This document shows, one piece after another, positions 1-64,000 of a DNA stretch of 64,000 nt; positions within the stretch are counted from its first letter, which is position 1, and each line of letters opens with the position of its first letter. The position numbers were made by a program, and so were the translations under genes. Below the pieces are notes generated by a model. It saw only the letters and a program-made list of their open reading frames with translations. It was not told where the DNA came from and made no database searches. This stretch comes from Candidatus Kaiserbacteria bacterium (lineage in GTDB: Bacteria; Patescibacteriota; Minisyncoccia; Phycocordibacterales; UBA918), in contig JANPCG010000015.1 of the NCBI GenBank assembly GCA_031430855.1, forward strand, positions 641 through 64,640. Reading direction: 5' to 3'.

Positions 1-668
1 GTGCCGTCACTACTCCACAGTATGGTAGCTGACTGAAATGGCACGTTGAATATCGTTCGACTAATGCGAGTAGAAGGCATGAGAGATTTTCCGATAATTC
101 CCTCAGTCGAAAGCTCACTAAAGAGAAGTTCATTATTGTATGAAAAAGCAAAATCTTTCATCTGTGGTGCCAGATTGTAGACGATACTCTCTTCTCCTCC
201 GACTAACTCAATCAATACGACTTCATTCTGAGTTCCATACCCAGAGCGAATAGCCACATATTTTCCATTTGGGCTAAATGCGGCCGATTGCGCGTTAACA
301 ATAGTTGTTTTAGAGAGCCGTTCCTCAACTCCGGTCTGTAAATTGATTTGATACACATGTCCGGTACCCGCTTCTGCGTAGCGAACAAATCTAGGTTCAC
401 TTGTTGTCGCTTGGTAATCACGAAATCCAATCACCGGTTTGGTGGTAAGTTGTCGTAGTTTGGTGGTGAGGACATCAACGGTAGTGGGAGGCACCGACTC
501 TTCTGGGGTTTCGATAAATTCACCAGGCGTATCTGAACCTAGGCCACTAAAGTTAGTAAAAACGTCAGTCAGTTGTTTTGGGGTGCCATAAAACAACAAA
601 TATAACCAAATGGTAAACAGAACAACGACCGCTGCAATTCCAATGAGAATAAGGGTTGATTTTTTCAT
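1..668 (-). CDS. Partial CDS (N-terminal part; continues past window start). N-terminal membrane anchor followed by PD40/TolB-like beta-propeller repeats (FSPNGKYVAI-type motif).
   Basis: Minus-strand ATG at 668 (MKKSTLILIGIAAVVVLF...). Frame stays open to position 1. PD40-like repeat motif seen by eye. Not in the ORF track because it is truncated. Confidence 0.5.
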   Translation of the reverse strand, partial: MKKSTLILIGIAAVVVLFTIWLYLLFYGTPKQLTDVFTNFSGLGSDTPGEFIETPEESVPPTTVDVLTTKLRQLTTKPVIGFRDYQATTSEPRFVRYAEAGTGHVYQINLQTGVEERLSKTTIVNAQSAAFSPNGKYVAIRSGYGTQNEVVLIELVGGEESIVYNLAPQMKDFAFSYNNELLFSELSTEGIIGKSLMPSTRISRTIFNVPFQSATILWSSDG

Positions 669-671
669 AGA

Positions 672-1670
672 CTAAAATTGAACACGGAATGACTCCTCGT
701 CACCCTGGAGTAATTCGGATAGATTACGAATCTTGAACCCAACTCGGGCTTCCCCGCCCCCTTCTCGTTGGATATTGATTTCAAAGGGATCTCTTGTTTC
801 GGTGTTGCTTATTTGGCTATTAATTCTCCATTCGGTAAAGAGTGAGCGTGAAATTGAACGGGTGTCTAGGTTATAGGGCACTGCTCTGATGGTGCTACTA
901 TTTCCCACAAGGGTAAGGGAATCACCAATCGCTCGCTCGGAGAGTCCGTAGAGTGTGCTGTTTTCGTAAAAAATAACGTCAACCTCTTGGATTGGAATAG
1001 ATACAACCTTACGACCAACTACCTCCCCACTTTTGCTAGTAATCGTCAGGCCAATTAAGCTGTTGCGCCCGAACGGCACCACGATCTGGGCCCGATTATT
1101 CCCCGCGCGCGGACCACCGTAAATTGACTTACCATTAAGTTGCCAATTGTAGGTATATTCCTGTGGGTTAAACATTCCGTTACTGCCTTGGATTAAGGTC
1201 GTGAGATTTATGATACTTCCATGTACTGGTAAAGCGCGACCGTGGTAAAAAACGGAAGTATAGGTTTGTGGTTCAACTACCAAATCAACGTAAAGGGGTC
1301 GAATGGTAGTTTTGGCCGAAATGGTTGGTTTGTTAGAAAAGACCAAACGCACTTCGACGGTAATAGTTTTTCCAACCGTTGGTGAAATGAGTGAAATGGT
1401 TCGTAAATTTTTAAATGTGGGAGTTTCAATACCGTCCAGGATCCACAGAATAGTAGCGCCACTACTATCGATAGAATAATCATCCAGCTCAATACTAACG
1501 AGCTCGCCAGGGCCCGGAAATTGTGGACTCAGGGTGATATTTACAGCATCTCCGATAAAGCTAGAGTCGAGTTGAGCCGACGCGTTGTTTCCGAGGCAGA
1601 AAAAACCAACCAGTAAAATTAAAACCAATATTCGCATTACTCTATTGTAGCAAATGTTTTTTGCCATCAT
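672..1670 (-). CDS. Secreted hypothetical protein with signal peptide (MRILVLILLVGFFCLGNNASA). Start may be internal at 1637.
   Basis: 332 aa ORF with an N-terminal hydrophobic signal. Same strand as the T4SS-like cluster. Confidence 0.5.
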   Translation of the reverse strand: MMAKNICYNRVMRILVLILLVGFFCLGNNASAQLDSSFIGDAVNITLSPQFPGPGELVSIELDDYSIDSSGATILWILDGIETPTFKNLRTISLISPTVGKTITVEVRLVFSNKPTISAKTTIRPLYVDLVVEPQTYTSVFYHGRALPVHGSIINLTTLIQGSNGMFNPQEYTYNWQLNGKSIYGGPRAGNNRAQIVVPFGRNSLIGLTITSKSGEVVGRKVVSIPIQEVDVIFYENSTLYGLSERAIGDSLTLVGNSSTIRAVPYNLDTRSISRSLFTEWRINSQISNTETRDPFEINIQREGGGEARVGFKIRNLSELLQGDEESFRVQF

Positions 1671-1683
1671 GTCGGTTTTACCG

Positions 1684-2421
1684 CTATTTTGGGTTAATTA
1701 CTACCGCCGCTACCCAGAGTCCTAAGAGCGGCAGCATATTAAGTAAGGGTACAAATGAACTAATTAAAATCAACAAAATGGAAATAATTTTAAATGCCGC
1801 CCCCCGACCGAACCAAGGATGGATAAAACCAATTTTAAATAACACTGTCCCGATGATGATTTGGCAGAAATAAAAAAAACAAATTAAGGCACTAAATATT
1901 AAGTAGACAAACATAAACATATCAACCGTAAAGCCTCCAATCAATTCCACGGTTGCAGCAGCAGCTTCCGCGACAAAGGAACTGTCGACTAACAATTGTG
2001 CTGCGTAGGCGAGACCAAAGAAAACACTCGCGACTACTGCTAACGGGAGCTGGATTGTTAAATACCAAGGAATAGCCCAGGCAGAAATACCGGCGGCAAT
2101 AGGAGTAGCACGGACCCGGGCTAAATTAACTAGTACTGTTTGTTTGAGTCTCTTTAGGCGACTTTTTTTCTCGCGTGGTAGGGGGGATGGAGTGGGGGCA
2201 AAGTTTTCATTAGCTGCCGCTGACGGTTCGTTGTAGCTTTGTGCGATCTCATTTTGGTATTTAACCCGGGGTCGGTTTGGCGTATTTGCTGCTCTCCCCG
2301 GCTGCACATTCCGTTGCATGGTTTGTAGTTGGGCATTCTGGACGCCCCATTGATTTTTGGGGTAATTTTCTGCCTCAAATTGAGACGCAATGTCGGGATG
2401 AAGCGGATTGGAAGCGGCCAT
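1684..2421 (-). CDS. Polytopic membrane protein, hypothetical (hydrophilic N-terminus, several C-terminal TM helices)
   Basis: 245 aa ORF with several long hydrophobic stretches. Lies next to the VirB4 gene. Confidence 0.5.
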   Translation of the reverse strand: MAASNPLHPDIASQFEAENYPKNQWGVQNAQLQTMQRNVQPGRAANTPNRPRVKYQNEIAQSYNEPSAAANENFAPTPSPLPREKKSRLKRLKQTVLVNLARVRATPIAAGISAWAIPWYLTIQLPLAVVASVFFGLAYAAQLLVDSSFVAEAAAATVELIGGFTVDMFMFVYLIFSALICFFYFCQIIIGTVLFKIGFIHPWFGRGAAFKIISILLILISSFVPLLNMLPLLGLWVAAVVINPK

Positions 2422-2436
2422 AACACCCTCAGTATA

Positions 2437-4236
2437 CTACAGCTGAGTGCCCTCTAGTTCACGCCTCGCGTTTTTTATCTGGAGGATTTGTGACGGGTCA
2501 GAGGTGATAATCTGATCCTCGGTATAGGACGCAATGACTTTAATTGCCACGTGTTTTAACCCTACAAAGAATAATCCTTCCCCCACATCGGATTCGAGCA
2601 ATAAGAATTTTTCTTCATCCGTAAGGTTGAAGGTACGTTGAATGTTATCAATCGCGGTTGGTGATTGTTTCATGAGAAATTGAAGAGAAGAGTTGGTAAT
2701 CATTGGTACGCCATAGGGGGAACGAAGAAAGTCATCCACATCTTGGGTAATGGTCGCAATCCCTAAAAAGTACTTCCGTCCTCGTTTAGCGAGACTGAAT
2801 AAAAACGATGCGGTATCTTCTGATTTCATCATCCACCACGCCTCATCAATCACCAGGAGTCGTTTAACGAGACGGCGCCTGATGGCAGACCAAATATAAT
2901 TAGTCACAATAAACATCCCAATAGTTTTGAGTTCATCTTCCATATCGCGCAGTGAAAACACCACAAATTTTTGATTTATATCAACGTTTGTTGGGTGGTT
3001 CATAAACCCAGACCAGGTTCCCGAGGTATATTTCTGTAGCCGACTGATGAGTGACCCACTCCCATTCATACCTGCCAACACCATTTCAAAATCGGATAAC
3101 AAAGGCGGCTCGAGCTCGCTAAAATTACTTTGTTCGGTAATGTCTTTTAGTGCGTAGGTCTCGCGAATTGCTTGATCGACGATCGTTTCCTCTTCGGGAC
3201 TGAGTCCGCCTAACATCAGTCGGAACAACCCAATGAGGTGCACGATTTGTGAGCGAAGGATGTCAGCCGGCTCCTCGTCTTCCCCAGGGGCTGGTAAATC
3301 AAACGGGTTAATGTGGTGTTTTGACGAAAGCGAAATATTAAAGAAACGTCCACCGGTTGCTTCAGCTAGGTATTCATATTCGCGCTCAGGGTCGATCACT
3401 ATCACTTCTGTTCCAAACATTAGGGACCGTAGAATTTCCAACTTAATACTGTATGACTTACCGGCACCAGAGGTCGCAAAGGTAACCGAGTTGTAGTTCG
3501 TGAGACCAAATCGATCAAATAGTACCAAAGATGAGTTGTGGCGGTTAATGCCGTAGAGGATTCCGGTGTCTGAGGTGAGGTCAAATGAGGTAAAGGGAAA
3601 AAAGCTCGAAAGGGGTGAAGAATTAAATTTACTATGGACCATTAATTCATCAGTACCGGTTGGAAAAATACTTCGTACCCCTTGTTCTTGCTGAAACAAA
3701 GCCGGTTTAATATAAATTAACTTAGAGTCAAGTGAACCTTTGATGTCATTTTCGACCTTATTCAAGGCTGTTTCGGTGTCACCATAGACGGCAATATAAA
3801 GCCCTACATCAAATAACTTTTCCTCAGCCTGTTGAAGTTTGTCACGCAGCTCTTCGAGATTGCGGTAGGCTGCTTCGAGCTGCGGGTCACGCACTTCCCC
3901 ACGATTGGCACGGATGTTAATTTGACTCTGTACCTCGGCTACTTTTTTTTGGAATTTTTTTAGGGTTTCTGCCGTACTGATAGGGTGAATTACAATCGTG
4001 ACATCAAGTTCCTTCTCGAGGTTAAGAATTGGTTCAAGCCACCCATCATTTAAATAGCGCGGGTAGGACACTGCGTAGAACACACGAGCTTGCGTTCCGC
4101 TAATGTTAATACTCCGGGGATTGATATTAATTGCTGACGGTGCAATCACATCAGTCAAGGTCAAGAGACTTTCACTAATCGCGTCCTGGCTCGGAGTTGT
4201 TTTAGGTTTAGGTTTTAAGTTGTCGAATAATCCCAT
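2437..4236 (-). CDS. VirB4/TraC/PrgJ-family type IV secretion / conjugation ATPase (C-terminal ATPase portion or complete short form)
   Basis: Walker A FATSGAGKSYS, Walker B VIDEAWWMM (DEAW) and a downstream ITQD motif. The N-terminus has a YPRYL-type motif seen in Gram-positive VirB4 proteins. Confidence 0.8.
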   Translation of the reverse strand: MGLFDNLKPKPKTTPSQDAISESLLTLTDVIAPSAININPRSINISGTQARVFYAVSYPRYLNDGWLEPILNLEKELDVTIVIHPISTAETLKKFQKKVAEVQSQINIRANRGEVRDPQLEAAYRNLEELRDKLQQAEEKLFDVGLYIAVYGDTETALNKVENDIKGSLDSKLIYIKPALFQQEQGVRSIFPTGTDELMVHSKFNSSPLSSFFPFTSFDLTSDTGILYGINRHNSSLVLFDRFGLTNYNSVTFATSGAGKSYSIKLEILRSLMFGTEVIVIDPEREYEYLAEATGGRFFNISLSSKHHINPFDLPAPGEDEEPADILRSQIVHLIGLFRLMLGGLSPEEETIVDQAIRETYALKDITEQSNFSELEPPLLSDFEMVLAGMNGSGSLISRLQKYTSGTWSGFMNHPTNVDINQKFVVFSLRDMEDELKTIGMFIVTNYIWSAIRRRLVKRLLVIDEAWWMMKSEDTASFLFSLAKRGRKYFLGIATITQDVDDFLRSPYGVPMITNSSLQFLMKQSPTAIDNIQRTFNLTDEEKFLLLESDVGEGLFFVGLKHVAIKVIASYTEDQIITSDPSQILQIKNARRELEGTQL

Positions 4237-4242
4237 GTTGTT

Positions 4243-4872
4243 CTATTGTATCGTAGGTGCGCTCCCGGTGATATCACCCGGATTGTATATGTGGTAAAAG
4301 AGTTCAACTAATTCATCGGTCTGGAGTGCAATCGTGCGGACTCCGATTCGGTTGAGTCCCTGTTCAACAATTGCTTGGCGTTGCTCGAGCTGGAGGCGCT
4401 GCTCTTCGATGGTCATATCATTTTGGATACTCATGCGGCCTTGAGAAATGATACTCCCAAAGCTTTTCGTGAGGTTTACCTTGGCGGCTGTGTAGGGAAC
4501 CACAACAAAAAAGTTTTTACTCATCACATCCACATCAGCCACAAAAGAGCGAATAAACTCAATGTATTCACGCAGCTGGATTCGCATTAAGTCGTTATCT
4601 TGATCGACGTTTCGCTCGTTAAGCATCGCTAAATACGGCTCAATATTAAGACGTCTTGATTGGACGTAAATCTGCAGTGAGAAATCAAGCGTGTTGAGGA
4701 AGTTTTGAAACTGAAACAGAATGGCTCGTTGTTCATCTTGAGATTTGAGCGCAAAGTTAACCGAAGAAGCTAAAAGAATCTTGCACAACTGACCACTTTT
4801 CAGTATGACAATATCATCGCGAATATCACGAATGGCAACAAATTCTTGGGTGGCTGCATTAGGGGTTGGCAT
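4243..4872 (-). CDS. VirB4 N-terminal-domain-like ORF. It is in frame with the downstream ATPase and separated only by TAG plus two codons.
   Basis: 209 aa, hydrophilic. The architecture (IRDIRDDIVILKSGQL...) resembles VirB4 N-domains. The stop TAG at 4243-4245 is in frame with the ATG at 4236. Confidence 0.45.
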   Translation of the reverse strand: MPTPNAATQEFVAIRDIRDDIVILKSGQLCKILLASSVNFALKSQDEQRAILFQFQNFLNTLDFSLQIYVQSRRLNIEPYLAMLNERNVDQDNDLMRIQLREYIEFIRSFVADVDVMSKNFFVVVPYTAAKVNLTKSFGSIISQGRMSIQNDMTIEEQRLQLEQRQAIVEQGLNRIGVRTIALQTDELVELFYHIYNPGDITGSAPTIQ

Positions 4873-4875
4873 AGA

Positions 4876-5307
4876 TTATTTTTTTTGAAGAGCTTGCAAT
4901 TCGAGACGCCTGGCGAGCGAGGTGATATCTTTTTTTGGACTACTCGCGGCGGGTATATAGCCAGGATTACGAATGGTTGTCGTGGGTAAGAAGCTTTGCT
5001 TGTGAATTATTTCTCGTTGTTGCTGCCAGAGATAGAGACGGTGTCGCCTAAAGTAATTATAAATAGCTTCTATAAAGTACGAAAAAGGTCGATTGTTGAT
5101 AGGGTAAAAAGAGAGCGCTCCCGCGAGAATTCCAAGTGGCAATCCAATGAGTATAAACACAATAAACGGAGCGGTGAGAAACAGTACGACCGCCATTCCG
5201 GCTCCCCCACCGAGATAGAGAAATTGCCGCCAAGTAAACGGGCCAAAAATTTTATCTTCAATTTCGATGAACTGCGGCACTTCAAATTGCATACCCGTAT
5301 TATACAC
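4876..5307 (-). CDS. PrgI/VirB3-like small membrane protein of conjugation systems
   Basis: 143 aa with two N-terminal TM helices (FTWRQFLYLGGGAGMAVVLFLTAPFIVFILIGLPLGIL). Sits directly upstream of VirB4, as in Gram-positive T4SS loci. Confidence 0.5.
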   Translation of the reverse strand: MYNTGMQFEVPQFIEIEDKIFGPFTWRQFLYLGGGAGMAVVLFLTAPFIVFILIGLPLGILAGALSFYPINNRPFSYFIEAIYNYFRRHRLYLWQQQREIIHKQSFLPTTTIRNPGYIPAASSPKKDITSLARRLELQALQKK

Positions 5308-5356
5308 GCACGAGGCAGTGTGACGAGAGCACTATCCCAAAATGTATTTCAGTTTA

Positions 5357-6037
5357 TTAGGCGCCCCAGCGTGGTGTTTCAATTGATGTCGCAGGCGGTG
5401 TCGTTGGTTTGGCGTCAGGGGTAGAGGTGTATGCCGGCAGGTCAGAGAGTGGGGTGCGCACTGGCGGTTGCTCCGAGGTATAGACCGGTGTTTCAACGTC
5501 AGCGATTGGTTCATAACTGGTTCGCTCTGGTGACCGCGCCATATCACTCGCCATAGTACGGATTTCAGGCATATGCGGTACTTCTTCAGTCGGAATGGGT
5601 GTAGCGCCGGTGACGGGAATACTCACGCTTGATGGTGGAATATAGAAGGTTGCACTAGAATGAGTGCTGGGGGCAGGTATAGGTGTAGACACTATGGTTT
5701 CTTCGGTTTCCGCATCTTCCTCTTCTGGTACAACAAAAGTTGGGTCAGAGAGTGGCGCCAAGAACTCGAGCACATCTGCCCCTAGTAATCCCGCGGTCGT
5801 CGCGTCTAGCCCAAGCTCTTGTTGGAGGAGTGGGACGGTGTCTTCAGTTCGGTAGAAGCCGAGGATGATGTCCCCCAGAGTTAATATTAAATCTACGTAT
5901 ATTTTTTCAAGGTGGTATTTTGTACTCATCATGATGCTAAGCTCAACAAGTCTTTTGTTGTAAAAGAACTGAATTTTTTCTGAAGACTGTTCGAGCACCT
6001 GTAGTCTTGAGTTGTGAGTTGTGTAGTTATGGTCCAT
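5357..6037 (-). CDS. Hypothetical protein with a Pro/Thr-rich C-terminal tail
   Basis: 226 aa ORF. Low-complexity PT-rich end. Overlaps the upstream gene by 11 nt. Confidence 0.4.
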   Translation of the reverse strand: MDHNYTTHNSRLQVLEQSSEKIQFFYNKRLVELSIMMSTKYHLEKIYVDLILTLGDIILGFYRTEDTVPLLQQELGLDATTAGLLGADVLEFLAPLSDPTFVVPEEEDAETEETIVSTPIPAPSTHSSATFYIPPSSVSIPVTGATPIPTEEVPHMPEIRTMASDMARSPERTSYEPIADVETPVYTSEQPPVRTPLSDLPAYTSTPDAKPTTPPATSIETPRWGA

Positions 6038-8327
6038 ATTTCTTTTTTCCTTCTTCGCTTCTGAAGTACGCTAATACACCTGGCTGAATTCCCCACCGAG
6101 CTGCATTAAATTCAAACACCTGACGAAGTTGAAATCGCTGCGCTTGATCAAGCGTCCCTTCTTTTGCGATTTCTTCAAGTATACCAGAGGATATTTTTGG
6201 ATATGCGGAAGAGTATGAAGCGTCGAGGAAAACCTCTTTCGGTAGTTGGATAAATTCCTTAGGCTTTTTGGCAAGCTCTGTAAGTATTGCGTCCGCACCA
6301 CCTCCAGGACTCTGAATAAGATCCAATATACGAGATTTCTTGTTTTGTTTAATTGAGTCATTAAGTTCAGGGGTGGTTTTCTTAGAATTCTTTGTCCAGT
6401 CATCCAACTGAGTAGCTGATAGTAAATGGCTGTTGGTGGATACCCATTCAACCCCAAGTGTGTCGAGCTCGTCTCGTGTGAGCTTTGAGGTTTTGCTTGG
6501 TGAAGGGGTTGCAATGCCTCCAATTTTATTACCAACGGCAGTTTTTCTTGCGCCAGCAATACCACCCTTTTCACTGGAAGAGATCTTTTCGCTGTCCATT
6601 AGTTTTGAGGTTTGATCAGTAGTAAAGGAAGAAGCGTATTTTGCTCGTGTTTTAGAATCAAGATCTTCGATATCACTTTTTGAAAGACCTGTAATGTATT
6701 GTTTGGCTTTAGCCTCTTCTCCCTCCAGTGATACGAGTTTACTTCTATCGTCTGCTGACATACCAGCGTATGTTGCTGGATTAGCGGCAAGAGAACGGAG
6801 ACGTTCCAATTCAGGTCGATTTTTATCGGTATCTTTGACTGCAGCCCGGCCTTTCTTGGTGTCCTTAATTCCCTGCATTCTTGAACGGTTTTTTGTTACG
6901 TCAGCCTTTTCTGATTCGATTTCACTACGTGTTTTAGCTAGACCGGTTCCGCCGGCGCCGTACTCGTAACCAGACTTAAGTCCGTTACGTAAAGATCGAG
7001 TTCCCGGCAAATTTGACATGCCAGTTCGGTCCATTATGTTCAGACCAAGCTTTGATGCTCTTCCGCCTGTGTTTCTGTAGAGAACACCTTGGGTATTTTT
7101 ACGCAACGTATTTCCCATCGAAATTGCCGTTGAGGCACCAACTGCTCCCATACTACGCGCAACAGACAGTGACATAACCAAGAACACCATTGCCATAATA
7201 AAGAACGGCAAAACAGCCAGCGCACTCTGACTGGTCGCCGGGTCGGGAGAAAACATCGCGGCGTAACTTTGTGCCCCTGGGCGAGTACTGTAGGCGTAAA
7301 GGACGCGGAACGAAAGGTACAACATCAGTAAATAGGCAGGAGCAAAAAATGCTTGTTTAAGAAATCCAGTCCAAAACTTACTCGAAGTCCCGGAGAAGGC
7401 AGGAAACACCCACCCGAGGAACATAACCGGTGAAAACACCATATAGACATTAAGCGCAATAAATCGAATGATAAGTAAGATACCCCCTGCAGCAAACACA
7501 AAAGTGGCAGTTGCAAGGAATATCATTAAACCGAATATATACGCTAATGCCCCACCATTCCCAAATGCCGTTATCTGGCCTTGAGAAATCTCGAGGGTTG
7601 TCTCAAGGTTAAGAATGTTTATGAAGGCATTTGCAATGTCACCGCGCGCTTCACCAAAACCGTCAGCGATTACCGATGATGCCACGTGGGAGAGATCAAT
7701 GATAAATTTGGTAATAAAAAGACTAAAATTTACCAAGAGGGCCGCTCCGATTAAAGACACGAGCATGCTGCGTGCGCGTGAGTCACTCGAATCAAGAATC
7801 ATCTTAAAGCCTATGTATACTAACCCAAAGATAAAGGTGAGGTTAAAGAGGTCTCGAATGATTCGCCACACTTCTTCTACTGCAAAGCCAATCCCGTCAT
7901 TGTAGTAGCGGTCACCAAACCCGAGAAGGAAAGAATTAATACCAAATGTCATCAAATATCCAGCAAAGGAAAAGAGTGTTGTAAACACTGAGTAGACGAA
8001 TTCATAGAGCCATTGGTAGAGTGGGTTGGCAAACTGAACGGTTGGTACTTCAGTGGTTTGGGTCTGAGTTTCTTCGGGTGCAGCCGCGCCCCCGCCAGTA
8101 GTGCCGCCGCCATAGGTGCCAGTTACGGGGTCATATGTTGGAGCAAAGCCGGGTCGGTTAAATTGATCAGAATAGAAACCGCGATCAATAGGGTCTGTCA
8201 CTACCGGCGGTCTCGGACCAAGGTCTCCGGCGTAAGCAGTTTGACTTATAAGAAGAAATCCAAACAGTAACAAACTACCGATCAGTATCGCTATAAAGCT
8301 CTGCATTTTTGTTACCTGTCTAATCAT
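6027..8327 (-). CDS. Large polytopic membrane protein, putative VirB6/TrbL-like T4SS channel component with a hydrophilic Lys-rich C-terminal domain
   Basis: 766 aa. Signal/TM at the N-terminus, a Gly-rich linker, at least six predicted TM helices, then about 350 aa of hydrophilic tail. Position in the cluster fits. Confidence 0.4.
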   Translation of the reverse strand: MIRQVTKMQSFIAILIGSLLLFGFLLISQTAYAGDLGPRPPVVTDPIDRGFYSDQFNRPGFAPTYDPVTGTYGGGTTGGGAAAPEETQTQTTEVPTVQFANPLYQWLYEFVYSVFTTLFSFAGYLMTFGINSFLLGFGDRYYNDGIGFAVEEVWRIIRDLFNLTFIFGLVYIGFKMILDSSDSRARSMLVSLIGAALLVNFSLFITKFIIDLSHVASSVIADGFGEARGDIANAFINILNLETTLEISQGQITAFGNGGALAYIFGLMIFLATATFVFAAGGILLIIRFIALNVYMVFSPVMFLGWVFPAFSGTSSKFWTGFLKQAFFAPAYLLMLYLSFRVLYAYSTRPGAQSYAAMFSPDPATSQSALAVLPFFIMAMVFLVMSLSVARSMGAVGASTAISMGNTLRKNTQGVLYRNTGGRASKLGLNIMDRTGMSNLPGTRSLRNGLKSGYEYGAGGTGLAKTRSEIESEKADVTKNRSRMQGIKDTKKGRAAVKDTDKNRPELERLRSLAANPATYAGMSADDRSKLVSLEGEEAKAKQYITGLSKSDIEDLDSKTRAKYASSFTTDQTSKLMDSEKISSSEKGGIAGARKTAVGNKIGGIATPSPSKTSKLTRDELDTLGVEWVSTNSHLLSATQLDDWTKNSKKTTPELNDSIKQNKKSRILDLIQSPGGGADAILTELAKKPKEFIQLPKEVFLDASYSSAYPKISSGILEEIAKEGTLDQAQRFQLRQVFEFNAARWGIQPGVLAYFRSEEGKKKYGP

Positions 8328-8387
8328 TTCGTTTTTACTCCAATCTCTCCGTTATTCTAACACCCCTCCCTTAATTCCGTGCAGAAA

Positions 8388-9863
8388 TTATGGGAGTATA
8401 CGACGCCACTCATTCACTCGCTGGGAAATTTCACTCGCTGAGGTAAGGGTGCCATTGGCAGTGAGGTCAATAAAATCAACTGCGACGTCCTGCCTAATCG
8501 CTCCAACCGGCTGCTGAGTCGTGGCGGTAGAACTTGCCGTGTCGTGACGGGTAATCATGGTGGTGAGGGTGGTTACATTGGTTTGTACGCCAACTCGAAT
8601 CGTAGTGGCGCTACTAATGAGGCTCACCAATTGGGAACTTGGTGGTGTAGTGTCAGAAGAGACGGTAGAGGTGCCGGCCGGCAGACTGGCTCCGGTAGGG
8701 CTCAAACCACGAGACCTCAGTTCAGCAGTAGCTCGAGCAATGTAGTTGTCAATAATGGCCAAGAAATTTTGTTCATTTTGGAGAGCGGTATTTATCTGAG
8801 TCCTAATCGTTGAGGTGTCAATAAAAATCCTATCGTTTTCTTCGCGAGCAGCATCTATATATGAACTGGTACCATTACTACCAAAACTATTATCCGCATA
8901 CGCTGAGTTTCCACCCAAGCCTAAGAGTCCGTTAATACCACGCATCGCCTGGAGCGTGAGTTGACTAATCAGGGCACCAATAATTTCATTAATTTCGTCT
9001 GCTTCAATTAAGGTTCGCTGTCCGGTTGAGAGCTGGAATGTTAAGGCTTCACTAATTACCTTGCCCGGTGTGGTTATTTTACAATTAGCTCCTTTTCCAG
9101 CCGGTTTACCTTCAATGGCTTCACAAACACGTTTTGAGAGGAAACCATCACTCCAGCTCGCTATTTCAATTTCTTGACCAGCTTCATTTTTGAGTCGAAT
9201 GTCGAGTTTTGCTTCAGCTTCTAGGTAAGCTCCATACGGGGTGTTTTGGGGGTTGCTACTCATTTCAAGCCATTCTTCCCAACCCCCATTACTGACGCCG
9301 CTCAAGAAACCCTCGATATTGTTTTGAATATCGGAAAGTCGACAAGCCGGTGCTGTTGGTCCAGACGGCATGCCGCTCCGCGCCTGCTGGTAGTTAATTG
9401 CCAAAGCGGCCTGGACATCAAGTCGGAATGGTGAACAAATAAATTCACCAATTCCTCCCAGACTACGAATATATTCACCGGCGGCAGTATCAAGTGCATC
9501 AAGTAAAAAACCATTTAAGTCTGTAATAAACGCTGGGCTACCTTGAAATCCAGAGTTAATCCAGTTAACGAGACTCTGGGTCATTTGACTCATAATTTGT
9601 TTGGCAATGGCCCAACCAATTCCATCAAGGAGCTCTTTATTTAAAAGACCGGCCGTAGACACCGCTGTGATACCGGTATTAGCAGCAGTGAGCGTGTTTT
9701 GTACCGCTGAAACAGCTAATTCTGCCTGTTGGGTAATCTGCATTCCTAATGTAGCGTTTCCTCCAGCGGCACGGGTATAAGGAGTTGTTGCAGTAGTGAT
9801 AGTAACTACGAGCACTACCGCAAGGAAGCTCGTACCAAATTTTTGTAGTAAAGAACGTGTCAT
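8388..9863 (-). CDS. Secreted hypothetical protein (signal peptide FLAVVLVVTITTATT), T4SS-cluster associated
   Basis: ORF track 8388..9971. The likely true ATG at 9863 gives MTRSLLQKFGTSFLAVVL... Confidence 0.5.
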   Translation of the reverse strand: MTRSLLQKFGTSFLAVVLVVTITTATTPYTRAAGGNATLGMQITQQAELAVSAVQNTLTAANTGITAVSTAGLLNKELLDGIGWAIAKQIMSQMTQSLVNWINSGFQGSPAFITDLNGFLLDALDTAAGEYIRSLGGIGEFICSPFRLDVQAALAINYQQARSGMPSGPTAPACRLSDIQNNIEGFLSGVSNGGWEEWLEMSSNPQNTPYGAYLEAEAKLDIRLKNEAGQEIEIASWSDGFLSKRVCEAIEGKPAGKGANCKITTPGKVISEALTFQLSTGQRTLIEADEINEIIGALISQLTLQAMRGINGLLGLGGNSAYADNSFGSNGTSSYIDAAREENDRIFIDTSTIRTQINTALQNEQNFLAIIDNYIARATAELRSRGLSPTGASLPAGTSTVSSDTTPPSSQLVSLISSATTIRVGVQTNVTTLTTMITRHDTASSTATTQQPVGAIRQDVAVDFIDLTANGTLTSASEISQRVNEWRRILP

Positions 9864-9873
9864 AATAATTATG

Positions 9874-10791
9874 TTATTGCGGACTAAAGGCAACAAATAC
9901 ATATACCGGATCGTTTTGATTAAACACTTTGACATGTGGAATGAGTACGTTGTATATATTTTGAAGAGCAAAGGCGAGGCCGGTGGCGTCGTCCTGATAA
10001 CGCTTCACGCGCAACAAGGAAACCACCGGATCTTTAAAGGCAAGTTTTAATCCATCTAAACTTGCAAACATAGCTTGATATACATTAATGAGATCGAGGT
10101 GCTGCTTCTCAAAACCGCGTGGTACGGGGGTAGCAAGTGCGTCATCGCGCAGGGCTTTGTACATGGCAATTAGTGGTTCAAGTTTCTCTAATTCAGCGGG
10201 GTTTTCGGTCTTCATCGCGCGATCAATAATCACCAGCTCTCCTTCTGAATTAGGAACATTCCGCGCTGAGAGGCTACTGCCGAGACTGTTCCCCCAGGCG
10301 CGAATTGCTTCCGGGGTGTTTTCTACAACAGTAATCATACTTCCATTATAGATAGTGTCACGAATGACGGTATTTCTGAGGATGTCGGTCGTTTCGGCAA
10401 CGACTTGTTCCGGAGTAGGTCCCACATTCCCCCGCCCTTTTGCCCTTAGGACGGATTGAAAGAGTTGAATACTCATTTGATCAGTAACCGTATTTGGCAC
10501 TTCGTAGACTGATGCGCTTTGGGGCTCAATATCAATTTGGAGTGGTGTTTGGGGGGCAAATTCTTCTTGCCAATCCTCAATTCCGTTTTGATCGCTGTCA
10601 ACCACTTCAATGAATGAACGCTCAGGTGCTGTGGCGGCAACGGTATACACCGATGGGTCTGCTGTTGGTGGAGTGAGGGTCGTCGGTCGAGTTAGGCTAC
10701 TGATAGTATATGAACCACCAACGAGCGCCAAACCAACCACAAACGCGCCGAGAATTTTTGGGTTAGGTTGCATACCCAATAAGTATAACAA
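9874..10791 (-). CDS. Membrane-anchored hypothetical protein
   Basis: 305 aa. N-terminal TM helix (ILGAFVVGLALVGG) then a hydrophilic domain. Confidence 0.5.
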   Translation of the reverse strand: MLYLLGMQPNPKILGAFVVGLALVGGSYTISSLTRPTTLTPPTADPSVYTVAATAPERSFIEVVDSDQNGIEDWQEEFAPQTPLQIDIEPQSASVYEVPNTVTDQMSIQLFQSVLRAKGRGNVGPTPEQVVAETTDILRNTVIRDTIYNGSMITVVENTPEAIRAWGNSLGSSLSARNVPNSEGELVIIDRAMKTENPAELEKLEPLIAMYKALRDDALATPVPRGFEKQHLDLINVYQAMFASLDGLKLAFKDPVVSLLRVKRYQDDATGLAFALQNIYNVLIPHVKVFNQNDPVYVFVAFSPQ

Positions 10792-10849
10792 GGTAGATGC
10801 TATAAAATTGATACAGCGTGTATAACATGTGCTTAACGTGGGGAATACG

Positions 10850-11764
10850 TTAGATGATTGGTTGGGGAAAACGTTGGGGATAGGTGGAGAGGTCTTTAAA
10901 AAGAATCAACCATTTTTCTAAAGGCACTACTTCAGCCCGTACATCAAGCAGTAGATTATTTTTTTGAAAAAGGTCTTGCAGGTACCTTCGATCGTATTGA
11001 TGACTTAGGTTAGAGAGTAATTGTTTCCGTTTTTGTCCAAAGCCGAGGTGTAAAAGGTTGAAAAATATAGCCATTTCGTCTAAATCAGTAAAATGTGTTC
11101 GATTGATGTGGCTAACCTGGAGAATGGCTGAGTCAACCTTTGGGACCGGATTAAAGTGTCCTCGACCAACCGTTTTAAGGTACCGGGGTATTCCAAAAAC
11201 TTTTACCGATAAAGAAAGGAGTGATTCTTTAGGGTCGCGAGCGATTCGCTCCACGACTTCTTTTTGCATTAAAAATACTAGTGTTGTTGGTTGAACTGGT
11301 CCTTCTAAGAGGGTACGCAAAAGATATCCAGAGAGGTAGTACGGAATGTTAGCCACTACTTTAAAGGAGTGGTCGACTAATCCTAGGATGGACATATTCA
11401 GTTCGCGGGCATCCCCGTGGTGAAGCATGAGTTTGGATGATGCAATTTCTTCCGTAAATTCAGTCTCTAATATAGTAATTACCCGCACATCAGCTTCGAC
11501 CGCAATCACTCGCGCGCCTGTTGCTAAAAGGGCTCGGGTGAGTGCACCGGTACCGGGGCCAATTTCTAGTATGGTATCGTCCGCCGTAACCTCTCCTGCG
11601 GCCACGAGCCACCCAGGGACAATAGCACTCGTGAGGAAGTTTTGTCCAAGAGACTTTTTATGTTGAAATCGTTCAGTTGACTCATTGGTGTCAGACTGCC
11701 TTCCTGCTCTGTGTCGTGGCTTCATGCATCGAGCATACCTATATATGTATGTGGGCGCAAGCAA
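10850..11764 (-). CDS. rsmA: 16S rRNA (adenine1518/1519-N6)-dimethyltransferase RsmA/KsgA. True start may be internal (MKPRH...).
   Basis: SLGQNFL and GPGTGALT SAM-binding motifs. Confidence 0.85.
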   Translation of the reverse strand: MLAPTYIYRYARCMKPRHRAGRQSDTNESTERFQHKKSLGQNFLTSAIVPGWLVAAGEVTADDTILEIGPGTGALTRALLATGARVIAVEADVRVITILETEFTEEIASSKLMLHHGDARELNMSILGLVDHSFKVVANIPYYLSGYLLRTLLEGPVQPTTLVFLMQKEVVERIARDPKESLLSLSVKVFGIPRYLKTVGRGHFNPVPKVDSAILQVSHINRTHFTDLDEMAIFFNLLHLGFGQKRKQLLSNLSHQYDRRYLQDLFQKNNLLLDVRAEVVPLEKWLILFKDLSTYPQRFPQPII

Positions 11765-11773
11765 GGTTGATTG

Positions 11774-13735
11774 TTAGTCTAGAAAAATAGTTGTTTCGTA
11801 GCCAGAACTGGTATTTCCCCATCCCTTTGGATTACTGCTCTCAATATAATCAGTACTAATGTCATTTAAAAAGGATGACGGCACATTCACTCGCTGACTG
11901 CCGTAAATAGTACGCATGTGCGCGTAGGTAAGGTACACCTTTTTCTCAGCTCTCGTGAGGGCCACATAAAACAGTCGGCGCTCCTCTTCGTGGTCAATTC
12001 CCGCATCATCAAGTCGTTCATGAGGAAACAGACCTTGCTCCAATCCACAAATGAATACATACGGAAACTCAAGACCTTTCGCTGAGTGTACCGTCATTAA
12101 ACGGACAGCGTCTTGTTCTTCTTTGGCTTTTAGTTCATCTTGATCACTTTGCAGTGCTGCATTCTCGAGGAGAGCCTCGACCGCGGCTTCTGGCTCGAGC
12201 TCGTCATAACGAATTGCCAAGGTGACTAATTCCCGCAAATTCTCCAATCGTGACAGATCATCTTCGGTGCCATTTTTTTTCAACTCAGTTTCTATTCCGG
12301 TTCGTTTAATAATAAATTTAAGGGTCTCGGAGAGCGGTTTGGTCCGTGCTTCATCAGCAATATCCATCATGATTTGATCAAATCGCTCAACTTTCTCAAG
12401 GGTTGCCCCTTTCAGTTCGCCCCGCTTCCCTTCCATAACTTTAAGCATCGTAACTTTCCCAATACCGCGCACTGGCTCATTGATAACTCGAGCGAGGTCA
12501 GCCGTACTGCCGGGATTTAAAGCGAGACGCAAATACGAAAGAACATCCTTTACCTCTTTTCGTTCAAAGAATTTGGTGCCCAATAATTGGTACGGTACAT
12601 TAAAGTTAAGAAACGCTTCTTCTAAAACTCGTGATTGAAAGTTCGTTCGATATAAGACGGCAATCGCGGACGGGGCGATGCCGGTAGCGACTAGTTTCTG
12701 TGCTGTGTGGGCAATGTATTCCGCTTCATCAATCCCGGTCATTGCAGCGTAGAGACTTATTTTTTCTCCTTCACTATTGGTAGTAAACACCTCCTTCGCG
12801 ACCCGGTTTTTATTTTTTTCTATCACATCATTAGACGCTCCGATGATATTTTTGGTTGAACGATAGTTTTCTTCGAGGAGAATCGTTTTGGTGGTTGGAA
12901 AATAACGTTCAAACTGTAAAACATTTTTAATATCTGCCCCCCGCCAGGAATAGATATTTTGATCAATATCTCCTACGACACAGAGGTTGTGTTTGGTTCC
13001 GGCGAGGAGTTGGGCAATCTCAAACTGCACCCGGTTTGTATCCTGGTACTCATCAATGTGAATATATTGAAATCGCCGCTGCAGTGTTTCGCGAATATGT
13101 GGGTAATTCTCCAGCAGTCGTAACGTTTTAATAAGGAGGTCATCAAAATCAAGTGCATGCTCTACTTTCATAATCTCTTCATAGGTAGCCCATACTTCAG
13201 CTGTCACCCGATCAGGGTATGATGAAGCGGCTTCTTTAAAGGCGGCAGGGGTTTTGGCATCACCCTTAGCGCGTGAGATTTTCCCAATAATTTTTCGTGG
13301 TTCAAATTCTTTGGGGTTATACCCACCGCGCTCCAGGGCAGTTTTTATCGCTCGAATGCTATCCGCACGGTCATAAATGGTAAAGTGCCGACGGAGTCCA
13401 AGGGTTTCGTGATGTTCACGCAAAATCCGTACCCCGAGCGCGTGAAAAGTAGTAACGGTCGGCAGAGAATCAAGCGCAGCTCGATTCGTCGGAGGAAACT
13501 CACGAATTAACTTTTCGACCCGTTCACGCATTTCTTTAGCTGCTTTATTCGTGAATGTCACCGCTAAAATATTGTGTGGGGCTACCCCCTCGTGAATTAA
13601 ATGGACAATCCGATGAGTAATAACACGGGTTTTTCCAGAACCGGCTCCGGCGAGAATAAGCAAAGGTCCTTCCGTGTAGAGGACGGCTTCTTTTTGGGGA
13701 GGATTTAGTCCTTGGAGGTATATTCGATCATTCAT
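11774..13735 (-). CDS. pcrA: ATP-dependent DNA helicase UvrD/PcrA family
   Basis: GAGSGKT Walker A; full 653 aa UvrD-like architecture. Confidence 0.9.
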   Translation of the reverse strand: MNDRIYLQGLNPPQKEAVLYTEGPLLILAGAGSGKTRVITHRIVHLIHEGVAPHNILAVTFTNKAAKEMRERVEKLIREFPPTNRAALDSLPTVTTFHALGVRILREHHETLGLRRHFTIYDRADSIRAIKTALERGGYNPKEFEPRKIIGKISRAKGDAKTPAAFKEAASSYPDRVTAEVWATYEEIMKVEHALDFDDLLIKTLRLLENYPHIRETLQRRFQYIHIDEYQDTNRVQFEIAQLLAGTKHNLCVVGDIDQNIYSWRGADIKNVLQFERYFPTTKTILLEENYRSTKNIIGASNDVIEKNKNRVAKEVFTTNSEGEKISLYAAMTGIDEAEYIAHTAQKLVATGIAPSAIAVLYRTNFQSRVLEEAFLNFNVPYQLLGTKFFERKEVKDVLSYLRLALNPGSTADLARVINEPVRGIGKVTMLKVMEGKRGELKGATLEKVERFDQIMMDIADEARTKPLSETLKFIIKRTGIETELKKNGTEDDLSRLENLRELVTLAIRYDELEPEAAVEALLENAALQSDQDELKAKEEQDAVRLMTVHSAKGLEFPYVFICGLEQGLFPHERLDDAGIDHEEERRLFYVALTRAEKKVYLTYAHMRTIYGSQRVNVPSSFLNDISTDYIESSNPKGWGNTSSGYETTIFLD

Positions 13736-13967
13736 GTCGCCGACTACTATACCATAGTGTCTGATAAATTTATGAAACGCATTTAATAAAAAGTCAATGT
13801 AATAAAAAACGGCCTACCCTAGGGTTCATTTTGGAGGTATCGACGCCAAAACGTTAAAAGTGCACTTCGTCAATTGTACTCTCGCGACAGTCTAGTAGAA
13901 TTGTCGACATACCAATGGTGGTATGAAAAAGCGAACTTCGCTTTTTTATTTCTGAAAATTTTCTGTA

Positions 13968-15083
13968 ATGGTTGTACTGCGGCGTGTCCATAACTCATTT
14001 CATATTCAACCTCAATCAAAAAATTCTGACGTAACCTATACTAAGAGTCCTCTGCGACAGAACCCATATACGGCAACCCACTATACGCTTGAGCTAGTTT
14101 TATTAGTGCTTGCTATTGTTGTTCCGTTCTCTGTGCAGGCCGGTGTTTTTCAAAATATCATGAGTAATGATAGAGGTGAGGTTGTTGTAGAAACAGCTCT
14201 TCTGTCTGATTTACCAGTTGATGCTCCCGTTTTGGTAGCGGCGGCAAATCCTGATCCAAACAATGCTCGTGGTGGGGCTGAGGTAACTGCCCAAGATGGT
14301 GTCCTCATTTCTACCGGTCCCGTTGGTAAAGATATAATTTCAGCTGCCCGAAGTAATAGTGGAGAGATTAGTGTCTACACCGTACGACCAGGTGATTCCC
14401 TTTCGCAAATTGCTGAAATGTTTGATGTTACCTCTAACACTATCCTCTGGGCTAATGACCTCCCCCGCGCCTCAGCGATTAAGCCCGGCGATGCACTCGT
14501 AATCTTGCCTGTTGCGGGAGTGCGGCATGTTGTTCGCTCGGGTGATTCGATTGCGGTTATTGCAAAAAAATACGAAGGCAATGCTGAAGAAATCATTTCC
14601 TATAATCAGCTTGATAACGAAAGTGATTTACGTGTCGGTGAGACCTTGGTGATTCCGGGAGGAGCGATTCATACCTCGCCCGTAAAAGCTCAGTCGAAAG
14701 CTGCACCAACCAAGTCATCAGGTTCAGTCGGAGGAGCGATTGGTTCCTTTATAAATCCGGTGCCAGGCGCTATCAAGACCCAAGGACTTCATGGCTACAA
14801 CGCCGTAGATTTTGGTGGAGCGATTGGCAGTCCTATTAGAGCTGCGCAGAGTGGAGTGGTCCTGGTGGCCAAAAGTGGTGGTTGGAATGGCGGGTATGGA
14901 AACTATATCGTTATCAAACATAAGAACGGTACGCAGACACTCTACGCACACCTTTCTCGAGTTGATGTAGGCGTGGGAGCTACGGTCGCTCAGGGTACTA
15001 CTATCGGCGCTCTCGGAAATACGGGCAAGTCGACGGGGCCACATCTACACTTTGAAGTTCGAGGCGGAAAGAATCCATTTTAG
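13968..15083 (+). CDS. LysM-domain M23 family metallopeptidase (peptidoglycan hydrolase)
   Basis: LysM repeats (YTVRPGDSLSQIA, HVVRSGDSIAVIA) and an M23 HxH motif (GPHLHFEV). Confidence 0.85.
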   Translation: MVVLRRVHNSFHIQPQSKNSDVTYTKSPLRQNPYTATHYTLELVLLVLAIVVPFSVQAGVFQNIMSNDRGEVVVETALLSDLPVDAPVLVAAANPDPNNARGGAEVTAQDGVLISTGPVGKDIISAARSNSGEISVYTVRPGDSLSQIAEMFDVTSNTILWANDLPRASAIKPGDALVILPVAGVRHVVRSGDSIAVIAKKYEGNAEEIISYNQLDNESDLRVGETLVIPGGAIHTSPVKAQSKAAPTKSSGSVGGAIGSFINPVPGAIKTQGLHGYNAVDFGGAIGSPIRAAQSGVVLVAKSGGWNGGYGNYIVIKHKNGTQTLYAHLSRVDVGVGATVAQGTTIGALGNTGKSTGPHLHFEVRGGKNPF

Positions 15084-15196
15084 GTGAAACGTCCAAAACG
15101 GACGAATCTCTGCGTTAGATAGTAAAAAATGACAGTCAACGTACATGCGTACGCCTCCTGTCATTTTTTACTATCTGCCTTGACCTTCATTCCTTT

Positions 15197-15919
15197 TTGA
15201 ACGTTTCGCAACTTCATGCGTATGTATCGTTGATCATCTTATGTGATGGTAAACTTATGCAAGTGAAATACCTAAGAACTACTTTTTCATTTTTTTGGAG
15301 CGCGCAAATTTATTTACTTGTGGGAGGATTTTTATTTTGGTTCCCAGATGATATAAATTCTTTATTTGGGTATCTTGCCAGTTTCGTATTTACTTCACTC
15401 GGTGCGTGTTTAGTAGTGCTCTCATTTAGAAGTACGTTGCGCCCCGTGGAGTTGTTACTCCCGCTGATACTTTTTTCGGGAATCACCTACTTATTTATTA
15501 AGTATTTTTACATGTCTGAGCGCACAGAAATGTTTGTTCTCGGAATGTATTCTATGGGTTTCACTATGGTAGAAACAGGACGGTTTCTTTATAACAATAG
15601 TAGTATTTCCGATAAACTACATGTCTTCCCTCTCAGTAGCCATTTAGTGGCTAGTACCCTTTCATTAGGAGTTTGGTTTTTTAGTGTTGACTTTTTGCCA
15701 TGGCAGTCGGAAGTTACAATACTAAAAAGTATATTGATTACCTATATTTTGATTGGTGTTAGTATCGTTTTCCTCCAAACATGCGAAAAATATCATGTTA
15801 TATCAATACAAACACTTAAAAAACTTTTCACCTATATTTTTGTATCCGTATTCATTATAACGACCATAAGCCTCTTTTCTTCTTTTGTAGTATTTGAACT
15901 CTCAAATACTAAATTTTAA
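15197..15919 (+). CDS. AT-rich polytopic membrane protein, hypothetical (start uncertain)
   Basis: 240 aa hydrophobic ORF. Local AT content is higher than in neighbouring genes. Confidence 0.4.
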   Translation: MNVSQLHAYVSLIILCDGKLMQVKYLRTTFSFFWSAQIYLLVGGFLFWFPDDINSLFGYLASFVFTSLGACLVVLSFRSTLRPVELLLPLILFSGITYLFIKYFYMSERTEMFVLGMYSMGFTMVETGRFLYNNSSISDKLHVFPLSSHLVASTLSLGVWFFSVDFLPWQSEVTILKSILITYILIGVSIVFLQTCEKYHVISIQTLKKLFTYIFVSVFIITTISLFSSFVVFELSNTKF

Positions 15920-17426
15920 CCCGATATTGAAGCGCCTCCAAAACATGTGTGATTCCTATTTGCTCTGATTGATCGAGGTCAGCAATCGTCCGAGCGACCT
16001 TGATAACTCGATGGTAACTGCGCGGAGAGAGTCTTAATTTTTGTGATGATTGCTTGAGGAGGTCTTTTACTTCAGGCGAAAGTACGATGATGTCATCAAT
16101 ATCACGAGCGGTCATGCTTGCGTTCGTGCTAATCCCCCGCCCATGCAGTCGCTCGTGTTGTGTGGCTCGTGCTTGTGCAATAACGGTGCGGGCCATTTCT
16201 GTCTCGCGTTCGTTTCGATTGACATTGACGAGTGTTTCGTATGCAACATGGGGAACCTCAATCCATAAATCAATCCGATCAAGGATTGGTCCTGAAATTT
16301 TTCCTTTATATGTTTCTTGCATTGCTCTAGCTAAATCAGTTGTTCCGTCATAGTTACCTCGATAGGGATTCATTGCGGCAATTAAAATAAAGTCAGCTGG
16401 AAATTGAGCAGTCCCTTGCACTCGAGCAATGCTCACGACGCGATCTTCAAGCGGTTGTCTGAGAGCATCAAGTGCCCGTCTATCAAATTCGGGAAATTCA
16501 TCCATAAAGAGAACTCCTTTATGGGCTAAAGTAACCTCTCCTGGTTTCGGGTTTGTACCACCGCCAACGAGTGCCGTGTATGACGCTGTATGGTGAGGAG
16601 TCCGAAATGGTGGTGCCGTAGTGATGACACTTTCATTATTTCCTACGAGTGAATGGATTGCTGAAACCGACAGTGCGTCGTCGCGCGTAAGGGGTGGGAG
16701 GATTCCTTGAAAAGCGCGAGCCAGCATGGTTTTCCCTGTTCCAGGCGGTCCCACTAAAAGTACATTGTGTCTTCCGGCAGCGGCAATGATGAGTGCCCGT
16801 TTTGCACTCTCTTGTCCTTTGATATCTTCCAGCTTAGTCTTTGAGTCGTGCCAATCATTTTCGATGGTAGTAATTTTTTGAACAGGAAGCGGTGCGTGTT
16901 GTGGGTTTTGTGGATCAATATGACGAATGATTGCTGTTAAATTTGTTGCTGAAATAATATTGATACCTTCGATTAAGGCTGCTTCTTTCGCATTTTCTTT
17001 CGGGACGATAACTTCAGTAAAGCCAGCTTCTTTCGCTGCAACTACAGCTGCTAAAACTCCGCGGACCGGACGAAGGGTGCCGTCGAGCGCCAGTTCGCCT
17101 ACGTAAATCCTCCGGGTTTTGTCGACGGTAATACACTCAGCAGCCAACAGATAGGCAATTGCAATTGGGACATCAAAGAGCGGTCCCTCTTTTTTGAGGT
17201 CGCTTGGTGCTAATGAAATGACTATTTTATAGTTCTGACTTTTAGGTGATTCAAATCCAGAGTACTTGATGGCAGCACTCACCCGGTCTTTAGCTTCGAG
17301 GGTAGCTTTGCCCGCGAGCCCGACAATGGAAAATGAATGCAGACCCCGCGAGAGGTCTGCTTCAATACTGACTATAGTGCCGGAGAGAACATGAGGTTGG
17401 ACAGTGTAGATTTGAGTAACGCTCAT
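15909..17426 (-). CDS. comM: Mg-chelatase-like AAA+ ATPase YifB/ComM family
   Basis: VGPPGTGKTMLA Walker A. N-terminal Lon-like domain. Likely ATG at 17426 (MSVTQIYTVQ...). Confidence 0.85.
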   Translation of the reverse strand: MSVTQIYTVQPHVLSGTIVSIEADLSRGLHSFSIVGLAGKATLEAKDRVSAAIKYSGFESPKSQNYKIVISLAPSDLKKEGPLFDVPIAIAYLLAAECITVDKTRRIYVGELALDGTLRPVRGVLAAVVAAKEAGFTEVIVPKENAKEAALIEGINIISATNLTAIIRHIDPQNPQHAPLPVQKITTIENDWHDSKTKLEDIKGQESAKRALIIAAAGRHNVLLVGPPGTGKTMLARAFQGILPPLTRDDALSVSAIHSLVGNNESVITTAPPFRTPHHTASYTALVGGGTNPKPGEVTLAHKGVLFMDEFPEFDRRALDALRQPLEDRVVSIARVQGTAQFPADFILIAAMNPYRGNYDGTTDLARAMQETYKGKISGPILDRIDLWIEVPHVAYETLVNVNRNERETEMARTVIAQARATQHERLHGRGISTNASMTARDIDDIIVLSPEVKDLLKQSSQKLRLSPRSYHRVIKVARTIADLDQSEQIGITHVLEALQYRVKI

Positions 17427-17440
17427 GATAGGTGCCGATA

Positions 17441-17815
17441 TTAAAGGTGTACGCGGTACTCTTCTTCCCGGTGCAAAATACACGTCCGGGCGGCAGGGTT
17501 TATCTGCAGGCGCTCTGTTTCGATTACGTTTGTACATACTTCGCAGGTACCAAAGGTTCCGGTTTTTATTTTATCAAGAGCGTGAACAATCGCGTGGTAT
17601 CGGTTTTCTAACTCAGCTAATATACTGACTCGTTCATCAGCCTCTTCCGCAGCATCTGCCAATAGGTCAGTATCAGCTTCAGGGTTGGCTGTATCCGCAG
17701 TCGACACTTCCCAATCATCAGTTTTGGGGTTACGCACAGCAATTTCTCGTAATTCATTTTCAATTTCAAATAGCATGGCGTCTAACTTTTTTCGTTGTTC
17801 AGGTAATTGTTCCAT
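17441..17815 (-). CDS. DksA/TraR-family C4 zinc-finger protein
   Basis: CxxC...CxxC near the C-terminus (CEVCTNVIETERLQINPAARTCILH); coiled-coil N-terminus. Confidence 0.7.
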   Translation of the reverse strand: MEQLPEQRKKLDAMLFEIENELREIAVRNPKTDDWEVSTADTANPEADTDLLADAAEEADERVSILAELENRYHAIVHALDKIKTGTFGTCEVCTNVIETERLQINPAARTCILHREEEYRVHL

Positions 17816-17846
17816 AATTATATTCTATCACGTGAAAGAACCATTG

Positions 17847-19622
17847 CTATTCTGGGAGGTTTTGTTGCAGGTTGAGAAAGGCGTTTTCACTCGTAGTAAT
17901 AACGATAATATTAGGACGAATAAATCCGTATACGATGACTATCGCACCGCTCGCGTTTCGAAGGACACGAACATCAGTCGACGCAATAGATTCATCACGA
18001 AAAGCGCTTGTTTCAATATTGGTGCCAAACCACGAAATCAAATCTTGATTCATTCGTTTTTCCCAATTAAGCATACCGCCGAGAGCCGTTGCTTCATTGA
18101 CTACTAAGAGCGCAAGGAAAGGTTCATTGCGGTAAGCTCCTGGAGTTACTACATTTATCGCTGCGGTAAAGGCAATTGATTCATCAATTTCTAGTTGCGT
18201 AAAGAACTCGGTCGGTGTGATCAAGTTGGTGGTGCTTGCGGCAAAGAGTTCTAGTTCGAGTAATGGCTCTGAAGACTGTGTCGTTTCGCGTAGTCGTTTC
18301 ATTATTTCTTCGCGGGTCAATCCAGAAATGGATAACTGCTGTTGAACACTGGTGGCAAAAAGTGGCGCCCGTACGGCTGGTCCATCTGTGGCATTAGGGA
18401 ATAAGATTGGAGTTACCATATTTACTGTACCCCACAACATAAGTAATCCAATCATAACGACAGCTCCCCCGAGTACAATTCGATTTGTATCAGCAAACCA
18501 AGATTCGAGAGTTGGATTTGTTTTTACTACTTTAGGTATGGTTGGAATAATAGCAGGGGTCCGTGGTTCTGGTGCTGCTTGGGGGGTAACAACCGGTACT
18601 ACAATTGGTTGGGGCATTGTAGGAATGGCTACAACTATTTCTACCTGGGGCACTGGTACGGATGGTAAAACTGCGGGTAGAACCGGAGTTGGGGGAGGGG
18701 TGTGTGGTTGCGGGTTAGGTTCAATATGAACAGGTACGGTTGAAATATGCGCTGCCGGTAGAATCGGTTCTTTGATGATTTCCGGGGTGCTGTGTGCATG
18801 GTTCCTTTCGGGGATTTGGTAGGCATGCGCGACTACTGATTTCGTCGGTACGCTCGGGAAAGATATAGGAGTGTGTGATTCTTCTTTGTGTGTGGTAGAA
18901 GATTCACCCTCCCAGCTCGGTGCGGTTGATTTTGGTTCTATTACTGCAGGTACTGCTGTTGCAACTGCAGGATTCTTTTTATTGTGACGCAGTCGTTCCA
19001 ATACTTGGGCATGGTCTGCCACTGAGGCTCGCCCAGTCAGTGAGGTAGCTTTCTGAATCACTCCTTTACGCCTGTCGGCTTGGGGAACTGAATACTTTGG
19101 TTTCTTTTTTCCGGTTACAATATCTTTTTTATCTTCAAACCACGACGTAATTTTTTTAGTAATGGAACTTCCAAGAGAAAACTGTCGGTATTTGGTATCT
19201 GTGATAATAGTAGCTGTTTGTGATTCCTTCTCCGCGTCTCCAACTAATACACCATGAGAAGGTGTCGTGAGTATTGATGTGCGCTGCTTACTTGCAATAG
19301 CGGTTAGTACCGCCGCATCGATAATGGGACCTTCTTCTTTAATGTGCACAATGGGTGCTTTTCGCGGTCCGGGTTTTTGAAACGCATGAAATGGAGGAAT
19401 TTGAGTAGATGGTGCGTTACTCGTAAGTGGTTTTGATTTTTCTTCAGGCATTGGCTGTTCAGCTTTGAGCGGCATCTTTTTTTCAGTAACAGCTTTGGCC
19501 GCTACTTTTGCTATAACTTTAGATTTTGCACTGACGGCAGGGGTTGGTTGATTGGCAGCTAAATCAGCCGCAAAGGTCCGCACTGCAAATGCCTTTTTTT
19601 GATCCTTTGAGGAGTCACTCAT
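17847..19622 (-). CDS. Hypothetical protein: Pro-rich linker, single TM helix, extracytoplasmic C-terminal domain
   Basis: 591 aa ORF. PxxP-rich middle region. TM helix IVLGGAVVMIGLLMLWG. Confidence 0.5.
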   Translation of the reverse strand: MSDSSKDQKKAFAVRTFAADLAANQPTPAVSAKSKVIAKVAAKAVTEKKMPLKAEQPMPEEKSKPLTSNAPSTQIPPFHAFQKPGPRKAPIVHIKEEGPIIDAAVLTAIASKQRTSILTTPSHGVLVGDAEKESQTATIITDTKYRQFSLGSSITKKITSWFEDKKDIVTGKKKPKYSVPQADRRKGVIQKATSLTGRASVADHAQVLERLRHNKKNPAVATAVPAVIEPKSTAPSWEGESSTTHKEESHTPISFPSVPTKSVVAHAYQIPERNHAHSTPEIIKEPILPAAHISTVPVHIEPNPQPHTPPPTPVLPAVLPSVPVPQVEIVVAIPTMPQPIVVPVVTPQAAPEPRTPAIIPTIPKVVKTNPTLESWFADTNRIVLGGAVVMIGLLMLWGTVNMVTPILFPNATDGPAVRAPLFATSVQQQLSISGLTREEIMKRLRETTQSSEPLLELELFAASTTNLITPTEFFTQLEIDESIAFTAAINVVTPGAYRNEPFLALLVVNEATALGGMLNWEKRMNQDLISWFGTNIETSAFRDESIASTDVRVLRNASGAIVIVYGFIRPNIIVITTSENAFLNLQQNLPE

Positions 19623-19723
19623 ATCTACTAGTATCTCATGTTTTTATTCTTTTTTGGCGTGTGGTTGGGTATGGTAAAAAACAGCAACCCCGTTAGGGGT
19701 CGCTAGTATTTATCGTCTCTCTA

Positions 19724-21841
19724 TCACGCAGTCTTCAGACCTTTCCGTTCTGCAAAATCTTGATCTATCCGTTTAATGGAAAGTCCAATTTTTCCTTCGT
19801 CATTTTTTATAACAACTACCGTCAGCGCCTCTCCTTCTGTGAGAACACCATCCAGAGTCTCAAGTCGAAACGGAGCGACTTCAGAAATATGAATTAATCC
19901 TTCGTGATGTTTATCAAGTTGGGCAAACGCTCCAAAGGGTGTGATGCGTGTAACGGTAGCACATACAACCTCTCCTACTTGATATTGTTTGGTAAGCGCA
20001 GCAATTTCCTCAGCCGCTTTCTGGGCATTTTGTTTGGTGCCGGTAATATAAACCGCTCCAGAATCTTCAATCGTAATTTCAGTAACCCCGCTCTCTTGTT
20101 TTATCTTATTAATTGTTTTTCCACCACTTCCGATAACGAGACCAATCTGCTCGCGAGTAATAGTAAGCGTAATAATTTCTGGAGCTCGGGCTGAAATATT
20201 TGGGCGCGGACAATCGATAGCTTCTTTCATAACAGCGAGGATATGGAGTCGAGCGAGGCGAGTTTTGAAGAGGGCTTCGTTTAGTATCAATAATGTGACC
20301 CCGTGTACTTTGACGTCCATTTGGATGGCCGTTATTCCAACCGAGGTGCCGGCTACCTTAAAGTCCATATCTCCATATTCATCTTCTGGTCCTTGTATAT
20401 CCGTCAGAACAGCGTACTCCTCTCCTCGAATCATTACCCCCGAAGCAATACCAGCAACGGGACGAGTAATCGGAACTCCTCCATCCATGAGAGCGAGTGT
20501 GCTTGCGCACACTGCGCCCATGGAGCTCGAACCGTTACTGGAGAGAGTTTCTGATACGACTCGGATGGTGTATGGAAACTGAGTTTCAGGGGGAATTACC
20601 GGCAGAAGCGCTTTTTCAGCGAGCGCTCCATGTCCAATCATGCGGCGATTAAACCCACCTACTCTCCCCGTTTCCCCGACTGAATAAGGGGGAAAGTTGT
20701 AGTGGTGAATAAATCGTTTCGTGCCACTCTGTTCTTCGATGGTATCAATTGTTTGGGCCGACTCTTTACCGCCGAGTGTGAGTACTGCCACCATGTGCGT
20801 TTCACCCCGATAAAACGTACCACTCCCGTGAAGTACAGGACTAATTCCTCCAACACCAGCATACAGTGGACGTACTTCATCGAAGGTTCGACCGTCAGCT
20901 CGTTCATGCCGATCGAGGGCACCGCGGTGGATTTCTTCATTTACCTGTTCGTCAAAAAGTTCACCCGCGCCCTCAGGAGAAATGTTTGCTTCAGTAAGTG
21001 TTTGGAGCCACTCTTTCTTGAGGGCAGAGATATGACTTTTCCCCGTCTGCTTTGAAAATAGCGTGGCACAGAGAGTGGATGAGAAGGAACTCTTAAACAA
21101 CGCTAGTAATTGGGGGTCTGTCGGTCGCGTTTCTATGTGTCGTTTGGGCTTTCCAATTTTTTTGATGATTTCGCACTGAAAGTCTTCCAGGCGTGCGTGT
21201 AAAACACTTGCCGCTTCGAGAACAGCAGCAATGTCTTCTTCTGTCACCTCTTTCGCTGCTGCCTCAATCATAGTGATGAGTCCATGTTTGCCGCAGGCCA
21301 GTACTTCAAAAGCATGTTCTCCCGTCTCTTGCTTCGCATGACCGGGATTGATGACAATTGCTCCTGAGTCGCTACTTTGGGCAATTCTGACAGCCGCCAC
21401 AGGACCGTTAAACGGAATATCAGAAATACCTAATGCGAGCGAGGCGCCGATGATTCCTAAAACATCTGGATTGTCTTCTCCCACTGCGAGAACGGTCGCT
21501 ACAATCTGGATATCATGACGGAGAGTGTGGTCAAAGAGCGGGCGAATTGTTCTATCTATCATCCGTGCTGAGAGGATAGCTTGGTCACTTGGTTTACCTT
21601 CACGGCGCATGAAACGACTACCAAGGATGGCACCCGCCGCGTAGAACTTCTCTTCGAACTCTACAGACAGGGGTAGGTAGGGTAGGGACTGATTTGCGCG
21701 GTCACTCATAACGGCAGTAACTAATACAACCGTCTCTCCATATCTCAGTGTAATCGATCCATTTGCTTGAATTGCCCAGTCGTTCCACTCTGCAGTTAGG
21801 ATTTTTCCACCGAGGTCGAGACTAAATGTTTGAGTCGTCAT
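19724..21841 (-). CDS. pnp: Polyribonucleotide nucleotidyltransferase (PNPase)
   Basis: 705 aa with two RNase PH domains, KH and S1 domains; typical N-terminus. Confidence 0.95.
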   Translation of the reverse strand: MTTQTFSLDLGGKILTAEWNDWAIQANGSITLRYGETVVLVTAVMSDRANQSLPYLPLSVEFEEKFYAAGAILGSRFMRREGKPSDQAILSARMIDRTIRPLFDHTLRHDIQIVATVLAVGEDNPDVLGIIGASLALGISDIPFNGPVAAVRIAQSSDSGAIVINPGHAKQETGEHAFEVLACGKHGLITMIEAAAKEVTEEDIAAVLEAASVLHARLEDFQCEIIKKIGKPKRHIETRPTDPQLLALFKSSFSSTLCATLFSKQTGKSHISALKKEWLQTLTEANISPEGAGELFDEQVNEEIHRGALDRHERADGRTFDEVRPLYAGVGGISPVLHGSGTFYRGETHMVAVLTLGGKESAQTIDTIEEQSGTKRFIHHYNFPPYSVGETGRVGGFNRRMIGHGALAEKALLPVIPPETQFPYTIRVVSETLSSNGSSSMGAVCASTLALMDGGVPITRPVAGIASGVMIRGEEYAVLTDIQGPEDEYGDMDFKVAGTSVGITAIQMDVKVHGVTLLILNEALFKTRLARLHILAVMKEAIDCPRPNISARAPEIITLTITREQIGLVIGSGGKTINKIKQESGVTEITIEDSGAVYITGTKQNAQKAAEEIAALTKQYQVGEVVCATVTRITPFGAFAQLDKHHEGLIHISEVAPFRLETLDGVLTEGEALTVVVIKNDEGKIGLSIKRIDQDFAERKGLKTA

Positions 21842-21944
21842 AGTGTGTGTATGTTATGAAGTGGTGAATTGAGCAGTGCGTTGATTGCGTTGTATACCCG
21901 TCATGTGTATATTTTGCTCTTGAATAAATACGCCTGAGTATAAC

Positions 21945-21988
21945 AAAAACACCCCTCCGACGCATGTTGCGTCGGAGGGGTGTTTTAT
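21945..21988. terminator. Bidirectional rho-independent terminator hairpin between pnp and the NYN gene
   Basis: AAAAACACCCCTCCGACGC-atgt-TGCGTCGGAGGGGTGTTTT. Confidence 0.7.
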
Positions 21989-21997
21989 TAATTCTCA

Positions 21998-22591
21998 TTA
22001 GAGATTATCGGTATCGGTACCGACAACTTTCTTAAGAGTTTTTCGGAGCGCGTTGGTGTTGTTATTCCGCTTGTGGCCGCCACCTTTATACCCGATCAAA
22101 AATTCGTGCGGGTTTTCATCCATGTCGATGAAGTCATCAACGGTCTCACGTAACTTGCCTGAAGCTGATCGTCCAAAGGTTATGACTTCAACCTGACAGC
22201 CCTGACTTTTAACATACTCTGCGAGTGGAATAAAATCTCCGTCCCCTGTTGCTAATACAATTGCGTCAACTTTGTGGGCGAGCTTAATTGCGTCAACCGC
22301 CATCCCGACATCCCAGTCAGCTTTTTTTGCGCCACCGTAAAAAATCTGTAGGTCCTTCGTTTTGATTTCAATACCAATCTTTTCAAGTGCTCCAAAAAAA
22401 GCGTTCTCTTCCCCGCTTTCAGTATTTACGACGTATGAGAGGGCGCGAATTAATTTTCGATTTCCGAGTGCGGCATGAACAACTGCTCCAAAATTCACTT
22501 TTGACTTGTAGAGATTTTTTGCGCTGTGATATAGATTTTGTGTGTCGATTAAAATGGCCACTCGTTGTTCGTCGTGTCTGATGACTCCCAT
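21998..22591 (-). CDS. NYN-domain (LabA-like) protein
   Basis: N-terminal RVAILIDTQNLYHSAK motif typical of NYN/LabA. Confidence 0.7.
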   Translation of the reverse strand: MGVIRHDEQRVAILIDTQNLYHSAKNLYKSKVNFGAVVHAALGNRKLIRALSYVVNTESGEENAFFGALEKIGIEIKTKDLQIFYGGAKKADWDVGMAVDAIKLAHKVDAIVLATGDGDFIPLAEYVKSQGCQVEVITFGRSASGKLRETVDDFIDMDENPHEFLIGYKGGGHKRNNNTNALRKTLKKVVGTDTDNL

Positions 22592-22663
22592 ATAAAAATT
22601 ATTAGTGTTCTATTATTAAAAATGTTCCCTTAACTCACCTCGTTTTACTATACGCCAAAAAAT

Positions 22664-22694
22664 AAAAAAGCTCCAGGGTAGTGGAGCTTTTTTA
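22664..22694. terminator. Rho-independent terminator downstream of rpsO
   Basis: AAAAAAGCTCCA-gggtag-TGGAGCTTTTTT. Confidence 0.7.
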
Positions 22695-22695
22695 T

Positions 22696-22962
22696 TTAGC
22701 GCTTGAGTCCAAGCTTCTTGATAAGAGCTTCGTAGGCTGTTGCGCTCTTTCGTTCAAGATATTTCAGGTGAGCTCGACGGTCGGCAACAAGTTGCAAGAG
22801 ACCGCGGCGTGAGTGAAAATCTTTTTTGTGTTTACGCAGGTGCGTAGAGAGGTCCTCAATCTGACGAGTGAGTAATGATACCTGAGCTTCTGGAGAACCA
22901 GTGTCGGTGTCATGACGTTTTGTTGTCTTGAGAACATTTTCTTTTACTCGTTTTGTTAACAT
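22696..22962 (-). CDS. rpsO: 30S ribosomal protein S15
   Basis: 88 aa with the characteristic S15 sequence (TGSPEAQVSLLTRQI...HSRRGLL). Confidence 0.95.
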   Translation of the reverse strand: MLTKRVKENVLKTTKRHDTDTGSPEAQVSLLTRQIEDLSTHLRKHKKDFHSRRGLLQLVADRRAHLKYLERKSATAYEALIKKLGLKR

Positions 22963-23216
22963 AAATATAAATATTGTGGTGATAAAGATATATTAGATAC
23001 CTGTAGAGTTACAGACTATACCGCTACCTCCATTTAATAACCTGCGAAGGTGACTTATATTATAGCATATCCTTCAAAAAATGCAAGTATACACCCTATC
23101 ATTCTGGCTTTGTCAAAAAAGTGAGTCGGTAGGTATGCATACGCGAAGATTGGTTAATCATAAAAAGAAACCGACCCCAGGGGGGTCGGCGACAGTGAGT
23201 CGAGGTGGTGACCATG

Positions 23217-23534
23217 TTAGCGATATTGCGCTTTGATGATGTTTTGGTATTCATCATAGCTCGAGAAAGGAATTGGCTGATTTCCTATTCCCGTAATCAT
23301 GCCTGACAGTGAGTGTCGGACGTTGTGCGTACGCCACGCTTCCTTGCATCGGTGGTCACAAAAGTAGAGACCACCGAGTACTGCGTCAGCGATATAGGCA
23401 TGTGAACCGTCCCCTTTGATGGAGATGTTGGTTTCGCAGTGGCGACATTGTGTGTGCATGACAATCCCCGGTTGATAATCCTGCACTAAGATGTCATAGC
23501 TCGCACAATGAGTCAAGCGAGTATGTGTCCGCAT
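23217..23534 (-). CDS. Small Cys/His-rich hypothetical protein, candidate toxin partner of the upstream HTH-Panacea gene
   Basis: 105 aa with CRHC...CDHRC, consistent with a zinc ribbon. Start is 4 nt after the upstream stop. Terminator hairpin follows at 23162-23189. Confidence 0.45.
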   Translation of the reverse strand: MRTHTRLTHCASYDILVQDYQPGIVMHTQCRHCETNISIKGDGSHAYIADAVLGGLYFCDHRCKEAWRTHNVRHSLSGMITGIGNQPIPFSSYDEYQNIIKAQYR

Positions 23535-23537
23535 TAT

Positions 23538-24236
23538 TTAAAAGATCATGTGGGATGCTTCGTCGCGAATCGAAGCGTAGGAAATAATTTCATTTGGAAT
23601 TGCAGTTTGAAAAGGGTTTTGTTCTACGGTAAATTTTACAATTTCTGCGGTAGAGGCTCCGGCCCAAGCAAGCCAAATTTTTTCTATGTGTTTCAATTCT
23701 TTAGCACTCAAAAGAGAGAGAGATTTTTTGTTCGAGCCTCTCGTTTCTTCAATCTCGTACATATGATAATCATCACGATAGATTTGTTTGATGGTGATAG
23801 TTCCGTTTTGCTCCAAGTCATCAAGGAGGCGAAAGTACACATCCGCGACCGGTCCAAATTCACCGCGTCGGTACTGTATGCCACTCATGCTTTTGTTCGT
23901 CAGGTAGTACCATGAAAAATCCGCGATATATAATAATTTTGCCAACTTGGTTTTTTTAATTGACTGTTTGGATTTTTTAGCTTCTCGCAAATATGCGAGG
24001 AGCATTTGTTGATACCGAGCTATGTTTGGCGCCTCAGTTTCAAGTAGGGCGTCAAGCGTAATCCCGAATAATTTTGTCAGGCTGGACGCCTCGGCCAAAG
24101 TAAGTTCTTTGGTTCCCTTTTCAACTGCGACATAGGAAGCGCGGGACATGTTGGTATGTTTCGCTACCTGGACTTGCGCGAGGTTTCGTTCATCTCGAAG
24201 AAATTTAATCAGGTGTGCATATGAAGTTTTTTTCAT
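23538..24236 (-). CDS. HTH-XRE DNA-binding domain fused to a Panacea/DUF4065-like domain; putative antitoxin or regulator
   Basis: N-terminal XRE HTH (LAQVQVAKHTNMSRASYVAVEKG). C-terminal KLAKLLYIADF...GEFGPVADVY resembles the Panacea core; this is from memory and not searched. Confidence 0.5.
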   Translation of the reverse strand: MKKTSYAHLIKFLRDERNLAQVQVAKHTNMSRASYVAVEKGTKELTLAEASSLTKLFGITLDALLETEAPNIARYQQMLLAYLREAKKSKQSIKKTKLAKLLYIADFSWYYLTNKSMSGIQYRRGEFGPVADVYFRLLDDLEQNGTITIKQIYRDDYHMYEIEETRGSNKKSLSLLSAKELKHIEKIWLAWAGASTAEIVKFTVEQNPFQTAIPNEIISYASIRDEASHMIF

Positions 24237-24321
24237 AGAAATACAGAGGAAGTTACTTCCATAGTGTACCGTAACAAAGAAGAATATGTGTCAATTTTAT
24301 TAACACCATGTGTCACTTTTG

Positions 24322-26739
24322 TTACCTCTTTATATCACTTAGTCCGAGTGTAATTACGTCCCCGCTTTTGATAGTTCCTGAAATAATACGTGAAGCGATA
24401 GCATCTTCAATCGTGTCTTGAATCACCCGTCCCATAGCGCGAGCACCAAATTGTTCATCATAACCCGCTTCTGATATATGAGAAATTAGTTCCGGTTCAA
24501 TTTCCAAGGTGTAGCCTTCCTTGGCTACACGTGCAGTGAGGTCACGGAGTAAGAGAGCGGCAATTTTTTCTTGTTCAGGGCGTGTGAGCGATTCAAAAAT
24601 TATTGTGTTATCAAACCGATTAATTAATTCCGGTCTAAAAATTCCGGCTTTAATAATTCCGGCAATAATTTCAATCTCGAGAGCTGGTGCTGCTCCTCGA
24701 TTATTTTTGGTTCGGGCAATCAGATCACTTCCTGCGTTACTGGTAGCAATCAGTATTGTGTTGCGTACATTAACGCGCTCTCCTCGGTGGCTGGTGAAAA
24801 AACCCTCGTCAAGAATTTGGAGAAACAAGTCATGAACCATCTGATGTGCTTTTTCAAACTCATCAAACAGAACAACGGCATACGGATGTTCATGAAACGC
24901 ATCAGTCAGTACCCCGCTGTTTTGGTCGTCACCAATCAGATGTGCGAGAGCTGTTTCATTGCTATATTCAGACATGTCAAATCGAACAAGGGCCGTCTCA
25001 TCACCAAAAAATACATACGCAAGCGCTTTCGCTGTTTCTGTCTTTCCAACACCCGTTGGTCCGAGAAAGAGAAATGAACCAATTGGTTTATCTGCTCGTT
25101 CAATCGAGACGCGAGCGCGGCGCATGGTTTTTGCTAACGCCGTAATGGCTGCACCTTGTCCAACGATGCGGGTGTGTAACACGTCTTCAAGGTGGAGTAA
25201 CTGATCACGTTCGGTGTCAGTGACAGGGCCGGTTGGGATTCCCGTCTTGTCCCCCAAGAGCTGGCCCACATACGTTTCAGTAATAGTTTTTGTGTTGCTT
25301 CGTGCTCCTATTTCTGCTACCTCTGATAAAAATTGAATTGCACGTTCAGGCATGTCGCCTACGGTAAGGTACCGCTCAGAGCCGCTCGCGATTTTTGCTA
25401 TTGCTGCGTAGGTAAATCGAATACCATAGTAGGCTTCCTTTTTAATCACCAATGGTTCAAGGATAGTGATGGTTTCCTCGACACTGGCTGGTTCAATCAA
25501 GATTTCTTCGAATCTTCTAATAAAGAGCGCATTATTTTCCAAGTGTTGGTGATAAGTGTCAGGCGAGTCGGTCGCCAAAAGGTGAAGTGTCGGAAGGGTC
25601 AAATAAGAATCCAATAAGGTGGTCATATCTACTCCTCGGGCTTTGGTTGCTAAGAGGACCTGGCTCAGGTTAGGAATAATAATTGCATGGTTCCCCGCTC
25701 GTGCAGCCCCACTGAGTATCCGATGGAGCATTAATTCAAATTGGGTGGCTTCGGGGAGTTTTGCCATTAGTCGTTCAATATCAAGAACACTAAAATGGAG
25801 TGACCGAAGCGCATTTAATCCACCACCTCGCGTTATTTTTTTAGCAGCGTGCGCAATAATTCCTAAAGTACCTACCCCTGGGTTGCCAATAAGGAGTACG
25901 TTGGCTGCTCGACTGCGGGCCAAAGCAACTTCAATTTTTTCAATAGCAGCTTTTTGTTCAGTTGAGGTACCTCCCGTTTCAGTGTCCGCAGGTAACCGAG
26001 AAAGTGGCTTTGAAAATTCTTGTAGTTCGTATGGAATACCCTCGGATAACGCACTACCAAGTGCGCCGAGTCGTGACAGCTGATCTCTTCCCCACCAGCG
26101 CTGCTTTCGTACACTATGTTCGTGTGTCTTGGTAACAAAGCGGGTCGTGGCGAGAAACATTGTTTCATCGCAGCCAGCCTGGGTGCATACTGTGCGAAAA
26201 CCAGAATCATATATATATATGTATGTTGCAATATCTACAACGGTAGTCATTCGCTCGGACTGCAGTGGGACTTCGGTAGCCGCTAATTTCATACGGGCAG
26301 CAGTGAGGTAGGCACTGATTGCTTCGGGAGTAATTTCGCAACGCTCAATTATTTCTTTACCCATAGCGGTTCCCCAAAAACCACTCACGATATCACTTTT
26401 ATTCGAGAGGAGAATCAAGGCCGCTCTGTAGGTTAGTCCGGTGTAGATTTTATTAGCGCTGTTTCTAATTGAATCAAATCCGCGAAAATAAAAACTATTA
26501 TGGTAACAATATAAAAGAACCTGCTCTAGCCAGAGCCCAAAAAACAATAATGAAATTCCAAACCAGAGCGGGAGCGGTAGTGCTAATGAAAATATAAACG
26601 TTGCTAAAAATGTCGTGATAGAAATTAAAAATACACAGAAAAATACGATGCGGAGTCTCTGCATCACGCTACGGGGGAGAATACGACTGAGTCTGATAAT
26701 GGGTTCGAAGCTCTGCAATTCTGAGTTAATAGTTTTCAT
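24322..26739 (-). CDS. Membrane-anchored Clp/Hsp100-family AAA+ ATPase. NBD1 has lost both its Walker A lysine and its Walker B acidic pair; NBD2 is intact.
   Basis: Likely ATG at 26739 with an ATGA overlap on the upstream gene. Two N-terminal TM helices. NBD1 reads GNPGVGTLGIIAHAA (no Lys) and its Walker B reads IIIPNLS. NBD2 has GPTGVGKTETAKALA and VVLFDEFEKAH. Confidence 0.75.
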   Translation of the reverse strand: MKTINSELQSFEPIIRLSRILPRSVMQRLRIVFFCVFLISITTFLATFIFSLALPLPLWFGISLLFFGLWLEQVLLYCYHNSFYFRGFDSIRNSANKIYTGLTYRAALILLSNKSDIVSGFWGTAMGKEIIERCEITPEAISAYLTAARMKLAATEVPLQSERMTTVVDIATYIYIYDSGFRTVCTQAGCDETMFLATTRFVTKTHEHSVRKQRWWGRDQLSRLGALGSALSEGIPYELQEFSKPLSRLPADTETGGTSTEQKAAIEKIEVALARSRAANVLLIGNPGVGTLGIIAHAAKKITRGGGLNALRSLHFSVLDIERLMAKLPEATQFELMLHRILSGAARAGNHAIIIPNLSQVLLATKARGVDMTTLLDSYLTLPTLHLLATDSPDTYHQHLENNALFIRRFEEILIEPASVEETITILEPLVIKKEAYYGIRFTYAAIAKIASGSERYLTVGDMPERAIQFLSEVAEIGARSNTKTITETYVGQLLGDKTGIPTGPVTDTERDQLLHLEDVLHTRIVGQGAAITALAKTMRRARVSIERADKPIGSFLFLGPTGVGKTETAKALAYVFFGDETALVRFDMSEYSNETALAHLIGDDQNSGVLTDAFHEHPYAVVLFDEFEKAHQMVHDLFLQILDEGFFTSHRGERVNVRNTILIATSNAGSDLIARTKNNRGAAPALEIEIIAGIIKAGIFRPELINRFDNTIIFESLTRPEQEKIAALLLRDLTARVAKEGYTLEIEPELISHISEAGYDEQFGARAMGRVIQDTIEDAIASRIISGTIKSGDVITLGLSDIKR

Positions 26740-27134
26740 AGTAGTGATGTAATGCAGATATATCCACCACTCACGAGAGCACCAAAAGACACAATCGGAG
26801 CAATCAGCCAAAAAGCATACCCAGTGAGACTTACAAACGTAAGTAGAGATAGGGTTGTGACACCACAGAGTAAAAGGCTGGCTCGAATACATGCGCCAAG
26901 AATACGAGAGAGTGTATTGATAATAAACGCGCTTGACCAGGCAGCAATATCAAATATACGACTCGGCGGTTCGGTGATTCGGCGAAAGGGAGAAAAAAGA
27001 GTCCTGACTAATGTCGACATAGAGAAAAACTCCGTCACGAACCAGGCGAGGTTTCGATAAATCCGCACGTACAGTACTAACGCGTACCCATAGTGCCACA
27101 ACAGATAATGTTGAAGAACACTTACGAAGAACAT
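26736..27134 (-). CDS. Small polytopic membrane protein, translationally coupled to the Clp-like ATPase
   Basis: 132 aa with four hydrophobic helices. Its stop overlaps the downstream ATG (ATGA). Confidence 0.5.
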   Translation of the reverse strand: MFFVSVLQHYLLWHYGYALVLYVRIYRNLAWFVTEFFSMSTLVRTLFSPFRRITEPPSRIFDIAAWSSAFIINTLSRILGACIRASLLLCGVTTLSLLTFVSLTGYAFWLIAPIVSFGALVSGGYICITSLL

Positions 27135-27249
27135 AATGTGTGGTATTAGTATACCGCATCAACATGCCAGAAATTATAGTTTCGTGGATACATATATACA
27201 AAAACAACCTGCGGCTTGCCGCAGGTTGTTTTTGTTCTACGTGAGTAGA

Positions 27250-27450
27250 TTATGCACGACGTACGTTAGTAGCCGCTGGTCCTTTTGGACCGTCTTCGAG
27301 ATCAAAAGTGATTTTGTCACCTTCGTTAAGCTCATCGTAGATGTTATCAACTACTGATTGTGCGTGGAAGAAAACATCCTTTCCGCCATCATCTGGAGTG
27401 ATGAAGCCGTATCCGTTATCTTTCTTCATTCGTGCGATTGTTCCTGTCAT
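27250..27450 (-). CDS. cspA: Cold-shock protein CspA family
   Basis: GTIARMKKDNGYGFI and VFFHAQS RNP motifs. Confidence 0.9.
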   Translation of the reverse strand: MTGTIARMKKDNGYGFITPDDGGKDVFFHAQSVVDNIYDELNEGDKITFDLEDGPKGPAATNVRRA

Positions 27451-27588
27451 TTTGTTTGGTTTATTTTATTAACACAAAACTTCACTACGCCTGACCACTC
27501 GTTACCTTGCTTTGAGGGAGTTATTGTTTCGCTAGTAGTATTAAAGCACATTCATAAAAAAGCACAAGCAAATTCCCCGCTCAAGCGA

Positions 27589-27855
27589 CTAAAGTTTTTC
27601 TATCTCCTTTAAATCATGGTCTGGCAAATACAGAATCAAAAAACCCATCACAATACAGATTACCCCAATTAACCAGTTCGTAGCGTCGCCGAAGAACATA
27701 ATACTCACGGTGTCGATTAAGGCCCAAATACCACGCCAAATCAGTACAATCCCAACAATTATCCCAAAATTCTTTACAAAATAACGTAACGTATGATGAG
27801 CGTGTGAATGGGATAGATTCATATATAAGCAGCGTACCATAAAAATACCATTCAA
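27589..27855 (-). CDS. Small membrane protein, hypothetical
   Basis: 88 aa ORF with two hydrophobic helices. Confidence 0.3.
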   Translation of the reverse strand: MNGIFMVRCLYMNLSHSHAHHTLRYFVKNFGIIVGIVLIWRGIWALIDTVSIMFFGDATNWLIGVICIVMGFLILYLPDHDLKEIEKL

Positions 27856-27901
27856 TCTGATGATTCTTCAACACCTGTACCCTACATGCTAGTATAAAGG
27901 A

Positions 27902-28699
27902 ATGAAAATTTACTCCTGGAACGTTAACGGTATCCGAGCGGTTCACAAAAAGGGTGATTTACAACGTTTCTTGAATACCCATGCACCTGACATTCTTTGC
28001 CTTCAGGAAACCAAAGCACATCGTGAACAGACCGACATCGATATGGGGGAGTATGAGGAATATTGGTGTTCAGCAGATAAAAAGGGCTATTCTGGGACGG
28101 CAATTTTCACTAAAATAAGCCCAGAAGAGGTGTTCTACGGTTTACCGGAGCATATTATGACAAAATATGCCTTGCTAGATGGTTATGGTGACACTACTAA
28201 AGAAGGTCGTGTAACCACCCTAGAATTTGAAAACTTCTTTGTTTCAACCGTATATACCCCGAATGCCAAGGATGATCTGTCTCGAATTCCCATGCGTCAG
28301 GCCTGGGACCCAGCCTACCTTGAATACATGCAGGAACTTGAGACGGTGAAACCGGTGATTTTTTGTGGTGATTTTAACGTGGCACACACAGAAATCGATT
28401 TAGCGCGTCCTAAGGAAAATAGTGGTAAGAAAGGTTTTACCGCAGAAGAAAGATTAGGTTTTGATGCCATGATACAGGCGGGGTTTGTTGATACACTCCG
28501 ACATCTTTATCCCACTGAGTCAGGTCTCTACACCTGGTGGTCACATTTCGGGGGAGCGCGTGAACGTAATGTTGGCTGGCGGATTGATTACGTTATGACA
28601 TCAGAAAGTCTTGTCCCGTTAGTCACCCACGCCCGGATTCATCCTGAGGTATTTGGGTCAGATCATTGCCCAGTTTCTATTGAAATATTGTTGGGTTAA
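27902..28699 (+). CDS. xthA: Exodeoxyribonuclease III (AP endonuclease)
   Basis: MKIYSWNVNGIRA N-terminus; EEP-fold motifs; 265 aa. Confidence 0.9.
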   Translation: MKIYSWNVNGIRAVHKKGDLQRFLNTHAPDILCLQETKAHREQTDIDMGEYEEYWCSADKKGYSGTAIFTKISPEEVFYGLPEHIMTKYALLDGYGDTTKEGRVTTLEFENFFVSTVYTPNAKDDLSRIPMRQAWDPAYLEYMQELETVKPVIFCGDFNVAHTEIDLARPKENSGKKGFTAEERLGFDAMIQAGFVDTLRHLYPTESGLYTWWSHFGGARERNVGWRIDYVMTSESLVPLVTHARIHPEVFGSDHCPVSIEILLG

Positions 28700-28899
28700 T
28701 AAGTGAACCAAGGAGGTATTTTGAGAAGTAAATTTAATTAAAAAAGTAAGGTTTGGGATTTTCAATAAGCACACGATTCATAAAAATGTCAACTCACACG
28801 AAAGGGTGGCAAATATATGGCTATAAATATGGATAATTTTACCTTATAAAAATATTCAAAGCAGCTGTCTTTTATAAAAGACATTCGTAAATGAGTTAT

Positions 28900-29350
28900 T
28901 CACAGTTATCCACTATGATGTCCTTTACACACATCTCTATAGGACATACTATAGTTGTAGGCCCAGAGAGGGCGCGCAGGTAGCTCCCAGAGTTCCGCAC
29001 TAAAGTTTCTTTAGTTCAGAACCCTGGGGGAAACCCCGTAAAGAGTACATTCAAAATTAAAAGTTTTTACCTCCAAAAACTCTAACGTTCACAGAACAAA
29101 GAACCCACTAGAAGAAAGGATCGAAGTGAAATCTTCTTACAAGATTAACCAAGGTGCAGAGACGAACCAGACCTTCGTAGATATTTGCAAGCAAAATCGA
29201 TTTCAACAAAAAACATATGAGCAATAAACTAGGGACCGCTCCACCATAACGGAGCCCCACATTGAGACTACGTCTCACCAAAGAGTAACGCTCAGACGTA
29301 AAAGCCCGTAGGGATTAGCAGCCAATCATATCGATTAGCTCCTGATTCCT
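28900..29350 (+). ncRNA. Candidate structured ncRNA in a 0.9 kb gene-free gap (possibly a reduced RNase P RNA). It ends with a long imperfect hairpin plus a U-tract.
   Basis: GC-rich segment GGGCGCGCAGGTAGCTCCCAGAG...GGGGGAAACCCCGTAAAGAGTACA...ACAGAAC with weak similarity to RNase P conserved regions. Hairpin AAAAGCCCGTAGGG...CCTACGGGCTTTT followed by TTTTCTATTTTC. Confidence 0.2.
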
Positions 29351-29609
29351 ACGGGCTTTTCTATTTTCTTGCCCATATTTTCTTTGGATAGCTGTGTAAA
29401 CTGATAGTTTTATTCCTGCGTCGTATATCTAATCGCCTTAGTCATAAAACTAGCAGTTTCCTTCGCTCTTCTTTGAAAATCTGACTGAGACCAATCCAGA
29501 AATAGTTTCAAGCTACAAAAATCCTACGCAAAAATCTAGCCAATTCCCTGTTTTTGACTAAATGTAATGCTAAAATGACTCAGATCAACCTTTTGTGTCA
29601 CCCGTTCCC

Positions 29610-31082
29610 CTACCCAACCCTGTGTTCCTTGGCGATTTCTTTAAGCGCGGCAGCCTCTTCCTCCGCCAATTTATCCTTCCCTGCTTCAGCCATTGATAAT
29701 AACGCCGCTTCCGGCATGACCAAAAGCTCTAGAACCCTTGATTCTAAATAGTTTTCAATATTTTTCCCCGGGTCTACCAACACCTCTTCCAACAGTGCAT
29801 GCAGTATATATCCGAGCCTTTTCCCCGGCTTTTCCCCAGAAATAGTCATAATCCGGTCGCCGTTTATTTTGAGAAGTTTAACCGAAATTGGGTCACGTAA
29901 AGCCTCGTCAACCATGGCTTTGTACTTTCGAAAGCGAAACGGCTGTTCTTTCGGTCGGCCGGTACCAATTCGGTCGCACACCCGCAAATTAAGCAGGTTT
30001 TCAATGTTGTCTTCACCAATCCGTACGATTGTTCGTCGGACTGCACTGAGAGTTATTTCATCTGGATCGGAGAAAAACATATGCCAACGCACCAGTTTCT
30101 CCACTTCGAGGGTGGTTTCGCGGGGCAGCTTGAGTCGCTCGAGGATAATTTTGGTCATTCGTGCCCCGACGACCTCGTGGCCAAAGAAGGTGTAGTGTTT
30201 ATTTTTACCTCCCGTTCGTCTCGTGGCTGGTTTACCAATGTCATGGAGTAAGGCTGCTATACGAAGATTAGTTGAATGTCCTTTATCAGCTGCTGCTTGT
30301 AGGGTGCGCAAGAGATGTTCGTATACATCGTACGCATGGATGCCGCCTTGCTCACAGCCAATTGAAGCTTTAATTTCAGGTAAAATATAATCAATCATCC
30401 CTAATTTCTCAAGCATCACCATGCCTGCCATTGGGGTGTCTGAGTTTATCAATTTTATAAATTCAGCCGCAATTCGCTCAATGGCAATATGCGACAAGAG
30501 TGCATGATTAGCCATAATTCCAGCCATGGTATCGGCATCAATCATAAAATCGAGTTCGGCCGCCAGTCGAACCGCTCTCATCATCCGTAACGCGTCTTCG
30601 CTAAAGCGGGCACCAGCTTCCCCAACCGTTTTTAACCGTTTATCTCGAATGTCTGCAATTCCATCATATAAGTCAACGGTTTCGTGAGTAGCCAAGCGGT
30701 ATGCAATGGCGTTAATAGTGAAGTCCCGGCGCGCTAAATCTTCTGCCAGACTGACCCCAAAAGTAACAGAATCAGGTCGTCGTTTATCGGTATATTCCCC
30801 TTCCGCGCGGTACGGGGTTACTTCAATTATTCGCAGTCGTTCATCTTCGGTTTCGCTATTCTTTACTCCGACGGTACCGTAGTCATTATTACAAAAACTA
30901 TCTGGGAAAAGAGCTTGAATCTGGTCCGGATGAGCATTGGTCGTAAAGTCCCAGTCTTTCGGGGTGCGTCCTACGACCAGGTCGCGAACGCAGCCCCCCA
31001 CTAAATACGCCTCATAGCCAGCGCTCTCAAGTGTTTGTGCTACTTGTTTTACTTCGAGGGGAACTGAAGTAAGGGATATCAT
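29610..31082 (-). CDS. cca: CCA-adding tRNA nucleotidyltransferase / poly(A) polymerase family with a C-terminal HD domain
   Basis: GGCVRDLVVGRTPKDWDFTT head-domain motif; HD motif LLHDIGKP. Confidence 0.85.
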   Translation of the reverse strand: MISLTSVPLEVKQVAQTLESAGYEAYLVGGCVRDLVVGRTPKDWDFTTNAHPDQIQALFPDSFCNNDYGTVGVKNSETEDERLRIIEVTPYRAEGEYTDKRRPDSVTFGVSLAEDLARRDFTINAIAYRLATHETVDLYDGIADIRDKRLKTVGEAGARFSEDALRMMRAVRLAAELDFMIDADTMAGIMANHALLSHIAIERIAAEFIKLINSDTPMAGMVMLEKLGMIDYILPEIKASIGCEQGGIHAYDVYEHLLRTLQAAADKGHSTNLRIAALLHDIGKPATRRTGGKNKHYTFFGHEVVGARMTKIILERLKLPRETTLEVEKLVRWHMFFSDPDEITLSAVRRTIVRIGEDNIENLLNLRVCDRIGTGRPKEQPFRFRKYKAMVDEALRDPISVKLLKINGDRIMTISGEKPGKRLGYILHALLEEVLVDPGKNIENYLESRVLELLVMPEAALLSMAEAGKDKLAEEEAAALKEIAKEHRVG

Positions 31083-31170
31083 AATCTCGTCATTGTACCA
31101 GAATTACATTGCTTTTTCGCCTCAGTGCGCGTATTATTTCAACCACTACATTGGCTTCGCTTAATGTACT

Positions 31171-31242
31171 GCACCCGTGGTGAAGTGGATATCATTACTG
31201 ACTTCGGATCAGTCGTCGGGGGTTCGAGTCCCTCCGGGTGCA
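31171..31242 (+). tRNA. tRNA-Arg(TCG), no encoded CCA
   Basis: Manual cloverleaf: acceptor GCACCCG/CGGGTGC; anticodon stem ACTGA/TCAGT with loop CTTCGGA; T-arm GGGGG-TTCGAGT-CCCTC. Confidence 0.85.
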
Positions 31243-31291
31243 CAAATTGGCCGACCCTAATGCGCAAGCATTGGGGTCGTTGCCATTTGTC

Positions 31292-31412
31292 GCGACCGGA
31301 GGGACTCGAAAAGACGCAGCGGGGCCCCTCTGGGCCGCGGCGTCTGGGGTCGAGCGAATGAGGTAATTTATGAACGAAGTGAAATAAATTACCCATGAGA
31401 GTGACCGAGTCC
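31292..31412 (+). repeat. Structured repeat element Y (family 1). It begins with an inverted copy of the tRNA-Arg T-arm/acceptor, then a GC-clamp hairpin, then a hairpin with loop GAACGAAGTGAA, and ends ...CATGAGAGTGACCGAGTCC.
   Basis: Paralogous to 31547..31617 and, in reverse orientation, to 43409..43533. The stems differ but remain complementary. Confidence 0.6.
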
Positions 31413-31451
31413 TTTTGAAAAGCGTTACGCGACTCGAAACCCGATTGAGTT

Positions 31452-31524
31452 GGATTAGGAGCGAAGCGAACTAATCCAACCAATTGGGATACTGAACCTG
31501 TAAGGTTCGAGTCCCCTGTCCCAG
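31452..31524 (+). repeat. Structured repeat element A (family 2): hairpin with loop GAGCGAAGCGAA, then CCAATTGGGATACTGAACCTGTAAGGTTCGAGTCCCCT
   Basis: Paralogous to 32859..32929. The 5-bp stem GAACC/GGTTC co-varies with GAACT/AGTTT in the other copy. Confidence 0.55.
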
Positions 31525-31546
31525 GAGAGGTGTGTTTAATGCTACT

Positions 31547-31617
31547 TCTGGGGTCGAGCGAATGAGCTTTATTGCAAACGAAGTGTAGCAATAAAGCCAT
31601 GAGAGAGACCGAGTCCC
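31547..31617 (+). repeat. Structured repeat element (family 1, partial copy lacking the GC clamp): TCTGGGGTCGAGCGAATGAG-hairpin(loop AAACGAAGTGTA)-CCATGAGAGAGACCGAGTCC
   Basis: Flanks identical to element Y. The stem sequence is entirely different but complementary, which is compensatory change. Confidence 0.6.
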
Positions 31618-31772
31618 TCCAAAAGCATTTCTACACTCAAAAGGTTGCCAGCTATTTTAAAAATTACGATTCAATTCATCTTAATTTCCACCACCTTCCT
31701 TCTTTTAGTTGACTCCCCCTTTATTTTTGCTACTCTTTTGCCATATCTTGTTCCAATCAAGAGGTTTACGTA

Positions 31773-31927
31773 TGGCAAGTGCTAATGGCAGCGGTAGGCT
31801 CACTCCCGCACAGCTCGCCCGTGAAGACAAAAAGCGCTTGCAGAAGGCAAAACGTCTCGCTCGCAAAAAGGCAGTGGCTGAATCTGCAAAGGTTGTCCCC
31901 CGCTCGGGCGCGCGCACCCTCTATTGA
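31773..31927 (+). CDS. Small basic protein (51 aa), possibly bS21-like; good RBS (AAGAGG)
   Basis: MASANGSGRLTPAQLAREDKKRLQKAKRLARKKAVAESAKVVPRSGARTLY. Lys/Arg-rich with a C-terminal ...LY, as in S21-type proteins. Confidence 0.4.
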
Positions 31928-32028
31928 TGTCGCGAAATGAACATCTAACCGCCCGGATAATATCCGGGCGTTCTGTTTATTACCATAAAATGAACACTGG
32001 TCTTAGTATATAATATACACACTTTGTT

Positions 32029-32709
32029 ATGCCAAAAGTTGCTCACTATAAAGAGGAAGCCTATCAACAAGCCCTCTCCTTTCGACGTCGCGGTTTTACC
32101 TATCGTGAAATAGCGAAGATTTGCAACGTTTCTGTGAGTACATTAAGTAATTGGTTAGCGCACGAACCGTTCTCTACTGAGGTTGCTAAAGATAATATAC
32201 GCAAAGCAACGAATGAAAACACCAAACGTCTCGTGCTAATAAACAAGGCTCGTATCTCAGAGCGTAAACTTCAATACAGTGAAGTGGTCCGTCAGGCTGT
32301 TGTTGAGTATCAGAATTATCATACCAATCCCCTGTTTATTGCGGGGATAATGGTTTATGCGAGTCAGGGAGATGTACATAATGAGAAAGTGATTCGTCTT
32401 TCAAACAGTCGAACTGACCAGCATCGTATCTTTATACGCTTCCTAACAACGTATTTAGGGGTTGAGAAGGCAAAAATTAGGATATGGCTGCTGCTTTATC
32501 CAGATCACGATGAAATTGCGTGTATGAAGCATTGGTGCAAGAAAACAGGCATATCAGTCGCCCAGTTTTATAAAAACCAAGTAATTACAAGTCGTAGCCA
32601 CAAACCAACATTGCATTTTGGGGTCGGTAATACTATAATCGGCAGTACTCTTTTGAAGAAGAAGCTTAAGAAGTGGATGGAGCTAATGTCAAAAGAGCTT
32701 GAGAAATAA
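32029..32709 (+). CDS. HTH-domain protein of unknown function (N-terminal resolvase- or transposase-like HTH; no recognisable catalytic domain)
   Basis: GFTYREIAKICNVSVSTLSNWL helix-turn-helix. 226 aa. Lies between two tRNA genes and is surrounded by repeat elements. Confidence 0.5.
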   Translation: MPKVAHYKEEAYQQALSFRRRGFTYREIAKICNVSVSTLSNWLAHEPFSTEVAKDNIRKATNENTKRLVLINKARISERKLQYSEVVRQAVVEYQNYHTNPLFIAGIMVYASQGDVHNEKVIRLSNSRTDQHRIFIRFLTTYLGVEKAKIRIWLLLYPDHDEIACMKHWCKKTGISVAQFYKNQVITSRSHKPTLHFGVGNTIIGSTLLKKKLKKWMELMSKELEK

Positions 32710-32714
32710 AAGCT

Positions 32715-32785
32715 GCGGCCATGGTTAAGTGGTATAATGAGTCCTTGCCAAGGATTAGTCGGGGTTTCGATTACCCCTGGCCGCA
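32715..32785 (+). tRNA. tRNA-Gly(GCC), no encoded CCA
   Basis: Acceptor GCGGCCA/TGGCCGC; anticodon stem AGTCC/GGATT with loop TTGCCAA; T-arm GGGGT-TTCGATT-ACCCC. Confidence 0.85.
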
Positions 32786-32792
32786 CAAATCT

Positions 32793-32825
32793 AAAAAGAC
32801 CCGAGCTTCTGCTCGGGTCTTTTTA
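32793..32825 (+). terminator. Rho-independent terminator immediately after tRNA-Gly
   Basis: AAAAAGACCCGAGC-ttct-GCTCGGGTCTTTTT. Confidence 0.75.
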
Positions 32826-32858
32826 GATTTTGCTTGGGTAATCGAAAGACCAATAGAG

Positions 32859-32929
32859 CCAGATTTGAAGCGAAGCGCACCAATCTGGCCAATTGGGTTA
32901 CTGAACTCGTAGAGTTTCGACTACCCCTT
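32859..32929 (+). repeat. Structured repeat element B (family 2). It is preceded at 32835-32848 by an inverted copy of the tRNA-Gly T-loop (GGGTAATCGAAA).
   Basis: CCAGATT-tgaagcgaagcgcac-CAATCTGG, then CCAATTGGGTTACTGAACTCGTAGAGTTTCGACTACCCCT. Paralog of element A. Confidence 0.55.
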
Positions 32930-33402
32930 AAGTTAGTAGCAGGTTGCGTGGCAATCGAAAGAACTTGTCTGCTATTTTTTAAGTAAAAACGAGAAAGTTG
33001 CGACAAGGTGTGCTGCTCCAGTAAGTAGTCGATTACCTATGTCTGGTTTGCAACTAAAAGTAAGTAAATGAACTACTGACCGTCAGTTTCAATCACTACA
33101 AACATTACCCTACGTTCTCTGTCCTCTAAAATTACGAAATATAAAAGCACTCGCACCTGTGCACAACTTGTCTAACATGTGTATAAAGGACAGTCGTAAA
33201 AGACACATATCTTTGAATAGTACGGCCCGATATATAGCTTTCGGGATTAATTCTGTGTATAATTATAAAATTTTGTGTACCACGTGAAACGTGTTACGTA
33301 CACCTGTAATTATAGCCTTATATAAAAAAGTTACACATGAAACCAACGTATTCTAAAAAAAATTATCAAAAAGGCTGAATCTGGCTGCTATACTAGTTCC
33401 AT

Positions 33403-33816
33403 ATGGAACAAAAAGAGAAGTTAAAACTTAAAACTAAAGAAACTGGGAATAAAGGAGAGTTAATTTGTGCCCGGTACCTTAAAAGTGAGGGATTTACTCT
33501 AATTGCAATGAATTATCAAAAAAAGTGGGGTGAAATTGATGTTATTGTGCAAAAAGCCAATAAAATTCACTTTGTTGAAGTAAAAACAGTTTCATATGAA
33601 ACGAAGGACGATCTTGATTATGCAGTTGCACATGGAACGTGGCGGCCAGAAGATAATGTTCATCAAAATAAATTAATTAAACTATCTCGAGTAATTCAGA
33701 CCTGGATTATCGAACACAAGTGGTCTGGCGACTTTCAAATTGACGTTGCGGCGATAAGAATTGTACCACGTGAAACGTATGCACGTATTAATATCATTGA
33801 AAATATTATTCTGTAA
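33403..33816 (+). CDS. yraN: YraN-family (UPF0102) endonuclease-like protein
   Basis: GELICARYLKSEGFTLIAMNYQKKWGEIDVI core. The start codon sits inside a GTTCCATATGGAAC palindrome. Confidence 0.7.
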   Translation: MEQKEKLKLKTKETGNKGELICARYLKSEGFTLIAMNYQKKWGEIDVIVQKANKIHFVEVKTVSYETKDDLDYAVAHGTWRPEDNVHQNKLIKLSRVIQTWIIEHKWSGDFQIDVAAIRIVPRETYARINIIENIIL

Positions 33817-33877
33817 TGATTTCACGTGAAATGGTTTCATATGGAACTTTAAATTTTATTACTTATACAATCCAAAC

Positions 33878-34266
33878 ATGAAATTTCTCGTTACAGGAAG
33901 ATCAACTAGAATCCCTGAAGTGATTGATGTTATGGAAAGGATAAAACACCTAGGATATAAGATTAGCTTTGACTGGCCAGTACTTCCAATGGTAAAGCCA
34001 TATGAAGATAATCAAGAAAAAGCTGCGTAATTCGCAGAATCGGCAATTAATGGGATTATATCGGCAGACGTTTATGTTTTGTTTGCCCATGGAGATGGAG
34101 CCGGTGTTTTTGCAGAATTAGGTGCTGCTCTAGGTGTTGCGCAGTTACATGGGAAACTGAAAATTTATTCTTTTTCAAACTCAATTCCTCCTGCTATATT
34201 CCACTAACACCCTTAATTTGCTGGGTTAACAGTCTTGATGAAGTGTTTATTGATTTAGTTAAGTAA
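33878..34266 (+). pseudogene. Nucleoside 2-deoxyribosyltransferase-like gene disrupted by an in-frame TAA and a -1 frameshift
   Basis: MKFLVTGRST...ISADVYVLFAHGDGAGVFAELGAAL...ICWVNSLDEVFIDLVK is recovered only by joining three frames. Confidence 0.5.
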
Positions 34267-34286
34267 ATTGATTTAGAAAACAATAA

Positions 34287-34320
34287 GAAAATCACTAGTT
34301 TCATATGAAACTAGTGATTT
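34287..34320. terminator. Perfect 34-nt palindrome AAAATCACTAGTTTCATATGAAACTAGTGATTTT. Bidirectional terminator between the pseudogene and tRNA-Pro; carries the GTTTCATATGAAAC motif.
   Basis: Seen directly. U-tracts on both sides. Confidence 0.6.
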
Positions 34321-34328
34321 TCTTATTG

Positions 34329-34399
34329 TCGGGGAGCAGGGAATCGAACCCTGACCATCCGGTCCCAAACCGGATACACTACCACTATGCTACACCCCG
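34329..34399 (-). tRNA. tRNA-Pro(TGG), no encoded CCA; C1-G72 as in bacterial tRNA-Pro; one T-T mismatch in the acceptor stem
   Basis: T-arm CAGGG-TTCGATT-CCCTG; anticodon stem TCCGG/CCGGA with loop TTTGGGA. Confidence 0.8.
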
Positions 34400-34429
34400 A
34401 TGTAGCGAGAGAAGTGTGCGGGCTTTAGT

Positions 34430-34491
34430 ACATAATTCTGTATTACAGAAAATCAAAGTTCACTTTTATTTTCTGTAATACAGAATTATGT
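34430..34491. repeat. Perfect 24-bp inverted repeat with a 14-nt spacer, between divergent tRNA-Pro and the NUDIX gene
   Basis: ACATAATTCTGTATTACAGAAAAT-caaagttcactttt-ATTTTCTGTAATACAGAATTATGT. Confidence 0.8.
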
Positions 34492-34685
34492 TGCAAGCTA
34501 TGCTTGCGCCAGCACATTTCCGAGCAAAGAGGGATGTATCGAAGATACAACCCGTGAGCTGTATTTCTCTCTTACAACCCGTAGTTTTTTGCTCTCAAAC
34601 CAAAGTTTCTCCTGATTTGTAACGAGAATCCTACCATGGTGTAGTAAAAAATGCGAGTAAAGTTGGTTATGATATTATCAAGAAT

Positions 34686-35117
34686 ATGGCTAATGCAACC
34701 GAGGTCCATTTTGAGGGGAAAATTGCGCAAAAGGTGATTATTGAAAAGGAAAATAAGGTTCTCTTGATGAGGGATCCCCGTGAAAAACAAATAATTTGGG
34801 AAATTCCTGGCGGTCGAATGAATATCAATGAAGAGCCGCGGGAAGCTGTTGTACGTGAAATCTTGGAGGAGTTAGGTGTAGAAATTAACGTTGGTGAAGT
34901 TGTCTACATGGAGCAGTTCATACATGTTAATGAAGGAAAGCGAGCATTTGTTATTGTGTATAAGGCAACCTTGGTTGATGAAACCAAGGATTTTGCTCTA
35001 TCTGAGGAAGAGGTTTGTGAAATTGCTTGGGTAAGCGCAGAAGAATTAGCAAAATATGAGCTATTTCCAGAATATCAACGGGCAATTGATTGTTATTTTG
35101 CAAACTATCATAAATAG
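34686..35117 (+). CDS. NUDIX hydrolase
   Basis: Nudix box GGRMNINEEPREAVVREILEELGV. Confidence 0.8.
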   Translation: MANATEVHFEGKIAQKVIIEKENKVLLMRDPREKQIIWEIPGGRMNINEEPREAVVREILEELGVEINVGEVVYMEQFIHVNEGKRAFVIVYKATLVDETKDFALSEEEVCEIAWVSAEELAKYELFPEYQRAIDCYFANYHK

Positions 35118-35133
35118 GGCACAATAGGGCCCT

Positions 35134-36057
35134 ATGATTACGTACTATTTCCGAACGGTTAAAGATGACTCCCTGAAACAAGTTGAAACCATACGCACGG
35201 GTATCTGGGTCCACGTTGTGGCGCCAACTGAAGAAGAAATAGCCCAATTAATAAAGGATTTTGTACTTGATGAAGATATTATGGAGGATGCGCAGGACTT
35301 TTTTGAGGTGCCGCGACTAGAACGGTCCCAAGGCGCGTCATATTTCTTTACTCGTTATCCATATACGGACCAAAAAGAAGGAACTGATACCGCGCCACTC
35401 CTGATAGTTATGGGAGAGTCGTTTGTGCTCACGCTTGCACTCCGTGATGTCCCCCCATTTAAAAAGCTGCTTGAGGGCACAGAAATAGTAATTACAACCC
35501 AAAAAGCTAAGCTTTTTATTCAGATTATGGACGCCATTACCCATGCCTATGACACAGAGTCAATGCGTTTACGTAAGGCGGTGCAAAAAGATCGAGTTAG
35601 GTTGCGTAAAATCGGACCCCGAGAAATAGAGCGTTTAGTTGGCTATGAAACCAAACTAAATACCATGGTAGACGCACTAACGCCAACAAATACCTGGCTC
35701 CAACAGGTCCCAAAAGGGAATTACATGCAGCTTTTTTCTGAAGATATTGAAATGATGGAGGACTTGGTGATTGCTAATAACCAGGTGGTTAATTCAGCAC
35801 GTTCAATTTTAAAGACAATTCAGAATATTCGGAGCTCAATTGAGGCAATTATGACCAGTCGTCTCAACAACTCGCTGCGGATGTTGACGATTGTTACTAT
35901 TTTACTTACTGTCCCAATGGTAATTGCCTCGTTATTTGGTATGAATGTACCTTTGCCTTTTCAGGACGAACCGCTTGCCTTTGTGGGGATTTTAGGAGGA
36001 AGTCTCCTCGTTGTGAGTCTTGTAGTGTTGTTTTTTAAGAAAAATGACTGGTTTTAG
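35134..36057 (+). CDS. corA: CorA-family Mg2+/Co2+ transporter
   Basis: C-terminal TM helices with a GMN signature (LFGMNVPLPF); 307 aa. Confidence 0.8.
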   Translation: MITYYFRTVKDDSLKQVETIRTGIWVHVVAPTEEEIAQLIKDFVLDEDIMEDAQDFFEVPRLERSQGASYFFTRYPYTDQKEGTDTAPLLIVMGESFVLTLALRDVPPFKKLLEGTEIVITTQKAKLFIQIMDAITHAYDTESMRLRKAVQKDRVRLRKIGPREIERLVGYETKLNTMVDALTPTNTWLQQVPKGNYMQLFSEDIEMMEDLVIANNQVVNSARSILKTIQNIRSSIEAIMTSRLNNSLRMLTIVTILLTVPMVIASLFGMNVPLPFQDEPLAFVGILGGSLLVVSLVVLFFKKNDWF

Positions 36058-36140
36058 GAAAGAAACTACTCTCTTCGAGACTGTGGATAAGTTGGTAAGA
36101 ATTAGCCTGTCGCCCCGTCTACATATATAATGGTTTCCAC

Positions 36141-36722
36141 ATGTCGAGTCCACATGAGACAAATCCTAGCGGAAGCCACGAAGAACGTTTTTTGAAGGCT
36201 TTTGAAGAATATAGTGATGCGCTATTTCGGCATGCCACGCTGCGTATTAGTGATCGGGAACGAGCCATTGACTTGGTTCACGATACCTACACCAAAGTGT
36301 GGACATACATCCGTAGTGGTCACGATATTGAAAACTTCCGACCCTTTCTTTACAAGGTCCTCAATAATTTGATTATTGATGAATATCGTAAACAGAAAGA
36401 ATCATCCCTCGATGCACTGTTTGAAAGGGATGGGGTAGATGAAGGGAGTTTCCCTGAGCTGTCGGAAAGTACCGTCGAGGCTTTGGCGGCGACGATAGAT
36501 GGAAAACAAGCCTTTGGTCTGATTTCTCGATTGCCTGATGTGTACCGAGAGGTGTTAATCATGCGATTTGTTGATGGCCTCGGTCCGCGTGAGATGAGTA
36601 CGCTGATTGAAGAGTCAGAGAATGTCATCTCAGTACGAATCCATCGTGGTCTAAAGCTTCTTCGAGACATTATTGAAGGAGAAATAACTGCTCGTGAAAA
36701 CAACCGGATAAAACCAAAATAA
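36141..36722 (+). CDS. ECF-type RNA polymerase sigma-70 factor
   Basis: Sigma-70 region 2 (DLVHDTYTKVWTYI) and region 4 HTH (REVLIMRFVDGLGPREMSTLI). Confidence 0.8.
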   Translation: MSSPHETNPSGSHEERFLKAFEEYSDALFRHATLRISDRERAIDLVHDTYTKVWTYIRSGHDIENFRPFLYKVLNNLIIDEYRKQKESSLDALFERDGVDEGSFPELSESTVEALAATIDGKQAFGLISRLPDVYREVLIMRFVDGLGPREMSTLIEESENVISVRIHRGLKLLRDIIEGEITARENNRIKPK

Positions 36723-36730
36723 TTTATATA

Positions 36731-38083
36731 ATGAAACGCTTTAGCGAACAACTCAAAAAGAAATCAGACTCAGTTATTTTATCTGTGTCAGAAAAGCGGG
36801 CGCTCGAAGCGAGAATAGTCTCGTTTATGGAGTACCATCCACTTCCAGTTACGTTAAAACGGTCAACCGTAAAACGAATGGTGACTGAACCAGGAATTTT
36901 CGTCGCTCTATCCTCACGGTATGTTAAAGCCTTTGCAGGAGCTTTCGCTCTTATCCTTATTGTTGGAGTGCCAGCCTTGGCAGAAAACACTGTTCCGGGA
37001 GATATTTTATATCCAGTTAAAGTACAAGTGACCGAAGAAATTCGTAGTTCACTGAATCGGGGATCATACGAAAAAGTTGTTTGGGAAACGACGCGTCTCG
37101 AGCGGCGTCTCTCCGAAGCCCGACAGTTGGCTGAAGCGGGACTGTTGACGCCAGAAGTTGAAGCGGGAGTAGTAAAAGCTGTTCAGACACATAAAGACGC
37201 AGCAGAACAACAAATTGCTTCTCTGCGCACTACTGATGCAGAAGGGGCAACCTTGGCACAGATGACCTTTGCTGCCGTACTTGATGTCCAGTCGGCTGTG
37301 CTTAAGGCTAACGACACGGCAAGTACCACTGAAGGGATGTCGATGGTCGCTCTGACTCAAATGCTTGATGCTGGCCGCGGGAAGGTGGGCACGGCTGATA
37401 ACTTAGATGTTCTTACGATTGACCGCCTAAAGGCGCAGTTAGAAATTGAGACCACTCGCAGTTACGAACTGCTCAAAAATATCTCTCCCGTTGCAACAGA
37501 GAAAGAGCAAAAAGATATCGAACGCCGACTGGGAGATGTATCACATAAAATGGAAAAAGCTCTTGCAGAAAGTAATCAAAATCCAGTTGCTGCAAAAGAA
37601 AACCTCATAACGGCTTGGAGTGATGTGCAGAAATTGATCTCGTTTATGACTGACATTGATGTGCGAGCTTCTTTGGCTATTGAAACATTAGTACCCGTTG
37701 TGCTTACTGATGCAGAGCGTCGTAATATACTGGATCAAACATATGCGCTAATCACCAGCAATCTCGCCCGAATTACCACTGGTCTCGAAGGAATTACCGA
37801 TGAAGGAATTACTGAGAAAATTAACCTTACACTCCCTCTCATTAGCGAGCTTCTTGTTAATGCAAGTTCCACACTTGAGACTGATCTCAGTGGAGCAGAA
37901 ACCGCGATAGCAGAGGCTAATGCGCTTACAGAATCTATTCTGGGCCTGAGTGATTTTCCATCAAGTTCTGAAGTGATTGTGGCTGAGCCGGCTGCGTCCA
38001 CAACTCTGTCTCTCCCTGAAGCGGTAGCAACCTCAACCGTGTCTGAAGCAGCTACTACCACCAAAACAGAAGTAATTGAATAA
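36731..38083 (+). CDS. Membrane protein co-transcribed with the ECF sigma factor; putative anti-sigma or DUF5667-like
   Basis: Starts 9 nt after the sigma stop. Single TM (AFALILIVGVPALA). Long helical extracytoplasmic domain. Confidence 0.45.
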   Translation: MKRFSEQLKKKSDSVILSVSEKRALEARIVSFMEYHPLPVTLKRSTVKRMVTEPGIFVALSSRYVKAFAGAFALILIVGVPALAENTVPGDILYPVKVQVTEEIRSSLNRGSYEKVVWETTRLERRLSEARQLAEAGLLTPEVEAGVVKAVQTHKDAAEQQIASLRTTDAEGATLAQMTFAAVLDVQSAVLKANDTASTTEGMSMVALTQMLDAGRGKVGTADNLDVLTIDRLKAQLEIETTRSYELLKNISPVATEKEQKDIERRLGDVSHKMEKALAESNQNPVAAKENLITAWSDVQKLISFMTDIDVRASLAIETLVPVVLTDAERRNILDQTYALITSNLARITTGLEGITDEGITEKINLTLPLISELLVNASSTLETDLSGAETAIAEANALTESILGLSDFPSSSEVIVAEPAASTTLSLPEAVATSTVSEAATTTKTEVIE

Positions 38084-38270
38084 TTTTCTCTCTACAAATC
38101 CCCCGTACTCACTTTGTACGGGGGATTTGTTATTTACTCATTTACGTTTACAATACGCGTATATGTTGCCGACCCTTCTTCTTATTCAGTTTAGGAAAAA
38201 TGTAAAGGCGGCTGAATTAGAAGCGACAAGTGTAGAGAGAGAATGTTGTGGTGTGGCAGAGGTTGTGTGT

Positions 38271-38915
38271 ATGTCCGCGCTTGATTGTAAGATTCCTTGG
38301 CATCATCCAGAAAAAGTATTGGCTTCGCATCAGGGAATAATTTTTGGTGGTTCTGGAGACTTTGATTTTGATGGTGGACGACACCGTGCCGATGAGGCGG
38401 TCATTACTTCTTACGCATTCCTCGAACAATTACGACCGTTGCTCAGTTATATTTTTTTACATGATGTTCGCACGTTGGGGATTTGTTTTGGTCATCAGTT
38501 GTTGGGCGTTTTTGCTGGAGCCGAAGTAATTCATGATACAGAGCAAAAAAAGACCCGCTCCCACCCGGTCACACTCCACACTGCTCCGACGGAACATGCG
38601 CTTCTCAATGGCCTCCCGCAGACGTTTGAGGCTCATTATGTCCATAAGGACTCACTTGACCGTGTACCTCCTGGGGCCGCATTGCTCATGAGCGGCGGCA
38701 GAGAGTGTCGTTTTTCTGCCTTGCAGTATGGGCATAATATTTACTCCACGCAGTTTCATCCGGAACTTACCTTTGAAGACCTACTGGCACGAATAGACTT
38801 ATTTCCTGGATACTTAGATGAGGGAGTAACTCCAGAATCAGTGTTTTCTCAAAATACTGAATCCAACACGATTTTACGAAATTTTGCTCAGTTAGTTGGA
38901 AAGACTAAAACGTAG
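38271..38915 (+). CDS. Class I glutamine amidotransferase-like protein
   Basis: GICFGHQLL catalytic Cys motif and downstream His. ORF track begins at 38076; ATG at 38271 preferred. Confidence 0.65.
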   Translation: MSALDCKIPWHHPEKVLASHQGIIFGGSGDFDFDGGRHRADEAVITSYAFLEQLRPLLSYIFLHDVRTLGICFGHQLLGVFAGAEVIHDTEQKKTRSHPVTLHTAPTEHALLNGLPQTFEAHYVHKDSLDRVPPGAALLMSGGRECRFSALQYGHNIYSTQFHPELTFEDLLARIDLFPGYLDEGVTPESVFSQNTESNTILRNFAQLVGKTKT

Positions 38916-38944
38916 CACAAATAGTGTGTGAGTAGTATTGTCGT

Positions 38945-40033
38945 CTACTCCAGTTCGCCCGTTAATAGGTTCGTGAGAAATGGTGACATAGTATCGGCAA
39001 AGACCTTGGCTCGATAGGGGATGTCGCCGCTGACATTATTCCGTAGCGAAGTGCCCGTTTCTTCTGTAATGGTGCGGTCGACATGAGAGAGTGTAATAGC
39101 ACGCAAACTGCCGGCTCCGTCTCGTTCGTCGTTTCCGCGAGTGGTAATCATTCCAATGACGCGAGCATCAGTGGTCAAGATTGGACCGCCTGAAGATCCT
39201 TGTTCGCCCACTGCGCTTCCTCGTAAGCCGATTACGTCAGCAAAATTAGAAGTGAAAGTATAGAGCTGGGATACGGTTGTTGTCGCCCGTTTAGGGAAGA
39301 GTCCAATATTGGTACCTTGCGAAAACAGGGCGCCGGCCGGGTATGCCGCAGCTATTACCGTTGAATCGGTGGTATCGCGCGGGACGAGTGTCGTATTGAA
39401 CGCTAACGCAGGGAATATTTTCGGTAATGGGCTCCCATCAACGGTACGGGTAACGTACAACAGCGCGTAATCCCGTTCCCCTGTGCCCAGGGGCGCTGCT
39501 GCATCAATCAGGGATGCGTTGGCCTGCACCCATGCTGGAGAAATGTATAAAAGTTCTGCTGTATAGCGTGGCGAAGCCGGGTTGCCGTTTCGTATAACAC
39601 AATCCGTTTTTCCTAGTGCATTGGTTTTTTCAAGAAGTAGAAACTGGGCGACATGAGCATTCGTTAAAATAATCCCCGACTGATCGATAAAAAACCCAGT
39701 CCCTGTCGTAGTACGAATATTTTTAGAGGTAATGAATGTGCAGTAGACATTCACAAGGGCGGCAAGAGGGTCTGTGGTAGTGATTTTAGGAACTGTTTCA
39801 CTTTCAATCACAATTGCACTTTGATAACGAGCACTTTTCAGTAATACGTTGGGAATAACGTCTATGGAATAGGCGGAGGGAAGGGGAGTAGGATTTTGGT
39901 TACTGAGCGCAGAAGATGAAACGGTTGTTGTTTCTTCAAGTGTAAAAAGGCTGCTTATCTGACTGCCGAGGAAATTAGTAAATGCAAGGTAGCCCATTAA
40001 AATTACCGTTATTCCATCAAGTATAGGTTGCAT
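38945..40033 (-). CDS. Trypsin-like (S1 family) serine protease with an N-terminal membrane anchor
   Basis: TNAHV His motif and GSSGGP Ser motif. Confidence 0.75.
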   Translation of the reverse strand: MQPILDGITVILMGYLAFTNFLGSQISSLFTLEETTTVSSSALSNQNPTPLPSAYSIDVIPNVLLKSARYQSAIVIESETVPKITTTDPLAALVNVYCTFITSKNIRTTTGTGFFIDQSGIILTNAHVAQFLLLEKTNALGKTDCVIRNGNPASPRYTAELLYISPAWVQANASLIDAAAPLGTGERDYALLYVTRTVDGSPLPKIFPALAFNTTLVPRDTTDSTVIAAAYPAGALFSQGTNIGLFPKRATTTVSQLYTFTSNFADVIGLRGSAVGEQGSSGGPILTTDARVIGMITTRGNDERDGAGSLRAITLSHVDRTITEETGTSLRNNVSGDIPYRAKVFADTMSPFLTNLLTGELE

Positions 40034-40149
40034 GGTATGTAGTATAGCATTATGTGCGTGGGCGTCAGAAAAGCGTTCCCTAAGGACGTTCCTGTATGTT
40101 GGGTATAGGGGTTTAGGTCGACGTTCGAACTTTTTATATACAATGCGAC

Positions 40150-41628
40150 TTACAAAAGTGAAATTGCTTCATCGATTGATCCCCATACACGAATAAGGGT
40201 CTTTTTTGCTACCACCAGAATAATCAAATCATGTATTGCCTCAAGGAACGATCTGTCATGTGTTACGCAAAGCACTGTTCCGTCAAACTCTCCTAGTAAC
40301 TCTACGAGAAATTGCCAGTTAACCGGATCGAGGTTGTTGGTTGGTTCATCGAGAATAATAAAGTCAGGTTTTGCATAAAACATGAGCGCGAGGCGTAGTC
40401 GTTGCTTTTGACCACCCGATAAGCGTTCTACCACCATATCCATTTCTGCTATAGTAAACAAGAGTCGCGTTAAAATAGATCGGGCTAAATCTTTCGTAAT
40501 ACCTATTATTGCAAACAATTCAAAGGCGGTGTGTTGTGCTGGCAATTCACTATGCTGACTAAATACAACGGTTTTAATGTTCACGCCGGTCTGTACTTCC
40601 CCCGCCTGTGGCTTAATGGCACCAGTAATGAGTCCGAGCAGGGTCGTCTTTCCCGTGCCGTTTCGGCCGAGAATACAGAGCTTCTGCCCAAAGCGAATAT
40701 CGAGATTAACTTTTGAAAATAATGTTATCGCACTGTATCCACCACTAACTTCGTTAAGTTTCACGATGAGCTTACCCTGTTTCTGTTCAATCTCCGCCGC
40801 TCGTATTTCAGGTCTGCGTATATCAGGTCGTACCATGGTCTCTACAAGCTCTTTTTCTACCGCCAGCTGACGTTTCTTCATTTGGTAGGTTTTTGCTTTG
40901 CTGTCACTAAAAGTGGTCTGTCGTTTTAGCTCAGTGACGAGGTTGGCCATTTTCGTCAATTTTCGTTTCGCTATCCGATAGTCGTGCTGCATCAGGTTTT
41001 GTTGTTTCAAGCGCTCTTCCACTAATTCTTCATAAGTTAGATTTGTCGTCACTGTTACCGCTTCGTGCTCTACCAAAACAATTTTCTTGGTGAGGGCATT
41101 AATTAGTGTATGGTCGTGCGACACCATAATGACGGCGCCCCAATAGTCCCGTAACAATTCCGTCAAAATATGGCACACTTTTATATCAAGATGGTTTTCT
41201 GGCTCATCGATACACAGAAACATCGGACCACGTGACAATGTTGCAGCGATTTCAAGTACCCGCAACTGTCCACCGGAAAGTTCCGATAGCACTCCGTTTT
41301 CCAGCAACTGCGGACTTATGATGCCAAACCTTTTTATAATTGCATGAATGCTAGGTGTACTCTTTTGCTGTGCTAAATACTCGTTGACCGAGAGTGACCG
41401 ATCTCCACCAAACTCCTGTGCTATGTAAGAAATTGATTGATCAACGCGCACTTCACCTTCATCAGCCGTCTCGATACCGGCCATAATCTTCAACAAGGTA
41501 CTTTTCCCAGCTCCGTTATTGCCAATAATAGCAACTCGATCACCTTGTGAGACAGCAAGTGAGACGCCAGTAAAAAGCGTTTTTTGTGCTAGGGATTTAC
41601 TGACATTTTTTAAAATAATTGTTTTCAT
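40150..41628 (-). CDS. ABC-F family ATPase (two tandem ABC domains, no TMD)
   Basis: GNNGAGKST and GRNGTGKTT Walker A motifs; two LSGGQ signatures. Confidence 0.8.
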   Translation of the reverse strand: MKTIILKNVSKSLAQKTLFTGVSLAVSQGDRVAIIGNNGAGKSTLLKIMAGIETADEGEVRVDQSISYIAQEFGGDRSLSVNEYLAQQKSTPSIHAIIKRFGIISPQLLENGVLSELSGGQLRVLEIAATLSRGPMFLCIDEPENHLDIKVCHILTELLRDYWGAVIMVSHDHTLINALTKKIVLVEHEAVTVTTNLTYEELVEERLKQQNLMQHDYRIAKRKLTKMANLVTELKRQTTFSDSKAKTYQMKKRQLAVEKELVETMVRPDIRRPEIRAAEIEQKQGKLIVKLNEVSGGYSAITLFSKVNLDIRFGQKLCILGRNGTGKTTLLGLITGAIKPQAGEVQTGVNIKTVVFSQHSELPAQHTAFELFAIIGITKDLARSILTRLLFTIAEMDMVVERLSGGQKQRLRLALMFYAKPDFIILDEPTNNLDPVNWQFLVELLGEFDGTVLCVTHDRSFLEAIHDLIILVVAKKTLIRVWGSIDEAISLL

Positions 41629-41860
41629 AAAATTTAGTTAAGAAAAAGCGCAACAAACTTAGTTGTGGCGCAGTATTTAAACAAAAAAAGTTTTTTTAAG
41701 CAGGCACCACAAAGAAGCTCAAATTTTTGCCGCCTCGAAATGTTGCATGAATGTTTGGCATGTAATGAAATACACTGTATCACAAAATTGATTGGTCACA
41801 ATATAAGTATGGAGGCCAGGTAATTTGATCACGTTATCTTAATTTAAATAACATTTGAAC

Positions 41861-42289
41861 CTATCTGTGATTCTCTGGCTTAAACTGCTCGGCAAGATCT
41901 TTTACGGTAGGAGGAACCCGCTCCAAATCTTTTAAATCATTTTTTGAAACAAACGTAATCTCAGTACATTCGTCAGAAGTTGTAAAATTGAGGCTTTCGA
42001 GTTCGGTTTCATAAACAACAATGGCAAACCAAGTTTCGGGCTCAGCAGACATTATATATCCTCCAAAAAAATATGACGGCCGCTCCGCAATATAACGTGC
42101 CGTTAACTGCATCTCTTCGTTTATTTCGCGGGCCAATCCTTTTCCTGGTGTTTCTCCCCAATCTAAGCCCCCTCCAGGCAAATCCCAAACGCCATTTTCT
42201 TTCTTAGTTAGTAAAAACTTATTTCGTTCTTCATTGAGTATCAGCGCCTTAACACTCAGTCTATAGTATTTGCTTCGTATTTCTGACAT
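41861..42289 (-). CDS. NUDIX hydrolase
   Basis: GGGLDWGETPGKGLAREINEEMQL Nudix box. Confidence 0.75.
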   Translation of the reverse strand: MSEIRSKYYRLSVKALILNEERNKFLLTKKENGVWDLPGGGLDWGETPGKGLAREINEEMQLTARYIAERPSYFFGGYIMSAEPETWFAIVVYETELESLNFTTSDECTEITFVSKNDLKDLERVPPTVKDLAEQFKPENHR

Positions 42290-42337
42290 CAGTCAAGTAT
42301 ATCAAAATCGGAGATGATAGTACGATACTTACTATGA

Positions 42338-42859
42338 TTATTTGGAGAGTGAACTAAAGTAAGTGTCTATTTCCTTAAAGCTTTTCAAAACTACCAACTT
42401 CTCTTGATATGTCTTTGAAAATTCATCTAGTTTTGCATTTTCTTTATTTCTCCATCGTCGGATGATTGTTTTTGTAAAATTAAGGTCTTGCAGCCTCGTA
42501 ATCTCCGGATGTCTGTCCGTGTCATGTAGTACTCGAAGAATATGACTCCATATTCTTTGCGGTAAAGGTCGTTTAATGAGAATGACTGTATCAGCCTTCT
42601 CCGCAATGATTGGCTGTAGTTTTGAATACGTCCCATCTATAACCCAATGCTCATTTACAGACAAAAAAGCTCGCACTTCAGACTCAATTTGTTGCGCTAT
42701 AATTTCTTTTTGCTGCGGTGCTCCATTCACGTTCCTATGACCTCCATACGTAAACCAGATCCTGTCGATTTCCAGCCTTGGAACATTAAAAGTCCGACTA
42801 ATTTTTCTAGAAAGGGTACTTTTTCCCCCGCCGCTCGAGCCAATAATTGTTAATCTCAT
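42338..42859 (-). CDS. P-loop NTPase, adenylate or nucleoside kinase-like (topology-modulation-like)
   Basis: IIGSSGGGKSTLSRKI Walker A; 173 aa. Confidence 0.55.
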   Translation of the reverse strand: MRLTIIGSSGGGKSTLSRKISRTFNVPRLEIDRIWFTYGGHRNVNGAPQQKEIIAQQIESEVRAFLSVNEHWVIDGTYSKLQPIIAEKADTVILIKRPLPQRIWSHILRVLHDTDRHPEITRLQDLNFTKTIIRRWRNKENAKLDEFSKTYQEKLVVLKSFKEIDTYFSSLSK

Positions 42860-42940
42860 TTTATAAGTATAGCAAAAATTGAATAGCGGAGACTTTTATC
42901 AAAGCGGTTAGGTAGTGTGTGTGCGGGTTGTGGGACGGTG

Positions 42941-43378
42941 TTAGAACCTATTCCTTTGATCCAAACACTCTTTTGCAAGGACGCCTGAATTAACTTCAAT
43001 TGGATATTTTTTAGAGTATCCTGCCAAATCCTTAGCCTTAATGGGGAGGGACGCTGTTATTTCTGTTTCTGCTCCATAGTAGTTAAAGGGCACTTTTGCT
43101 TTTATCATTCCAGTTAAACAAGTTGGGCAAGGTTCTGAGGTGGTATAAAATGTTGTGTTATTAAGCGACAAGGTATTTTGCTGCTTACATAGTTTACGAA
43201 TAGCATTGATTTCACCATGAGCGGTAGGGTCACACTGCTCTTTTACTCGATCATGTTCACGGCAAATAATTTCGCCAGTTGCATTATTTACTACTACGAC
43301 CCCAAACGGGGCATTGCCATCTGAAACAGCTACAGCAGCTTCTTTCATAGCTTCGCGCATAAAGTCTTCGTTTGTCAT
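42941..43378 (-). CDS. CMP/dCMP-type zinc deaminase (tRNA adenosine deaminase TadA-like)
   Basis: HGEINAI and PCPTC zinc-ligand motifs. Confidence 0.75.
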   Translation of the reverse strand: MTNEDFMREAMKEAAVAVSDGNAPFGVVVVNNATGEIICREHDRVKEQCDPTAHGEINAIRKLCKQQNTLSLNNTTFYTTSEPCPTCLTGMIKAKVPFNYYGAETEITASLPIKAKDLAGYSKKYPIEVNSGVLAKECLDQRNRF

Positions 43379-43408
43379 ATGTAAATTATACCAAATTATA
43401 CTAAATGC

Positions 43409-43533
43409 TGGTGAGAAGAATCGGTCACGAGTTACTGACTATAATTGTTCACTTCGTTCCAATTCTAGTAAGTACTCTCGACCCCAACGCGCCGGCCCAG
43501 AGGGGTCCCGGCTTGCGTCCTTCGATTCTTCAC
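43409..43533 (-). repeat. Family-1 structured repeat element X, in reverse orientation relative to the tRNA-Arg copy. Includes partial copies of the tRNA-Trp 3' end.
   Basis: Its reverse complement aligns to 31292..31412. Shared blocks are GACGCA-GC-GGG-CCCCTCTGGGCCG, TGGGGTCGAG and the GAACGAAGTGAA loop. GGTGAGAAGAATCG is shared with tRNA-Trp. Confidence 0.6.
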
Positions 43534-43616
43534 GAAATATGCTCCCAGCATATTTCTTCACTCCGCACAGCAGCAACAGAAAAACCGTCCCTAAGGACGG
43601 CTTTTCATGTTGGCTG

Positions 43617-43687
43617 TGCGGGTGAGAAGAATCGAACTCCCGACTACTGCTTGGAAGGCAGTCGTTTTACCACTAAACCACACCCGC
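43617..43687 (-). tRNA. tRNA-Trp(CCA), no encoded CCA
   Basis: Acceptor GCGGGTG/CACCCGC; anticodon stem CTGCC/GGCAG with loop TTCCAAG; T-arm GGGAG-TTCGATT-CTTCT. Confidence 0.85.
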
Positions 43688-43774
43688 AAGGTTTGATTCA
43701 TCAGTTGCAAGATTCTAGCATAATCAGCTAATTATTCAATGGAATAGATCGGGTTCTGATTTTGAAACTAAAAC

Positions 43775-43990
43775 ACCCCCGGCTAGAGGGTTTAAACAGT
43801 CGGGGTGAGAAAATGTCACTACATTTCCGCAAGACCTTTTATAAATTCATGATTTACAAAAGGTGTACCGCTTCTGTAAGAAGACTGTTTAAAACAAAAA
43901 CGCCCGGCTGATGGGTTTACACAGTCTAGTAGGCTGTGTAAAAAGGGAGTTGTCCAAAAAAGCAAAACACCCCGGCTGAGGGGTGCTCTA
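43775..43990. repeat. Three dispersed copies of an approximately 24-nt motif AAAAC-CCCGGCT(A/G)(A/G)(G/T)GGGTTTA(A/C)ACAGTC between hup and tRNA-Trp
   Basis: Copies at about 43775, 43901 and 43969. Each has a short CCC...GGG hairpin. Confidence 0.6.
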
Positions 43991-44120
43991 CTATTTGTGA
44001 TGGGAATAGCGAAGATTGCTCTTTCTTTTCCACATAGCGTTTACCTCCGCTACCTCTATATTCTAACACAAAAGCCGAGTTACCTACGTGGATAAAAATA
44101 GTCGTCGTGTATATAACAAC

Positions 44121-44158
44121 AAACGACCCCGTGCTTGCACGGGGTCGTTTGTAGTTTT
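44121..44158. terminator. Strong hairpin (13-bp stem) downstream of hup, with a T-tract on the plus side
   Basis: AAACGACCCCGTG-cttg-CACGGGGTCGTTT gtagtttt. Confidence 0.6.
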
Positions 44159-44167
44159 GTAAAGAGA

Positions 44168-44440
44168 TTACTTTACTGAATCCTTGAGTCCCTTAGCTGC
44201 GCGGAATTTTGGTACACGCATCGCTGGCACAGGAACAGTTTCACCCGTTCGTGGGTTTCGAGCCTCACGTGCAGCACGCATTTTCGCTTCGAAAATACCG
44301 AATCCAGCTACGGATACTTGCGTACCGTCTTTCATAGCTGATTCAATACTACCAAACACGGTTTCAACAGCTCGTTCTGCGTCTGCCTTGGTGGTACCAA
44401 GTACTTCGTGCACTTTTGCGATAATATCTGCTTTGTTCAT
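44168..44440 (-). CDS. hup: DNA-binding protein HU
   Basis: 90 aa with a canonical HU/IHF fold sequence (GFGIFEAKMRAAREARNPRTGE). Confidence 0.9.
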   Translation of the reverse strand: MNKADIIAKVHEVLGTTKADAERAVETVFGSIESAMKDGTQVSVAGFGIFEAKMRAAREARNPRTGETVPVPAMRVPKFRAAKGLKDSVK

Positions 44441-44631
44441 ATTCAGAAATATATACTAGGGCGATTAAATGTGTGACTGATTGTCGCTCAGACACGGTGC
44501 CTAAAATTATTGGCTTGTCATCATTATATAGCAAGCTCAATTGGCTGCAATGCCTACCGTATGGGTAATTATGTGTTGTAATAATTTACAAAATGTCGCC
44601 CACTGATGTGGGCGACATTTTGTATTTTTTG

Positions 44632-46161
44632 TTAACGAGCGTAACTAACGACACGTGTCTCACGAATAACGTGCACCTTAATTTCTCCTGGATACCGTAG
44701 CTGTGCTTCGATGTTGGTTGCAATAGTACGAGCCAGGGTGTGTGTTTCAAACTCGGTCATGTTAATAGGGTTAACGATGACTCGAATCTCACGACCGGCC
44801 GCAATCGCAAAGGCTTTTTCTACGCCGTGTAGATTCGTTGCTATTGCCTCAAGGTCAGACAATCGTTTAATATAATTTTCAATTGAATCACGTCGCGCTC
44901 CCGGTCGTGAACCAGACAGGGAATCACAGACTTGGACAATCAGAGATTCAGGAGTCTCATACGGATACTCTTCGTGATGAGCACGCATGGCGAGGATAAC
45001 CTTTTGGTCTACCCCATATTTCTCTAAAATTCTAATACCAATTTCAACGTGGGTCCCGGCCACTTCATGACTAACGGTTTTACCAATGTCATGTAAGAGG
45101 GCTCCAGCGCGCGCTACGGCCACATCCGCTCCTACTTCTTCAGCGATAATAGCAGCCATATGTGCCATTTCAACCGAGTGCCAGAGTACGTTTTGTCCGT
45201 AACTCGTACGGAAGTGAAGACGACCGATAATTGAAATCAAATCGGGATGTAGGTTCGGAACGTTCGCATCGTACGCGGCTTTTTCTCCAAATGCGCGAAC
45301 GGTCTTGGCGACTTCTTTGCGTGCTTGTTCTACCGATTCCTCAATTTTTGCTGGCTGGATGCGCCCGTCTTTCATTAATGACTCAAGTGCAACGCGGGCG
45401 ATTTCTCGTCTGATTGGGTCAAACGAAGAGAGTACTATATATCCGGGAGTTTCATCAATCAGCACATCCACGCCGGTAGCTCTCTCAAACGCGCGTACGT
45501 TACGACCTTCTTTTCCAATTACTTTACCTTTGAGGTCATCGCTTGGAATCTCTACGTTACTGGTCATGACACTCGTGGGCATAACGTTGCCGATTCGATG
45601 AATTGCAGAAAGGAGAATATTAGTTGCTTTCGCCTCAATCTGTTCATTATTAAACAGTTCAATTTTCTGAAGTCGAGCAGTAAGGTCTAGAGCGCGCTCT
45701 TTTTCAATTTTAGAACTGATCCGGACGAAAGCCTCTTCGGCCGTGACACCGGCAATTGTCTCGAGTTTCTTATCAAGTTCATCTTTTCGTTCATCCAGAC
45801 GAGCCTTGAGACTCTTCACTTCGTCAATTTTATTTTGCAGTGATTCCTTTTGTGAATCGATATCGATTTGCCGGGTGTCCAATAACTCTTCTCGTTTATC
45901 GAGACGGGCTTCTTTTTGGGCTACTTTTTCGTCGAGTACTTTTCGTTCGGTTTTTGCTTCAAGCTCTATAGTTGCTGCCTTTTCTTCCGCGTGAGCAATA
46001 ATTTTTATAGCACGCTCTTCGGCTGCAAGGAGCCGTTCTTTGATGATAATTTCAATCGAAGATTTCTTTGAGTGTGCGTGCAAGTATCGCACGTAGTATC
46101 CAGCAGCTAATCCGAGCCCAAGACTCGCCGCCAGGGCAGCGATAATCAGTAATGGGGACAT
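44632..46161 (-). CDS. rny: Ribonuclease Y
   Basis: N-terminal TM, coiled coil, KH domain (LKGKVIGKEGRNVRAFE), HD domain (HDIGK). Confidence 0.9.
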   Translation of the reverse strand: MSPLLIIAALAASLGLGLAAGYYVRYLHAHSKKSSIEIIIKERLLAAEERAIKIIAHAEEKAATIELEAKTERKVLDEKVAQKEARLDKREELLDTRQIDIDSQKESLQNKIDEVKSLKARLDERKDELDKKLETIAGVTAEEAFVRISSKIEKERALDLTARLQKIELFNNEQIEAKATNILLSAIHRIGNVMPTSVMTSNVEIPSDDLKGKVIGKEGRNVRAFERATGVDVLIDETPGYIVLSSFDPIRREIARVALESLMKDGRIQPAKIEESVEQARKEVAKTVRAFGEKAAYDANVPNLHPDLISIIGRLHFRTSYGQNVLWHSVEMAHMAAIIAEEVGADVAVARAGALLHDIGKTVSHEVAGTHVEIGIRILEKYGVDQKVILAMRAHHEEYPYETPESLIVQVCDSLSGSRPGARRDSIENYIKRLSDLEAIATNLHGVEKAFAIAAGREIRVIVNPINMTEFETHTLARTIATNIEAQLRYPGEIKVHVIRETRVVSYAR

Positions 46162-46337
46162 GTGGTGTTCGCTATCTAATAGGGAGTCTTTTCAGTCAAT
46201 TTCTGTCGGTCAGACAATCAAACTGTACCAGATAATATAACCGTCGTCCATAAAGGGTATAATCCAGTTTTCCACTTTTAATACGCAACCGCCACCCTCG
46301 TGCGTGGGTGGCGGTTGCAAACCGTGTGAAGGGAATT

Positions 46338-46937
46338 TTATTTGTAGATTTGGTCCACAATTCCGTAGTTGAGTGACTCTTCGGCGTCCATAAAGAAATC
46401 ACGGTCTACATCAGCTTCAATTTTTGAGAGCTTTTGCCCCGTCGCTTTGGCGAGCATTTTATTCAGTCGGTCTCGTGTTTTAAGGATGTGCTTGGCAGTA
46501 ATATCGATATCTGAAGCTTGACCGTAGGCGCCACCGGATGGTTGATGGATCATCACCTCAGCATTGGGCAACATAAAACGCTTACCTTTTGCCCCTTGTG
46601 AGAGGATGAGAGATCCCATTGAAGCAGCCATACCAACACACACTGTCGCAATGTCTGGTTTGATGTGGTGCATGGTGTCGATAATTGAGAGTCCCGCAGT
46701 AACACTTCCTCCAGGTGAATTGACGTAGAGGTAAATATCTTTTTTAGGATCTTCTGACTCGAGGAATAAGAGTTGTGCAACAACGAGATTTGCCATATGG
46801 TCTTCAATCCCTCCCGTAATAAAGATAATTCGTTCTTTTAAGAGTCGTGAGTAGATATCATACGCTCGTTCACCACCCTGGGTTTTTTCAATTACCATCG
46901 GAACAAGTTGGCTCGATTCAATTTCAGTGTGTTTCAT
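46338..46937 (-). CDS. clpP: ATP-dependent Clp protease proteolytic subunit
   Basis: ClpP catalytic region ([16 protein letters not shown]). Confidence 0.95.
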
Positions 46938-47018
46938 AATATATAGAGTTAATGTCGCGTGGGACGGCCAAAAAGAAAGTGCGACTACAGCATCCTAGCA
47001 AATTGATAGAGAAAAGAA

Positions 47019-47070
47019 AATGGGGCGGTGAGCTAGTCTTTCGACACTGCTCATCGCCCCACCAGCACAC
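47019..47070 (-). terminator. Strong rho-independent terminator (12-bp stem plus U-tract) about 85 nt upstream of clpP, in the tig-clpP spacer
   Basis: Minus strand: GGGGCGATGAGC-loop-GCTCACCGCCCC ATTTTCTTTTCTC. Confidence 0.6.
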
Positions 47071-47389
47071 TGCCTATTTCCCAAGTCAGAGCCTGCGTCG
47101 AGGATGGTACACAGCCTCCCTTGTGTGCTGGTTCGTCCGAGCGCCTCTGATTCGCCCTGACGTATTTGAGATCAAGCCTCAGCCTCCGCGATTTACCCAA
47201 TCATCCTGTTATCGGATTACTCGGCGAAGGTTCATTGATTGTACTGCAATTTTAGAAAAAGAAAATGGTCGCGCTAAGTCACTCTAAAACTGCTTCAGAT
47301 GCGCGAAAGACAAGAAAAAAGACCCGAGTGGGACGAAACTGTCCAGCGAGGGCCTTTTTTCGAAGTCTGCCAAAGCAGATGAAATAGTT

Positions 47390-48577
47390 TTAGAGTGACT
47401 CGAGCATCTTCATTACGGCTTCATTCGTCATCACTGAAGCAACATATACACCAACGCGATGTTTGTCTGCATCTTTGTACTGTTCTAGGAGTTGGCTTAC
47501 TTGGTTCTCGAGCTGTAGGGGATCGGGGGTAACATTTTCTACTTTAGCAATTTCATTTAATACGAGTTGGAGTTTTGCTCGTTTTTCAGCCGCCGGGGTC
47601 CATTCCTTCTTCATGTCATCCTGGGTTTTGTTGATATGTTTTAGGTAGTCTTCCATTTTAAGATTGGCGCGCTCCAGGTCTTCGTTCATTTGGGCAAACA
47701 TTTGATTTAACTCAGAATCAATCACAATTTGTGGCAGTTCCATAGTGGTAGCCTCAATAATTGTGTCAGTGATTTTTGCGCGGTGCTTGGCGGTGCCGTC
47801 ACGTTTCTTTTCAATCGTGAGATGTTCTCGGAGTTTGGCTTTAAAATCAACAATGTCGGTAAATTGTCCAGGCTGTCCAAGAGTTTGAACAAGCTCATTC
47901 GTAACTTCCGGTAATGGTAGTTTTGCAAAGTCTTCTTCTGTTTCAATCGGTGTCTCTTCAGTTGGCGGAGTATCTATTCCTTCAGCTATATTTTTGGCTG
48001 CTGCTTTTGCTTGGAGTCTATCGTACGCCATTTTTTGCCGGAGAATATCACCGATTTGTTTTTCGATGTCAGCATCAGTTACCTCCAAAGATTCCTTAGC
48101 GAGGTTGGTTGTTTTAGCAAGTTGTTTATAGTCCGGAAGAGTAATGGTAGGAAGTACGGCTACGGTGGCAGTAAATCCGAGTGGGTTGCCGGTAGCAATT
48201 TTAGTAATAGAAATTTGTGGATACCCAATCGCATCAATCGCATGAGCTTCAAGGATGTGGGGATACATATGATTGATTGCCCGCTCAGCCATTTCAGCCA
48301 AGATTCCCATCTCCCCGACGGTTTTTACAATTATCGCTTCAGGCACATGTCCTGGCCTGAATCCGTCAATTTTGAGGTTAGCTCCGAGATGGGCAATTGC
48401 ACCACTGCGTTCAATTTCTAGTTCAGAGAAAGGTATTTCGCCCGTAATTTTTACTTGAGAACCGGGTTCTTTTGTGACCGTAAAGGCAGTTTTAAAATCA
48501 ATATCGTGGTGATGGTGTGAATGTGACATAGTACGCGCTAGTGTACTTATATATAGAAGATTTGCAACCTGGTACAA
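47390..48577 (-). CDS. tig: Trigger factor (peptidyl-prolyl isomerase chaperone); His-rich N-terminus (HSHHHH)
   Basis: FRPGHVPEAIIVKTVGEM PPIase-region motif; 395 aa. Confidence 0.85.
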   Translation of the reverse strand: MYQVANLLYISTLARTMSHSHHHHDIDFKTAFTVTKEPGSQVKITGEIPFSELEIERSGAIAHLGANLKIDGFRPGHVPEAIIVKTVGEMGILAEMAERAINHMYPHILEAHAIDAIGYPQISITKIATGNPLGFTATVAVLPTITLPDYKQLAKTTNLAKESLEVTDADIEKQIGDILRQKMAYDRLQAKAAAKNIAEGIDTPPTEETPIETEEDFAKLPLPEVTNELVQTLGQPGQFTDIVDFKAKLREHLTIEKKRDGTAKHRAKITDTIIEATTMELPQIVIDSELNQMFAQMNEDLERANLKMEDYLKHINKTQDDMKKEWTPAAEKRAKLQLVLNEIAKVENVTPDPLQLENQVSQLLEQYKDADKHRVGVYVASVMTNEAVMKMLESL

Positions 48578-48620
48578 AAAATCCCGGTCAGGAGAGCGGG
48601 ATGCGTACGTTGAGGAACGT

Positions 48621-49037
48621 TTACTCTACTGCAGCTAGCGCAGCATCGAGTTCGGCCTTTATTGGGTTTACTTCAGCAGTGAGATCACCTAAATAGGTTG
48701 ATTCGAGATCGGCCTTAATAGTAGAAAGTTCGTCTGAAGTGCTCACGACATCCATTACTTCAGTACGAGCCTCGGCGGTTGTGCTCTCAGGTTCGTTATT
48801 TTGTAAGGCGGTTGGTCGAAGTTGGGCGGGAATCGCCTCTGGTTTTGCGACGAGGAGGTACCAGTAGAATAATCCAGCCAGGATAGCGACGAGAATCAAA
48901 AAGAGAAGAATTATAATTGGAGCCGAGAGCACCTTATCATTTTTTGGTACTTCAATTTTTTTACTCTTTGAAGACGTCGGCATTCTCATGGCTGCTCCTT
49001 CAAAATTCGGCTCAATAATTTTTTCGTTGTGTTGCAT
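48621..49037 (-). CDS. Membrane-anchored hypothetical protein (start set at the ATG at 49037)
   Basis: N-terminal basic region, one TM helix (IIILLFLILVAILAGLFYWYLL), acidic C-terminus. Confidence 0.4.
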   Translation of the reverse strand: MQHNEKIIEPNFEGAAMRMPTSSKSKKIEVPKNDKVLSAPIIILLFLILVAILAGLFYWYLLVAKPEAIPAQLRPTALQNNEPESTTAEARTEVMDVVSTSDELSTIKADLESTYLGDLTAEVNPIKAELDAALAAVE

Positions 49038-49047
49038 ACCTATGTAA

Positions 49048-49647
49048 TTATTCGGGTAGTGTACTCGTGGCAGTGCTGGTTGATGTCGACGATGGAAGCG
49101 ATGAGCTCTCCAATGCTTGCACACTTTCACGAAGAGCGGTGTGTGCGGTAACTACCTGTGCTCCAATCGTACCATAGATGTTTTCCAGTCGAACCCATGC
49201 CGTGAGCGGATCACTTGATCCAACAAAAGCCGCCACTTCAGCATCAATGGTTTGGAGACTAATAGTCGCTACTTGGAGTTGGGTCAATGCCTCGCGGTGA
49301 GATTTTCTCGCTTCGGTAACTATAAAACCCTCAGCCTCCATTTTACTCAAGCGCTGCTCGAGTCGGCCAGCCACGTTAGTGAGTCTTCGTACGCTGGCGT
49401 CGAGACGATTACTTAAATTGGCGGCGAGATTTGTGATGCGACTCTGAGCCACTGGTTGTAGTGCCGCTTGGCGGGAATCAACTACCGGAGGAAGGGATAG
49501 TAAAAGTGTTGAAGTACTGGTATTTTCGTTCCGCGTTTCGAGGCTCGAAGTAGTACTTGTCGTAGTTTGGGCAACGGAAAGAAACGGTAATATCACAAAA
49601 ACAGATAGAATTATGAGACGGGCTGTGCAGGATACGATACGCAACAT
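49048..49647 (-). CDS. Secreted hypothetical protein (signal peptide, Ser/Thr-rich, coiled coil)
   Basis: Start chosen at the ATG at 49647 (MLRIVSCTARLIILSVFVILPFLSVAQT). ORF track extends to 49710. Confidence 0.4.
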   Translation of the reverse strand: MLRIVSCTARLIILSVFVILPFLSVAQTTTSTTSSLETRNENTSTSTLLLSLPPVVDSRQAALQPVAQSRITNLAANLSNRLDASVRRLTNVAGRLEQRLSKMEAEGFIVTEARKSHREALTQLQVATISLQTIDAEVAAFVGSSDPLTAWVRLENIYGTIGAQVVTAHTALRESVQALESSSLPSSTSTSTATSTLPE

Positions 49648-49747
49648 ATGGCAGTAGTATAGCAGCCATGCACGGACGAGAGTAGGGCAGTCGTGTAAAA
49701 CAAAAACCACAAGCCGAGACCTATGATTTTTGTGACTTCATTTTGGA

Positions 49748-50668
49748 CTAGAGTTTTAGGACCGGAAGAATTTGTTTTTTGCGGGAGAGAATACCAGGGA
49801 GTACTTCGGTGTCGCTGGCGACTGTGACACCAAATGAATTTTGAATTACCTGCTTCGTGAGGTCATTGTAGGTTAAGACCGTGGCTTCTTCTTTAAGGAT
49901 GTCGACGATAAAAAATAATACATCATCAATATCACCTTCGGTTGCTACTAATTCAGTCATGGCGGCAACAATACCGGCTTTTCTGCTCAGAATAGTTTCT
50001 GGACTGGTAGTTTCTATGACGGAAACGCGGAAATTTTTATCGCCTACGTCATATTTTTTACTATCAAGCTTAATCAGACCGCTATCCGTAAACATAGAGA
50101 CGTCTGATTTAGCAGCGAACATTTGATCAGCGTATTCAATGATGTTTATCTTAAGTACTGCAGCGATAGATTCAGCGACGTCTTTGTCGTGAGGGGTGGT
50201 GGTGGGAGAGCGGAATGCCAAGGTGTCAGAGAGAATGCACGATAAAATCAGTCCAGCAATATCGTTTGGTAGTTCGGATGCTTCTATTTCCATTTCATCA
50301 AACATTACGGTCGCTGTACAGGCCAGCGGTCGGACGGTGATAGTGGCTGGCAATTCGGTAGTTAGTCCGCCTACGAGTTTATGGTGGTCAAGGATTGCTA
50401 TAATCGAAACTTCATTGATTGTTGGTGGTAATTCCTGTGGGTTGTTAGTGTCAACAATAATAACCTCCTCCCCGGCTATTAGTTCCGGTAGTAGTGCTGG
50501 CGTCAGGACACCAAAGTGATTTAGTACAAAAGCAGTTTCTGTATTAAGGTCACCGAGCACATACGGAGTAGCATCACTTCCCGTGTGTGTGTTCAGATAC
50601 CAGGCCCATATAATTGCCGACGCGGTCGCGTCTGTGTCCGGTGAGAGGTGTCCAAAAACTTTTATCAT
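49748..50668 (-). CDS. ppaC: DHH/DHHA2 family II (Mn-dependent) inorganic pyrophosphatase-like
   Basis: MIKVFGHLSPDTDATASAI, ETAFVLNHFGV and ILDHHK motifs parallel PpaC; 306 aa from the ATG at 50668. Confidence 0.7.
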   Translation of the reverse strand: MIKVFGHLSPDTDATASAIIWAWYLNTHTGSDATPYVLGDLNTETAFVLNHFGVLTPALLPELIAGEEVIIVDTNNPQELPPTINEVSIIAILDHHKLVGGLTTELPATITVRPLACTATVMFDEMEIEASELPNDIAGLILSCILSDTLAFRSPTTTPHDKDVAESIAAVLKINIIEYADQMFAAKSDVSMFTDSGLIKLDSKKYDVGDKNFRVSVIETTSPETILSRKAGIVAAMTELVATEGDIDDVLFFIVDILKEEATVLTYNDLTKQVIQNSFGVTVASDTEVLPGILSRKKQILPVLKL

Positions 50669-50790
50669 AGAAATAATTACGTTTACTAATTGAATCTGTA
50701 GTGTAGAACAAGAGAGAATTGCACGCAAGCGGGCTACCAAAAATCGACACGAGGACTATGTCCTCGTGTCGATTTATTGGAAGCACTCAA

Positions 50791-52200
50791 TTATTTTGCT
50801 TCTGCTTCAGTTCCTTCAAGATCTGTCATCTCCGCTTCTTCGTTAATCAGAGCTTCAGCTTCTTCAGGAGTCTCTACCTCTTCTAGCTGCTCGTCCTCGG
50901 TACTGACGTCACGGTCAGTTGTTGCTTCATCAGCCACTTCTTCGGTCGCAACGATTGATTCCGAATCTTCATTTACCAATTCGTCTTCAGCTGAAGTAGT
51001 GGGGACAGCTTTACTAACTGAGGTGCCATCCGCTTCAGCTACGGCTTCTCCTGTTTGGGCAGAAACAATATCAATTTTCCAGCCCGTTAGTTTGGCGGCT
51101 AAACGAACGTTTTGTCCGCCGCGCCCGATAGCAAGCGACTGTTGATCGGCTGCCACTTCAGCAACCGCGTGACCGCGTTCACTTCCTGATTCGTTCGGTT
51201 CAGTCACAATTTTTACCCCCATGACTTGCGCTGGGCTCAAGGCATCTTCGATAAATTCGCTCGCAACCGGTGACCACTCGATAATATCGATTTTTTCCCC
51301 ACCTAATTCACTCATAACGGTTGAGACACGAACCCCGCGTTGTCCCACCATTGAACCAACCGGATCGATATGTGAATCGTTTGCGTAGACAGCAATTTTT
51401 GATCGTGCCCCGGCCTCTCGAGCTACTGCTTTTACTTCCACGGCCCCGGTTTGTAACTCGGGTGTTTCAATGGCAAACAGTCCGGCGAGGAAATCTGGGT
51501 GAGAACGAGAGAGTTTAAGGAAAATTCCTCGAGGCGTTTCTTCTACGGCCAAGAGAATTGCGCGGATTCGTTCTCCCGGTTTGTATCGTTCGCCTGGCAT
51601 TTGTTCGTCGTACGGCATAATCGCTGTTACGCGTCCGAGGTCAACGTAGAGATTTCCTCGTTCGAATCGCTGAACAATACCAACGACAATATCACCGGCC
51701 TTTTGTCCAAACTCTGCCAAGGCCGACTCCTTCTCTGCTTCGCGGATTTTTTGAACGATAACTTGTTTTGCAGTCTGCGCCGCAATTCGGCCAAAATCAG
51801 CTTTTGATTCAAGGGGGAACATCAACTGTTCTCCTAATGTAGCTCCTTTTTTGATCATTTGAGCAACCCCAAGCATGATGTGCTTTTCTTCGTCAAAGCG
51901 CACTTTTTTGATTCCTTCCGCGTCTGGAATCACATCTTCTTCGTCGATGGTGTCTTCTTCTCCTTCAGCTGGTTCCGGTCGGAGCATGCTTTCATCTACG
52001 ACGATTTTAATCTGATTAAAATTAACGTCTCCAGTATTTAAATCAAAGTTGGCAGTAATAATTTGTCCACGCTTTCCAAATTCTTTTTTATAGGCCGTCG
52101 CTAAAGATTGCTCAATGGCGTCAATCATCTTTTCGCGCTTAATGCCGCGTTCTTCTTCCATCTCAGTCAGTACCGCGTGAATCACTTTTAAATCGAACAT
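50791..52200 (-). CDS. nusA: Transcription termination/antitermination factor NusA with an acidic C-terminal extension
   Basis: N-terminal MFDLKVIHAVLTEMEEERGI, S1 and KH domains; ATG at 52200. Confidence 0.9.
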   Translation of the reverse strand: MFDLKVIHAVLTEMEEERGIKREKMIDAIEQSLATAYKKEFGKRGQIITANFDLNTGDVNFNQIKIVVDESMLRPEPAEGEEDTIDEEDVIPDAEGIKKVRFDEEKHIMLGVAQMIKKGATLGEQLMFPLESKADFGRIAAQTAKQVIVQKIREAEKESALAEFGQKAGDIVVGIVQRFERGNLYVDLGRVTAIMPYDEQMPGERYKPGERIRAILLAVEETPRGIFLKLSRSHPDFLAGLFAIETPELQTGAVEVKAVAREAGARSKIAVYANDSHIDPVGSMVGQRGVRVSTVMSELGGEKIDIIEWSPVASEFIEDALSPAQVMGVKIVTEPNESGSERGHAVAEVAADQQSLAIGRGGQNVRLAAKLTGWKIDIVSAQTGEAVAEADGTSVSKAVPTTSAEDELVNEDSESIVATEEVADEATTDRDVSTEDEQLEEVETPEEAEALINEEAEMTDLEGTEAEAK

Positions 52201-52461
52201 ATATGTATTGTGAGGTATTCCTCTTAGTTGTAAATAATCCTTAAATTCATCACTTTTTGGACAAAGAACGCGCGGGCAAGCGCCCGCGCGGAAGTCATAT
52301 ATACTATAGCTTCCTTTTGTGTGATTGTCAAAATGATAAATCAAACGACATACTGAATTATTTTTTGTGTTTGCAAACAGTCAAAACAAAAATCTGACGG
52401 AAACGTTTGCTATACTATAAGTACGACAAGTTCTTTTGTTCGTTAATTTTTGGAGCATCAC

Positions 52462-54213
52462 ATGCGTATTGCTGATGATCAGTTAAAGCGATTTATTCTT
52501 GATTCCAACCTTGTAACCAAGGCTGATATTGCTGCTGCCGAGAAAGTCTCCAAGGACGAAAAACGAACATTAAGCGAAGCCTTGATTGCCGGAGGTCTTA
52601 TGACCGAAGATGACATGCGGCGAGTAGAGTCATATATTCTTGGGATTCCGTTTGTGTCACTCAAAGACATTAAGATTGATTTTGAAATCCTCTCGCTGAT
52701 TCCTGAGCCGGTTGCGCGGACACATAATATTATAGCGTTTAAGAAAAACGAGTTTACGCTCGAGGTAGCCATGCTTGATACCGCAGATTTACCGGCTATA
52801 GATTTCATTAAAAAAAAGGTAGGATTAAAAATCTTACCCCGCTTGACGGATACCGACTCAATGCGCGGGGCCTTGCGCCAGTATCAAAAAACCCTCAAGG
52901 ATGAATTTGGTGACATTATTATGCGTGACGCCAGCTCACTTAAAGTGGTAAGTGACGCAAATGGTGAAGAGATGTCAGAGGCTGATCTAAAGAAAATGGC
53001 AGAAGATTTGCCCGTGGTACGAATTGTCGACACCCTCCTCCGACATGCCATCATTCAAGGCGCCTCAGATATTCATATTGAACCAATGGAAGAAGAAGTG
53101 TTAGTGCGGTACCGTATCGACGGTATCTTAAATGACGCCATGAAATTGCCAAAGATTGCGGCGGGTACTATTGTCGCTCGTCTTAAGGTGCTCTCTAACC
53201 TTAAACTTGACCAAAAACGACTTCCGCAAGACGGTAGATTTAAAATGGAAATGGATGGACAAAAAGTAGCCTTTCGCGTGTCGATGCTCCCAGTTTATTA
53301 TGGAGAAAAGGTGGTCATGCGTTTATTGCGAGAAAACCGCAGCGGCTTTTCGCTCGAAGGAATTGGTTTTCATGGGAGTACGCTCGAGCGTATTCACAAA
53401 GCAACGCGAGCAACGACCGGTATCATTTTGGTAACAGGTCCAACGGGGTCAGGAAAATCAACCACGCTTTATACGGTGCTTGATCTCTTAAATACGCCGG
53501 AAGTAAATATCTCAACCGTAGAAGATCCGATTGAATATCAGATGGCCCGTGTTAATCAAACACAAGTGAAGCCTGATATTGGTTTTACGTTTGCGGCTGG
53601 CCTAAGGTCTTTGATGCGTCAAGATCCCGACATTATTATGGTGGGAGAAATTCGCGATCAAGAAACGGCCAGTCTGGCTATCAATGCAGCCTTAACCGGA
53701 CACCTGGTCTTAGCTACTGTGCACACCAATTCCTCGTCGGGTACCATTGCCCGTTTAATTGATATGGGGGTTGAATCATTTCTCTTGGTATCAACCCTGC
53801 GGGTTGCGATTGGTCAGCGTCTCGTCCGAAAATTAGCTGATGACAAAATCGCGTACACTCTTACGAAAGCAGAGCGTGACGAACTAGCACTTCATGCCAA
53901 CCTCGATTTTGTATTAGAAACACTCAAAGAAGAAAAAATTGTGAAAGATGACGCGACATGGAATGATATCCCGTTCTATCATCCCAAAGAAAAGGGAGTG
54001 ACCGAAGATGGATATCATGGTCGAATGGGAATTCATGAAGTCTTGGAAATGTCAGCGACCATTAAAAATATGGTAATGAGTAGAGAGACGGGTGATGCGC
54101 TTGAAGCACAGGCGCGCAAGGAAGGGATGCTTACGATGATGGAAGACGGAATTTACAAAGCCGCCAAGGGACTGACGAGTATTGAAGAGGTGCTTCGAGT
54201 CATTAGTGAATAA
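52462..54213 (+). CDS. pilB: Type IV pilus assembly ATPase PilB/GspE family
   Basis: Walker A GPTGSGKSTT; Asp and His boxes; tetracysteine-less variant. Confidence 0.9.
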   Translation: MRIADDQLKRFILDSNLVTKADIAAAEKVSKDEKRTLSEALIAGGLMTEDDMRRVESYILGIPFVSLKDIKIDFEILSLIPEPVARTHNIIAFKKNEFTLEVAMLDTADLPAIDFIKKKVGLKILPRLTDTDSMRGALRQYQKTLKDEFGDIIMRDASSLKVVSDANGEEMSEADLKKMAEDLPVVRIVDTLLRHAIIQGASDIHIEPMEEEVLVRYRIDGILNDAMKLPKIAAGTIVARLKVLSNLKLDQKRLPQDGRFKMEMDGQKVAFRVSMLPVYYGEKVVMRLLRENRSGFSLEGIGFHGSTLERIHKATRATTGIILVTGPTGSGKSTTLYTVLDLLNTPEVNISTVEDPIEYQMARVNQTQVKPDIGFTFAAGLRSLMRQDPDIIMVGEIRDQETASLAINAALTGHLVLATVHTNSSSGTIARLIDMGVESFLLVSTLRVAIGQRLVRKLADDKIAYTLTKAERDELALHANLDFVLETLKEEKIVKDDATWNDIPFYHPKEKGVTEDGYHGRMGIHEVLEMSATIKNMVMSRETGDALEAQARKEGMLTMMEDGIYKAAKGLTSIEEVLRVISE

Positions 54214-54218
54214 ATCCT

Positions 54219-55445
54219 ATGCCAACATTTACCTATCAGGGAGAGGATTCAGAAGGAAAAAAGGTTACTGAGACAGTAACGGCTGATGATCGGTATGCGG
54301 TGTATGACATTGCCCGGACAAATGGACATACGGTTTCGGGAATAGAAGAGCGGACAGGGATCAAACTCAAGCGCTTGTTTGACATGGAGGCTATTAATGC
54401 TCGGTTGGGACGGGTAAAACAAGACGAGCTCGTCATGGTGACACGAAATCTCGGTTCTATGTTGGTAGCGGGGCTCACTATTACAAGGGCACTCTCGGTT
54501 ATCGAACGTCAAACCACCAATGCGAAGCTTAAGGACGTGGTTCGAAAAATTATTGCACGTATTAACAAAGGTGATCAGTTTAATGAAGGCCTCAAGGATC
54601 ATCCAAAAGTTTTTTCTGATTTATATATTGCAATGGTTCGCGCTGGGGAAGAGAGTGGTAATTTAGCCCAGTCTCTCCAGACGTTAGCGATTCAAATGGA
54701 ACGAGCATCAAATCTCAAGAAGAAAATAAAAGGTGCCATGATGTACCCGTCAATCGTAATTATTGTTATGTGCATCATTGCAGTTTTAATGATGATATTT
54801 GTGATGCCAGCGATTACCGGAGTGTTTGAAGGGATGGGTAAAGATCTGCCAGCCACCACGAAAGCGTTGATTGCGGCAACCAACTTTTTTGCGAACTATA
54901 CCCTCATCGCTGTTGGGGGTATCCTTGCGTTTGTTGTTTCTATCATTTGGGTCCTAGGTACCAAGATTGGGAAACGCTGTACCTCATGGATTGTCACGCG
55001 GCTACCCGTTATCGGTACTCTCGCCAAAGAAATGAACTCTGCCCGTACCGCACGGACACTCTCATCACTCTTGGATTCTGGAGTTGATGTAATGCAGTCA
55101 TTATCGATAACCGAAGAAGTGGTGCAAAATTTCTACTACAAAAAAATTTTACAAACAGCTCGCGAGCGAGTAGAGAAGGGGACGGCGCTCTCAGAATCTT
55201 TTATTGAGCGGTCAGATTTATATCCCGTTCTCGTCGGGGAAATGATTTTGGTAGGAGAGGAAACTGGTCAAATTTCAGGCATGCTTGGTGAATTAGCGAT
55301 TTTTTATGAGACTGAAGTTGAGCGTAAGACCAAGGATCTCTCTACTATTATTGAGCCAATACTAATGGTGGTAATAGGTGCAGGAGTTGGTTTCTTTGCG
55401 CTCGCCCTCATTGCTCCAATTTATTCAATCTCAGATGGTCTCTAG
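54219..55445 (+). CDS. pilC: Type IV pilus platform protein PilC/GspF
   Basis: Two GspF repeats, three TM helices, 408 aa. Confidence 0.9.
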   Translation: MPTFTYQGEDSEGKKVTETVTADDRYAVYDIARTNGHTVSGIEERTGIKLKRLFDMEAINARLGRVKQDELVMVTRNLGSMLVAGLTITRALSVIERQTTNAKLKDVVRKIIARINKGDQFNEGLKDHPKVFSDLYIAMVRAGEESGNLAQSLQTLAIQMERASNLKKKIKGAMMYPSIVIIVMCIIAVLMMIFVMPAITGVFEGMGKDLPATTKALIAATNFFANYTLIAVGGILAFVVSIIWVLGTKIGKRCTSWIVTRLPVIGTLAKEMNSARTARTLSSLLDSGVDVMQSLSITEEVVQNFYYKKILQTARERVEKGTALSESFIERSDLYPVLVGEMILVGEETGQISGMLGELAIFYETEVERKTKDLSTIIEPILMVVIGAGVGFFALALIAPIYSISDGL

Positions 55446-57168
55446 ACATATCACAAAGAAAAATGGCTTTTCTCTCGTAGAGGTTTTGATTGTCTCAGCC
55501 ATTATGGTTATTGTATTTGGCGGTTTGATTATGGGGGTAAAGTATACACTTGATTTGATTTCAATTAGTCGAGCAAAATTAACGGCACTCACCGTCGCGA
55601 ATAATCATATGGAATATATACGCTCTCTTTCCTATAACGCAGTGGGAACGGTAGCCGGTATTCCGTCGGGCGCTATACCGCAAGTGAGTACTACCTCACT
55701 GAATCAAGTCGTCTTTACGCGCACCACTCTCGTGGAGTACATTGACGACGACGCTGACGGTAGTGGTGTCGCTGACAGTAATAGTATTACGACAGACTAC
55801 AAACAAGCAAAAGTTACTATTTCTTGGGAATATCGCGGCGTGCCGTATGAAATATTTTTAGTCAGTAATATTATTCCTCGATCGATAGAAACAAGTGTCG
55901 GTGGTGGGACGCTCCGGATTAATGTGTTTGATAAGAATGTTGCACCCTTGCCGGGAGCGACGGTGCGTTTGCTTAATACAAGTGCTACGACTACGGTTGA
56001 CGTGACGAGGATGACCGATGCGACAGGCATTGCCCTGTTTGGTGGGGCACCAGCCGGTCCTGATTATCAAGTATTTGTGAGTGCTCCAGGGTATTCATCA
56101 GATCAGACGTATGTTGCGACGACGTCACTTCCGAACCCAACTACCAGGCCGGCTACGGTATTAGAGTCAGACATTACGACGATGAATTTTTTTATCGATC
56201 GTGTTAGTGATGTTTCGATTACCACCTATGCCAGTCGTATGGAAGCATTCTCCGTCGAGGAATTTATCGATACAAGTGGTGTTGCTACTACTACTGCAGC
56301 GGTTGTTGTGGGGGGGCAGTTAGTGCTCGAGGATACTGCAGGAGTGTATCAGCCAACCGGAAGGGTACAGTTGATACCGGTGTCGCCAGGAAGTTTAGCT
56401 CATTGGGAACGTATTGTATTTGAAAGCGTCCTCCCCGGGGGAACAGGTTACCAAGTCCAGGTTTTTACGGGCACCTCATCTCCTGTTCTTATTCCTGACT
56501 CTGATTTACCAGGTAATAGTCTTGGTTTTTCTGGAGGAACTATTGATTTGGCCGCGCTTGATCCCGTACTGTACCCAGGTATCATTATTGGCATTACTCT
56601 CACTACGACAAATCCCTCAGTTACTCCACAAATTCGATCTCTCAAGACCTGGTACATAACGAGCGAGACAGTTGAGCCTAATGTTGACCTAACCCTAACT
56701 GGCGGGAAAACAATTGGAACGCGCGCGGACACGTCATTGGTTTACAAGTCAGTGATTGCAACGACGACTAATGGTTCAGGGGAGAGAACGCTCCAAAATA
56801 TCGAATGGGATGGGTATACCGTTCGGGCGAGTGGATATGATATTCGCGAAGCGTGCCCCGCGAACCCTTTGGTCGTTGAGCCTGACGATGACATTGATCT
56901 TGGGGTAGTGCTGGCTTCTAATTCTGCACATAGTCTGCGAGTAGTGGTGCTTACCGCTGGAGGCATGACGCAATCAGAGGCTGAGGTTACGCTCACGCAA
57001 GGAGCTTTTTCGAGTACTGAAACGACAGGATTATGTGGACAGGTATTTTTCAGTAGCTTAAGTTCAGCTCCTGATTATAATCTTTCGGTTACGACTCCAG
57101 GATTAGGAACTCAAGTAGTAACGGCTTTTGATATTACCGGTGATGTTGTGCAGGTAGTACAATATTAA
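55435..57168 (+). CDS. Large type IV pilin-like protein (prepilin leader plus roughly 550-aa extracellular domain)
   Basis: Class III signal MVSRHITKKNG|FSLVEVLIVSAIM with Glu at +5. Overlaps the pilC stop by 11 nt. Confidence 0.65.
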   Translation: MVSRHITKKNGFSLVEVLIVSAIMVIVFGGLIMGVKYTLDLISISRAKLTALTVANNHMEYIRSLSYNAVGTVAGIPSGAIPQVSTTSLNQVVFTRTTLVEYIDDDADGSGVADSNSITTDYKQAKVTISWEYRGVPYEIFLVSNIIPRSIETSVGGGTLRINVFDKNVAPLPGATVRLLNTSATTTVDVTRMTDATGIALFGGAPAGPDYQVFVSAPGYSSDQTYVATTSLPNPTTRPATVLESDITTMNFFIDRVSDVSITTYASRMEAFSVEEFIDTSGVATTTAAVVVGGQLVLEDTAGVYQPTGRVQLIPVSPGSLAHWERIVFESVLPGGTGYQVQVFTGTSSPVLIPDSDLPGNSLGFSGGTIDLAALDPVLYPGIIIGITLTTTNPSVTPQIRSLKTWYITSETVEPNVDLTLTGGKTIGTRADTSLVYKSVIATTTNGSGERTLQNIEWDGYTVRASGYDIREACPANPLVVEPDDDIDLGVVLASNSAHSLRVVVLTAGGMTQSEAEVTLTQGAFSSTETTGLCGQVFFSSLSSAPDYNLSVTTPGLGTQVVTAFDITGDVVQVVQY

Positions 57169-57172
57169 GCAT

Positions 57173-57805
57173 ATGGATACTCCCCTCATTAATCATTGTT
57201 GTCCTAAAGCACTGAGAGGATTTACGATTGTTGAAATGATTGTCGTCATTGCCGTTAATACCATACTCATGCTAGCGATTACTTCTACTGTTGTTTCAAT
57301 TTATCAAACAAATGCGTATTCAATTGCTCAGGCAAACGAAATTGATGCTGCCCGTCGCGGTATTGCTGTTTGGACGCAGGACGCACGAGAGATGACGCTC
57401 GCCGCAACGGGGGCCTTTCCCGCCGCCGTTTTAGAGAATAACCGAATGGGTTTTTATAGTGATATTGATAAAGATAACTTGGTGGAATACGTCGAGTACA
57501 CCCTCAGTACCACGACATTACGAAAACGAAGCTACAACCCGGTAGGTTACCCTCCGGTATATAGCACAACGACTGCAGACTCCACGGAAGTTCTCTCTGA
57601 GTATGTGCAAAATATCACTCAAGCATTACCCGTCTTCACGTATTATGATAGTAATGGAGTGGTGTTGGCTTCTCCATCAGCAATGATATCTGATGTCCGG
57701 TATATTACAATAAAATTGATTGTAAATATTGACCCAATTAGGTCGCCGGGGGAGTTCATGTTGCAGAGTAGTGCTGCGCCCCGTAACCTCAAAGATAATT
57801 TATAA
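57173..57805 (+). CDS. Type IV pilin or pseudopilin
   Basis: Prepilin motif KALRG|FTIVEMIVVIAV with Glu+5; 210 aa. Confidence 0.7.
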   Translation: MDTPLINHCCPKALRGFTIVEMIVVIAVNTILMLAITSTVVSIYQTNAYSIAQANEIDAARRGIAVWTQDAREMTLAATGAFPAAVLENNRMGFYSDIDKDNLVEYVEYTLSTTTLRKRSYNPVGYPPVYSTTTADSTEVLSEYVQNITQALPVFTYYDSNGVVLASPSAMISDVRYITIKLIVNIDPIRSPGEFMLQSSAAPRNLKDNL

Positions 57806-57808
57806 ATT

Positions 57809-59245
57809 ATGCGTCGTTCTTTCACCTCATCACAAACTCCCTCGGGTTTCTTATTGGTATTGGTATTAGTATTTGGTTCAGTGCTCTTTACTATCGCCAG
57901 TTCTTTCATTGTGTTTATCGTTACACAGAGTCGCTTAATTGAACAGAAAGTCCAGCTTGAGGGTGCTGGTCAGATTGCAGAGGCCGGCCTCAATTATTAC
58001 AAATGGTATTTAGCACACTTTCCGAATGATGTAACAAATGGTACCGGGTTACCGGGTCCGTATGTGGGAATTTACAATGATCCCGAAGGGGGAGCAATTG
58101 GAGAGTACTCACTCTCGATTGCGTCGACGTCCTACTGTGGGAGTATTTCGAGTATTGATGTGACATCTACAGGTCACACCTATGAGATGCCAGCCGTAAA
58201 ACGTCAGATTAGTGCACGGTACGCGAGACCAACAGTAGCAGAGTTCGCTTTTATACTTAATTCAAGCGTGTGGGCAGGGCCAGATAGAATCATTAATGGA
58301 CCGTATCACTCAAATGGAGGAATTCGCATGGACGGCACCCATAACTCTGTCGTAACCAGTAATGTTGCCACGTGGAATTGCGATAGCACTTTTGGGTGTA
58401 GTCCATCAGGGAATCGGAACGGCGTGTTTACCACAACCGCTAATGCGAACCCTGCCTTGTTTGAGTTCCCGTCTGCCCCCATTAATTTTGCCGGGTTAAC
58501 GGTCGATTTAGCCACTATGCAAACTCGGGCTCAGAATAATGGAGGTTTGTATATTGCTCCCTCCGGAGCCTCAGGTTACCGGGTGGTATTTAACGCGGCT
58601 GGGACGGTGAGTGTCTACCGAGTTACCTCAACGCAATTGTATTGGGGATACACTACAGAGTCAGGGTGGCAGCAGGAACGAAATGTCTACAGCGCCAACA
58701 CTCTTGTCGGTACCTATGCTATTCCGGCGACCTGCCCGCTCATTTTTGTAGAAGATAAAGTGTGGCTTGAGGGGACAGTGAGGGATCGGGTTGCGTTAGC
58801 GGCCGCCGATCTCGATACCTCAGGTGTTAATCCTTCCATAATTCTTAAAAACAACATAACGTACGTTTCGGCTACCACCTCGGCACTTCTTGCGGTGGCG
58901 GAACAAGATGTTTTGATAGGAGTTGATGTGCCTGACGATATGAATATAAATGGAATTTATATTGCTCAAAATGGGCGGTATGGACGAAATCACTACGTTA
59001 ACAGTGGAGGGTATTCACTCCCTAGTGGTCTCTTAGGCAATGTTATTAGAAATTCAGAAACTATGAATGGTACGATTGTCAGTAACGGTCGGGTTGGCAC
59101 GCAGTGGACAAGTGGTGGCATTACTATTTCAGGGTTTCGAAATCGAAACAATACCTATGATCGAAATTTGGTAGCCAACCCGCCTCCACTCGTTCCTGTT
59201 ACGTCTGACGTATTCGAATTCTCTGAGTGGAGAGACAGTAATTAG
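57809..59245 (+). CDS. Pilin-like or minor-pilin (PilX-like) protein, lacks the Glu+5
   Basis: N-terminal hydrophobic segment SGFLLVLVLVFGSVLFTIA. 478 aa. Sits in the pilus operon. Confidence 0.5.
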   Translation: MRRSFTSSQTPSGFLLVLVLVFGSVLFTIASSFIVFIVTQSRLIEQKVQLEGAGQIAEAGLNYYKWYLAHFPNDVTNGTGLPGPYVGIYNDPEGGAIGEYSLSIASTSYCGSISSIDVTSTGHTYEMPAVKRQISARYARPTVAEFAFILNSSVWAGPDRIINGPYHSNGGIRMDGTHNSVVTSNVATWNCDSTFGCSPSGNRNGVFTTTANANPALFEFPSAPINFAGLTVDLATMQTRAQNNGGLYIAPSGASGYRVVFNAAGTVSVYRVTSTQLYWGYTTESGWQQERNVYSANTLVGTYAIPATCPLIFVEDKVWLEGTVRDRVALAAADLDTSGVNPSIILKNNITYVSATTSALLAVAEQDVLIGVDVPDDMNINGIYIAQNGRYGRNHYVNSGGYSLPSGLLGNVIRNSETMNGTIVSNGRVGTQWTSGGITISGFRNRNNTYDRNLVANPPPLVPVTSDVFEFSEWRDSN

Positions 59246-59270
59246 TCATTCTTCTTCGTATGCTACAATT

Positions 59271-60041
59271 TTGCATATGAAACATACGACAACCCCATTG
59301 GTAATCGCCAATTGGAAGATGAACCCAGCTACATTAATTGAAGCTAAGACGATATTTTCAGGGACTAAAGCCGCTGCAAAAAAATATCAGCAAGTGAAGG
59401 TTGTTGCAGCTGTACCCACCCTGTATGTACTTGAATTAAAAAAATTATTAGGAAAGAGTACATTGGCGCTCGGAGTACAAAATGCCCATGAAGCTTCCTT
59501 GGGTGCGTATACAGGGGAAACGGGAATCGGAATGTTGCAAGCAGCCCGAGTCGCTTACGTTATTTTGGGTCACAGTGAACGAAGGCTGCTGGGTGAAACC
59601 GATGAAGCGATTGCTCGTAAAGTCGCTTCATTACTGAAAGCACACATCACCCCGGTTATCTGTGTTGGAGAACGAGAACGAGATTCGCAAGGAAATTTCT
59701 ATAGTGTAATAGAATCACAAATTTCTATAGCTCTCTCTCTAGTAAAAGCCACGGCCTTGAAAGATGTTGTTATTGCCTACGAACCAATCTGGGCAATTGG
59801 TACTGGTAAAACCGCCAATGTGGCAGATGTATATGAAATGCAATTGTTTATTGAAAAAATTCTCACAAAACTATTTAATCGGGCGGCTGCCCGTAAGGTC
59901 ACCATTATTTACGGTGGTTCTGTAAATGCTGAGAATGCTCAAACATTGTTCACTGAAGGAGGGGTAACCGGTTTCTTGGTTGGAGGTGCTAGTCTGAAGC
60001 CAGCTGAATTTACAAAAATAATTGCTGCCACTACGAAATAA
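59271..60041 (+). CDS. tpiA: Triosephosphate isomerase
   Basis: NWKMN, GHSERR and AYEPIWAIGTG motifs. Confidence 0.9.
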   Translation: MHMKHTTTPLVIANWKMNPATLIEAKTIFSGTKAAAKKYQQVKVVAAVPTLYVLELKKLLGKSTLALGVQNAHEASLGAYTGETGIGMLQAARVAYVILGHSERRLLGETDEAIARKVASLLKAHITPVICVGERERDSQGNFYSVIESQISIALSLVKATALKDVVIAYEPIWAIGTGKTANVADVYEMQLFIEKILTKLFNRAAARKVTIIYGGSVNAENAQTLFTEGGVTGFLVGGASLKPAEFTKIIAATTK

Positions 60042-60044
60042 ATT

Positions 60045-61160
60045 ATGAAGTCCATTAAAGACGCCGGAGAAGTGAGAGGAAAGTATGTCATGGTGCGTTC
60101 ATCGTGTAACGTTCCTTTGGTTGACGGAGCTGTTTCAAATACCTATCGCTTGAGTCGAGCTCTTCCGACATTGGCGTATCTTAAAGCTGCGGGCGCGCGC
60201 GTAATTGTCGTTGCTCACATTGGTCGAGATGAGCACGACACGTTGTTGCCTGTCCTGTCGGCTATGCAACCTTTCATTGCGGTTGCCTGGGGTGGTGTTA
60301 TAGGTTCGGAAGGATTTAGCGCAGCTCGAAGCAACCTGCAAGATGGAGATATCATTCTCGCTGAAAATTTGCGACAAGATCCGCGTGAAGTAAGTAATGA
60401 CCCAGAGTTTGCAAAGTTACTTGCGTCACTGGCTGATGTATATGTTGATGACGCTTTTGATAATATTCACCGCGATCATGCGTCGATGGTCACGTTGCCA
60501 ACACTACTTCCCGCGTATGCCGGACTCACTCTGTTGGAAGAAGTGACTGAATTACAAAAGGCAATGGAGCCTCAGTCACCATCGTTGTTGATTCTCGGCG
60601 GGGCAAAGTTTGAGACAAAAATGCCCCTGGTTGAGAAATACCTCGATCTTTACGATAATGTTTTTGTCACAGGGGCTTTAGTCAATGATATTCTCAAAGC
60701 CGAAGGTCATGAAGTGGGGCAATCGCTCGTGTCTGATATTTCGCTTGCAGGCGCATCGTTTCTCTCGAGCTCAAAACTCATCCGAGCCATTGATGTGGTG
60801 GTAACCGGACCGCGGGGATTACGGACAGCACCTATAACGGATGTGGCGCCTGATGAAAAAATTACTGATATGGGACCGCTTACGATTGCAGCCCTTGCGC
60901 CGTATATCACAAGTGCCGCCACTATTTTATGGAATGGACCATTAGGCCTTTATGAAAGTGGTGCCCCGGGGGGAACACACTCAGTGGCGAGGCTGATTGC
61001 TGACGCCGATGGCTTTAGTATTATTGGGGGAGGGGATACTGTTGCAGCGGTCGAGGAGCTGGGACTAAATGATCAATTTGGATTTGTTTCGATTGGCGGC
61101 GGAGCGATGCTGACACTCCTGGAGCATGGGTCCACACCGGCGCTGGATGTTTTAGAGTAA
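60045..61160 (+). CDS. pgk: Phosphoglycerate kinase (short form)
   Basis: PGK N- and C-domain motifs (NVPLVDG; GGGA...LPG); 371 aa. Confidence 0.85.
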   Translation: MKSIKDAGEVRGKYVMVRSSCNVPLVDGAVSNTYRLSRALPTLAYLKAAGARVIVVAHIGRDEHDTLLPVLSAMQPFIAVAWGGVIGSEGFSAARSNLQDGDIILAENLRQDPREVSNDPEFAKLLASLADVYVDDAFDNIHRDHASMVTLPTLLPAYAGLTLLEEVTELQKAMEPQSPSLLILGGAKFETKMPLVEKYLDLYDNVFVTGALVNDILKAEGHEVGQSLVSDISLAGASFLSSSKLIRAIDVVVTGPRGLRTAPITDVAPDEKITDMGPLTIAALAPYITSAATILWNGPLGLYESGAPGGTHSVARLIADADGFSIIGGGDTVAAVEELGLNDQFGFVSIGGGAMLTLLEHGSTPALDVLE

Positions 61161-61206
61161 CGTTACCATGTATAAAAGAACCACAAGGAAGTAACTCGTG
61201 GTTTTT

Positions 61207-61644
61207 TTATTGGAGTACGGTTTTGATTTTTTCCTCCAGTAGCTGTAATTCTGCATCAGACGCTTCTGCTGTCGAAGCTAAAATATGACTTAGGTTTGGG
61301 GTAGTACTCAGCATAGGATAAAGTTTGATATGAACATGCGGCACTTCGAAACCCTCAATTACAAGACAGGTACGTTCAGTCATAAATACAGTGTCCAAAG
61401 CACGGGCGATTTTTTTCGACACCATAAGGATATGTTCATAAATGTTATCCTCAAGGTCAAATATGTAGGCAGATTGCTGTTTAGGAATGACAAGAGATTG
61501 TCCGCTGATACCCGGGAATTTATCGAGTATTACAATACATGCCCCATCTTCATATACGATATGGGATGGTATTTCACGATTTATAATCCTTGTAAAAATT
61601 GAAGCTTCTGGTACTGGAGTCATGGTAAATATGGTACCATGCAC
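61207..61644 (-). CDS. HIT-family nucleotide hydrolase
   Basis: HxHxHxx motif (VPHVHIKLYP). Confidence 0.8.
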   Translation of the reverse strand: MHGTIFTMTPVPEASIFTRIINREIPSHIVYEDGACIVILDKFPGISGQSLVIPKQQSAYIFDLEDNIYEHILMVSKKIARALDTVFMTERTCLVIEGFEVPHVHIKLYPMLSTTPNLSHILASTAEASDAELQLLEEKIKTVLQ

Positions 61645-63351
61645 ACACTCCGTATGTCTCTTCCGTTTACGCTCACTCCTTTGATCACTATTTCTGCTCG
61701 CGAAGCGCTCGCCTCGTATAGTCTTGAGTTACAGCAACTGTTATTTAGTCGAGGAATTGTTACAAAAGAGGACGCCGAGGCGTTTCTTAATCCTAATTAC
61801 GAAACGCAACTCCATAGCCCGCTTTTGTTACATGATGTGGCGAAGGCAACGACCAGAATAAAGGCAGCCCTATTAGCACAAGAAAAAATTGCTATTTTTA
61901 GTGATTATGACTGTGATGGGATACCGGGAGCAGTTGTTCTGTATGATTTTTTTACTGCGATTAGCTACACAAATTTTGAAAATTATATCCCGCACCGTCA
62001 TTTCGAAGGCTTTGGATTGAGTAGCGAAGCAGTAGAAAAATTAGCCGCTAAAGGAGTCATCCTCATTATTACGATTGATTGTGGAACGAGTGATGTGGCG
62101 GCCATTGTGCGCGCGAAGGAATTAGGAGTTGACGTGATTGTGACTGATCACCATGAGCCGGGAAGTAGTTTGCCGGACGCGGTTGCGATTGTAAATCCCA
62201 AGTTGGGTAATTATCCGTTCCCCCATTTATGTGGGTCGGGGGTCATTTATAAATTAGTCCAGGCTTTGATTGCTACGGGGGATTTTAATTTACCACCCGG
62301 CCGAGAAAAATGGTGGCTCGATATGGTGGGAGTTGCGACAATTGCAGATATGGTTCCATTGGTGGGGGAGAATCGAGTGTTTGCACACTATGGACTGACG
62401 GTATTACGTAAATCACGTCGACCTGGACTACAGCAATTGCTCAGAAAAGCGAAAATGAATCAGGCGAAACTGACCGAAGAGGACATCGGATTTACGATTG
62501 GTCCCCGCATTAATGCAGCTTCACGCATGGATGCACCGGAGCATGCATTTTTGATGCTTACAACCACTGACGAAGGTGAGGCAGGTGCTCATGTTGAGCA
62601 CCTAGAAAAACTCAATAATGAACGAAAAGGAGCGGTCGCCACGATGACCAAAGAGCTGCATAAACGAATGCATGAACTTACTGATATCCCACCGGTCTTA
62701 GTAATGGGTAATCCACTATGGCGACCGGCCTTAGTTGGTTTAGCTGCTAATAAGTTGTCGGAAGAATTTAAGCGCCCAGTATTTTTATGGGGTCGTGATG
62801 GTAATGATGTTATTAAAGGTTCGTGTCGCTCGGGTGGGGGCGTGAGCGTCGTGAGGCTTATGGAGCGAGCCGCAGAATATTTCCATGAGCATGGGGGACA
62901 TCATATGTCGGGTGGATTTTCTGTCCGGGAAGAACATATATTTACACTCGGCGATGCACTTAATCAGGCGTATCAAGAACTTGGTAACGAAGCAATTATT
63001 CAAACTGAGTATGTCGTTGATGCCACCTTGTCACTGGAGGCTGTGTTTGGAGAAATGAAACGCGCCCTCGCAGTGCTATCTCCTTTTGGAACCGGAAACC
63101 CAAAACCACTTTTTGCATTTGTTCGCGTGAGCCCAAGTGCGGTTGAAGTTTTTGGTAAAGCCAAAGAGCACCTCAAACTCGTGTTTCAAACTGACCGGGG
63201 ACCGCTCGAAGCAATTGCGTTTTTTAGTGTGCCAACGGATTATGCGATGGTACCAGTGGTAGGAGAATCCCTTACATTGTTGGCCCACATTGAGAATTCA
63301 TTTTTTATGGGACGACAACAGATCAGGTTGCGGATTGTTGACATTATGTAG
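61639..63351 (+). CDS. recJ: Single-stranded-DNA-specific exonuclease RecJ
   Basis: DHH motifs (IFSDYDCDGIPG, TDHHEPG) and DHHA1 (GGHHMSGG). Start overlaps the HIT gene start divergently. Confidence 0.85.
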   Translation: MHTLRMSLPFTLTPLITISAREALASYSLELQQLLFSRGIVTKEDAEAFLNPNYETQLHSPLLLHDVAKATTRIKAALLAQEKIAIFSDYDCDGIPGAVVLYDFFTAISYTNFENYIPHRHFEGFGLSSEAVEKLAAKGVILIITIDCGTSDVAAIVRAKELGVDVIVTDHHEPGSSLPDAVAIVNPKLGNYPFPHLCGSGVIYKLVQALIATGDFNLPPGREKWWLDMVGVATIADMVPLVGENRVFAHYGLTVLRKSRRPGLQQLLRKAKMNQAKLTEEDIGFTIGPRINAASRMDAPEHAFLMLTTTDEGEAGAHVEHLEKLNNERKGAVATMTKELHKRMHELTDIPPVLVMGNPLWRPALVGLAANKLSEEFKRPVFLWGRDGNDVIKGSCRSGGGVSVVRLMERAAEYFHEHGGHHMSGGFSVREEHIFTLGDALNQAYQELGNEAIIQTEYVVDATLSLEAVFGEMKRALAVLSPFGTGNPKPLFAFVRVSPSAVEVFGKAKEHLKLVFQTDRGPLEAIAFFSVPTDYAMVPVVGESLTLLAHIENSFFMGRQQIRLRIVDIM

Positions 63352-63410
63352 AGATAGTTTAATACTAGAACGTAGTTACGTTCCCCTCCCCCGATTAGTA
63401 AGGTGCACAC

Positions 63411-63641
63411 ATGGAAATCAAGCTCGGTCTGTATGTTATCGCTGCTGGCAGCTACACATTATATCAAGACGACAGTAGTGGTCAGATCTATTACCGTACT
63501 CGTGGTGGTCAGAAAGAAGCGGTCATTCCACTGCCAAAAGGTAACGTGCAGGCCTTTGGTCAAACCTCGTTACCCATTTCCCCACCGCTTCCAAGTGAAG
63601 CACTTGCCCGCTATAAGCAACGTCGATCCGCCCAGAAATAA
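63411..63641 (+). CDS. Small hypothetical protein
   Basis: 76 aa ORF; no recognisable motif. Confidence 0.25.
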   Translation: MEIKLGLYVIAAGSYTLYQDDSSGQIYYRTRGGQKEAVIPLPKGNVQAFGQTSLPISPPLPSEALARYKQRRSAQK

Positions 63642-63684
63642 TGGGCGGTTCAACTTATTTCAATACTGTAGTACTATAAATTTA

Positions 63685-64000
63685 TGGAAACGATTATTTG
63701 CTCTGCGGCCGGAGATTCTCGTGGTAACCCTGGTCTTGGTGGGGTAGGTGTATATATTGCTGATACGGATGGTGTTATGGTGTCTGAAGAAGCTCAGACC
63801 ATTGGCAACACCACCAAGCGTTTCGCTGAATACCATGCTGTAATGCTGGCGCTGCAAACGCTCATTTCACTCTATGGTGAGCAAACCAAAACAAAACAGT
63901 TTGAAATATTGCTTGATAGTGAGTTGGTAAAAAAAGAGCTCAATGCCGAAGCGCTAATCACCGAGCCGGGAGTGGTTCCGATGTTTATTGAAATACATAA
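63685..64000 (+). CDS. rnhA: Ribonuclease HI family (partial, runs off the window end)
   Basis: ICSAAGDSRGNPGLGGVGVYI N-terminal RNase H motif. Confidence 0.7.

Follow-up and report, generated by a model that had tools for sequence, protein, structure and literature searches.

Repeat units behind the tRNA genes

The window, a 64,000-nt stretch of a Candidatus Kaiserbacteria contig, contains four tRNA genes, three of which are followed on their 3' side by a shared layout (Table 1). The order of the elements is X1 (the tRNA sequence from the T-loop to the discriminator), the trailer with a palindromic terminator, X' (an antisense copy, frequently interrupted by a small hairpin, H0), a core of type F1 or F2, and X2 (a direct copy). 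At tRNA-Arg, the inverted copy GCGACCGGAGGGACTCGAA (31292-31310) forms part of a 29-nt inverted repeat that includes the trailer (31223-31251 versus 31282-31310, 79% complementary). Compared with shuffled sequences, the X1-terminator-X' single strands have fold z-scores of -10.9 (tRNA-Arg), -12.9 (tRNA-Gly(GCC)) and -13.0 (tRNA-Gly(TCC)).

The initial annotation had reported inverted copies of the tRNA end downstream of three tRNA genes, had separated that of tRNA-Arg from its gene by a 12-bp GCAA hairpin, and had regarded each copy as the start of a family-1 or family-2 repeat; all three observations were reproduced. The inverted copy that it placed after the terminator hairpin of tRNA-Gly(GCC) at 32835-32848 was recovered at 32836-32847. 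The gene that it called tRNA-Trp does have the direct and inverted partial copies described, but is a tRNA-Gly(TCC) on the minus strand.

Table 1. tRNA genes and associated repeat features in the window
Feature	Position	Strand	Description
tRNA-Arg(TCG)	31171..31243	+	Hosts first array; ARAGORN; Rfam tRNA, 60.5 bits
X1 of tRNA-Arg, TTCGAGTCCCTCCGGGTGCA	31223..31242	+	T-loop, T-stem 3' strand, acceptor 3' strand, discriminator; att-like
Hairpin, 12 bp, GCAA loop	31252..31279	+	Between X1 and X'; terminator position, weak T-run
X' of tRNA-Arg	31282..31310	+	Antisense of trailer and tRNA-Arg 3' part, as far as T54
Unit 1, hairpin H1	31313..31344	+	Variable, GC-rich; 83% complementary to 43482-43510
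Unit 1, F1-type core hairpin H2	31346..31406	+	GGGGTCGAG ... loop GAACGAAGTGA ... GTGACC
Unit 1, X2, CGAGTCCTTTTGAAAAGCG	31406..31424	+	Decayed direct copy
Unit 2, GCGACTCGAAA	31429..31439	+	Short antisense T-loop copy
Unit 2, F2-type core	31440..31505	+	Long hairpin P2 (loop GAGCGAAGCGAA), junction ATACTGAA, small hairpin P3
Unit 2, GGTTCGAGTCCCC	31504..31516	+	Direct T-arm-like copy
Unit 3, second F1-type H2 core	31550..31610	+	79% identity with unit 1
Unit 3, direct copy, CGAGTCCCTCCAAAAGCA	31610..31627	+	14/18 identical to tRNA-Arg 3' end
tRNA-Gly(GCC)	32715..32786	+	Hosts second array; ARAGORN, Rfam tRNA
Palindromic (bidirectional) terminator	32787..32830	+	Directly 3' of tRNA-Gly(GCC); perfect, 20 bp, inverted repeat 100%
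X' of tRNA-Gly(GCC), GGGTAATCGAAA	32836..32847	+	Antisense of T-loop and T-stem
F2-type core of tRNA-Gly(GCC) array	32850..32914	+	P2, junction, P3; orthologue is unit 1 of L038 array
Direct copy, TTTCGACTACCCC	32915..32927	+	Decayed; orthologous L038 copy is a perfect 24-mer
Second unit, tRNA-Gly(GCC) array	32951..33037	+	Decayed; X' GCAATCGAAAG, hairpin P2, direct copy TCGATTACC
tRNA-Pro(TGG)	34328..34399	-	Empty site, native palindromic terminator only; L038 orthologue has a 215-nt cassette
X2 of tRNA-Gly(TCC)	43406..43423	-	Direct copy of tRNA 3' end, 17/18 matches
F1 core hairpin H2, tRNA-Gly(TCC) cassette	43423..43485	-	
Hairpin H1, tRNA-Gly(TCC) cassette	43487..43519	-	
X' of tRNA-Gly(TCC)	43521..43571	-	X'a 43554-43571, H0 43537-43553, X'b 43521-43533; antisense of trailer and tRNA 3' part
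Intrinsic terminator	43580..43605	-	Behind tRNA-Gly(TCC)
tRNA-Gly(TCC)	43616..43687	-	ARAGORN; Rfam tRNA

Cognate specificity of the copies

The copies are specific to the gene that they follow. A downstream inverted match with a score of at least 10 was found for 54% of 131 CPR tRNAs, as compared with 2% in their own upstream regions and 2% downstream of non-cognate tRNAs; direct copies were found for 47% of the 131, versus 1-2% in the controls (Mann-Whitney test, cognate versus controls, p ~1e-23 for inverted and ~1e-21 for direct copies). All 67 distinct F1 cores located directly behind a tRNA or tmRNA gene had the inverted match, X' being complementary to the left flank, and in 24 units a direct copy followed GTGAC. 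L038, L016_Ser and L070 have perfect direct repeats, 19-24 nt long.

The distances covered by X' inside the tRNA follow a bimodal distribution, one group of 31 units reaching 3-7 nt and another of 29 units reaching 21-23 nt (as far as T54/55). In class B, about half of the units, X2 is missing and X' extends only about 5 nt into the tRNA, suggesting that one mechanism may not cover all units. Opposite U64, X' has an A in place of the G50 of the tRNA 5' strand, and it runs on into the T-loop and the trailer; it is therefore a complement of the tRNA 3' strand and not a copy of the 5' strands. It continues into the genomic trailer, and TGG is present only where the gene encodes CCA.

Chance, or a generic T-loop similarity between tRNA-like sequences, is a negligible candidate for the origin of these matches. 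Short TTCGA matches are indeed common, since GTTCGAATC is common to all tRNAs, and 17 loose T-loop matches were observed where 12.4 were expected. However, the proposal is refuted by the cognate and non-cognate frequencies given above, and the matches are 20-29 nt long, reach the acceptor stem and the trailer, and are accompanied by fold z-scores of -11 to -13.

Fold of the cores

The H2 hairpin covaries and contains a G·U pair that is invariant in 106 of 108 sequences; elsewhere in H2, 28 G·U pairs were counted versus 11 A·C. Covariation was also detected at the base of H1, in P3 and in H0, the loop and junction nucleotides are highly conserved, and H0 is consistently placed at the acceptor/T-stem boundary of X'. 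Since the hairpins covary and the invariant G·U would be A·C on the opposite strand, the comparison of sequences indicates that the core folds as a single strand, and specifically as the sense strand. In the X1-terminator-X' palindromes, 832 pairs are Watson-Crick, 4 are G·T, none is A·C and 4 are of other kinds, and the centres span only 2-4 nt; being near-perfect, they leave little for a comparison of G·T with A·C between strands.

A strong terminator, usually a perfect palindrome, lies upstream of every unit, and a search for internal promoters in the units revealed no promoter-like site. The initial annotation had also considered a regulatory structure pairing with the tRNA 3' end. Two observations disfavour this: a terminator separates the tRNA from the antisense copy, and no promoter-like site was found.

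Rfam 15 scans of the window and 26 related loci at gathering thresholds matched nothing but tRNA, tmRNA and group I introns; when 31000-33200 was scanned by E-value, the sole matches were sub-threshold ones to Leu/Thr leaders, driven by the terminator. No covariance model of the known families, including T-box, ribozymes, tRNA-like RNAs and omega/bridge RNAs, matched the cassettes, and by-eye resemblances to hammerhead, HDV-like and K-turn (C/D) motifs failed closer inspection.

Distribution, polymorphism and arrays

In a census based on an exact 20-mer of the F1 core, at least 120 metagenome contigs were found to carry it. The core lies behind 17 tRNA types or tmRNA in 78 of 132 cases, also following intron-containing tRNAs, and is found as well behind the 3' ends of ftsZ and rpsI and behind plain 3' UTRs, where the accompanying inverted copies match the respective local sequence. 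In the CPR loci examined, the cassette architecture follows the majority of tRNAs, always in the orientation of the tRNA, and many metagenome contigs terminate at the element. The core is near-identical in distant CPR lineages (4 differences in 63 nt between L031 and L016), its conservation across these lineages being about as strong as that of tRNA. Perfect X copies amid fully diverged terminators, the conserved loops and junctions, and the near-identity of the core would also fit a selected RNA function.

Orthologous loci differ in the presence of the units: 1) The tRNA-Pro site, empty in the window, is occupied in the relative L038 by a 215-nt cassette, with the orthologous native terminator located after X2. 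2) The tRNA-Arg gene is followed by three units in the window and by none in L034 and L038. 3) L016, L017 and L033 have three distinct cores within identical flanks. 4) The tRNA-Gly array of L038 consists of at least three units, each closed by a perfect 24-nt X. Units are also visibly decayed among close relatives. The data contained no excised or circular unit, and no case of an empty and a filled site within one population. The att segment at the tmRNA gene of L155 is used in addition by a 3-kb toxin-antitoxin island.

A viral origin was rejected: IMG/VR viral contigs do not contain the F1 20-mer, and a looser pattern gave two chance matches there, in high-GC coding sequence. Comparison of tRNA alleles gave no clear signal of tRNA horizontal transfer. 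A limited full-text literature search on CPR tRNA-linked repeats and mobile elements found no description of the cassettes, which apparently represent a widespread but undescribed family of gene-less units behind the tRNA genes of the ultra-small CPR/Patescibacteria.

A replacement gene end at ftsZ

In L080, ftsZ ends with VPAFLRRSKLK*. Beyond the core, these 11 residues are encoded a second time, with 10 nucleotide differences that are all synonymous. In 200,000 trials, 10 random changes never preserved this peptide (0/200,000). Retention of the peptide despite 10 synonymous differences indicates that the cassette brings a foreign replacement gene end, and copies that differ to this extent do not represent a fresh duplication of the target.

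These data bear on two alternatives. The units could be passive by-products of replication errors, in which DNA synthesis switches template or snaps back at the hairpins of the terminator and T-arm, as in tandem-inversion-duplication, with the cores being unrelated hairpin repeats. Such an origin would produce the direct-inverted-direct order of X1, X' and X2 with hairpins at both turn-arounds, as well as palindromes that are essentially perfect with centres of 2-4 nt, although perfect palindromes are equally expected of bidirectional terminators. We regard it as very improbable, since it leaves unexplained the conserved cores with a fixed junction (GTGAC followed by C-X2) at 17 or more tRNA types and in at least 120 contigs, the interruption of X' by H0 at a consistent position, and an ftsZ copy that is foreign rather than a local duplicate.

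The units could also be functional, structured non-coding RNAs linked to tRNAs, whether as 3'-trailer elements or as tRNA-like RNAs. In the latter version, X'a, H0, X'b, the core and X2 would fold as a one-armed mimic of the acceptor/T-stem. Read-through or unrecognised promoters would give rise to such RNAs, which would be freed by tRNA-processing enzymes and multiplied by local duplication, and could act in tRNA maturation, quality control or decoying. The covariation in H2, H1 base, P3 and H0, the conserved loops and junctions, the invariant G·U, the constant orientation with the tRNA, the position of H0 in X', the persistence of several perfect X copies within one array and the tRNA-like conservation of the core all speak for this proposal. 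We nevertheless consider it unlikely, because every unit is preceded by a terminator and has no promoter-like site, units are polymorphic and decay in close relatives, the core also occurs behind ftsZ, rpsI and 3' UTRs with an X' matching those sequences, local duplication does not explain the foreign synonymous ftsZ end, and no Rfam family was matched.

Search for a mobilising enzyme

Neither the units nor the 50 of the 54 window ORFs scanned with Pfam yielded an integrase, transposase, HUH nuclease or reverse transcriptase. Specifically, no Y1 HUH transposase (TnpA/RAYT) was present among these 50 ORFs, no tyrosine recombinase, intI or attI near any array examined, no reverse transcriptase in the window (50/54 ORFs) or adjoining units, and no recombinase in the tmRNA island of L155. 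No cassette-borne recombinase emerged from a search for autonomous versions, i.e. direct X copies more than 450 nt apart or the F1 5' module apart from H2; its results were the 3-kb toxin-antitoxin island of L155 and, in L106, an IS30-like gene. As no recombinase-type gene was found, the mobilising enzyme is hypothetical. A helix-turn-helix (HTH) protein encoded at 32029-32709 is conserved beside tRNA-Gly; it had no match in NCBIfam and no sequence match in PDB, and the fold matches of its AlphaFold model (pLDDT 80) were limited to the HTH.

These searches also weigh on the possibility of a retroelement, in which X' would serve as a segment like a retroviral primer-binding site (PBS) or a group II intron EBS, and mobility would involve an RNA intermediate and a reverse transcriptase. 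In class A, X' spans exactly the PBS region, from the acceptor 3' strand to the T-loop; the fold is specific to the sense strand; and X1 in the left flank with X' inside the unit has the topology of IBS/EBS pairing. However, X' complements the genomic trailer and not the CCA-tailed mature tRNA, a reverse transcriptase was found neither in the window nor beside the units, the units are far below the size of group I/II ribozymes and match none in Rfam, and class B units and protein-gene targets do not agree with tRNA priming. A retroelement is therefore a poor candidate, only marginally better than the by-product.

Comparison with known systems

Tycheposons of Prochlorococcus are tyrosine-integrase islands with a T-loop crossover in tRNA or tmRNA genes (bioRxiv 10.1101/2020.12.28.424599). 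As in these and other integrase islands, the inserts in the Kaiserbacteria window and related loci lie between direct repeats derived from the 3' part of the tRNA, and the element provides the functional gene end. Shared with tycheposons are also the successive tRNA-proximal insertions yielding arrays with partial tRNAs between them, the frequent degenerate remnants and the use of tmRNA as a target. The cassettes differ in being 150-250 nt long, without an integrase or any gene, and in adding an antisense att copy and a covarying, strand-specific hairpin core; moreover, one family of cassette cores uses many targets, whereas integrase clades are each tied to a tRNA of their own. Thus, of the features that define integrase islands, flanking direct repeats with an intact tRNA and insertion polymorphism are present, but a self-encoded integrase is not.

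Integron gene cassettes recombine at folded single-stranded attC sites (PMC2727003). The likeness covers the arrays in one orientation, the imperfect palindrome arms (R''/R' corresponding to X'/X2) around a variable structured centre, stems that covary with little sequence conservation, unpaired features that set the strand, and proximal entry of new units. The RYYYAAC/GTTRRRY boxes are absent from the cassettes, the arms of which are tRNA-derived (e.g. GTTCGAG, with C at position 4), 11-24 nt long and locus-specific; unlike integrons, the cassettes have no IntI gene or attI, their cargo is a terminator instead of an ORF, and their platform is a tRNA gene.

IS200/IS605 elements and their gene-less derivatives (PATEs, REP/REPIN with RAYT) are small, hairpin-rich and strand-specific, have no conserved terminal inverted repeats and are found in intergenic space behind genes. 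In IS608, the target flank is recognised by base pairing with a guide beside a subterminal hairpin; its right end is similar to the target. Known guides of this type are 4-5 nt long and fixed for each element. The cassettes are likewise small, hairpin-rich, strand-specific and intergenic, but their complementary segment is 11-29 nt long and different at every locus, a gene end is replaced and a terminator is brought in. CTX phage and IMEX integrate as folded single-stranded DNA, attP(+) consisting of two inverted dif-like sites, with the target always dif and the enzyme XerCD. The similarity lies in spaced inverted target copies that fold as a stem mimicking the chromosomal site, in strand specificity and in an enzyme not encoded by the element (for the cassettes, as proposed here), whereas the targets of the cassettes are many different gene ends. 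The E. coli tyrT distal repeats, 178-bp tandem units each closing with the last 19 nt of tRNA-Tyr, resemble the cassettes in being tandem units behind a tRNA gene with a copy of its 3' end; they are not known to have an antisense copy or a core common to other loci or genomes, and are restricted to a single locus.

Other types of elements were rejected. The SINE/MITE-like, tRNA-derived element put forward in the initial annotation does not fit. For a MITE, the arms X' and X2 vary with the locus, matching the local gene instead of forming conserved terminal inverted repeats, and there is no short target-site duplication of fixed length, the duplicated segment ranging from 13 to more than 30 nt. 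For a tRNA-derived SINE or a tRNA-primed retroelement, only the last ~20 nt of the tRNA are copied, X' complements the 3' strand of the tRNA and runs into the trailer and not into TGG, cores of this kind also stand behind ftsZ, rpsI and plain 3' UTRs, and no reverse transcriptase was found. TIGR-Tas arrays are composed of tandem ~36-nt units with dual 8-12-nt spacers beside a Nop-domain Tas gene (PMC12045711). The cassette units are 150-250 nt long and lie behind tRNAs, and no Nop-domain protein was found in the window (50/54 ORFs).

Proposed mechanism

Among the three explanations first offered, a tRNA-targeting integrative or mobile element that duplicates or inverts its att site fits best. 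It is favoured by the insertion polymorphism at orthologous loci, the att-like direct repeats from the T-loop to the tRNA end, the arrays in which differing cassettes are bounded by identical repeats and the foreign ftsZ end; the two findings that the initial annotation named as contrary to it, a lack of polymorphism and a similarity confined to TTCGA, were both at odds with the data. On these sequence comparisons, we consider it slightly more probable than not that the units are non-autonomous, site-specific integrative mini-cassettes of CPR/Patescibacteria, about 150-250 nt long and without an ORF.

Such a cassette sits at the 3' end of a conserved gene, mostly tRNA or tmRNA, and would supply its own version of the gene sequence beyond the junction together with a new palindromic terminator. 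Next comes X', the antisense of the junction sequence, often split by H0, then the strand-specifically folded core, either F1 (H1 and H2) or F2/F3 (P2 and P3); about half of the cassettes close with X2, a direct copy of the target segment. Beyond X2 lie what would be the displaced end of the native gene and its terminator. The T-arm/acceptor copies would thus be att-type duplicates (X1 and X2) plus a complement (X'), and the putative mobile unit would consist of one X, the trailer, the terminator, X' and the core. By comparison with the folded attC, attP(+) of CTX phage and the guide/cleavage-site pairing of IS200/IS605, the X':X stem of the folded strand may mimic the target duplex, or X' may pair with a single-stranded target, and the stem may direct a hypothetical trans-encoded or host enzyme. 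Each fresh insertion would enter at the gene-proximal X and displace older units away from the gene, to decay there.

A bolder version, to which we attach only a small probability, is a self-targeting element in which X', split by H0, would be a guide pairing with the single-stranded 3' end of tRNA, tmRNA, ftsZ or rpsI exposed in replication or transcription. Through the core, a small enzyme, acting in trans or supplied by the host, would be recruited for strand-specific insertion just behind the target, a guided integration independent of CRISPR, TnpB and IS110 bridge RNAs.

Implications for CPR genomes

The genomes of CPR/Patescibacteria are about 1 Mb in size and are thought to be poor in mobile DNA. 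The cassettes, one exact 20-mer of which is carried by at least 120 contigs, appear to be the commonest repeat of this group, and account for assembly breaks and spurious ORF calls behind tRNA genes as well as for differing tRNA 3' flanks in close relatives. Because it would bring a replacement gene end and a terminator, a gene-less element could enter the most conserved sequences of a genome without damage. To carry an antisense copy of its own target is an unusual strategy; if this copy directs insertion, the cassettes, with matches to more than 17 targets, would represent a compact integration system that is retargetable by nature and, if guided integration is the true reading, one that operates in the smallest known bacterial genomes. 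If the cores are instead RNAs, they would constitute a large, unrecognised family of tRNA-linked structured RNAs.

tRNA loci and repeat units

Four tRNA genes were identified in the window with ARAGORN and Rfam, and when the repeat units were compared with the whole window by BLAST, they appeared at only three of these, tRNA-Arg, tRNA-Gly(GCC) and tRNA-Gly(TCC). The last had been misnamed tRNA-Trp in the initial annotation; the direct and inverted copies of its 3' end described there are both present, in the minus-strand order terminator, hairpin-split antisense copy, repeat core and direct copy. The inverted copy reported behind tRNA-Arg was also recovered, with pairing that extends over 9 nt of trailer, and its arms do enclose a 12-bp, GCAA-looped hairpin. 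Behind tRNA-Gly(GCC), a terminator hairpin is followed by an inverted T-loop copy, as had been noted.

All loci share one order of parts: i) X1, the tRNA 3' part from T-loop to discriminator, ii) a short trailer, iii) a palindromic terminator, iv) X', the antisense of trailer and X1, often broken near the acceptor/T-stem boundary by a small hairpin, H0, v) a conserved core and vi) often, but not always, X2, a direct copy of X beginning in the T-loop. Two core families, F1 and F2, were found in the window. X' complements the tRNA 3' strand, and the tRNA 5' strands are not its source; in tRNA-Arg, X' has A opposite U64, whereas the tRNA has G50, and it continues into the T-loop and trailer. Passive triplication by template switching would account for the direct-inverted-direct order but leaves the shared cores with fixed junctions unexplained, and we regard it as highly improbable.

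Features of the window (several positions in a row correspond to several copies or parts)
Feature	Position	Strand	Remarks
tRNA-Arg(TCG)	31171-31243	+	ARAGORN, Rfam
tRNA-Gly(GCC)	32715-32786	+	ARAGORN, Rfam
tRNA-Pro(TGG)	34328-34399	-	ARAGORN, Rfam
tRNA-Gly(TCC)	43616-43687	-	ARAGORN, Rfam
Inverted arms, tRNA-Arg	31223-31251, 31282-31310		29 nt, 79% complementary
Terminator, tRNA-Gly(GCC)	32787-32830		perfect 20-bp palindrome
Inverted T-loop copy, tRNA-Gly(GCC)	32836-32847		GGGTAATCGAAA
Split antisense copy, tRNA-Gly(TCC)	43554-43571, 43521-43533	-	hairpin 43537-43553
Direct copy, tRNA-Gly(TCC) end	43406-43423	-	17/18 match
F1 cores	31313-31406, 31550-31610, 43423-43519		variable hairpin H1, conserved H2 (GGGGTCGAG ... 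loop GAACGAAGTGAA ... GTGACC)
F2 cores	31440-31505, 32850-32914		long hairpin P2 (loop GAGCGAAGCGAA), junction (A/T)TACTGAA, small hairpin P3
Decayed second unit	32951-33037		long P2-like hairpin, related F3 type
Antisense ORF	31139-31600	-	153 aa
Gene-free gap	28700-29609		inverted repeats 29300-29360, 29374-29483
HTH protein	32029-32709		226 aa
Palindrome GTTTCATATGAAAC	33395-33422, 33588-33615, 33834-33861, 34297-34325		
tRNA-end-like stretch	40066-40112	-	47 nt, 72% identical to 43577-43623
ABC-F ATPase gene	40150-41628		
Hairpin AAAACACCCCGGCTGAGGGGT	43766-43984		three copies within 220 nt
Type-IV-secretion-like cluster	672-9971		P-loop ATPase (TraG/VirB4 type) 2437-4236, PrgI-like 4876-5307

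Several other features were observed. The antisense ORF, an annotated gene in a public MAG, spans tRNA-Arg and the repeat array, has no Pfam match and is almost certainly a false gene prediction brought about by the repeats. The gene-free gap (about 900 nt) separates an Exo_endo_phos gene from the CCA-enzyme gene, whose 3' end faces it; since L034-L038, related contigs, keep a gap of similar size, it may hold an RNA or a regulatory region that has escaped annotation. The palindrome found four times around the YraN/NERD gene has the appearance of an operator or terminator motif that has been repeated; it makes up the central part of the tRNA-Pro terminator, in L038 as in the window. The stretch behind the ABC-F ATPase gene, which resembles the final bases of tRNA-Gly(TCC) with its trailer and terminator and is preceded by the T-loop-like GTTCGAACGTCGACC, may have been left behind, at a distance of 3.5 kb from that tRNA, by a module of tRNA end plus terminator. 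The terminator-like hairpins are upstream of tRNA-Gly(TCC) and adjoin the HU gene. The protein with an N-terminal HTH is encoded 5 nt upstream of tRNA-Gly(GCC), a place that it also occupies in L034 and L038; its homologues number 609 (identity of 62% or more among the 120 of 609 listed; those listed with source names are Patescibacteria/Paceibacteria), and its AlphaFold model (pLDDT 80) gave no PDB fold match apart from the HTH. Several large ORFs of the type-IV-secretion-like cluster have no Pfam match.

Distribution and cognate specificity

Searching GTDB species representatives with the F1-core pattern gave 29 loci. In all 12 from Patescibacteria except L012, where no tRNA was called, a same-strand tRNA or tmRNA precedes the core by 110-250 nt; the other 17 (Vibrio, Nocardia and others) lack a tRNA in the vicinity and were taken as chance matches. 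The exact H2 20-mer is present in at least 120 metagenome contigs. Among the 132 cores in the metagenome matches listed, 78 follow a same-strand tRNA or tmRNA at a distance of 98-476 nt, covering 17 amino-acid types, and most of the rest sit at contig edges. About 14 of about 60 complete short contigs terminate less than 100 nt from an F1 core, which is the expected effect of a multi-copy repeat on assemblies. H2 differs at only 4 of 63 positions, 19 of which were fixed by the search pattern itself, between contigs labelled Saccharibacteria (L031) and Parcubacteria (L016). Through its neighbouring CCA-adding enzyme the window was assigned to a MAG (GCA_043735715.1); homologues of this enzyme are named Patescibacteria, Paceibacteria or Nomurabacteria.

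For 131 CPR tRNAs with 300 nt available on each side, an inverted match to the 24 nt at the 3' end (score at least 10) was found downstream of the cognate tRNA in 54%, compared with 2% in its own upstream region and 2% downstream of non-cognate tRNAs (Mann-Whitney p ~1e-23); the values for a direct copy were 47%, 1% and 2% (p ~1e-21). Chance is excluded by these cognate and non-cognate controls. All 67 distinct F1 cores directly behind a tRNA or tmRNA had the inverted match, and the depth of X' into the tRNA was bimodal. In class A (29 units) it is 21-23 nt, up to T54/55, whereas in class B (31 units) it is 3-7 nt, with X' mainly anti-trailer, a CACAAA-like sequence after the core and no X2. 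A direct copy follows GTGAC in 24 units, chiefly of class A. A PBS- or EBS-type retroelement would fit the topology of the units but is very unlikely, given that no reverse transcriptase was seen in the window or next to the units and that X' corresponds to the trailer encoded in the genome and not to a CCA-tailed tRNA.

Insertion polymorphism and arrays

Relatives were found via the CCA enzyme (79-90% identity). The tRNA-Pro site, empty in the window, is occupied in L038 by a 215-nt cassette consisting of a new terminator, X' split by H0 and an F1 core, followed by a perfect 19-nt X2 and then a terminator orthologous to the native one of the window. Conversely, three units lie behind tRNA-Arg in the window, whereas L034 and L038 have none there. 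At tRNA-Gly(GCC), L038 has at least three units, each with its own terminator, H0, core and perfect terminal 24-nt X; the first is orthologous to the first unit of the window, where X2 has decayed. L016, L017 and L033 have the same flanks with three different cores between them. The tmRNA of L155 precedes, in order, an F1 cassette, X2, a 3-kb island with toxin-antitoxin genes and no integrase, and a perfect X3; the same att segment thus also serves larger islands, the cassette being the proximal unit.

Targets other than plain tRNAs

F1 cores without an ARAGORN tRNA upstream fell into four groups of host site: i) tRNAs with group I introns, ii) ftsZ (L065, L080), iii) rpsI (L093, L120) and iv) plain 3' UTRs (L091, L109, L129). 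In all four, X' is complementary to the sequence directly before the terminator. Intron-interrupted tRNAs missed by ARAGORN (L070, L076, L086, L135, L138, L064 and L048; Rfam Intron_gpI matched in L076 and L086) are followed by F1 cassettes with a perfect 20-nt X2.

In L080, ftsZ ends in ...AVPAFLRRSKLK and a stop, and a second copy past the core encodes VPAFLRRSKLK and a stop before a strong terminator. The copies have AGTGCCGGCATTC in common and then differ by 10 nt in 7 codons, all synonymously; the peptide was preserved in 0 of 200,000 random placements of 10 changes. These data indicate that one of the two ftsZ ends diverged in a different lineage while under selection for its coding sequence, and the cassette appears to carry along a replacement gene end. 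The rpsI site of L093 shows a weaker pattern of this kind, with KR and the stop kept through synonymous changes.

Six F1 cassettes (L050, L071 at 389-804, L081, L085, L110 and L145) have an X' and X2 that match the 3' end of a tmRNA and no detectable adjoining tmRNA. Upstream of them is a nucleotide-conserved sequence ending in TCCAC(CA), with no Rfam family match, which may be an island between tmRNA and cassette or an unrecognised RNA. A short ORF at 1295-1474 of L081, within a few hundred nt of the cassette, bears the LAGLIDADG-like motif YIAGIVDGEGT and may be a homing-endonuclease remnant.

Single-strand structure

As single strands, the X1-terminator-X' segments of the three window loci gave fold z-scores of -10.9, -12.9 and -13.0. 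X1-terminator-X' palindromes in general are near perfect (832 Watson-Crick pairs against 4 G·T, 4 other and no A·C; centres of 2-4 nt), consistent with bidirectional terminators and templated generation alike, and do not indicate which strand matters. In H2, 9 pairs show double compensatory changes among 11 sequences and most pairs covary among 108 unique sequences, with an invariant G·U at the base in 106 of the 108 and 28 G·U versus 11 A·C elsewhere. The H1 base covaries (GCG/CGC, GAC/GUC, AGC/GCU, ACC/GGU, GUG/CAC), and the stems of P3 and H0 vary between copies with pairing kept. The covariation and invariant G·U indicate that the functional fold is that of the tRNA-sense strand, as ssDNA or RNA. 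No sigma-70-like promoter was found inside the units. The F2 loop GCGAAGC is a DNA mini-hairpin of marked stability, and the cassette loops are similar to the CS-6 loop in the single-strand origins of rolling-circle plasmids; these points may lead towards an ssDNA intermediate and are not counted as evidence.

A selected RNA function, as a tRNA-like or trailer RNA, would account for the conserved loops, the G·U, the orientation and the perfect X copies. However, it leaves unexplained why terminators lie upstream, why units are polymorphic and decay, why protein genes are targets and why an ftsZ end is foreign, and we consider it unlikely.

Proposed mechanism and relation to known systems

We lean slightly towards small site-specific integrative cassettes as the best fit to the combined data, since i) att-like direct repeats begin in the T-loop, ii) a replacement gene end and terminator are present, iii) orthologous sites are both empty and filled, iv) units form arrays and decay, and v) they are spread over CPR lineages with multi-copy behaviour. 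The simplest mobile unit would hold one X, followed by trailer, terminator, X' and core. In the folded single strand X' would pair with X, giving a rod capped on one side by the core and on the other by the terminator hairpin, and the X':X stem would have the same sequence as the chromosomal target. No enzyme was found in any unit or among the 50 of 54 window ORFs examined, and no excised form was observed. In this model one core family would have to acquire arms for more than 17 targets. Class B units, with short gene overlap and no X2, may work differently. More novel, and doubtful, is the possibility that X' is a built-in guide.

The proposed folded strand resembles the attP(+) site of CTX phage, and its X':X pairing would resemble guide/cleavage-site pairing in IS200/IS605. 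The proposed strand also resembles folded attC sites (PMC2727003); integron cassettes share the array logic and the palindrome with a structured centre but have R boxes and IntI, which the tRNA-linked cassettes lack. Islands targeting tRNAs, such as tycheposons, likewise have partial-tRNA repeats and proximal insertion that pushes older elements outward, but carry an integrase, by which they are defined and which is absent from the cassettes. A MITE was rejected for want of conserved terminal inverted repeats and a fresh target-site duplication; SINE and TIGR-array identities were also rejected, and the cassettes belong to no Rfam family. A limited full-text literature search found no published description of them.

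Follow-up and report, generated by a model that had tools for sequence, protein, structure and literature searches.

In the window, i.e., the whole 64-kb stretch of DNA that was analysed, three of the four tRNA genes are followed on their 3′ side, and on their own strand, by small non-coding cassettes, and matches to a hairpin model that rise above noise are restricted to these three tRNA flanks (Table 1). The cassettes belong to a modular family of about 120–250 nt, found directly 3′ of tRNA and tmRNA genes of Patescibacteria. The parts of a unit follow the order tRNA 3′ end, H1 palindrome, antisense arm, hairpin module or modules and direct copy, with H1 being a long palindromic hairpin that is often perfect. 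The first-pass annotation had described three structured copies, and overlooked that the adjacent tRNA's 3′ end recurs on both sides of the units, once as an antisense and once as a sense copy.

The array behind tRNA-Arg(TCG) holds three units. Its H1 forms the centre of a long palindrome that includes the tRNA-Arg 3′ end, and there is no T-run terminator in 31244–31281, i.e., none between the tRNA and the array. The source of the antisense arm of unit 1 is the tRNA from the T-loop through the 3′ end together with 8 nt of trailer; an exact CCGGAGGGACTCGAA lies inside the arm, and the exact antisense match amounts to 15 nt. The unit is closed by the CGAGTCC behind its P3, which pairs with the antisense arm, and its P2 is 83% complementary to the P2 of copy 3 on the opposite strand. 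Unit 2, overlooked earlier, sits between copies 1 and 2, with its hairpin at 31441–31488 (loop GAGCGAAGCGAA), a small hairpin (GAACCT-GTA-AGGTTC) and a direct copy, GGTTCGAGTCCC, at 31504–31515; type C homologues of this unit were found in loci L012, L015, L023, L031 and L046. Directly behind the array, at 31628, begins a flank, TTTCTACACTC, that is common to the window and its relative L046.

Table 1. Features of the cassette arrays in the window
Feature	Position	Strand	Evidence
tRNA-Arg(TCG), anchor of first array	31171..31243	+	ARAGORN and Rfam tRNA model, 60.5 bits
H1: trailer and hairpin CGACCCTAATGC-GCAA-GCATTGGGGTCG	31244..31281	+	inverted repeat, fold
Antisense arm, unit 1	31282..31310	+	inverted copy of 31223-31251, 23/29 nt complementary (79%)
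P2 of unit 1, GC-clamp hairpin GACGC..GGGGCCCCTCTGGGCC..GCGTC	31313..31344	+	sequence
P3 of unit 1, type B variant of the 64-nt hairpin (copy 1 of the first-pass annotation)	31345..31406	+	hairpin model, 55.8 bits, E 1e-11
Short direct copy of tRNA-Arg T-loop and T-stem (CGAGTCC)	31406..31412	+	sequence
Unit 2 (type C)	31431..31515	+	hairpin model, 26.3 bits; antisense GACTCGAAA
P3 of unit 3, type B (copy 2 of the first-pass annotation)	31549..31610	+	hairpin model, 49 bits
Direct copy of tRNA-Arg 3′ end, CGAGTCCCTCC-aaaa-GCA; array end	31610..31627	+	11-nt exact direct match
tRNA-Gly(GCC) locus	32715..33045	+	tRNA 32715-32786; hairpin-model match 19.7 bits
Direct copy of tRNA-Gly(TCC) 3′ end, CGATTCTTCTCACCAGCA	43406..43423	-	14-nt exact match
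P3 of copy 3, type A, canonical 64-nt hairpin	43423..43486	-	hairpin model, 89.2 bits, E 4e-20
P2 of copy 3, GC-clamp hairpin	43487..43519	-	sequence, inverted repeat
Terminator-like hairpin (43585-43600), then degenerate antisense arm	43521..43600	-	sequence
tRNA-Gly(TCC), anchor of copy 3	43616..43687	-	tRNA searches

The flanks that copies 1 and 2 had been said to share are indeed identical, each of the two 20-nt flanks occurring exactly twice (at 31343 and 31547, and at 31393 and 31597; chance expectation 0 to 0.01), and the description given of the stems, (G)GTAATTTAT/ATAAATTAC(C) in one copy as against (G)CTTTATTGC/GCAATAAAG(C) in the other, is correct, as is that of the 12-nt loops. The stems differ between copies and are complementary, but they are less unrelated than had been claimed, most stems being variants of an AT-rich nTAGATTnn theme. 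The GC-clamp hairpin ascribed to the full copies is present in unit 1 and in copy 3, whereas unit 3, i.e., copy 2, has no P2 of its own. As for the third copy, it does lie on the minus strand, but its neighbour is tRNA-Gly(TCC) and not, as had been stated, tRNA-Trp. Its stem is complementary save for one G·A mismatch, which is conserved across the family; its antisense arm is interrupted by a hairpin (TGCGGAGTGAAGAA, the hairpin AAATATGCT-GGG-AGCATATTT, then GTGAAGAATCGAA), and its direct copy differs from the tRNA by one mismatch.

At tRNA-Gly(GCC), a perfect 20-bp hairpin H1 (32787–32830) directly follows the gene, and two degenerate units, likewise overlooked before, are contained within 32831–33045. 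The first has an antisense GGGTAATCGAAA (32836–32847) and a type C hairpin (32858–32889), and the second extends from GGCAATCGAA at 32950–32959 through CGATTACC at 33030–33037; the orthologous unit after tRNA-Gly(GCC) in L046 is fuller than that of the window. Window genes for a CCA-adding enzyme and a TadA-like deaminase adjoin two of the arrays.

In the family as a whole, the antisense arm is exactly antisense to the 3′ half of the tRNA, and a small conserved hairpin often interrupts it. It complements the 3′ strand of the tRNA and is not copied from the 5′ strand; at the tRNA-Tyr of L023, the arm is a perfect complement at the U·G and A·C positions. A unit has one or two conserved hairpin modules, P2 followed by the 64-nt P3 or a type C hairpin in their place, and all carry an apical loop of the form GA..GAA. 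The tRNA 3′ half is then repeated as the direct copy, which begins immediately at the end of P3 and, in terms of the tRNA, at a fixed T-loop position, C56/G57. A second class of units contains the antisense of the last few bases of the tRNA plus the trailer, and the direct copy is absent. At 26 of 32 loci, an exact antisense match of 9 nt or more to the 3′ end of the locus's own tRNA was found, as against 12.5% of mismatched locus pairs, and at 22 of the 32 an exact direct match, again of 9 nt or more, as against 5%; full direct copies of 19–29 nt occur in L012, L025 and L040. Among the 53 distinct tRNAs of the retrieved DNA, 24 are followed by an antisense arm, at offsets of +36 to +53 and +69 to +86. 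The helix of trailer and antisense has a mean Watson–Crick run of 9.9 in own-locus pairs versus 5.0 in other-locus pairs.

A strict pattern search returned about 40 further loci, nearly all from Patescibacteria, behind at least 20 tRNA species and tmRNA; of the 32 metagenome pattern matches, three (L030, L037 and L041) had arisen by chance in GC-rich coding DNA. In their behaviour the units resemble insertions: they form arrays, are nested, are present or absent between close relatives, and are shared by unrelated tRNAs. Their number and order vary between arrays (L012 versus L031; L025; L040), and in L014 and L020 units with tRNA-Tyr-type arms are located apart from any tRNA, nested within a further pair of T-arm-like inverted copies. 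The distance from tRNA-Arg to TTTCTACACTC is 384 nt in the window, with three units, and 96 nt in L046, with none, and the CCA-adding enzyme of L046 is 90% identical to that of the window. In the L050 strain, with 97% identity over 1.6 kb, the tRNA-Gly(GCC) allele and the units both differ. Among the related loci compared, there was no filled and empty pair whose two boundaries were cleanly identical. Over the first 95 nt behind tRNA-Leu(GAG) of L019 and behind tRNA-Arg(TCT) of L043, identity is 86%; the tRNAs themselves are 58% identical, and orthologous flank pairs reach 76–78%. The same 64-nt P3 stands in L014, with Tyr-type arms, and in L039, with His arms. Such identity at different tRNAs was considered as proof of recent transposition, and this was dropped because the modules beside the identical P3, namely P2 and the small hairpin, differ; the shared P3 reflects constraint, not recent copying.

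The claim of a paralogous structured family with covarying stems was borne out by an alignment of 34 distinct copies of P3, in which 95.5% of the cells are paired (slid controls, 28–45%), both sides have changed in 12 of 23 pairs, and the covariation score was reached by none of 500 shuffles. P3 is a simple continuous hairpin, nearly invariant across distant lineages of Patescibacteria, with invariant unpaired purines; its length and its non-canonical positions (G8·U60, A9·G59, U17·U50, G22·A45 and the bulged A55) are kept across about 40 loci. The 3′ strand of P2 reads ..AGC-GA-GC/GG in 34 of 38 units and the 5′ strand RGYGAUG in 18 of 38. Conserved GA dinucleotides thus stand in an asymmetric loop that may resemble a K-turn (a canonical stem, a 3-nt bulge, tandem sheared G·A pairs and a non-canonical stem), and an alternative Watson–Crick register is also supported; the K-turn motif is absent from the P2 hairpins of the window itself. 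Counted over the whole unit, 23 of 45 pairs are compensatory, and on the tRNA-sense strand G·U exceeds A·C by 30 to 6. Between the window and L046, five of ten stem pairs after tRNA-Gly(GCC) differ in a compensated manner and the hairpins are kept, and in copy 3 of the window P3 is intact though the arms have decayed. The intact P3 and the compensated orthologous stems speak for a role at the present site, and thus perhaps for a host RNA. Covariation alone does not discriminate between RNA and folded single-stranded DNA. It had been argued that this is not what a decaying repeat looks like; the contrast is overdrawn, since the outer arms decay in the window and the units are insertion-like.

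Searches with Rfam 15 of the window and the other loci agreed with the earlier failure to recognise a family, with only tRNAs passing the gathering threshold; at E up to 10 (31100–31800) and up to 1 (four further loci), chance-level hairpins alone appeared. The families covered included hammerhead, twister, pistol, hatchet, HDV-like, group I/II introns, SRP, 6S, tmRNA, rtT, Y RNA and GOLLD/ROOL/HEARO. The window has 52 ORFs that reach 110 aa, and the 50 of them that were searched gave no integrase, transposase, reverse transcriptase or HUH protein; no enzyme family of this kind recurs near the units of other loci. Viral contigs, phages and plasmids gave no match to the units, and no free or circular form was seen there. 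The search for a recurrent partner protein yielded only syntenic housekeeping genes and an HTH-LAGLIDADG family, which lies 5′ of tRNA genes in Saccharibacteria-like contigs and has no tie to the units. Literature searches returned no description of such Patescibacteria elements or of hairpin-type tRNA integration.

Taken together, the results point to a mobile cassette of small size that targets tRNA genes, or else to an RNA linked to the tRNA, and not to a known ribozyme. Of the options offered by the first-pass annotation, that of a mobile element fits best. The reading tentatively preferred here, at somewhat less than an even chance, is that of a non-autonomous cassette whose spread to tRNA 3′ ends takes place at the DNA level, its hairpins being selected as a tRNA-sense single strand. 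It draws on the arms copied from the neighbouring tRNA, on the insertion-like behaviour, on the single-strand structure and on a DNA-level signature in H1, whose hairpins are perfect palindromes of up to 25 bp and whose tetraloops are self-complementary in 6 of 30 cases. As with tRNA-targeting inserts, the tRNA gene is kept whole, and at 22 of the 32 loci its 3′ end recurs as a displaced direct repeat. Insertion or duplication at the DNA level would be aimed at the tRNA 3′ end, with the crossover in the T-loop or at the 3′ terminus. In the single strand, the sense and antisense copies would pair into a hairpin with the sequence of the duplex tRNA gene 3′ end, which a host recombinase could take as an attachment site. 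Single-strand exchange followed by replication would then give the tRNA, H1, the antisense arm, the modules and the displaced 3′ end, i.e., exactly the observed unit order. Within the single strand, the conserved hairpins would bind proteins or act as structural modules, and they are probably also transcribed as a putative 3′ extension of the tRNA. Against this reading weigh the searches above, in which neither an enzyme nor a free or circular form was seen, the constraint on P3 and its persistence beside decayed arms, the compensated stems of orthologous units, and the problem of retargeting. A new tRNA would require both arms to change together, for which hairpin-primed copying is offered as a guess only. 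A bolder form of the proposal, and a doubtful one, is a class of non-coding integrative elements in which a single strand of roughly 200 nt, DNA or RNA-derived, would imitate the duplex tRNA end with its hairpin and be inserted by a host recombinase, through single-strand exchange, in the T-loop or 3′ terminus, its arms perhaps being re-templated by hairpin-primed synthesis.

The main alternative, that the units are tRNA-linked small RNA genes, transcribed with or just after the tRNA, is rather less likely. The arms would mimic the acceptor/T-stem helix, so that RNase P, RNase Z and the CCA-adding enzyme release a stable RNA, and P2 and P3 would bind a conserved host protein; the arms would match the tRNA because the unit began as a partial tRNA duplication and adjacent repeats were kept alike. 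This would agree with the placement of the units, always on the tRNA strand and 76–305 nt downstream, with the excess of G·U over A·C on the tRNA-sense strand, with the near invariance of P3, intact beside decayed arms, with the compensated stem changes in orthologous units, and with the conserved GA dinucleotides of the asymmetric, possibly K-turn-like P2 loop. It would also suit the window tRNA-Arg, where no terminator separates tRNA and array, and L025, where each unit is followed by its own terminator-like hairpin. Against it, a closing helix alone would not need the exact sequence of the neighbouring tRNA, T-loop complement included, at 20 or more tRNAs. Many of the direct copies are truncated or interrupted (unit 1 of the window keeps 7 nt; L001 and L008 have indels), which makes an acceptor-like end impossible for these, and the second class of units has no direct copy. 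Many loci have a T-run terminator-like hairpin between the tRNA and the unit, and a search for a promoter of the units found none. Perfect palindromes of 20–25 bp in H1, moreover, are not a product of RNA-level selection.

It is improbable that the units are a cis-acting structure of the 3′ trailer. In this case the tRNA 3′ end and trailer would be bound by the antisense arm within the primary transcript, as a control on termination, 3′ maturation or CCA addition, and the direct copy would be a competing strand through which the tRNA is released. The helix formed by the last 4–6 nt of the tRNA and the trailer with the antisense does covary, at ten loci with eight different tRNAs, including a compensated change between L004 and L005, and the CCA-adding enzyme and the deaminase encoded beside two window arrays would fit. 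Such a structure leaves unexplained the tandem arrays, the nested units, the units apart from any tRNA and the close relatives in which the same tRNA has no modules. The folding of the tRNA would face competition from a 20-bp duplex that engages its 3′ half, and the gene neighbourhood is not conserved across loci.

There is an equally slim chance that the units are a neutral, functionless by-product of template switching at tRNA terminator hairpins, which would create and extend palindromes and duplicate DNA locally. In H1, the stems form perfect palindromes with the tRNA 3′ end included, and self-complementary loop centres are enriched among H1 tetraloops (6 of 30), an excess that supports an origin at the DNA level; GNRA/UUCG loops on H1 were considered as an RNA signature and rejected (5 of 30 tetraloops, versus 2 of the reverse-complement GNRA class). 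The decay of the arms in the window is also in line with a by-product. Neutrality does not account for the upkeep of P3 in length and in its non-canonical G·U, A·G, U·U and G·A positions and bulged A, for the double-sided changes in P3, or for the conserved P2 and small-hairpin modules. A self-cleaving ribozyme or other known catalytic RNA, the ribozyme option of the first-pass annotation, to which nothing points, is the least probable of all: some known small ribozymes do occur near tRNAs and mobile DNA, and the compact conserved structure with its invariant unpaired purines is of a suggestive kind, but no Rfam ribozyme family matched even at E up to 10, P3 offers neither a multi-helix junction nor a pseudoknot candidate, and the module types are interchangeable among units.

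The genomes of Patescibacteria are tiny and streamlined, yet roughly half of the sampled tRNA genes are trailed by 1–4 cassettes, with a core hairpin conserved nearly as well as a tRNA across distant lineages. If mobile, the cassettes would be the smallest known tRNA-targeting insertions, and could bring to light a way of site-specific integration at tRNA genes by means of a hairpin mimic; if they are single-strand integrative elements, tRNA 3′ flanks of Patescibacteria would be a habitat for viroid-sized, rod-shaped DNA parasites. If they are RNAs, a third of bacterial diversity would possess a major RNA class, with tRNA-like ends, that has gone unrecognised. The cassettes also account for the breaks that assemblies of Patescibacteria metagenome bins show at tRNA genes. 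They should be masked or annotated, since ORF calling yields spurious frames that run across them, e.g., a mechanical ORF at 31139–31600 of the window.

Among known systems, TIGR arrays, whose hairpin loops carry box C/D-like motifs and two spacers and which lie beside a Tas (Nop-domain) gene (PMC12045711), were considered and rejected: the unit loops, at 11–13 nt, have no room for spacers, and there is no Tas gene nearby. Plant dicistronic tRNA–snoRNA genes and bacterial 3′ external transcribed spacer RNAs likewise place a structured RNA directly 3′ of a tRNA, and by analogy the units might be released by tRNA-end nucleases. The possibly K-turn-like loop of P2 recalls box C/D RNAs, but the units have neither the box C/D consensus nor guide segments, and these RNAs, unlike the units, are not known to carry tRNA 3′-end copies. 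REP/REPIN–RAYT elements and other MITEs resemble the units in being short, non-coding intergenic hairpins with complementary stems whose enzyme is encoded elsewhere; the units differ in being confined to tRNA 3′ flanks and not dispersed, and in having arms copied from the local target, and no RAYT/Y1 transposase was seen in the window (50 of 52 ORFs of at least 110 aa).

The 178-bp repeats of E. coli tyrT, with their rtT RNA, stand in tandem directly 3′ of a tRNA, as the units do. Each repeat closes with a tRNA 3′-end copy and is released from the tRNA transcript, and tandem units that end in this way are found in the tRNA-Arg array of the window, in L025 and in L040; a small basic ORF lies near both repeats and units. 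The units extend to at least 20 tRNAs and a whole bacterial radiation, the tyrT repeats have, to our knowledge, no antisense arm, and homology to rtT, which Rfam presumably includes, is not indicated, with no Rfam match besides tRNA.

Islands and prophages that target tRNA or tmRNA genes by a tyrosine integrase are alike in the 3′-end site, the intact gene, the displaced direct copy and the tandem accretion at one tRNA. Their junctions, too, fall in the T-loop or at the extreme 3′ end, which are reportedly two of the classic integrase sublocations in tRNA genes (described, it is said, by Williams in 2002). The units differ in measuring about 200 nt instead of kilobases, with no integrase and no ORF, and in having an exact antisense copy of the target and conserved hairpin modules. 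A parallel to the hairpins may be the attP(+) of CTXφ, used by XerCD, and the attC of integrons, used by IntI. In both, the site is a strand-specific hairpin defined by fixed mismatches and bulges within a variable sequence, as in P3. The units have no phage genome and no cassette ORF, no IntI-like gene was seen in the window, and the target is a tRNA gene, not dif or attI. The likeness, proposed by analogy, is that the stem of the unit reproduces the duplex target, the antisense arm being a perfect complement of the tRNA 3′ half, and on such a model integration would leave an inverted arm inside the insert, which is the unit order seen.

The tRNA-derived sequence that closes every unit is a feature that was overlooked in the first-pass annotation. 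Behind tRNA-Arg, the stretch from the T-loop through the 3′ end and 8 nt of trailer recurs as an inverted copy (see table), and the units of this array end in CGAGTCC, GGTTCGAGTCCC or CGAGTCCCTCC, all of which are fragments of the 3′ half of that tRNA. On either side of the tRNA-Gly(TCC) unit stand GAAGAATCGAA, in antisense, and CGATTCTTCTCACCAGCA, which is the last 18 nt of this tRNA with one change. It is the tRNA 3′ strand that the antisense arm complements; the arm is not a copy of the 5′ strand, and at the U.G and A.C positions of tRNA-Tyr the perfect complement was found in it.

Both 20-nt flanks described earlier for copies 1 and 2 (31292-31412 and 31547-31617) were present exactly twice, at the positions given there, which by chance would be expected essentially never, and the stems and loops agreed with the earlier description. 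The third, reverse-oriented copy was also recovered; its neighbour, however, is tRNA-Gly(TCC) and not tRNA-Trp. Copies 1 and 2 belong to a variant, type B, whose core hairpin P3 contains an internal loop and whose P2, lacking in copy 2, is a GC-clamp hairpin; they are separated by a further such hairpin (GTTGGATTAG-GAGCGAAGCGAA-CTAATCCAAC), the middle unit of the array being of type C. A search with the hairpin model yielded a weaker unit 49 nt 3′ of tRNA-Gly(GCC), behind which a second, degenerate one was recognized by eye, and units are thus carried by three of the four tRNA genes of the window. Rfam 15, the proposed check, matched only the four tRNAs there, whether curated thresholds were applied or E was allowed to rise to 10. 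Two spurious mechanical ORFs overlie the array and the tRNA-Arg gene, and gene callers may annotate such false ORFs over these GC-richer structured arrays. tRNA-Pro(TGG) is without a unit and is flanked on both sides by long palindromes.

Coordinates of features (window positions unless another locus is named)
Feature	Position	Strand
Type IV secretion-like genes (VirB4/TraG P-loop, PrgI) and type IV pilus genes (PilB, PilC types)	2437-5292 and 52462-55445	
Spurious ORF, 78 aa	31125-31361	+
Spurious ORF, 153 aa	31139-31600	-
tRNA-Arg, T-loop to trailer	31223-31251	
Inverted copy of the preceding	31282-31310	
51-aa very basic ORF (MASANGSGRLTPAQLAREDKKRLQKAKRLARKK...)	31773-31927	+
Terminator of the 51-aa ORF	31950-31970	
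Recurrence of AGTTTCATATGAAAC, a motif of the tRNA-Pro(TGG) palindrome region	33588-33615	
Palindromes flanking tRNA-Pro(TGG), whole region	34280-34491	
Perfect 50-bp palindrome, centre CATATG	34280-34329	
tRNA-Pro(TGG)	34328-34399	-
Inverted repeat on the other flank, 30-nt arms	34430-34491	
Copy 3	43423-43486	-
HTH-LAGLIDADG paralog, 247 aa, in L046	3244-3987	-

A type A unit reads, in order: the tRNA 3′ end; the trailer with H1, a long hairpin often set between an A-run and a T-run; the acceptor 3′ strand in antisense; a semi-conserved small hairpin, AAGCAAActgcTTTGCTT; the T-stem 3′ strand with the T-loop, again in antisense; P2; P3, of exactly 64 nt; and a direct tRNA copy from C56/G57 of the T-loop onward. 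Class 2 units are without the direct copy, and in them the antisense segment forms a helix with the final 4-6 nt of the tRNA and 6-8 nt of the trailer. The Watson-Crick run averages 9.9 at the unit's own locus versus 5.0 for mismatched loci, where a run of 9 was reached in only 1 of 90 locus pairs.

The occurrence of the element in related genomes, left in question by the first-pass annotation, was established at further genome and metagenome loci, nearly all in Patescibacteria. A strict pattern (TGGGGTCGAG and the loop, with 17-18 free bases between them) matched 12 loci among one-genome-per-species contigs, 11 of them labelled Patescibacteria (Kaiser-, Yonath-, Parcu- and Paceibacteria, Saccharibacteria), and 32 metagenome loci, three being chance matches in GC-rich genes. 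The remaining genome contig (L007, JBLHQB010000023.1) is labelled Patiriisocius sp. (Bacteroidota), yet its unit is a typical one of type A; the contig may be mis-binned Patescibacteria DNA, and failing that would be the sole host in this collection with another label. In 33 of the 45 true matches a tRNA or tmRNA on the same strand ends upstream at a distance of 76-305 nt, in most cases 105-135 nt; of the others, several are located at contig ends, and most of the rest stand behind orphan tRNA 3′-end fragments. Model searches of the same contigs added copies, again mostly 3′ of tRNAs; over all copies, at least 20 tRNA species are involved, plus tmRNA. A census of the fetched DNA, which took in tRNAs not picked by the strict pattern, found an antisense copy of the last 22 nt at regular offsets for 24 of 53 distinct tRNAs and a GA-loop hairpin within 500 nt for 31.

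The sequences show the structure to be under selection on the tRNA-sense strand. The reported stem covariation was borne out across 34 distinct P3 sequences, with 95.5% of cells paired (28-45% in slid controls) and both-sided changes in 12 of 23 pairs (115 cells). The covariation score was 0.393 versus 0.137 in shuffles, none of 500 reaching the observed value; the search pattern forces part of the P3 sequence conservation, the covarying pairs being free of that constraint. Non-canonical positions are also kept (G8.U60, A9.G59, U17.U50, G22.A45, bulged A55). RNAalifold gave 45 pairs over 12 whole units, 23 of them compensatory, spanning the small hairpin, outer helix, P2 and P3, and in these units G.U outnumbers A.C by 30 to 6 on the tRNA-sense strand. 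The GA dinucleotides in the asymmetric loop of P2 are compatible with a K-turn, both strands of the motif being kept in only about half of the units and an alternative register being possible. This structural evidence fits RNA and folded single-stranded DNA alike.

The reading tentatively ranked first is that of a non-autonomous cassette which would spread at the DNA level to tRNA 3′ ends, its hairpins acting as a single strand. Several features are signs of insertion and turnover at the DNA level. Unit number and order vary between loci. One class 2 A unit, identical over more than 100 nt, stands behind a genuine tRNA-Arg(GCG) in L012 and behind a displaced 3′-end copy closing a type C unit in L031; L025 has two units along with three terminator-like hairpins that are homologous, in L040 a block of two units is repeated, and Tyr-type units in L014 and L020 lie remote from any tRNA, within inverted copies of another T-arm-like sequence. 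The first 95 nt behind tRNA-Leu(GAG) in L019 and tRNA-Arg(TCT) in L043 are 86% identical, the tRNAs themselves 58%; orthologous tRNA-Arg(GCG) pairs reach 76-78% at most in that flank. H1 stems are perfectly palindromic over as much as 25 bp, and self-complementary centres occur in excess. From tRNA-Arg to the shared flank TTTCTACACTC there are 384 nt in the window and 96 nt, without any module, in the relative L046 (CCA-adding enzyme 90% identical). Between tRNA-Arg and the CCA-adding enzyme gene, L046 has an inserted HTH-LAGLIDADG paralog, 28% identical to the protein of the window, which is absent at this position in the window. The close strain L050 (97.2% identical over 1.6 kb) retains the tRNA-Arg array; from the upstream gene's stop codon onward, another tRNA-Gly(GCC) allele with other units is present in it. 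It also conserves the 51-aa ORF found between the array and the HTH gene; the tyrT repeat region of E. coli encodes a small basic protein too. In three close relatives (L045, L047, L048) the contig ends at, or about 120 nt or less from, tRNA-Arg(TCG), which would fit assembly breaks from these repeats or strain heterogeneity.

Against mobility, no integrase, transposase, reverse transcriptase or HUH protein was found among 50 of the 52 window ORFs of at least 110 aa or recurrently near units elsewhere, and viral, phage and plasmid collections held no copy. Identical P3 sequences adjoin differing P2 and small-hairpin modules, and their identity therefore reflects constraint. P3 remains intact where the arms decay, and between the orthologous tRNA-Gly(GCC) units of the window and L046 five of ten stem pairs differ, all compensated, which together suggest a function in place. 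The main rival, possible though less favoured, is that the units are tRNA-linked small RNAs with tRNA-like ends, a reading compatible with the cassette and not exclusive of it. Purely cis-regulatory action and neutral growth of palindromes, both improbable, explain less than these two, as does a ribozyme, the least credible of all.

In the cassette reading, the tRNA gene would undergo single-strand exchange with a folded strand, the sense and antisense arms of which would imitate the duplex end of that gene; such an exchange would leave the tRNA, H1, antisense arm, modules and displaced 3′ end in the order seen. Type IV secretion and pilus-type machinery handles single-stranded DNA, and the genes of this kind in the window could be relevant to single-strand insertion. 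CTXphi with XerCD and the attC sites of integrons exchange through a folded single strand, and the proposed exchange at tRNA ends would work by analogy with them. No published description of such elements was found in the literature or matched in Rfam 15, nor any known system joining sense and antisense target-tRNA copies with conserved hairpin modules; the near precedents, namely tRNA-targeting islands, folded-hairpin attachment sites, the E. coli tyrT/rtT repeats, REPINs and tRNA-linked small RNAs, each have one feature in common with the units.

Follow-up and report, generated by a model that had tools for sequence, protein, structure and literature searches.

This locus raises the question of whether two similar sequences, elements A and B, belong to a genuine structured family, and if so, what kind of element they represent. 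Both lie in a 64,000-nucleotide stretch of DNA that was analysed as a whole (the window). They are two copies of one element: they form a 67-nt direct repeat of 75% identity (repeat D2), and the 18-mer CCAATTGGGWTACTGAAC occurs exactly twice in the 64 kb, where 0.05 occurrences are expected. The sequences quoted for A and B in the original prediction were verified in the window letters where it had placed them, but the true bounds are longer. Its label "paralogous" fits two copies of one family, but loosely, since the two have been diverging for a long time and B has degenerated. Each copy has a tRNA gene upstream on the same strand, Arg-TCG for A and Gly-GCC for B. The earlier description lacked the decisive context: this tRNA linkage, and the two copies of the tRNA 3' end, one antisense and one sense, on either side of the element.

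The loci have the layout tRNA(...S1) - trailer/terminator hairpin - S' - three-way junction - S2. Here S1 denotes the T54-N73 segment within the tRNA itself, S2 a direct copy of S1 ending at N73+1, and S' their Watson-Crick complement. The fold is a three-way junction in a module of ~95 nt with a closing helix P1, a long hairpin P2-P3 that has a GA...GAA apex and a bulged A, the GUACU junction, and a further hairpin, P4 (GAANNN-GUA-NNNUUC, whose UUC is U54-U55-C56 of S2). P1 is S':S2, its 3' strand copying the neighbouring tRNA from T54 to the discriminator and its 5' strand being the Watson-Crick complement. A/B-type modules are called Y-type and "family 1" modules X-type below. The features of the window are as follows.

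31171..31242, + strand: tRNA-Arg(TCG) (ARAGORN; Rfam tRNA, 60.5 bits)
31223-31242, + strand: S1, the T54-N73 segment of tRNA-Arg, TTCGAGTCCCTCCGGGTGCA, copied and complemented downstream
31243..31310, + strand: trailer hairpin, then outer antisense strand (inverted repeat I5; fold)
31313..31412, + strand: X-type ("family 1") module, copy 1 (direct repeat D1; R1 match)
31427..31520, + strand: element A, a Y-type module (covariance model R1, 100.5 bits, E = 2.7e-27)
31427-31438, + strand: A, antisense strand S'
31440-31447 with 31481-31488, + strand: A, P2
31448, + strand: A, bulged A
31449-31458 with 31471-31480, + strand: A, P3, with apex 31459-31470
31489-31493, + strand: A, junction AUACU
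31494-31499 with 31503-31508, + strand: A, P4, with GUA loop 31500-31502
31506-31515, + strand: A, S2, a copy of tRNA-Arg from T54, TTCGAGTCCC, divergent beyond (S1/S2 comparison)
31547..31620, + strand: X-type ("family 1") module, copy 2 (D1; partial R1 match at 31562-31600)
32715..32785, + strand: tRNA-Gly(GCC) (ARAGORN, Rfam), with S1 at 32766-32785, TTCGATTACCCCTGGCCGCA
32787..32830, + strand: perfect 20-bp palindrome with T and A runs (I10; folds)
32836..32929, + strand: element B, a degenerate Y-type module (covariance model R1, 71.3 bits, E = 1.2e-18)
32836-32846, + strand: B, S' GGGTAATCGAA, the perfect complement of tRNA-Gly TTCGATTACCC
32849-32856 with 32890-32897, + strand: B, P2, with two mismatches
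32858-32867 with 32880-32889, + strand: B, P3, with apex 32868-32879
32898-32902, + strand: B, junction UUACU
32903-32908 with 32912-32917, + strand: B, P4, with GUA loop 32909-32911
32915-32928, + strand: B, S2 TTTCGACTACCCCT, 13/14 identical to tRNA-Gly
32937..32980, + strand: terminator-like hairpin TAGCAG...CTGCTA plus T6, which closes the B unit (sequence; folds)
43410..43687, - strand: tRNA-Gly(TCC) (43617-43687) and the third "family 1" copy (sequence, R1)

Both Y-type copies in the window are old: the acceptor part of S2 has been lost in A, and P2 is damaged in B, which is a degenerate copy. Judged by its sequence, the palindrome between tRNA-Gly and B looks like a bidirectional terminator; the loop of the hairpin that closes the B unit contains a second antisense remnant, GGCAATCGAAAGA. 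At the Arg locus the outer antisense strand (GACCGGAGGGACTCGAA, 31294-31310) complements tRNA-Arg from T54 onward and also the copy at 31610-31620, with which 31298-31308 pairs in the predicted fold; the arms of I5 (31223-31251 and 31282-31310) are 79% complementary. X copy 1 runs from a G+C hairpin (31313-31344) through GGGGTCGAG and a P3-like hairpin to GACCGAGTCC and is matched by R1 at 31358-31396 (model positions 19-57), and the last part of X copy 2, CGAGTCCCTCC (31610-31620), repeats positions 56-66 of tRNA-Arg. The same bracket architecture is found behind tRNA-Gly(TCC): after a terminator hairpin comes the antisense strand, split by a hairpin into TGCGGAGTGAAGAA and GTGAAGAATCGAA, then a G+C hairpin, the X-type module and CGATTCTTCTCACC, a copy of the tRNA 3' end (one mismatch in the antisense copy, three in the sense copy). 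Three of the four tRNA genes in the window (ARAGORN, Rfam) carry the appendage; tRNA-Pro has no unit, and neither does the tRNA-Pro of locus L039. The HTH protein gene at 32029-32709 is syntenic with tRNA-Gly and not with the element.

The A/B model and the family-1 hairpins share model positions 19-57, which comprise the P3 module including the GA...GAA apex and the bulged A, and X- and Y-type modules exchange at orthologous Gly-TCC and Gly-GCC loci. A modular architecture in common with family 1, as the original prediction proposed, is therefore supported.

Distribution behind tRNA genes

The window by itself, with two copies only, both containing tRNA-like T-loop sequence and one of them degenerate, would be compatible with a chance local duplication or with decayed tRNA pseudogenes that have no structure of their own. 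The search for copies elsewhere, on which the original prediction had staked its case, returned >140 further copies, found only in Patescibacteria genomes and metagenomes and spread across several Patescibacteria classes (true copies: 13 in GTDB genomes and at least 120 metagenome loci). All helices covary among them, S' is antisense rather than a tRNA 5' half, and the elements are called neither by ARAGORN nor by the Rfam tRNA model. The chance reading is thereby refuted and retains practically no probability.

A tRNA gene lies 74-362 nt upstream on the same strand in 104 of 143 copies, and these tRNAs have 14 identities; the remaining copies mostly follow another module or sit at a contig end. 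No Y copy was found in viral contigs and no blastn match in phage genomes, which rejects a phage origin; 38 viral matches to the family-1 pattern are chance hits inside G+C-rich genes. We conclude that A and B are copies of a previously undescribed, phylum-wide structured element behind the tRNA genes of the ultra-small Patescibacteria (CPR).

Units measure 140-250 nt, contain no ORF, and can form perfect tandem arrays (tRNA-[unit]-S-[unit]-S-[X unit]-S) with a period of 138-179 nt. Degenerate copies were found, as were tRNAs without any unit. At locus L049 a Y unit lies inside the T loop of a partial tRNA-Lys duplicate. Of the 25 copies that have no tRNA upstream, none interrupted a tRNA that was complete in other respects, as a true T-loop intron would; they follow other modules or degenerate 3' ends.

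The copied tRNA 3' end and the conserved fold

An antisense copy of the tRNA 3' end (≤2 mismatches) was found downstream of 95 of 157 tRNAs versus 3 of 146 in the upstream control, and a sense copy downstream of 93 of 157 versus 4 of 133. S2 agreed with tRNA T54-N73 at 20/20 positions in 47 of 82 loci and at 19/20 in 15 more; the mismatch per site rises from ~0.1-0.2 at position 21 to ~0.6 beyond. At discordant sites S' followed S1 in 19 of 29 cases, the departures being partly wobble-compatible. S' carries A opposite U where the tRNA has G.U pairs, and this, together with its anti-T-loop portion, excludes its derivation from a duplicated tRNA 5' half. The T-loop-like TTCGANT is base-paired within the element. 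A terminator-like hairpin usually separates the tRNA from the unit, so transcription of the unit is something we can only infer.

The fold is strongly supported by covariation: 93.9% of cells were paired and 18 pairs had changed on both sides, which none of 500 shuffles matched, and with variant subfamilies added, 30 of 35 pairs had changed on both sides (0/500 shuffles as good). Across 49 further copies P3 and P4 were paired in 97-99.7% of cells, with many double changes, confirming A and B as members of a genuine structured family with compensatory changes. Pairing of the first hairpin, which P2-P3 extends, is indeed kept through two-sided changes, but P2 (CCCGAUUG/CAAUUGGG) and the closing P1 had been overlooked; pairing of the second, P4, is also kept, but the 5-bp stem drawn originally is better described as six base pairs capped by a GUA triloop, as in 107 of 120 copies. 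In contrast, the supposedly conserved CGAAGCG loop did not hold up. GCGAAGCG occurs four times in the window versus 1.5 expected, which on its own is not significant, and family-wide the apex loop is variable (GAGCGAAGCGAA, GAGCUUGCGAA, GAGGAACGAA or inserted hairpins), with the GA...GAA frame alone kept. Nor does CGAAG(C/T)G, being variable, define a binding partner: the invariant parts lie elsewhere, in the junction GUACU, the GAA:UUC pairs and GUA triloop of P4, and the bulged A. P2, with an invariant G.U, is conserved within the A/B subfamily. A linked protein partner, for which the original prediction advised a gene-neighbourhood test, was not found, no neighbouring family being enriched at 137 loci.

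Both the U.G variants and the G.U that never changes in P2 speak for the tRNA-sense strand. G.U pairs were not enriched among the departures in P3/P4 (7 versus 24 others), and therefore the G.U counts do not settle whether RNA or single-stranded DNA is the acting form. The compensated P3 differs from copy to copy within one genome (A and B of the window; loci L040 and L052), and the orthologous copies L050 and L052 are separated by compensatory changes. Copies sharing a genome are old, and such changes, within genomes and between orthologues, indicate that purifying selection has maintained the fold where it stands, as one would sooner expect of a host function.

Comparison with known families

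Neither A nor B matched Rfam 15 at the gathering score or at E ≤ 10. The tRNA was the sole Rfam match in the canonical tandem copy (L110), and 18 further loci had no Rfam match. A Leu_leader match on the terminator palindrome is spurious. Nothing like the element was found in Rfam or in the searched literature, and an architecture that duplicates and complements a tRNA's own 3' end was not found described for any RNA family or mobile element. A tRNA, tmRNA or permuted tRNA is rejected, since ARAGORN and Rfam call the true tRNAs only and none overlaps A or B at E ≤ 10; one ARAGORN "tmRNA" call (L081) is a tRNA-Ser plus a unit. By manual comparison, the hammerhead core CUGANGA...GAAA is not matched, and a k-turn does not fit because the apex has tandem G.A pairs and no 3-nt bulge. 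None of the self-cleaving classes compared (hammerhead, twister, twister-sister, pistol, hatchet, HDV-like) gave an Rfam match. A group I intron was likewise rejected: no Rfam match at E ≤ 10, a variable base before S2, and a complete upstream tRNA.

Integrative elements that target tRNA genes often carry a repeat running from the T loop to the 3' end, and those that target the T loop leave an intact tRNA and a displaced partial copy, supply a replacement 3' end and accrete in tandem (PMC9897764; bioRxiv 10.1101/2020.11.02.365908). The unit resembles such elements (prophages, ICEs, genomic islands) in its direct repeat of the tRNA 3' part from the T loop to the 3' end, its replacement 3' end and its tandem accretion. 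However, they span kilobases and encode an integrase, whereas the unit is short and non-coding, includes the repeat in antisense as well as a conserved three-way junction that evolves by compensatory changes, and occurs behind tRNAs of 14 identities, S and S' matching the tRNA in every case. Integrases, transposases and reverse transcriptases were not consistently linked (top neighbour families at ≤8 of 137 loci), and no recombinase appeared in the neighbour-ORF clusters of more than 7 of 137 loci, those being large serine recombinases. A core-type inverted repeat, which a tyrosine-integrase att site would have, is absent at the S2 T loop; immediately 5' of S2 stand three bases that form the variable 3' strand of P4 and show no complementarity to the 3' strand of the T stem.

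REP-, REPIN- and MITE-like repeats are also multi-copy, intergenic, rich in hairpins, often near terminators, tandem or clustered, and subject to decay. They are, however, conserved at the species level, with constant ends and a RAYT or transposase, whereas the unit is phylum-wide and bracketed by target-matched antisense and sense strands. No RAYT or TnpA gene was seen within 3 kb of 143 copies. Derivation from a MITE or DNA transposon is further rejected by the lack of constant terminal inverted repeats (the S'/S2 pair changes with the tRNA, and the left end, the trailer hairpin, is unconserved) and by a duplicated segment of 21 nt that is always the same tRNA part, versus the short fixed-length target-site duplication of a MITE.

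Like introns of tRNA and rRNA genes, the unit represents a structured insertion within a gene for stable RNA in this phylum, and in the predicted equilibrium fold the exons (positions 1-53 and S2) pair around a self-folded insert. Known bacterial tRNA introns are group I ribozymes of the anticodon loop, at position 35/36 in Patescibacteria (PMC13011429), whereas the unit sits at 53/54, has no Rfam match and carries its own copy of the 3' exon, so that splicing is not required. Trailer and tRNA-like small RNAs (3' ETS RNAs, mascRNA, Y RNA/YrlA, tmRNA) share its location in the tRNA 3' trailer, and its closing helix of acceptor and T-arm sequence could be readable by tRNA-end-processing enzymes. 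Unlike them, the unit has its T-loop nucleotides paired and no elbow, its helix copies the neighbouring tRNA exactly, and no Rfam match to Y RNA, tmRNA or mascRNA was found; as to a 3' external-transcribed-spacer RNA, the terminator-like hairpin intervenes. Junction nucleotides and competing helices, as a riboswitch might have, are present, but a riboswitch would typically lie in a 5' UTR and not downstream of a tRNA. Finally, integron attC sites and the CTX phage attP resemble the unit in that a folded single strand would be what acts, with covarying helices amid sequence drift and a duplex that mimics a double-stranded target; in contrast to these, the unit has no integron integrase or Xer context, its target would be a tRNA gene, and its DNA nature is a proposal.

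Possible nature of the element

Tentatively, we read the unit as a non-coding element of tRNA genes, of an intervening or insertion type, whose active form would be a folded single strand, probably and most simply RNA of the tRNA-sense strand. Evolutionarily, the unit would sit between positions 53 and 54 of the tRNA gene. Its 5' end would supply a replacement T54-N73 and a terminator hairpin, allowing the upstream gene to yield an intact tRNA without splicing, and the original tRNA 3' end would be displaced downstream as S2. S' could clamp either copy. For 59 of 61 loci with intact S2, the read-through RNA was predicted at minimum free energy to pair S2 with the 5' acceptor strand of the tRNA and S' with S1, a preference of 1-20 kcal/mol in an energy model that leaves out co-transcriptional folding, tRNA tertiary structure and processing. 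By these nearest-neighbour energetics S' would clamp S1 and S2 would close the acceptor stem, leaving the unit as a self-contained T-loop insertion. The invariant junction nucleotides may be the recognised or catalytic part, serving insertion, excision, processing or duplication, and recombination between S copies may multiply units locally into tandem arrays, with X and Y exchanged at the same site. The lack of a consistently linked mobility gene counts against this reading, and so does the tRNA-specific S': a simple transposon cannot carry such a strand, and retargeting to 14 tRNA identities is hard to account for. A more specific version, which we regard as unlikely, is an RNA-guided, T-loop-specific selfish element or small ribozyme, guided by S' to U54-N73 and inserting or splicing at 53/54. 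Such an element would carry a spare 3' exon, so that the host tRNA is never lost, and the read-through RNA would mature either by 3' processing after S1 or by removal of the unit and use of S2.

The main rival, possible if somewhat unlikely, is a host-encoded functional non-coding RNA of the tRNA trailer, co-transcribed by read-through. It might be a three-strand switch, in which S' pairs either with the tRNA 3' half, blocking maturation, or with the decoy S2, and the three-way junction or X module is the deciding sensor or clamp. Alternatively, P1 might mimic the acceptor/T minihelix, so that RNase P, RNase Z and the CCA-adding enzyme free the unit as a stable, tRNA-like small RNA. Strict co-orientation with the tRNA at a fixed distance, compensatory evolution in place at orthologous loci, and an S' that stays complementary to the tRNA fit such a function. 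So do the strong covariation of every helix, unpaired junction nucleotides that do not vary, much like those of riboswitch aptamers or protein-binding RNAs, and two mutually exclusive global folds that are both predicted to be stable; the tRNA-like end of S2 at exactly N73+1, the hairpin at the place of the D and anticodon arms (36 of 82 loci) and terminator-like hairpins after S2 are also in its favour. However, the unit is dispensable and variable (tRNAs without it, X/Y swaps, identical tandem duplicates, the degenerate B), a terminator-like hairpin usually lies between it and the tRNA, and the tRNA is transcribed ahead of the supposed sensor. In addition, the T-loop nucleotides of P1 are paired, with no elbow at the distance that RNase P and RNase Z measure, 46 of 82 loci lack the anti-acceptor strand, and 14 tRNA identities make aminoacylation-type mimicry unlikely.

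XerCD acts on the folded CTX phage attP, and IntI on attC. By analogy, the unit could be a folded single-stranded-DNA recombination site at which a host recombinase integrates and excises small circles, its hairpins forming in single-stranded DNA, such as imported DNA or the lagging-strand template, and S':S mimicking the T-loop-to-3'-end duplex. S1/S2 repeats and tandem arrays are as expected from an integrating circle that carries S, and the hairpin tips are G-N-A triloops (GAA in GCGAAGC, GTA in P4), which are exceptionally stable in DNA. The lack of G.U enrichment over mismatches in P3/P4 is consistent with DNA, and so is the loop motif GUGAACGWAGUGAAC, as it also caps a helix of the tRNA acceptor 3' strand with S' that has the tRNA fold as a competitor at the RNA level, though not in DNA. 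We nevertheless consider such a site distinctly unlikely. Orientation tracks the tRNA and not the direction of replication (units lie on both strands of the window, in which the sign of the GC skew is constant), no recombinase is linked, no circular forms have been observed, and a foreign S would make a chimeric tRNA, so that spread to new tRNAs is hard to explain. Quite improbable, too, is a new small ribozyme whose junction self-cleaves or splices at N53/U54, freeing unit-length, possibly circular RNAs from arrays or joining tRNA position 53 to S2. The size (~95 nt), the three-way junction with ~16 invariant unpaired or junction nucleotides beside a defined U54 boundary, the resemblance of the tandem repeats to rolling-circle-type multimers, and the predicted equilibrium fold with the unit as a T-loop insertion are suggestive. 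Yet similarity to Rfam ribozymes or introns is absent even at E ≤ 10, no nucleotide is conserved at the would-be 3' splice site, where P4 NNN varies, splicing is superfluous because S1 already completes the tRNA, and no experiment hints at catalysis.

If the element is as it appears, many tRNA genes of a huge bacterial radiation bear an undescribed structured appendage, and through it tRNA maturation becomes testable in organisms with minimal RNA-processing machinery. It may be a new ribozyme, an RNA switch or a non-coding mobile element. Its displaced 3' copies and tandem units can mislead tRNA gene calling and island detection in CPR genomes.

Module copies behind tRNA genes of the window

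Both copies of the structured element, named A and B in the original prediction, lie 3′ of a tRNA gene on the same strand, and the sequences quoted there were confirmed in place. The copies form a 67-nt direct repeat of 75% identity (repeat D2), and an 18-mer common to both is found nowhere else in the window (two occurrences vs 0.05 expected). The loop motif GCGAAGCG, which had been offered as a shared signature with the family-1 hairpins, was not significant by itself (4 window matches vs 1.5 expected), and the apical loop stressed in the prediction varies among copies, only its GA...GAA frame being kept. The regions 31244–31640 and 32787–32985 fold far better than shuffles (z-scores −11.3 and −7.1).

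Features of the window
31313–31412 and 31547–31620, family-1 (X-type) modules flanking A
31427–31520, A, Y-type three-way-junction module (helices P1–P4) 3′ of tRNA-Arg(TCG)
31763–31927 (+), small, very basic 54-aa ORF (MASANGSGRLTPAQLAREDKKRLQKAKRLARKK...) lying after the Arg array and before the HTH gene
31950–31970, terminator-like hairpin after the 54-aa ORF
32029–32709 (+), 226-aa protein whose sole recognisable domain is an N-terminal HTH
32836–32929, B, Y-type module 3′ of tRNA-Gly(GCC)
32951–32963, second antisense-like segment GGCAATCGAAAGA, close to B's own antisense strand GGTAATCGAAAGA, inside the terminator hairpin after B
33276–33292, 33395–33422, 33588–33615, 33762–33778, 33834–33861 and 34297–34324, palindromic GTTTCATATGAAAC-like boxes and exact 17-nt repeat TGTACCACGTGAAACGT, around and within the UPF0102 gene region
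34280–34329 and 34430–34491, near-perfect palindromes flanking tRNA-Pro (26-nt arms, 100% complementarity; 30-nt arms, 97%)
43410–43533 (−), third family-1 module, 3′ of tRNA-Gly(TCC)

At its 3′ end A carries the sequence that forms the T loop and the 3′ strand of the T stem in tRNA-Arg (TTCGAGTCCC in both), and its 5′ end GACTCGAA is the reverse complement of that segment. B ends in TTTCGAcTACCCCT, where the same part of tRNA-Gly reads TTTCGATTACCCCT, and its 5′ end GGGTAATCGAA is a perfect complement of this tRNA-Gly segment. We refer to the tRNA's own T54–N73 as S1, to the sense copy after the module as S2 and to the antisense strand before it as S′; the stretch between one S copy and the next is a unit. 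A is nested between the two family-1 modules within a predicted outer helix (31298–31308/31610–31620); its core is well preserved, and its S2 agrees with tRNA-Arg over T54–C63 only. B is a degenerate copy, with two mismatches in P2, the junction UUACU, and an S2 that carries one substitution relative to tRNA-Gly and has lost its acceptor part; terminator-like hairpins stand on both sides. The segment GGCAATCGAAAGA may be a remnant of another unit.

The window is cellular DNA, with genes for a CCA-adding enzyme, a ClpB-like ATPase, CorA and UPF0102, and a search of phage genomes with it gave no match. It holds four tRNA genes; behind tRNA-Pro there is only a palindrome, without the antisense/sense bracket. 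The boxes and the 17-nt repeat near UPF0102 are putative operator or protein-binding sites. No family matched the 54-aa ORF, and the HTH protein found no match in PDB or NCBIfam; in 5 of 7 other Patescibacteria loci its homologue directly precedes, in the same orientation, a tRNA-Gly gene (GCC or TCC).

Distribution, fold and covariation of the Y module

A pattern scan of GTDB (one genome per species) returned 16 loci, namely 13 true copies, every one from a Patescibacteria MAG (Parcubacteria, Kaiserbacteria, Paceibacteria, Saccharibacteria), and 3 chance matches inside genes. Scanned with a pattern lacking the loop, metagenome contigs yielded at least 120 loci; viral contigs yielded none. Overall there were at least 143 anchors, and among the matches listed a same-strand tRNA gene, of 14 identities, ends 74–362 nt 5′ of the anchor in 104 of 143. 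Most anchors without an upstream tRNA lie at contig ends or after another module or degenerate tRNA-like 3′ end. The modules constitute a new, phylum-restricted family whose fixed position is the tRNA 3′ trailer. Four Y or variant units occupy 4 kb of one locus (L056, 2651–6639) where no tRNA gene is detectable; a repeated TTGTC(G/C/T)AACC...GGCGCAC segment precedes three of the four, in S1's place. One fetched Patescibacteria contig also carries an unrelated LOOT RNA (RF03000, 82 bits; L135, 7604–7734, −).

An ungapped alignment of 49 distinct copies gave the consensus [S′ ...GGAnUCGAA] G CCCGAUUG A G [P3, 9 bp] GA-[mini-hairpin]-GAA [P3′] C CAAUUGGG GUACU GAA NNN GUA NNN UUC GAnUCC.... Across these copies, 93.9% of cells in P1–P4 are paired vs 79.6% in shuffles, and 18 pairs change on both sides (273 cells); none of 500 shuffles matched either value. 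When partners were slid by one to three columns, pairing fell to 27–50%. A G·U pair in P2 is invariant (49/49 copies) and its variants are U·G, which argues for the tRNA-sense strand as the folding strand.

A covariance model built on this alignment was run on the window and the fetched loci. In the window it found exactly A (100.5 bits) and B (71.3 bits) in full, and it partly matched (model positions 19–57) three family-1 hairpins, bearing out the proposed modularity. Weaker copies in the fetched loci have a wholly different yet complementary P2 (e.g. AGGUUGCC.../...GACAACCU) and keep GUACUGAA-NNN-GUA-NNN-UUC unchanged. With them added, double-sided changes affect 30 of 35 pairs, in an alignment that, being fitted to the model, leans towards it; 0/500 shuffles equalled that.

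X modules consist of a G+C hairpin with CCCCTCTGGG, GGGGTCGAG, a P3-like hairpin and GUGACCGA plus a tRNA copy from C56; antisense and sense strands bracket them just as they do A and B, and other CPR loci (L039, L044, L048, L053, L110) carry further examples. Their apex GAACGAAGUGAA is the same motif as a conserved 15–16-nt loop, (A)GUGAACG(A/U)AGUGA(A/G)C, that joins a tRNA (or tRNA-like) 3′ end directly to an anti-acceptor strand (L053, 1690–1715; upstream of Y units in L094, L058, L114 and L143). A further module type (GAGACGGAGUC...), whose own antisense strand is matched to the S2 trailer, follows the Y unit downstream of S2 in L042, L050 and L052, so arrays contain more than two module families.

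The S1–S′–S2 bracket and its predicted fold

At 82 well-anchored loci we set the sequence after P4 against the adjacent tRNA, starting at T54. S2 equals the tRNA at 20/20 positions in 47 loci and at 19/20 in 15 more. Mismatch per site is 0.03 at positions 1–12, 0.13 at 13–20, 0.1–0.2 at 21 and ~0.6 beyond, so that the last copied base is the one directly 3′ of the discriminator. S′ pairs with S positions 4–11, and in 36 of the 82 loci an anti-acceptor segment lies further 5′, separated from S′ by a 22–31-nt hairpin in place of the D and anticodon arms. Judged by its sequence, S′ is a true complement of the tRNA 3′ segment; its derivation from the tRNA 5′ strands was rejected, since it has an anti-T-loop, and A where the T stem has G opposite U. 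It often extends into sequence complementary to that tRNA's trailer, so that S1, trailer, hairpin and S′ form one long palindrome. Where S1 and S2 differ, S′ agrees with S1 19 times and with S2 6 times. Judged regardless of module type, an antisense copy was found downstream of 95/157 tRNAs (3/146 in the upstream control region) and a sense copy downstream of 93/157 (4/133). The bracket is strongly non-random.

Read-through RNAs from the tRNA start to the S2 end were folded for the 61 loci with intact S2. In 59 of them the predicted minimum-free-energy fold joins S2 to the 5′ acceptor strand of the tRNA and S1 to S′, and constrained folds put this arrangement ahead by 1–20 kcal/mol, in nearest-neighbour energies that ignore kinetics, tertiary structure and processing. 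At the B locus, whose S2 lacks the acceptor part, the prediction is a native tRNA, a terminator and a P1-closed junction.

Turnover of units and possible modes of action

Units duplicate in tandem and decay. Some loci hold perfect arrays of the form tRNA-[unit]-S-[unit]-S-[X unit]-S that repeat every 138–179 nt, and young duplicates include the trailer in the repeat; among decayed copies are L044, the second unit of L121, and A and B. Orthologous loci differ in module type: the tRNA-Gly(TCC) locus has X in the window and L039 and Y in L046, the scaffold being otherwise conserved, and the tRNA-Gly(GCC) locus has Y (B) in the window and X in L039. P3 stems of copies in one genome are unrelated, each compensated individually, and the differences between the orthologous copies L050 and L052 are compensatory. 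In L049 a partial duplicate of tRNA-Lys has a Y unit within its T loop. Within 3 kb of units no protein family is enriched (the commonest reach 8/137 loci); one neighbour, a 220-aa HTH protein, shows no more than synteny with tRNA-Gly. Large serine recombinase-like ORFs occur within 3 kb of a Y unit at 7/137 loci (L099, L127, L130, L135, L136, L139, L154); some of these ORFs run into the unit, perhaps because they were called too long.

Chance duplication is excluded. As for the mode of action, which we infer, an S1/S2-type signature is left by T-loop tRNA-integrating elements that bring a replacement 3′ end (PMC9897764; bioRxiv 10.1101/2020.11.02.365908), and in the predicted equilibrium fold the unit would be an insertion at 53/54. 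Because of this signature and fold our tentative first choice is a non-coding element, of intervening or insertion type, acting as a folded single strand. Against it, linked mobility enzymes are absent, S′ is specific for each tRNA and purifying selection acts on the fold in place. For these same reasons a host trailer RNA, acting as a three-strand switch or processed tRNA-like RNA, stays a strong rival, if itself somewhat doubtful. That the unit is a folded single-stranded-DNA site seems improbable, and a new ribozyme about equally so.

Rfam 15 gave no family match, canonical copies included, and no description of the element was found in the literature searched. It has one feature in common with each of tRNA-targeting integrative elements, tRNA introns, REP- or MITE-like repeats, trailer-derived or tRNA-like small RNAs, and folded recombination sites. 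Since it misses at least one defining feature of every known kind that could be tested, we rate the family and its architecture, mechanism aside, as new.
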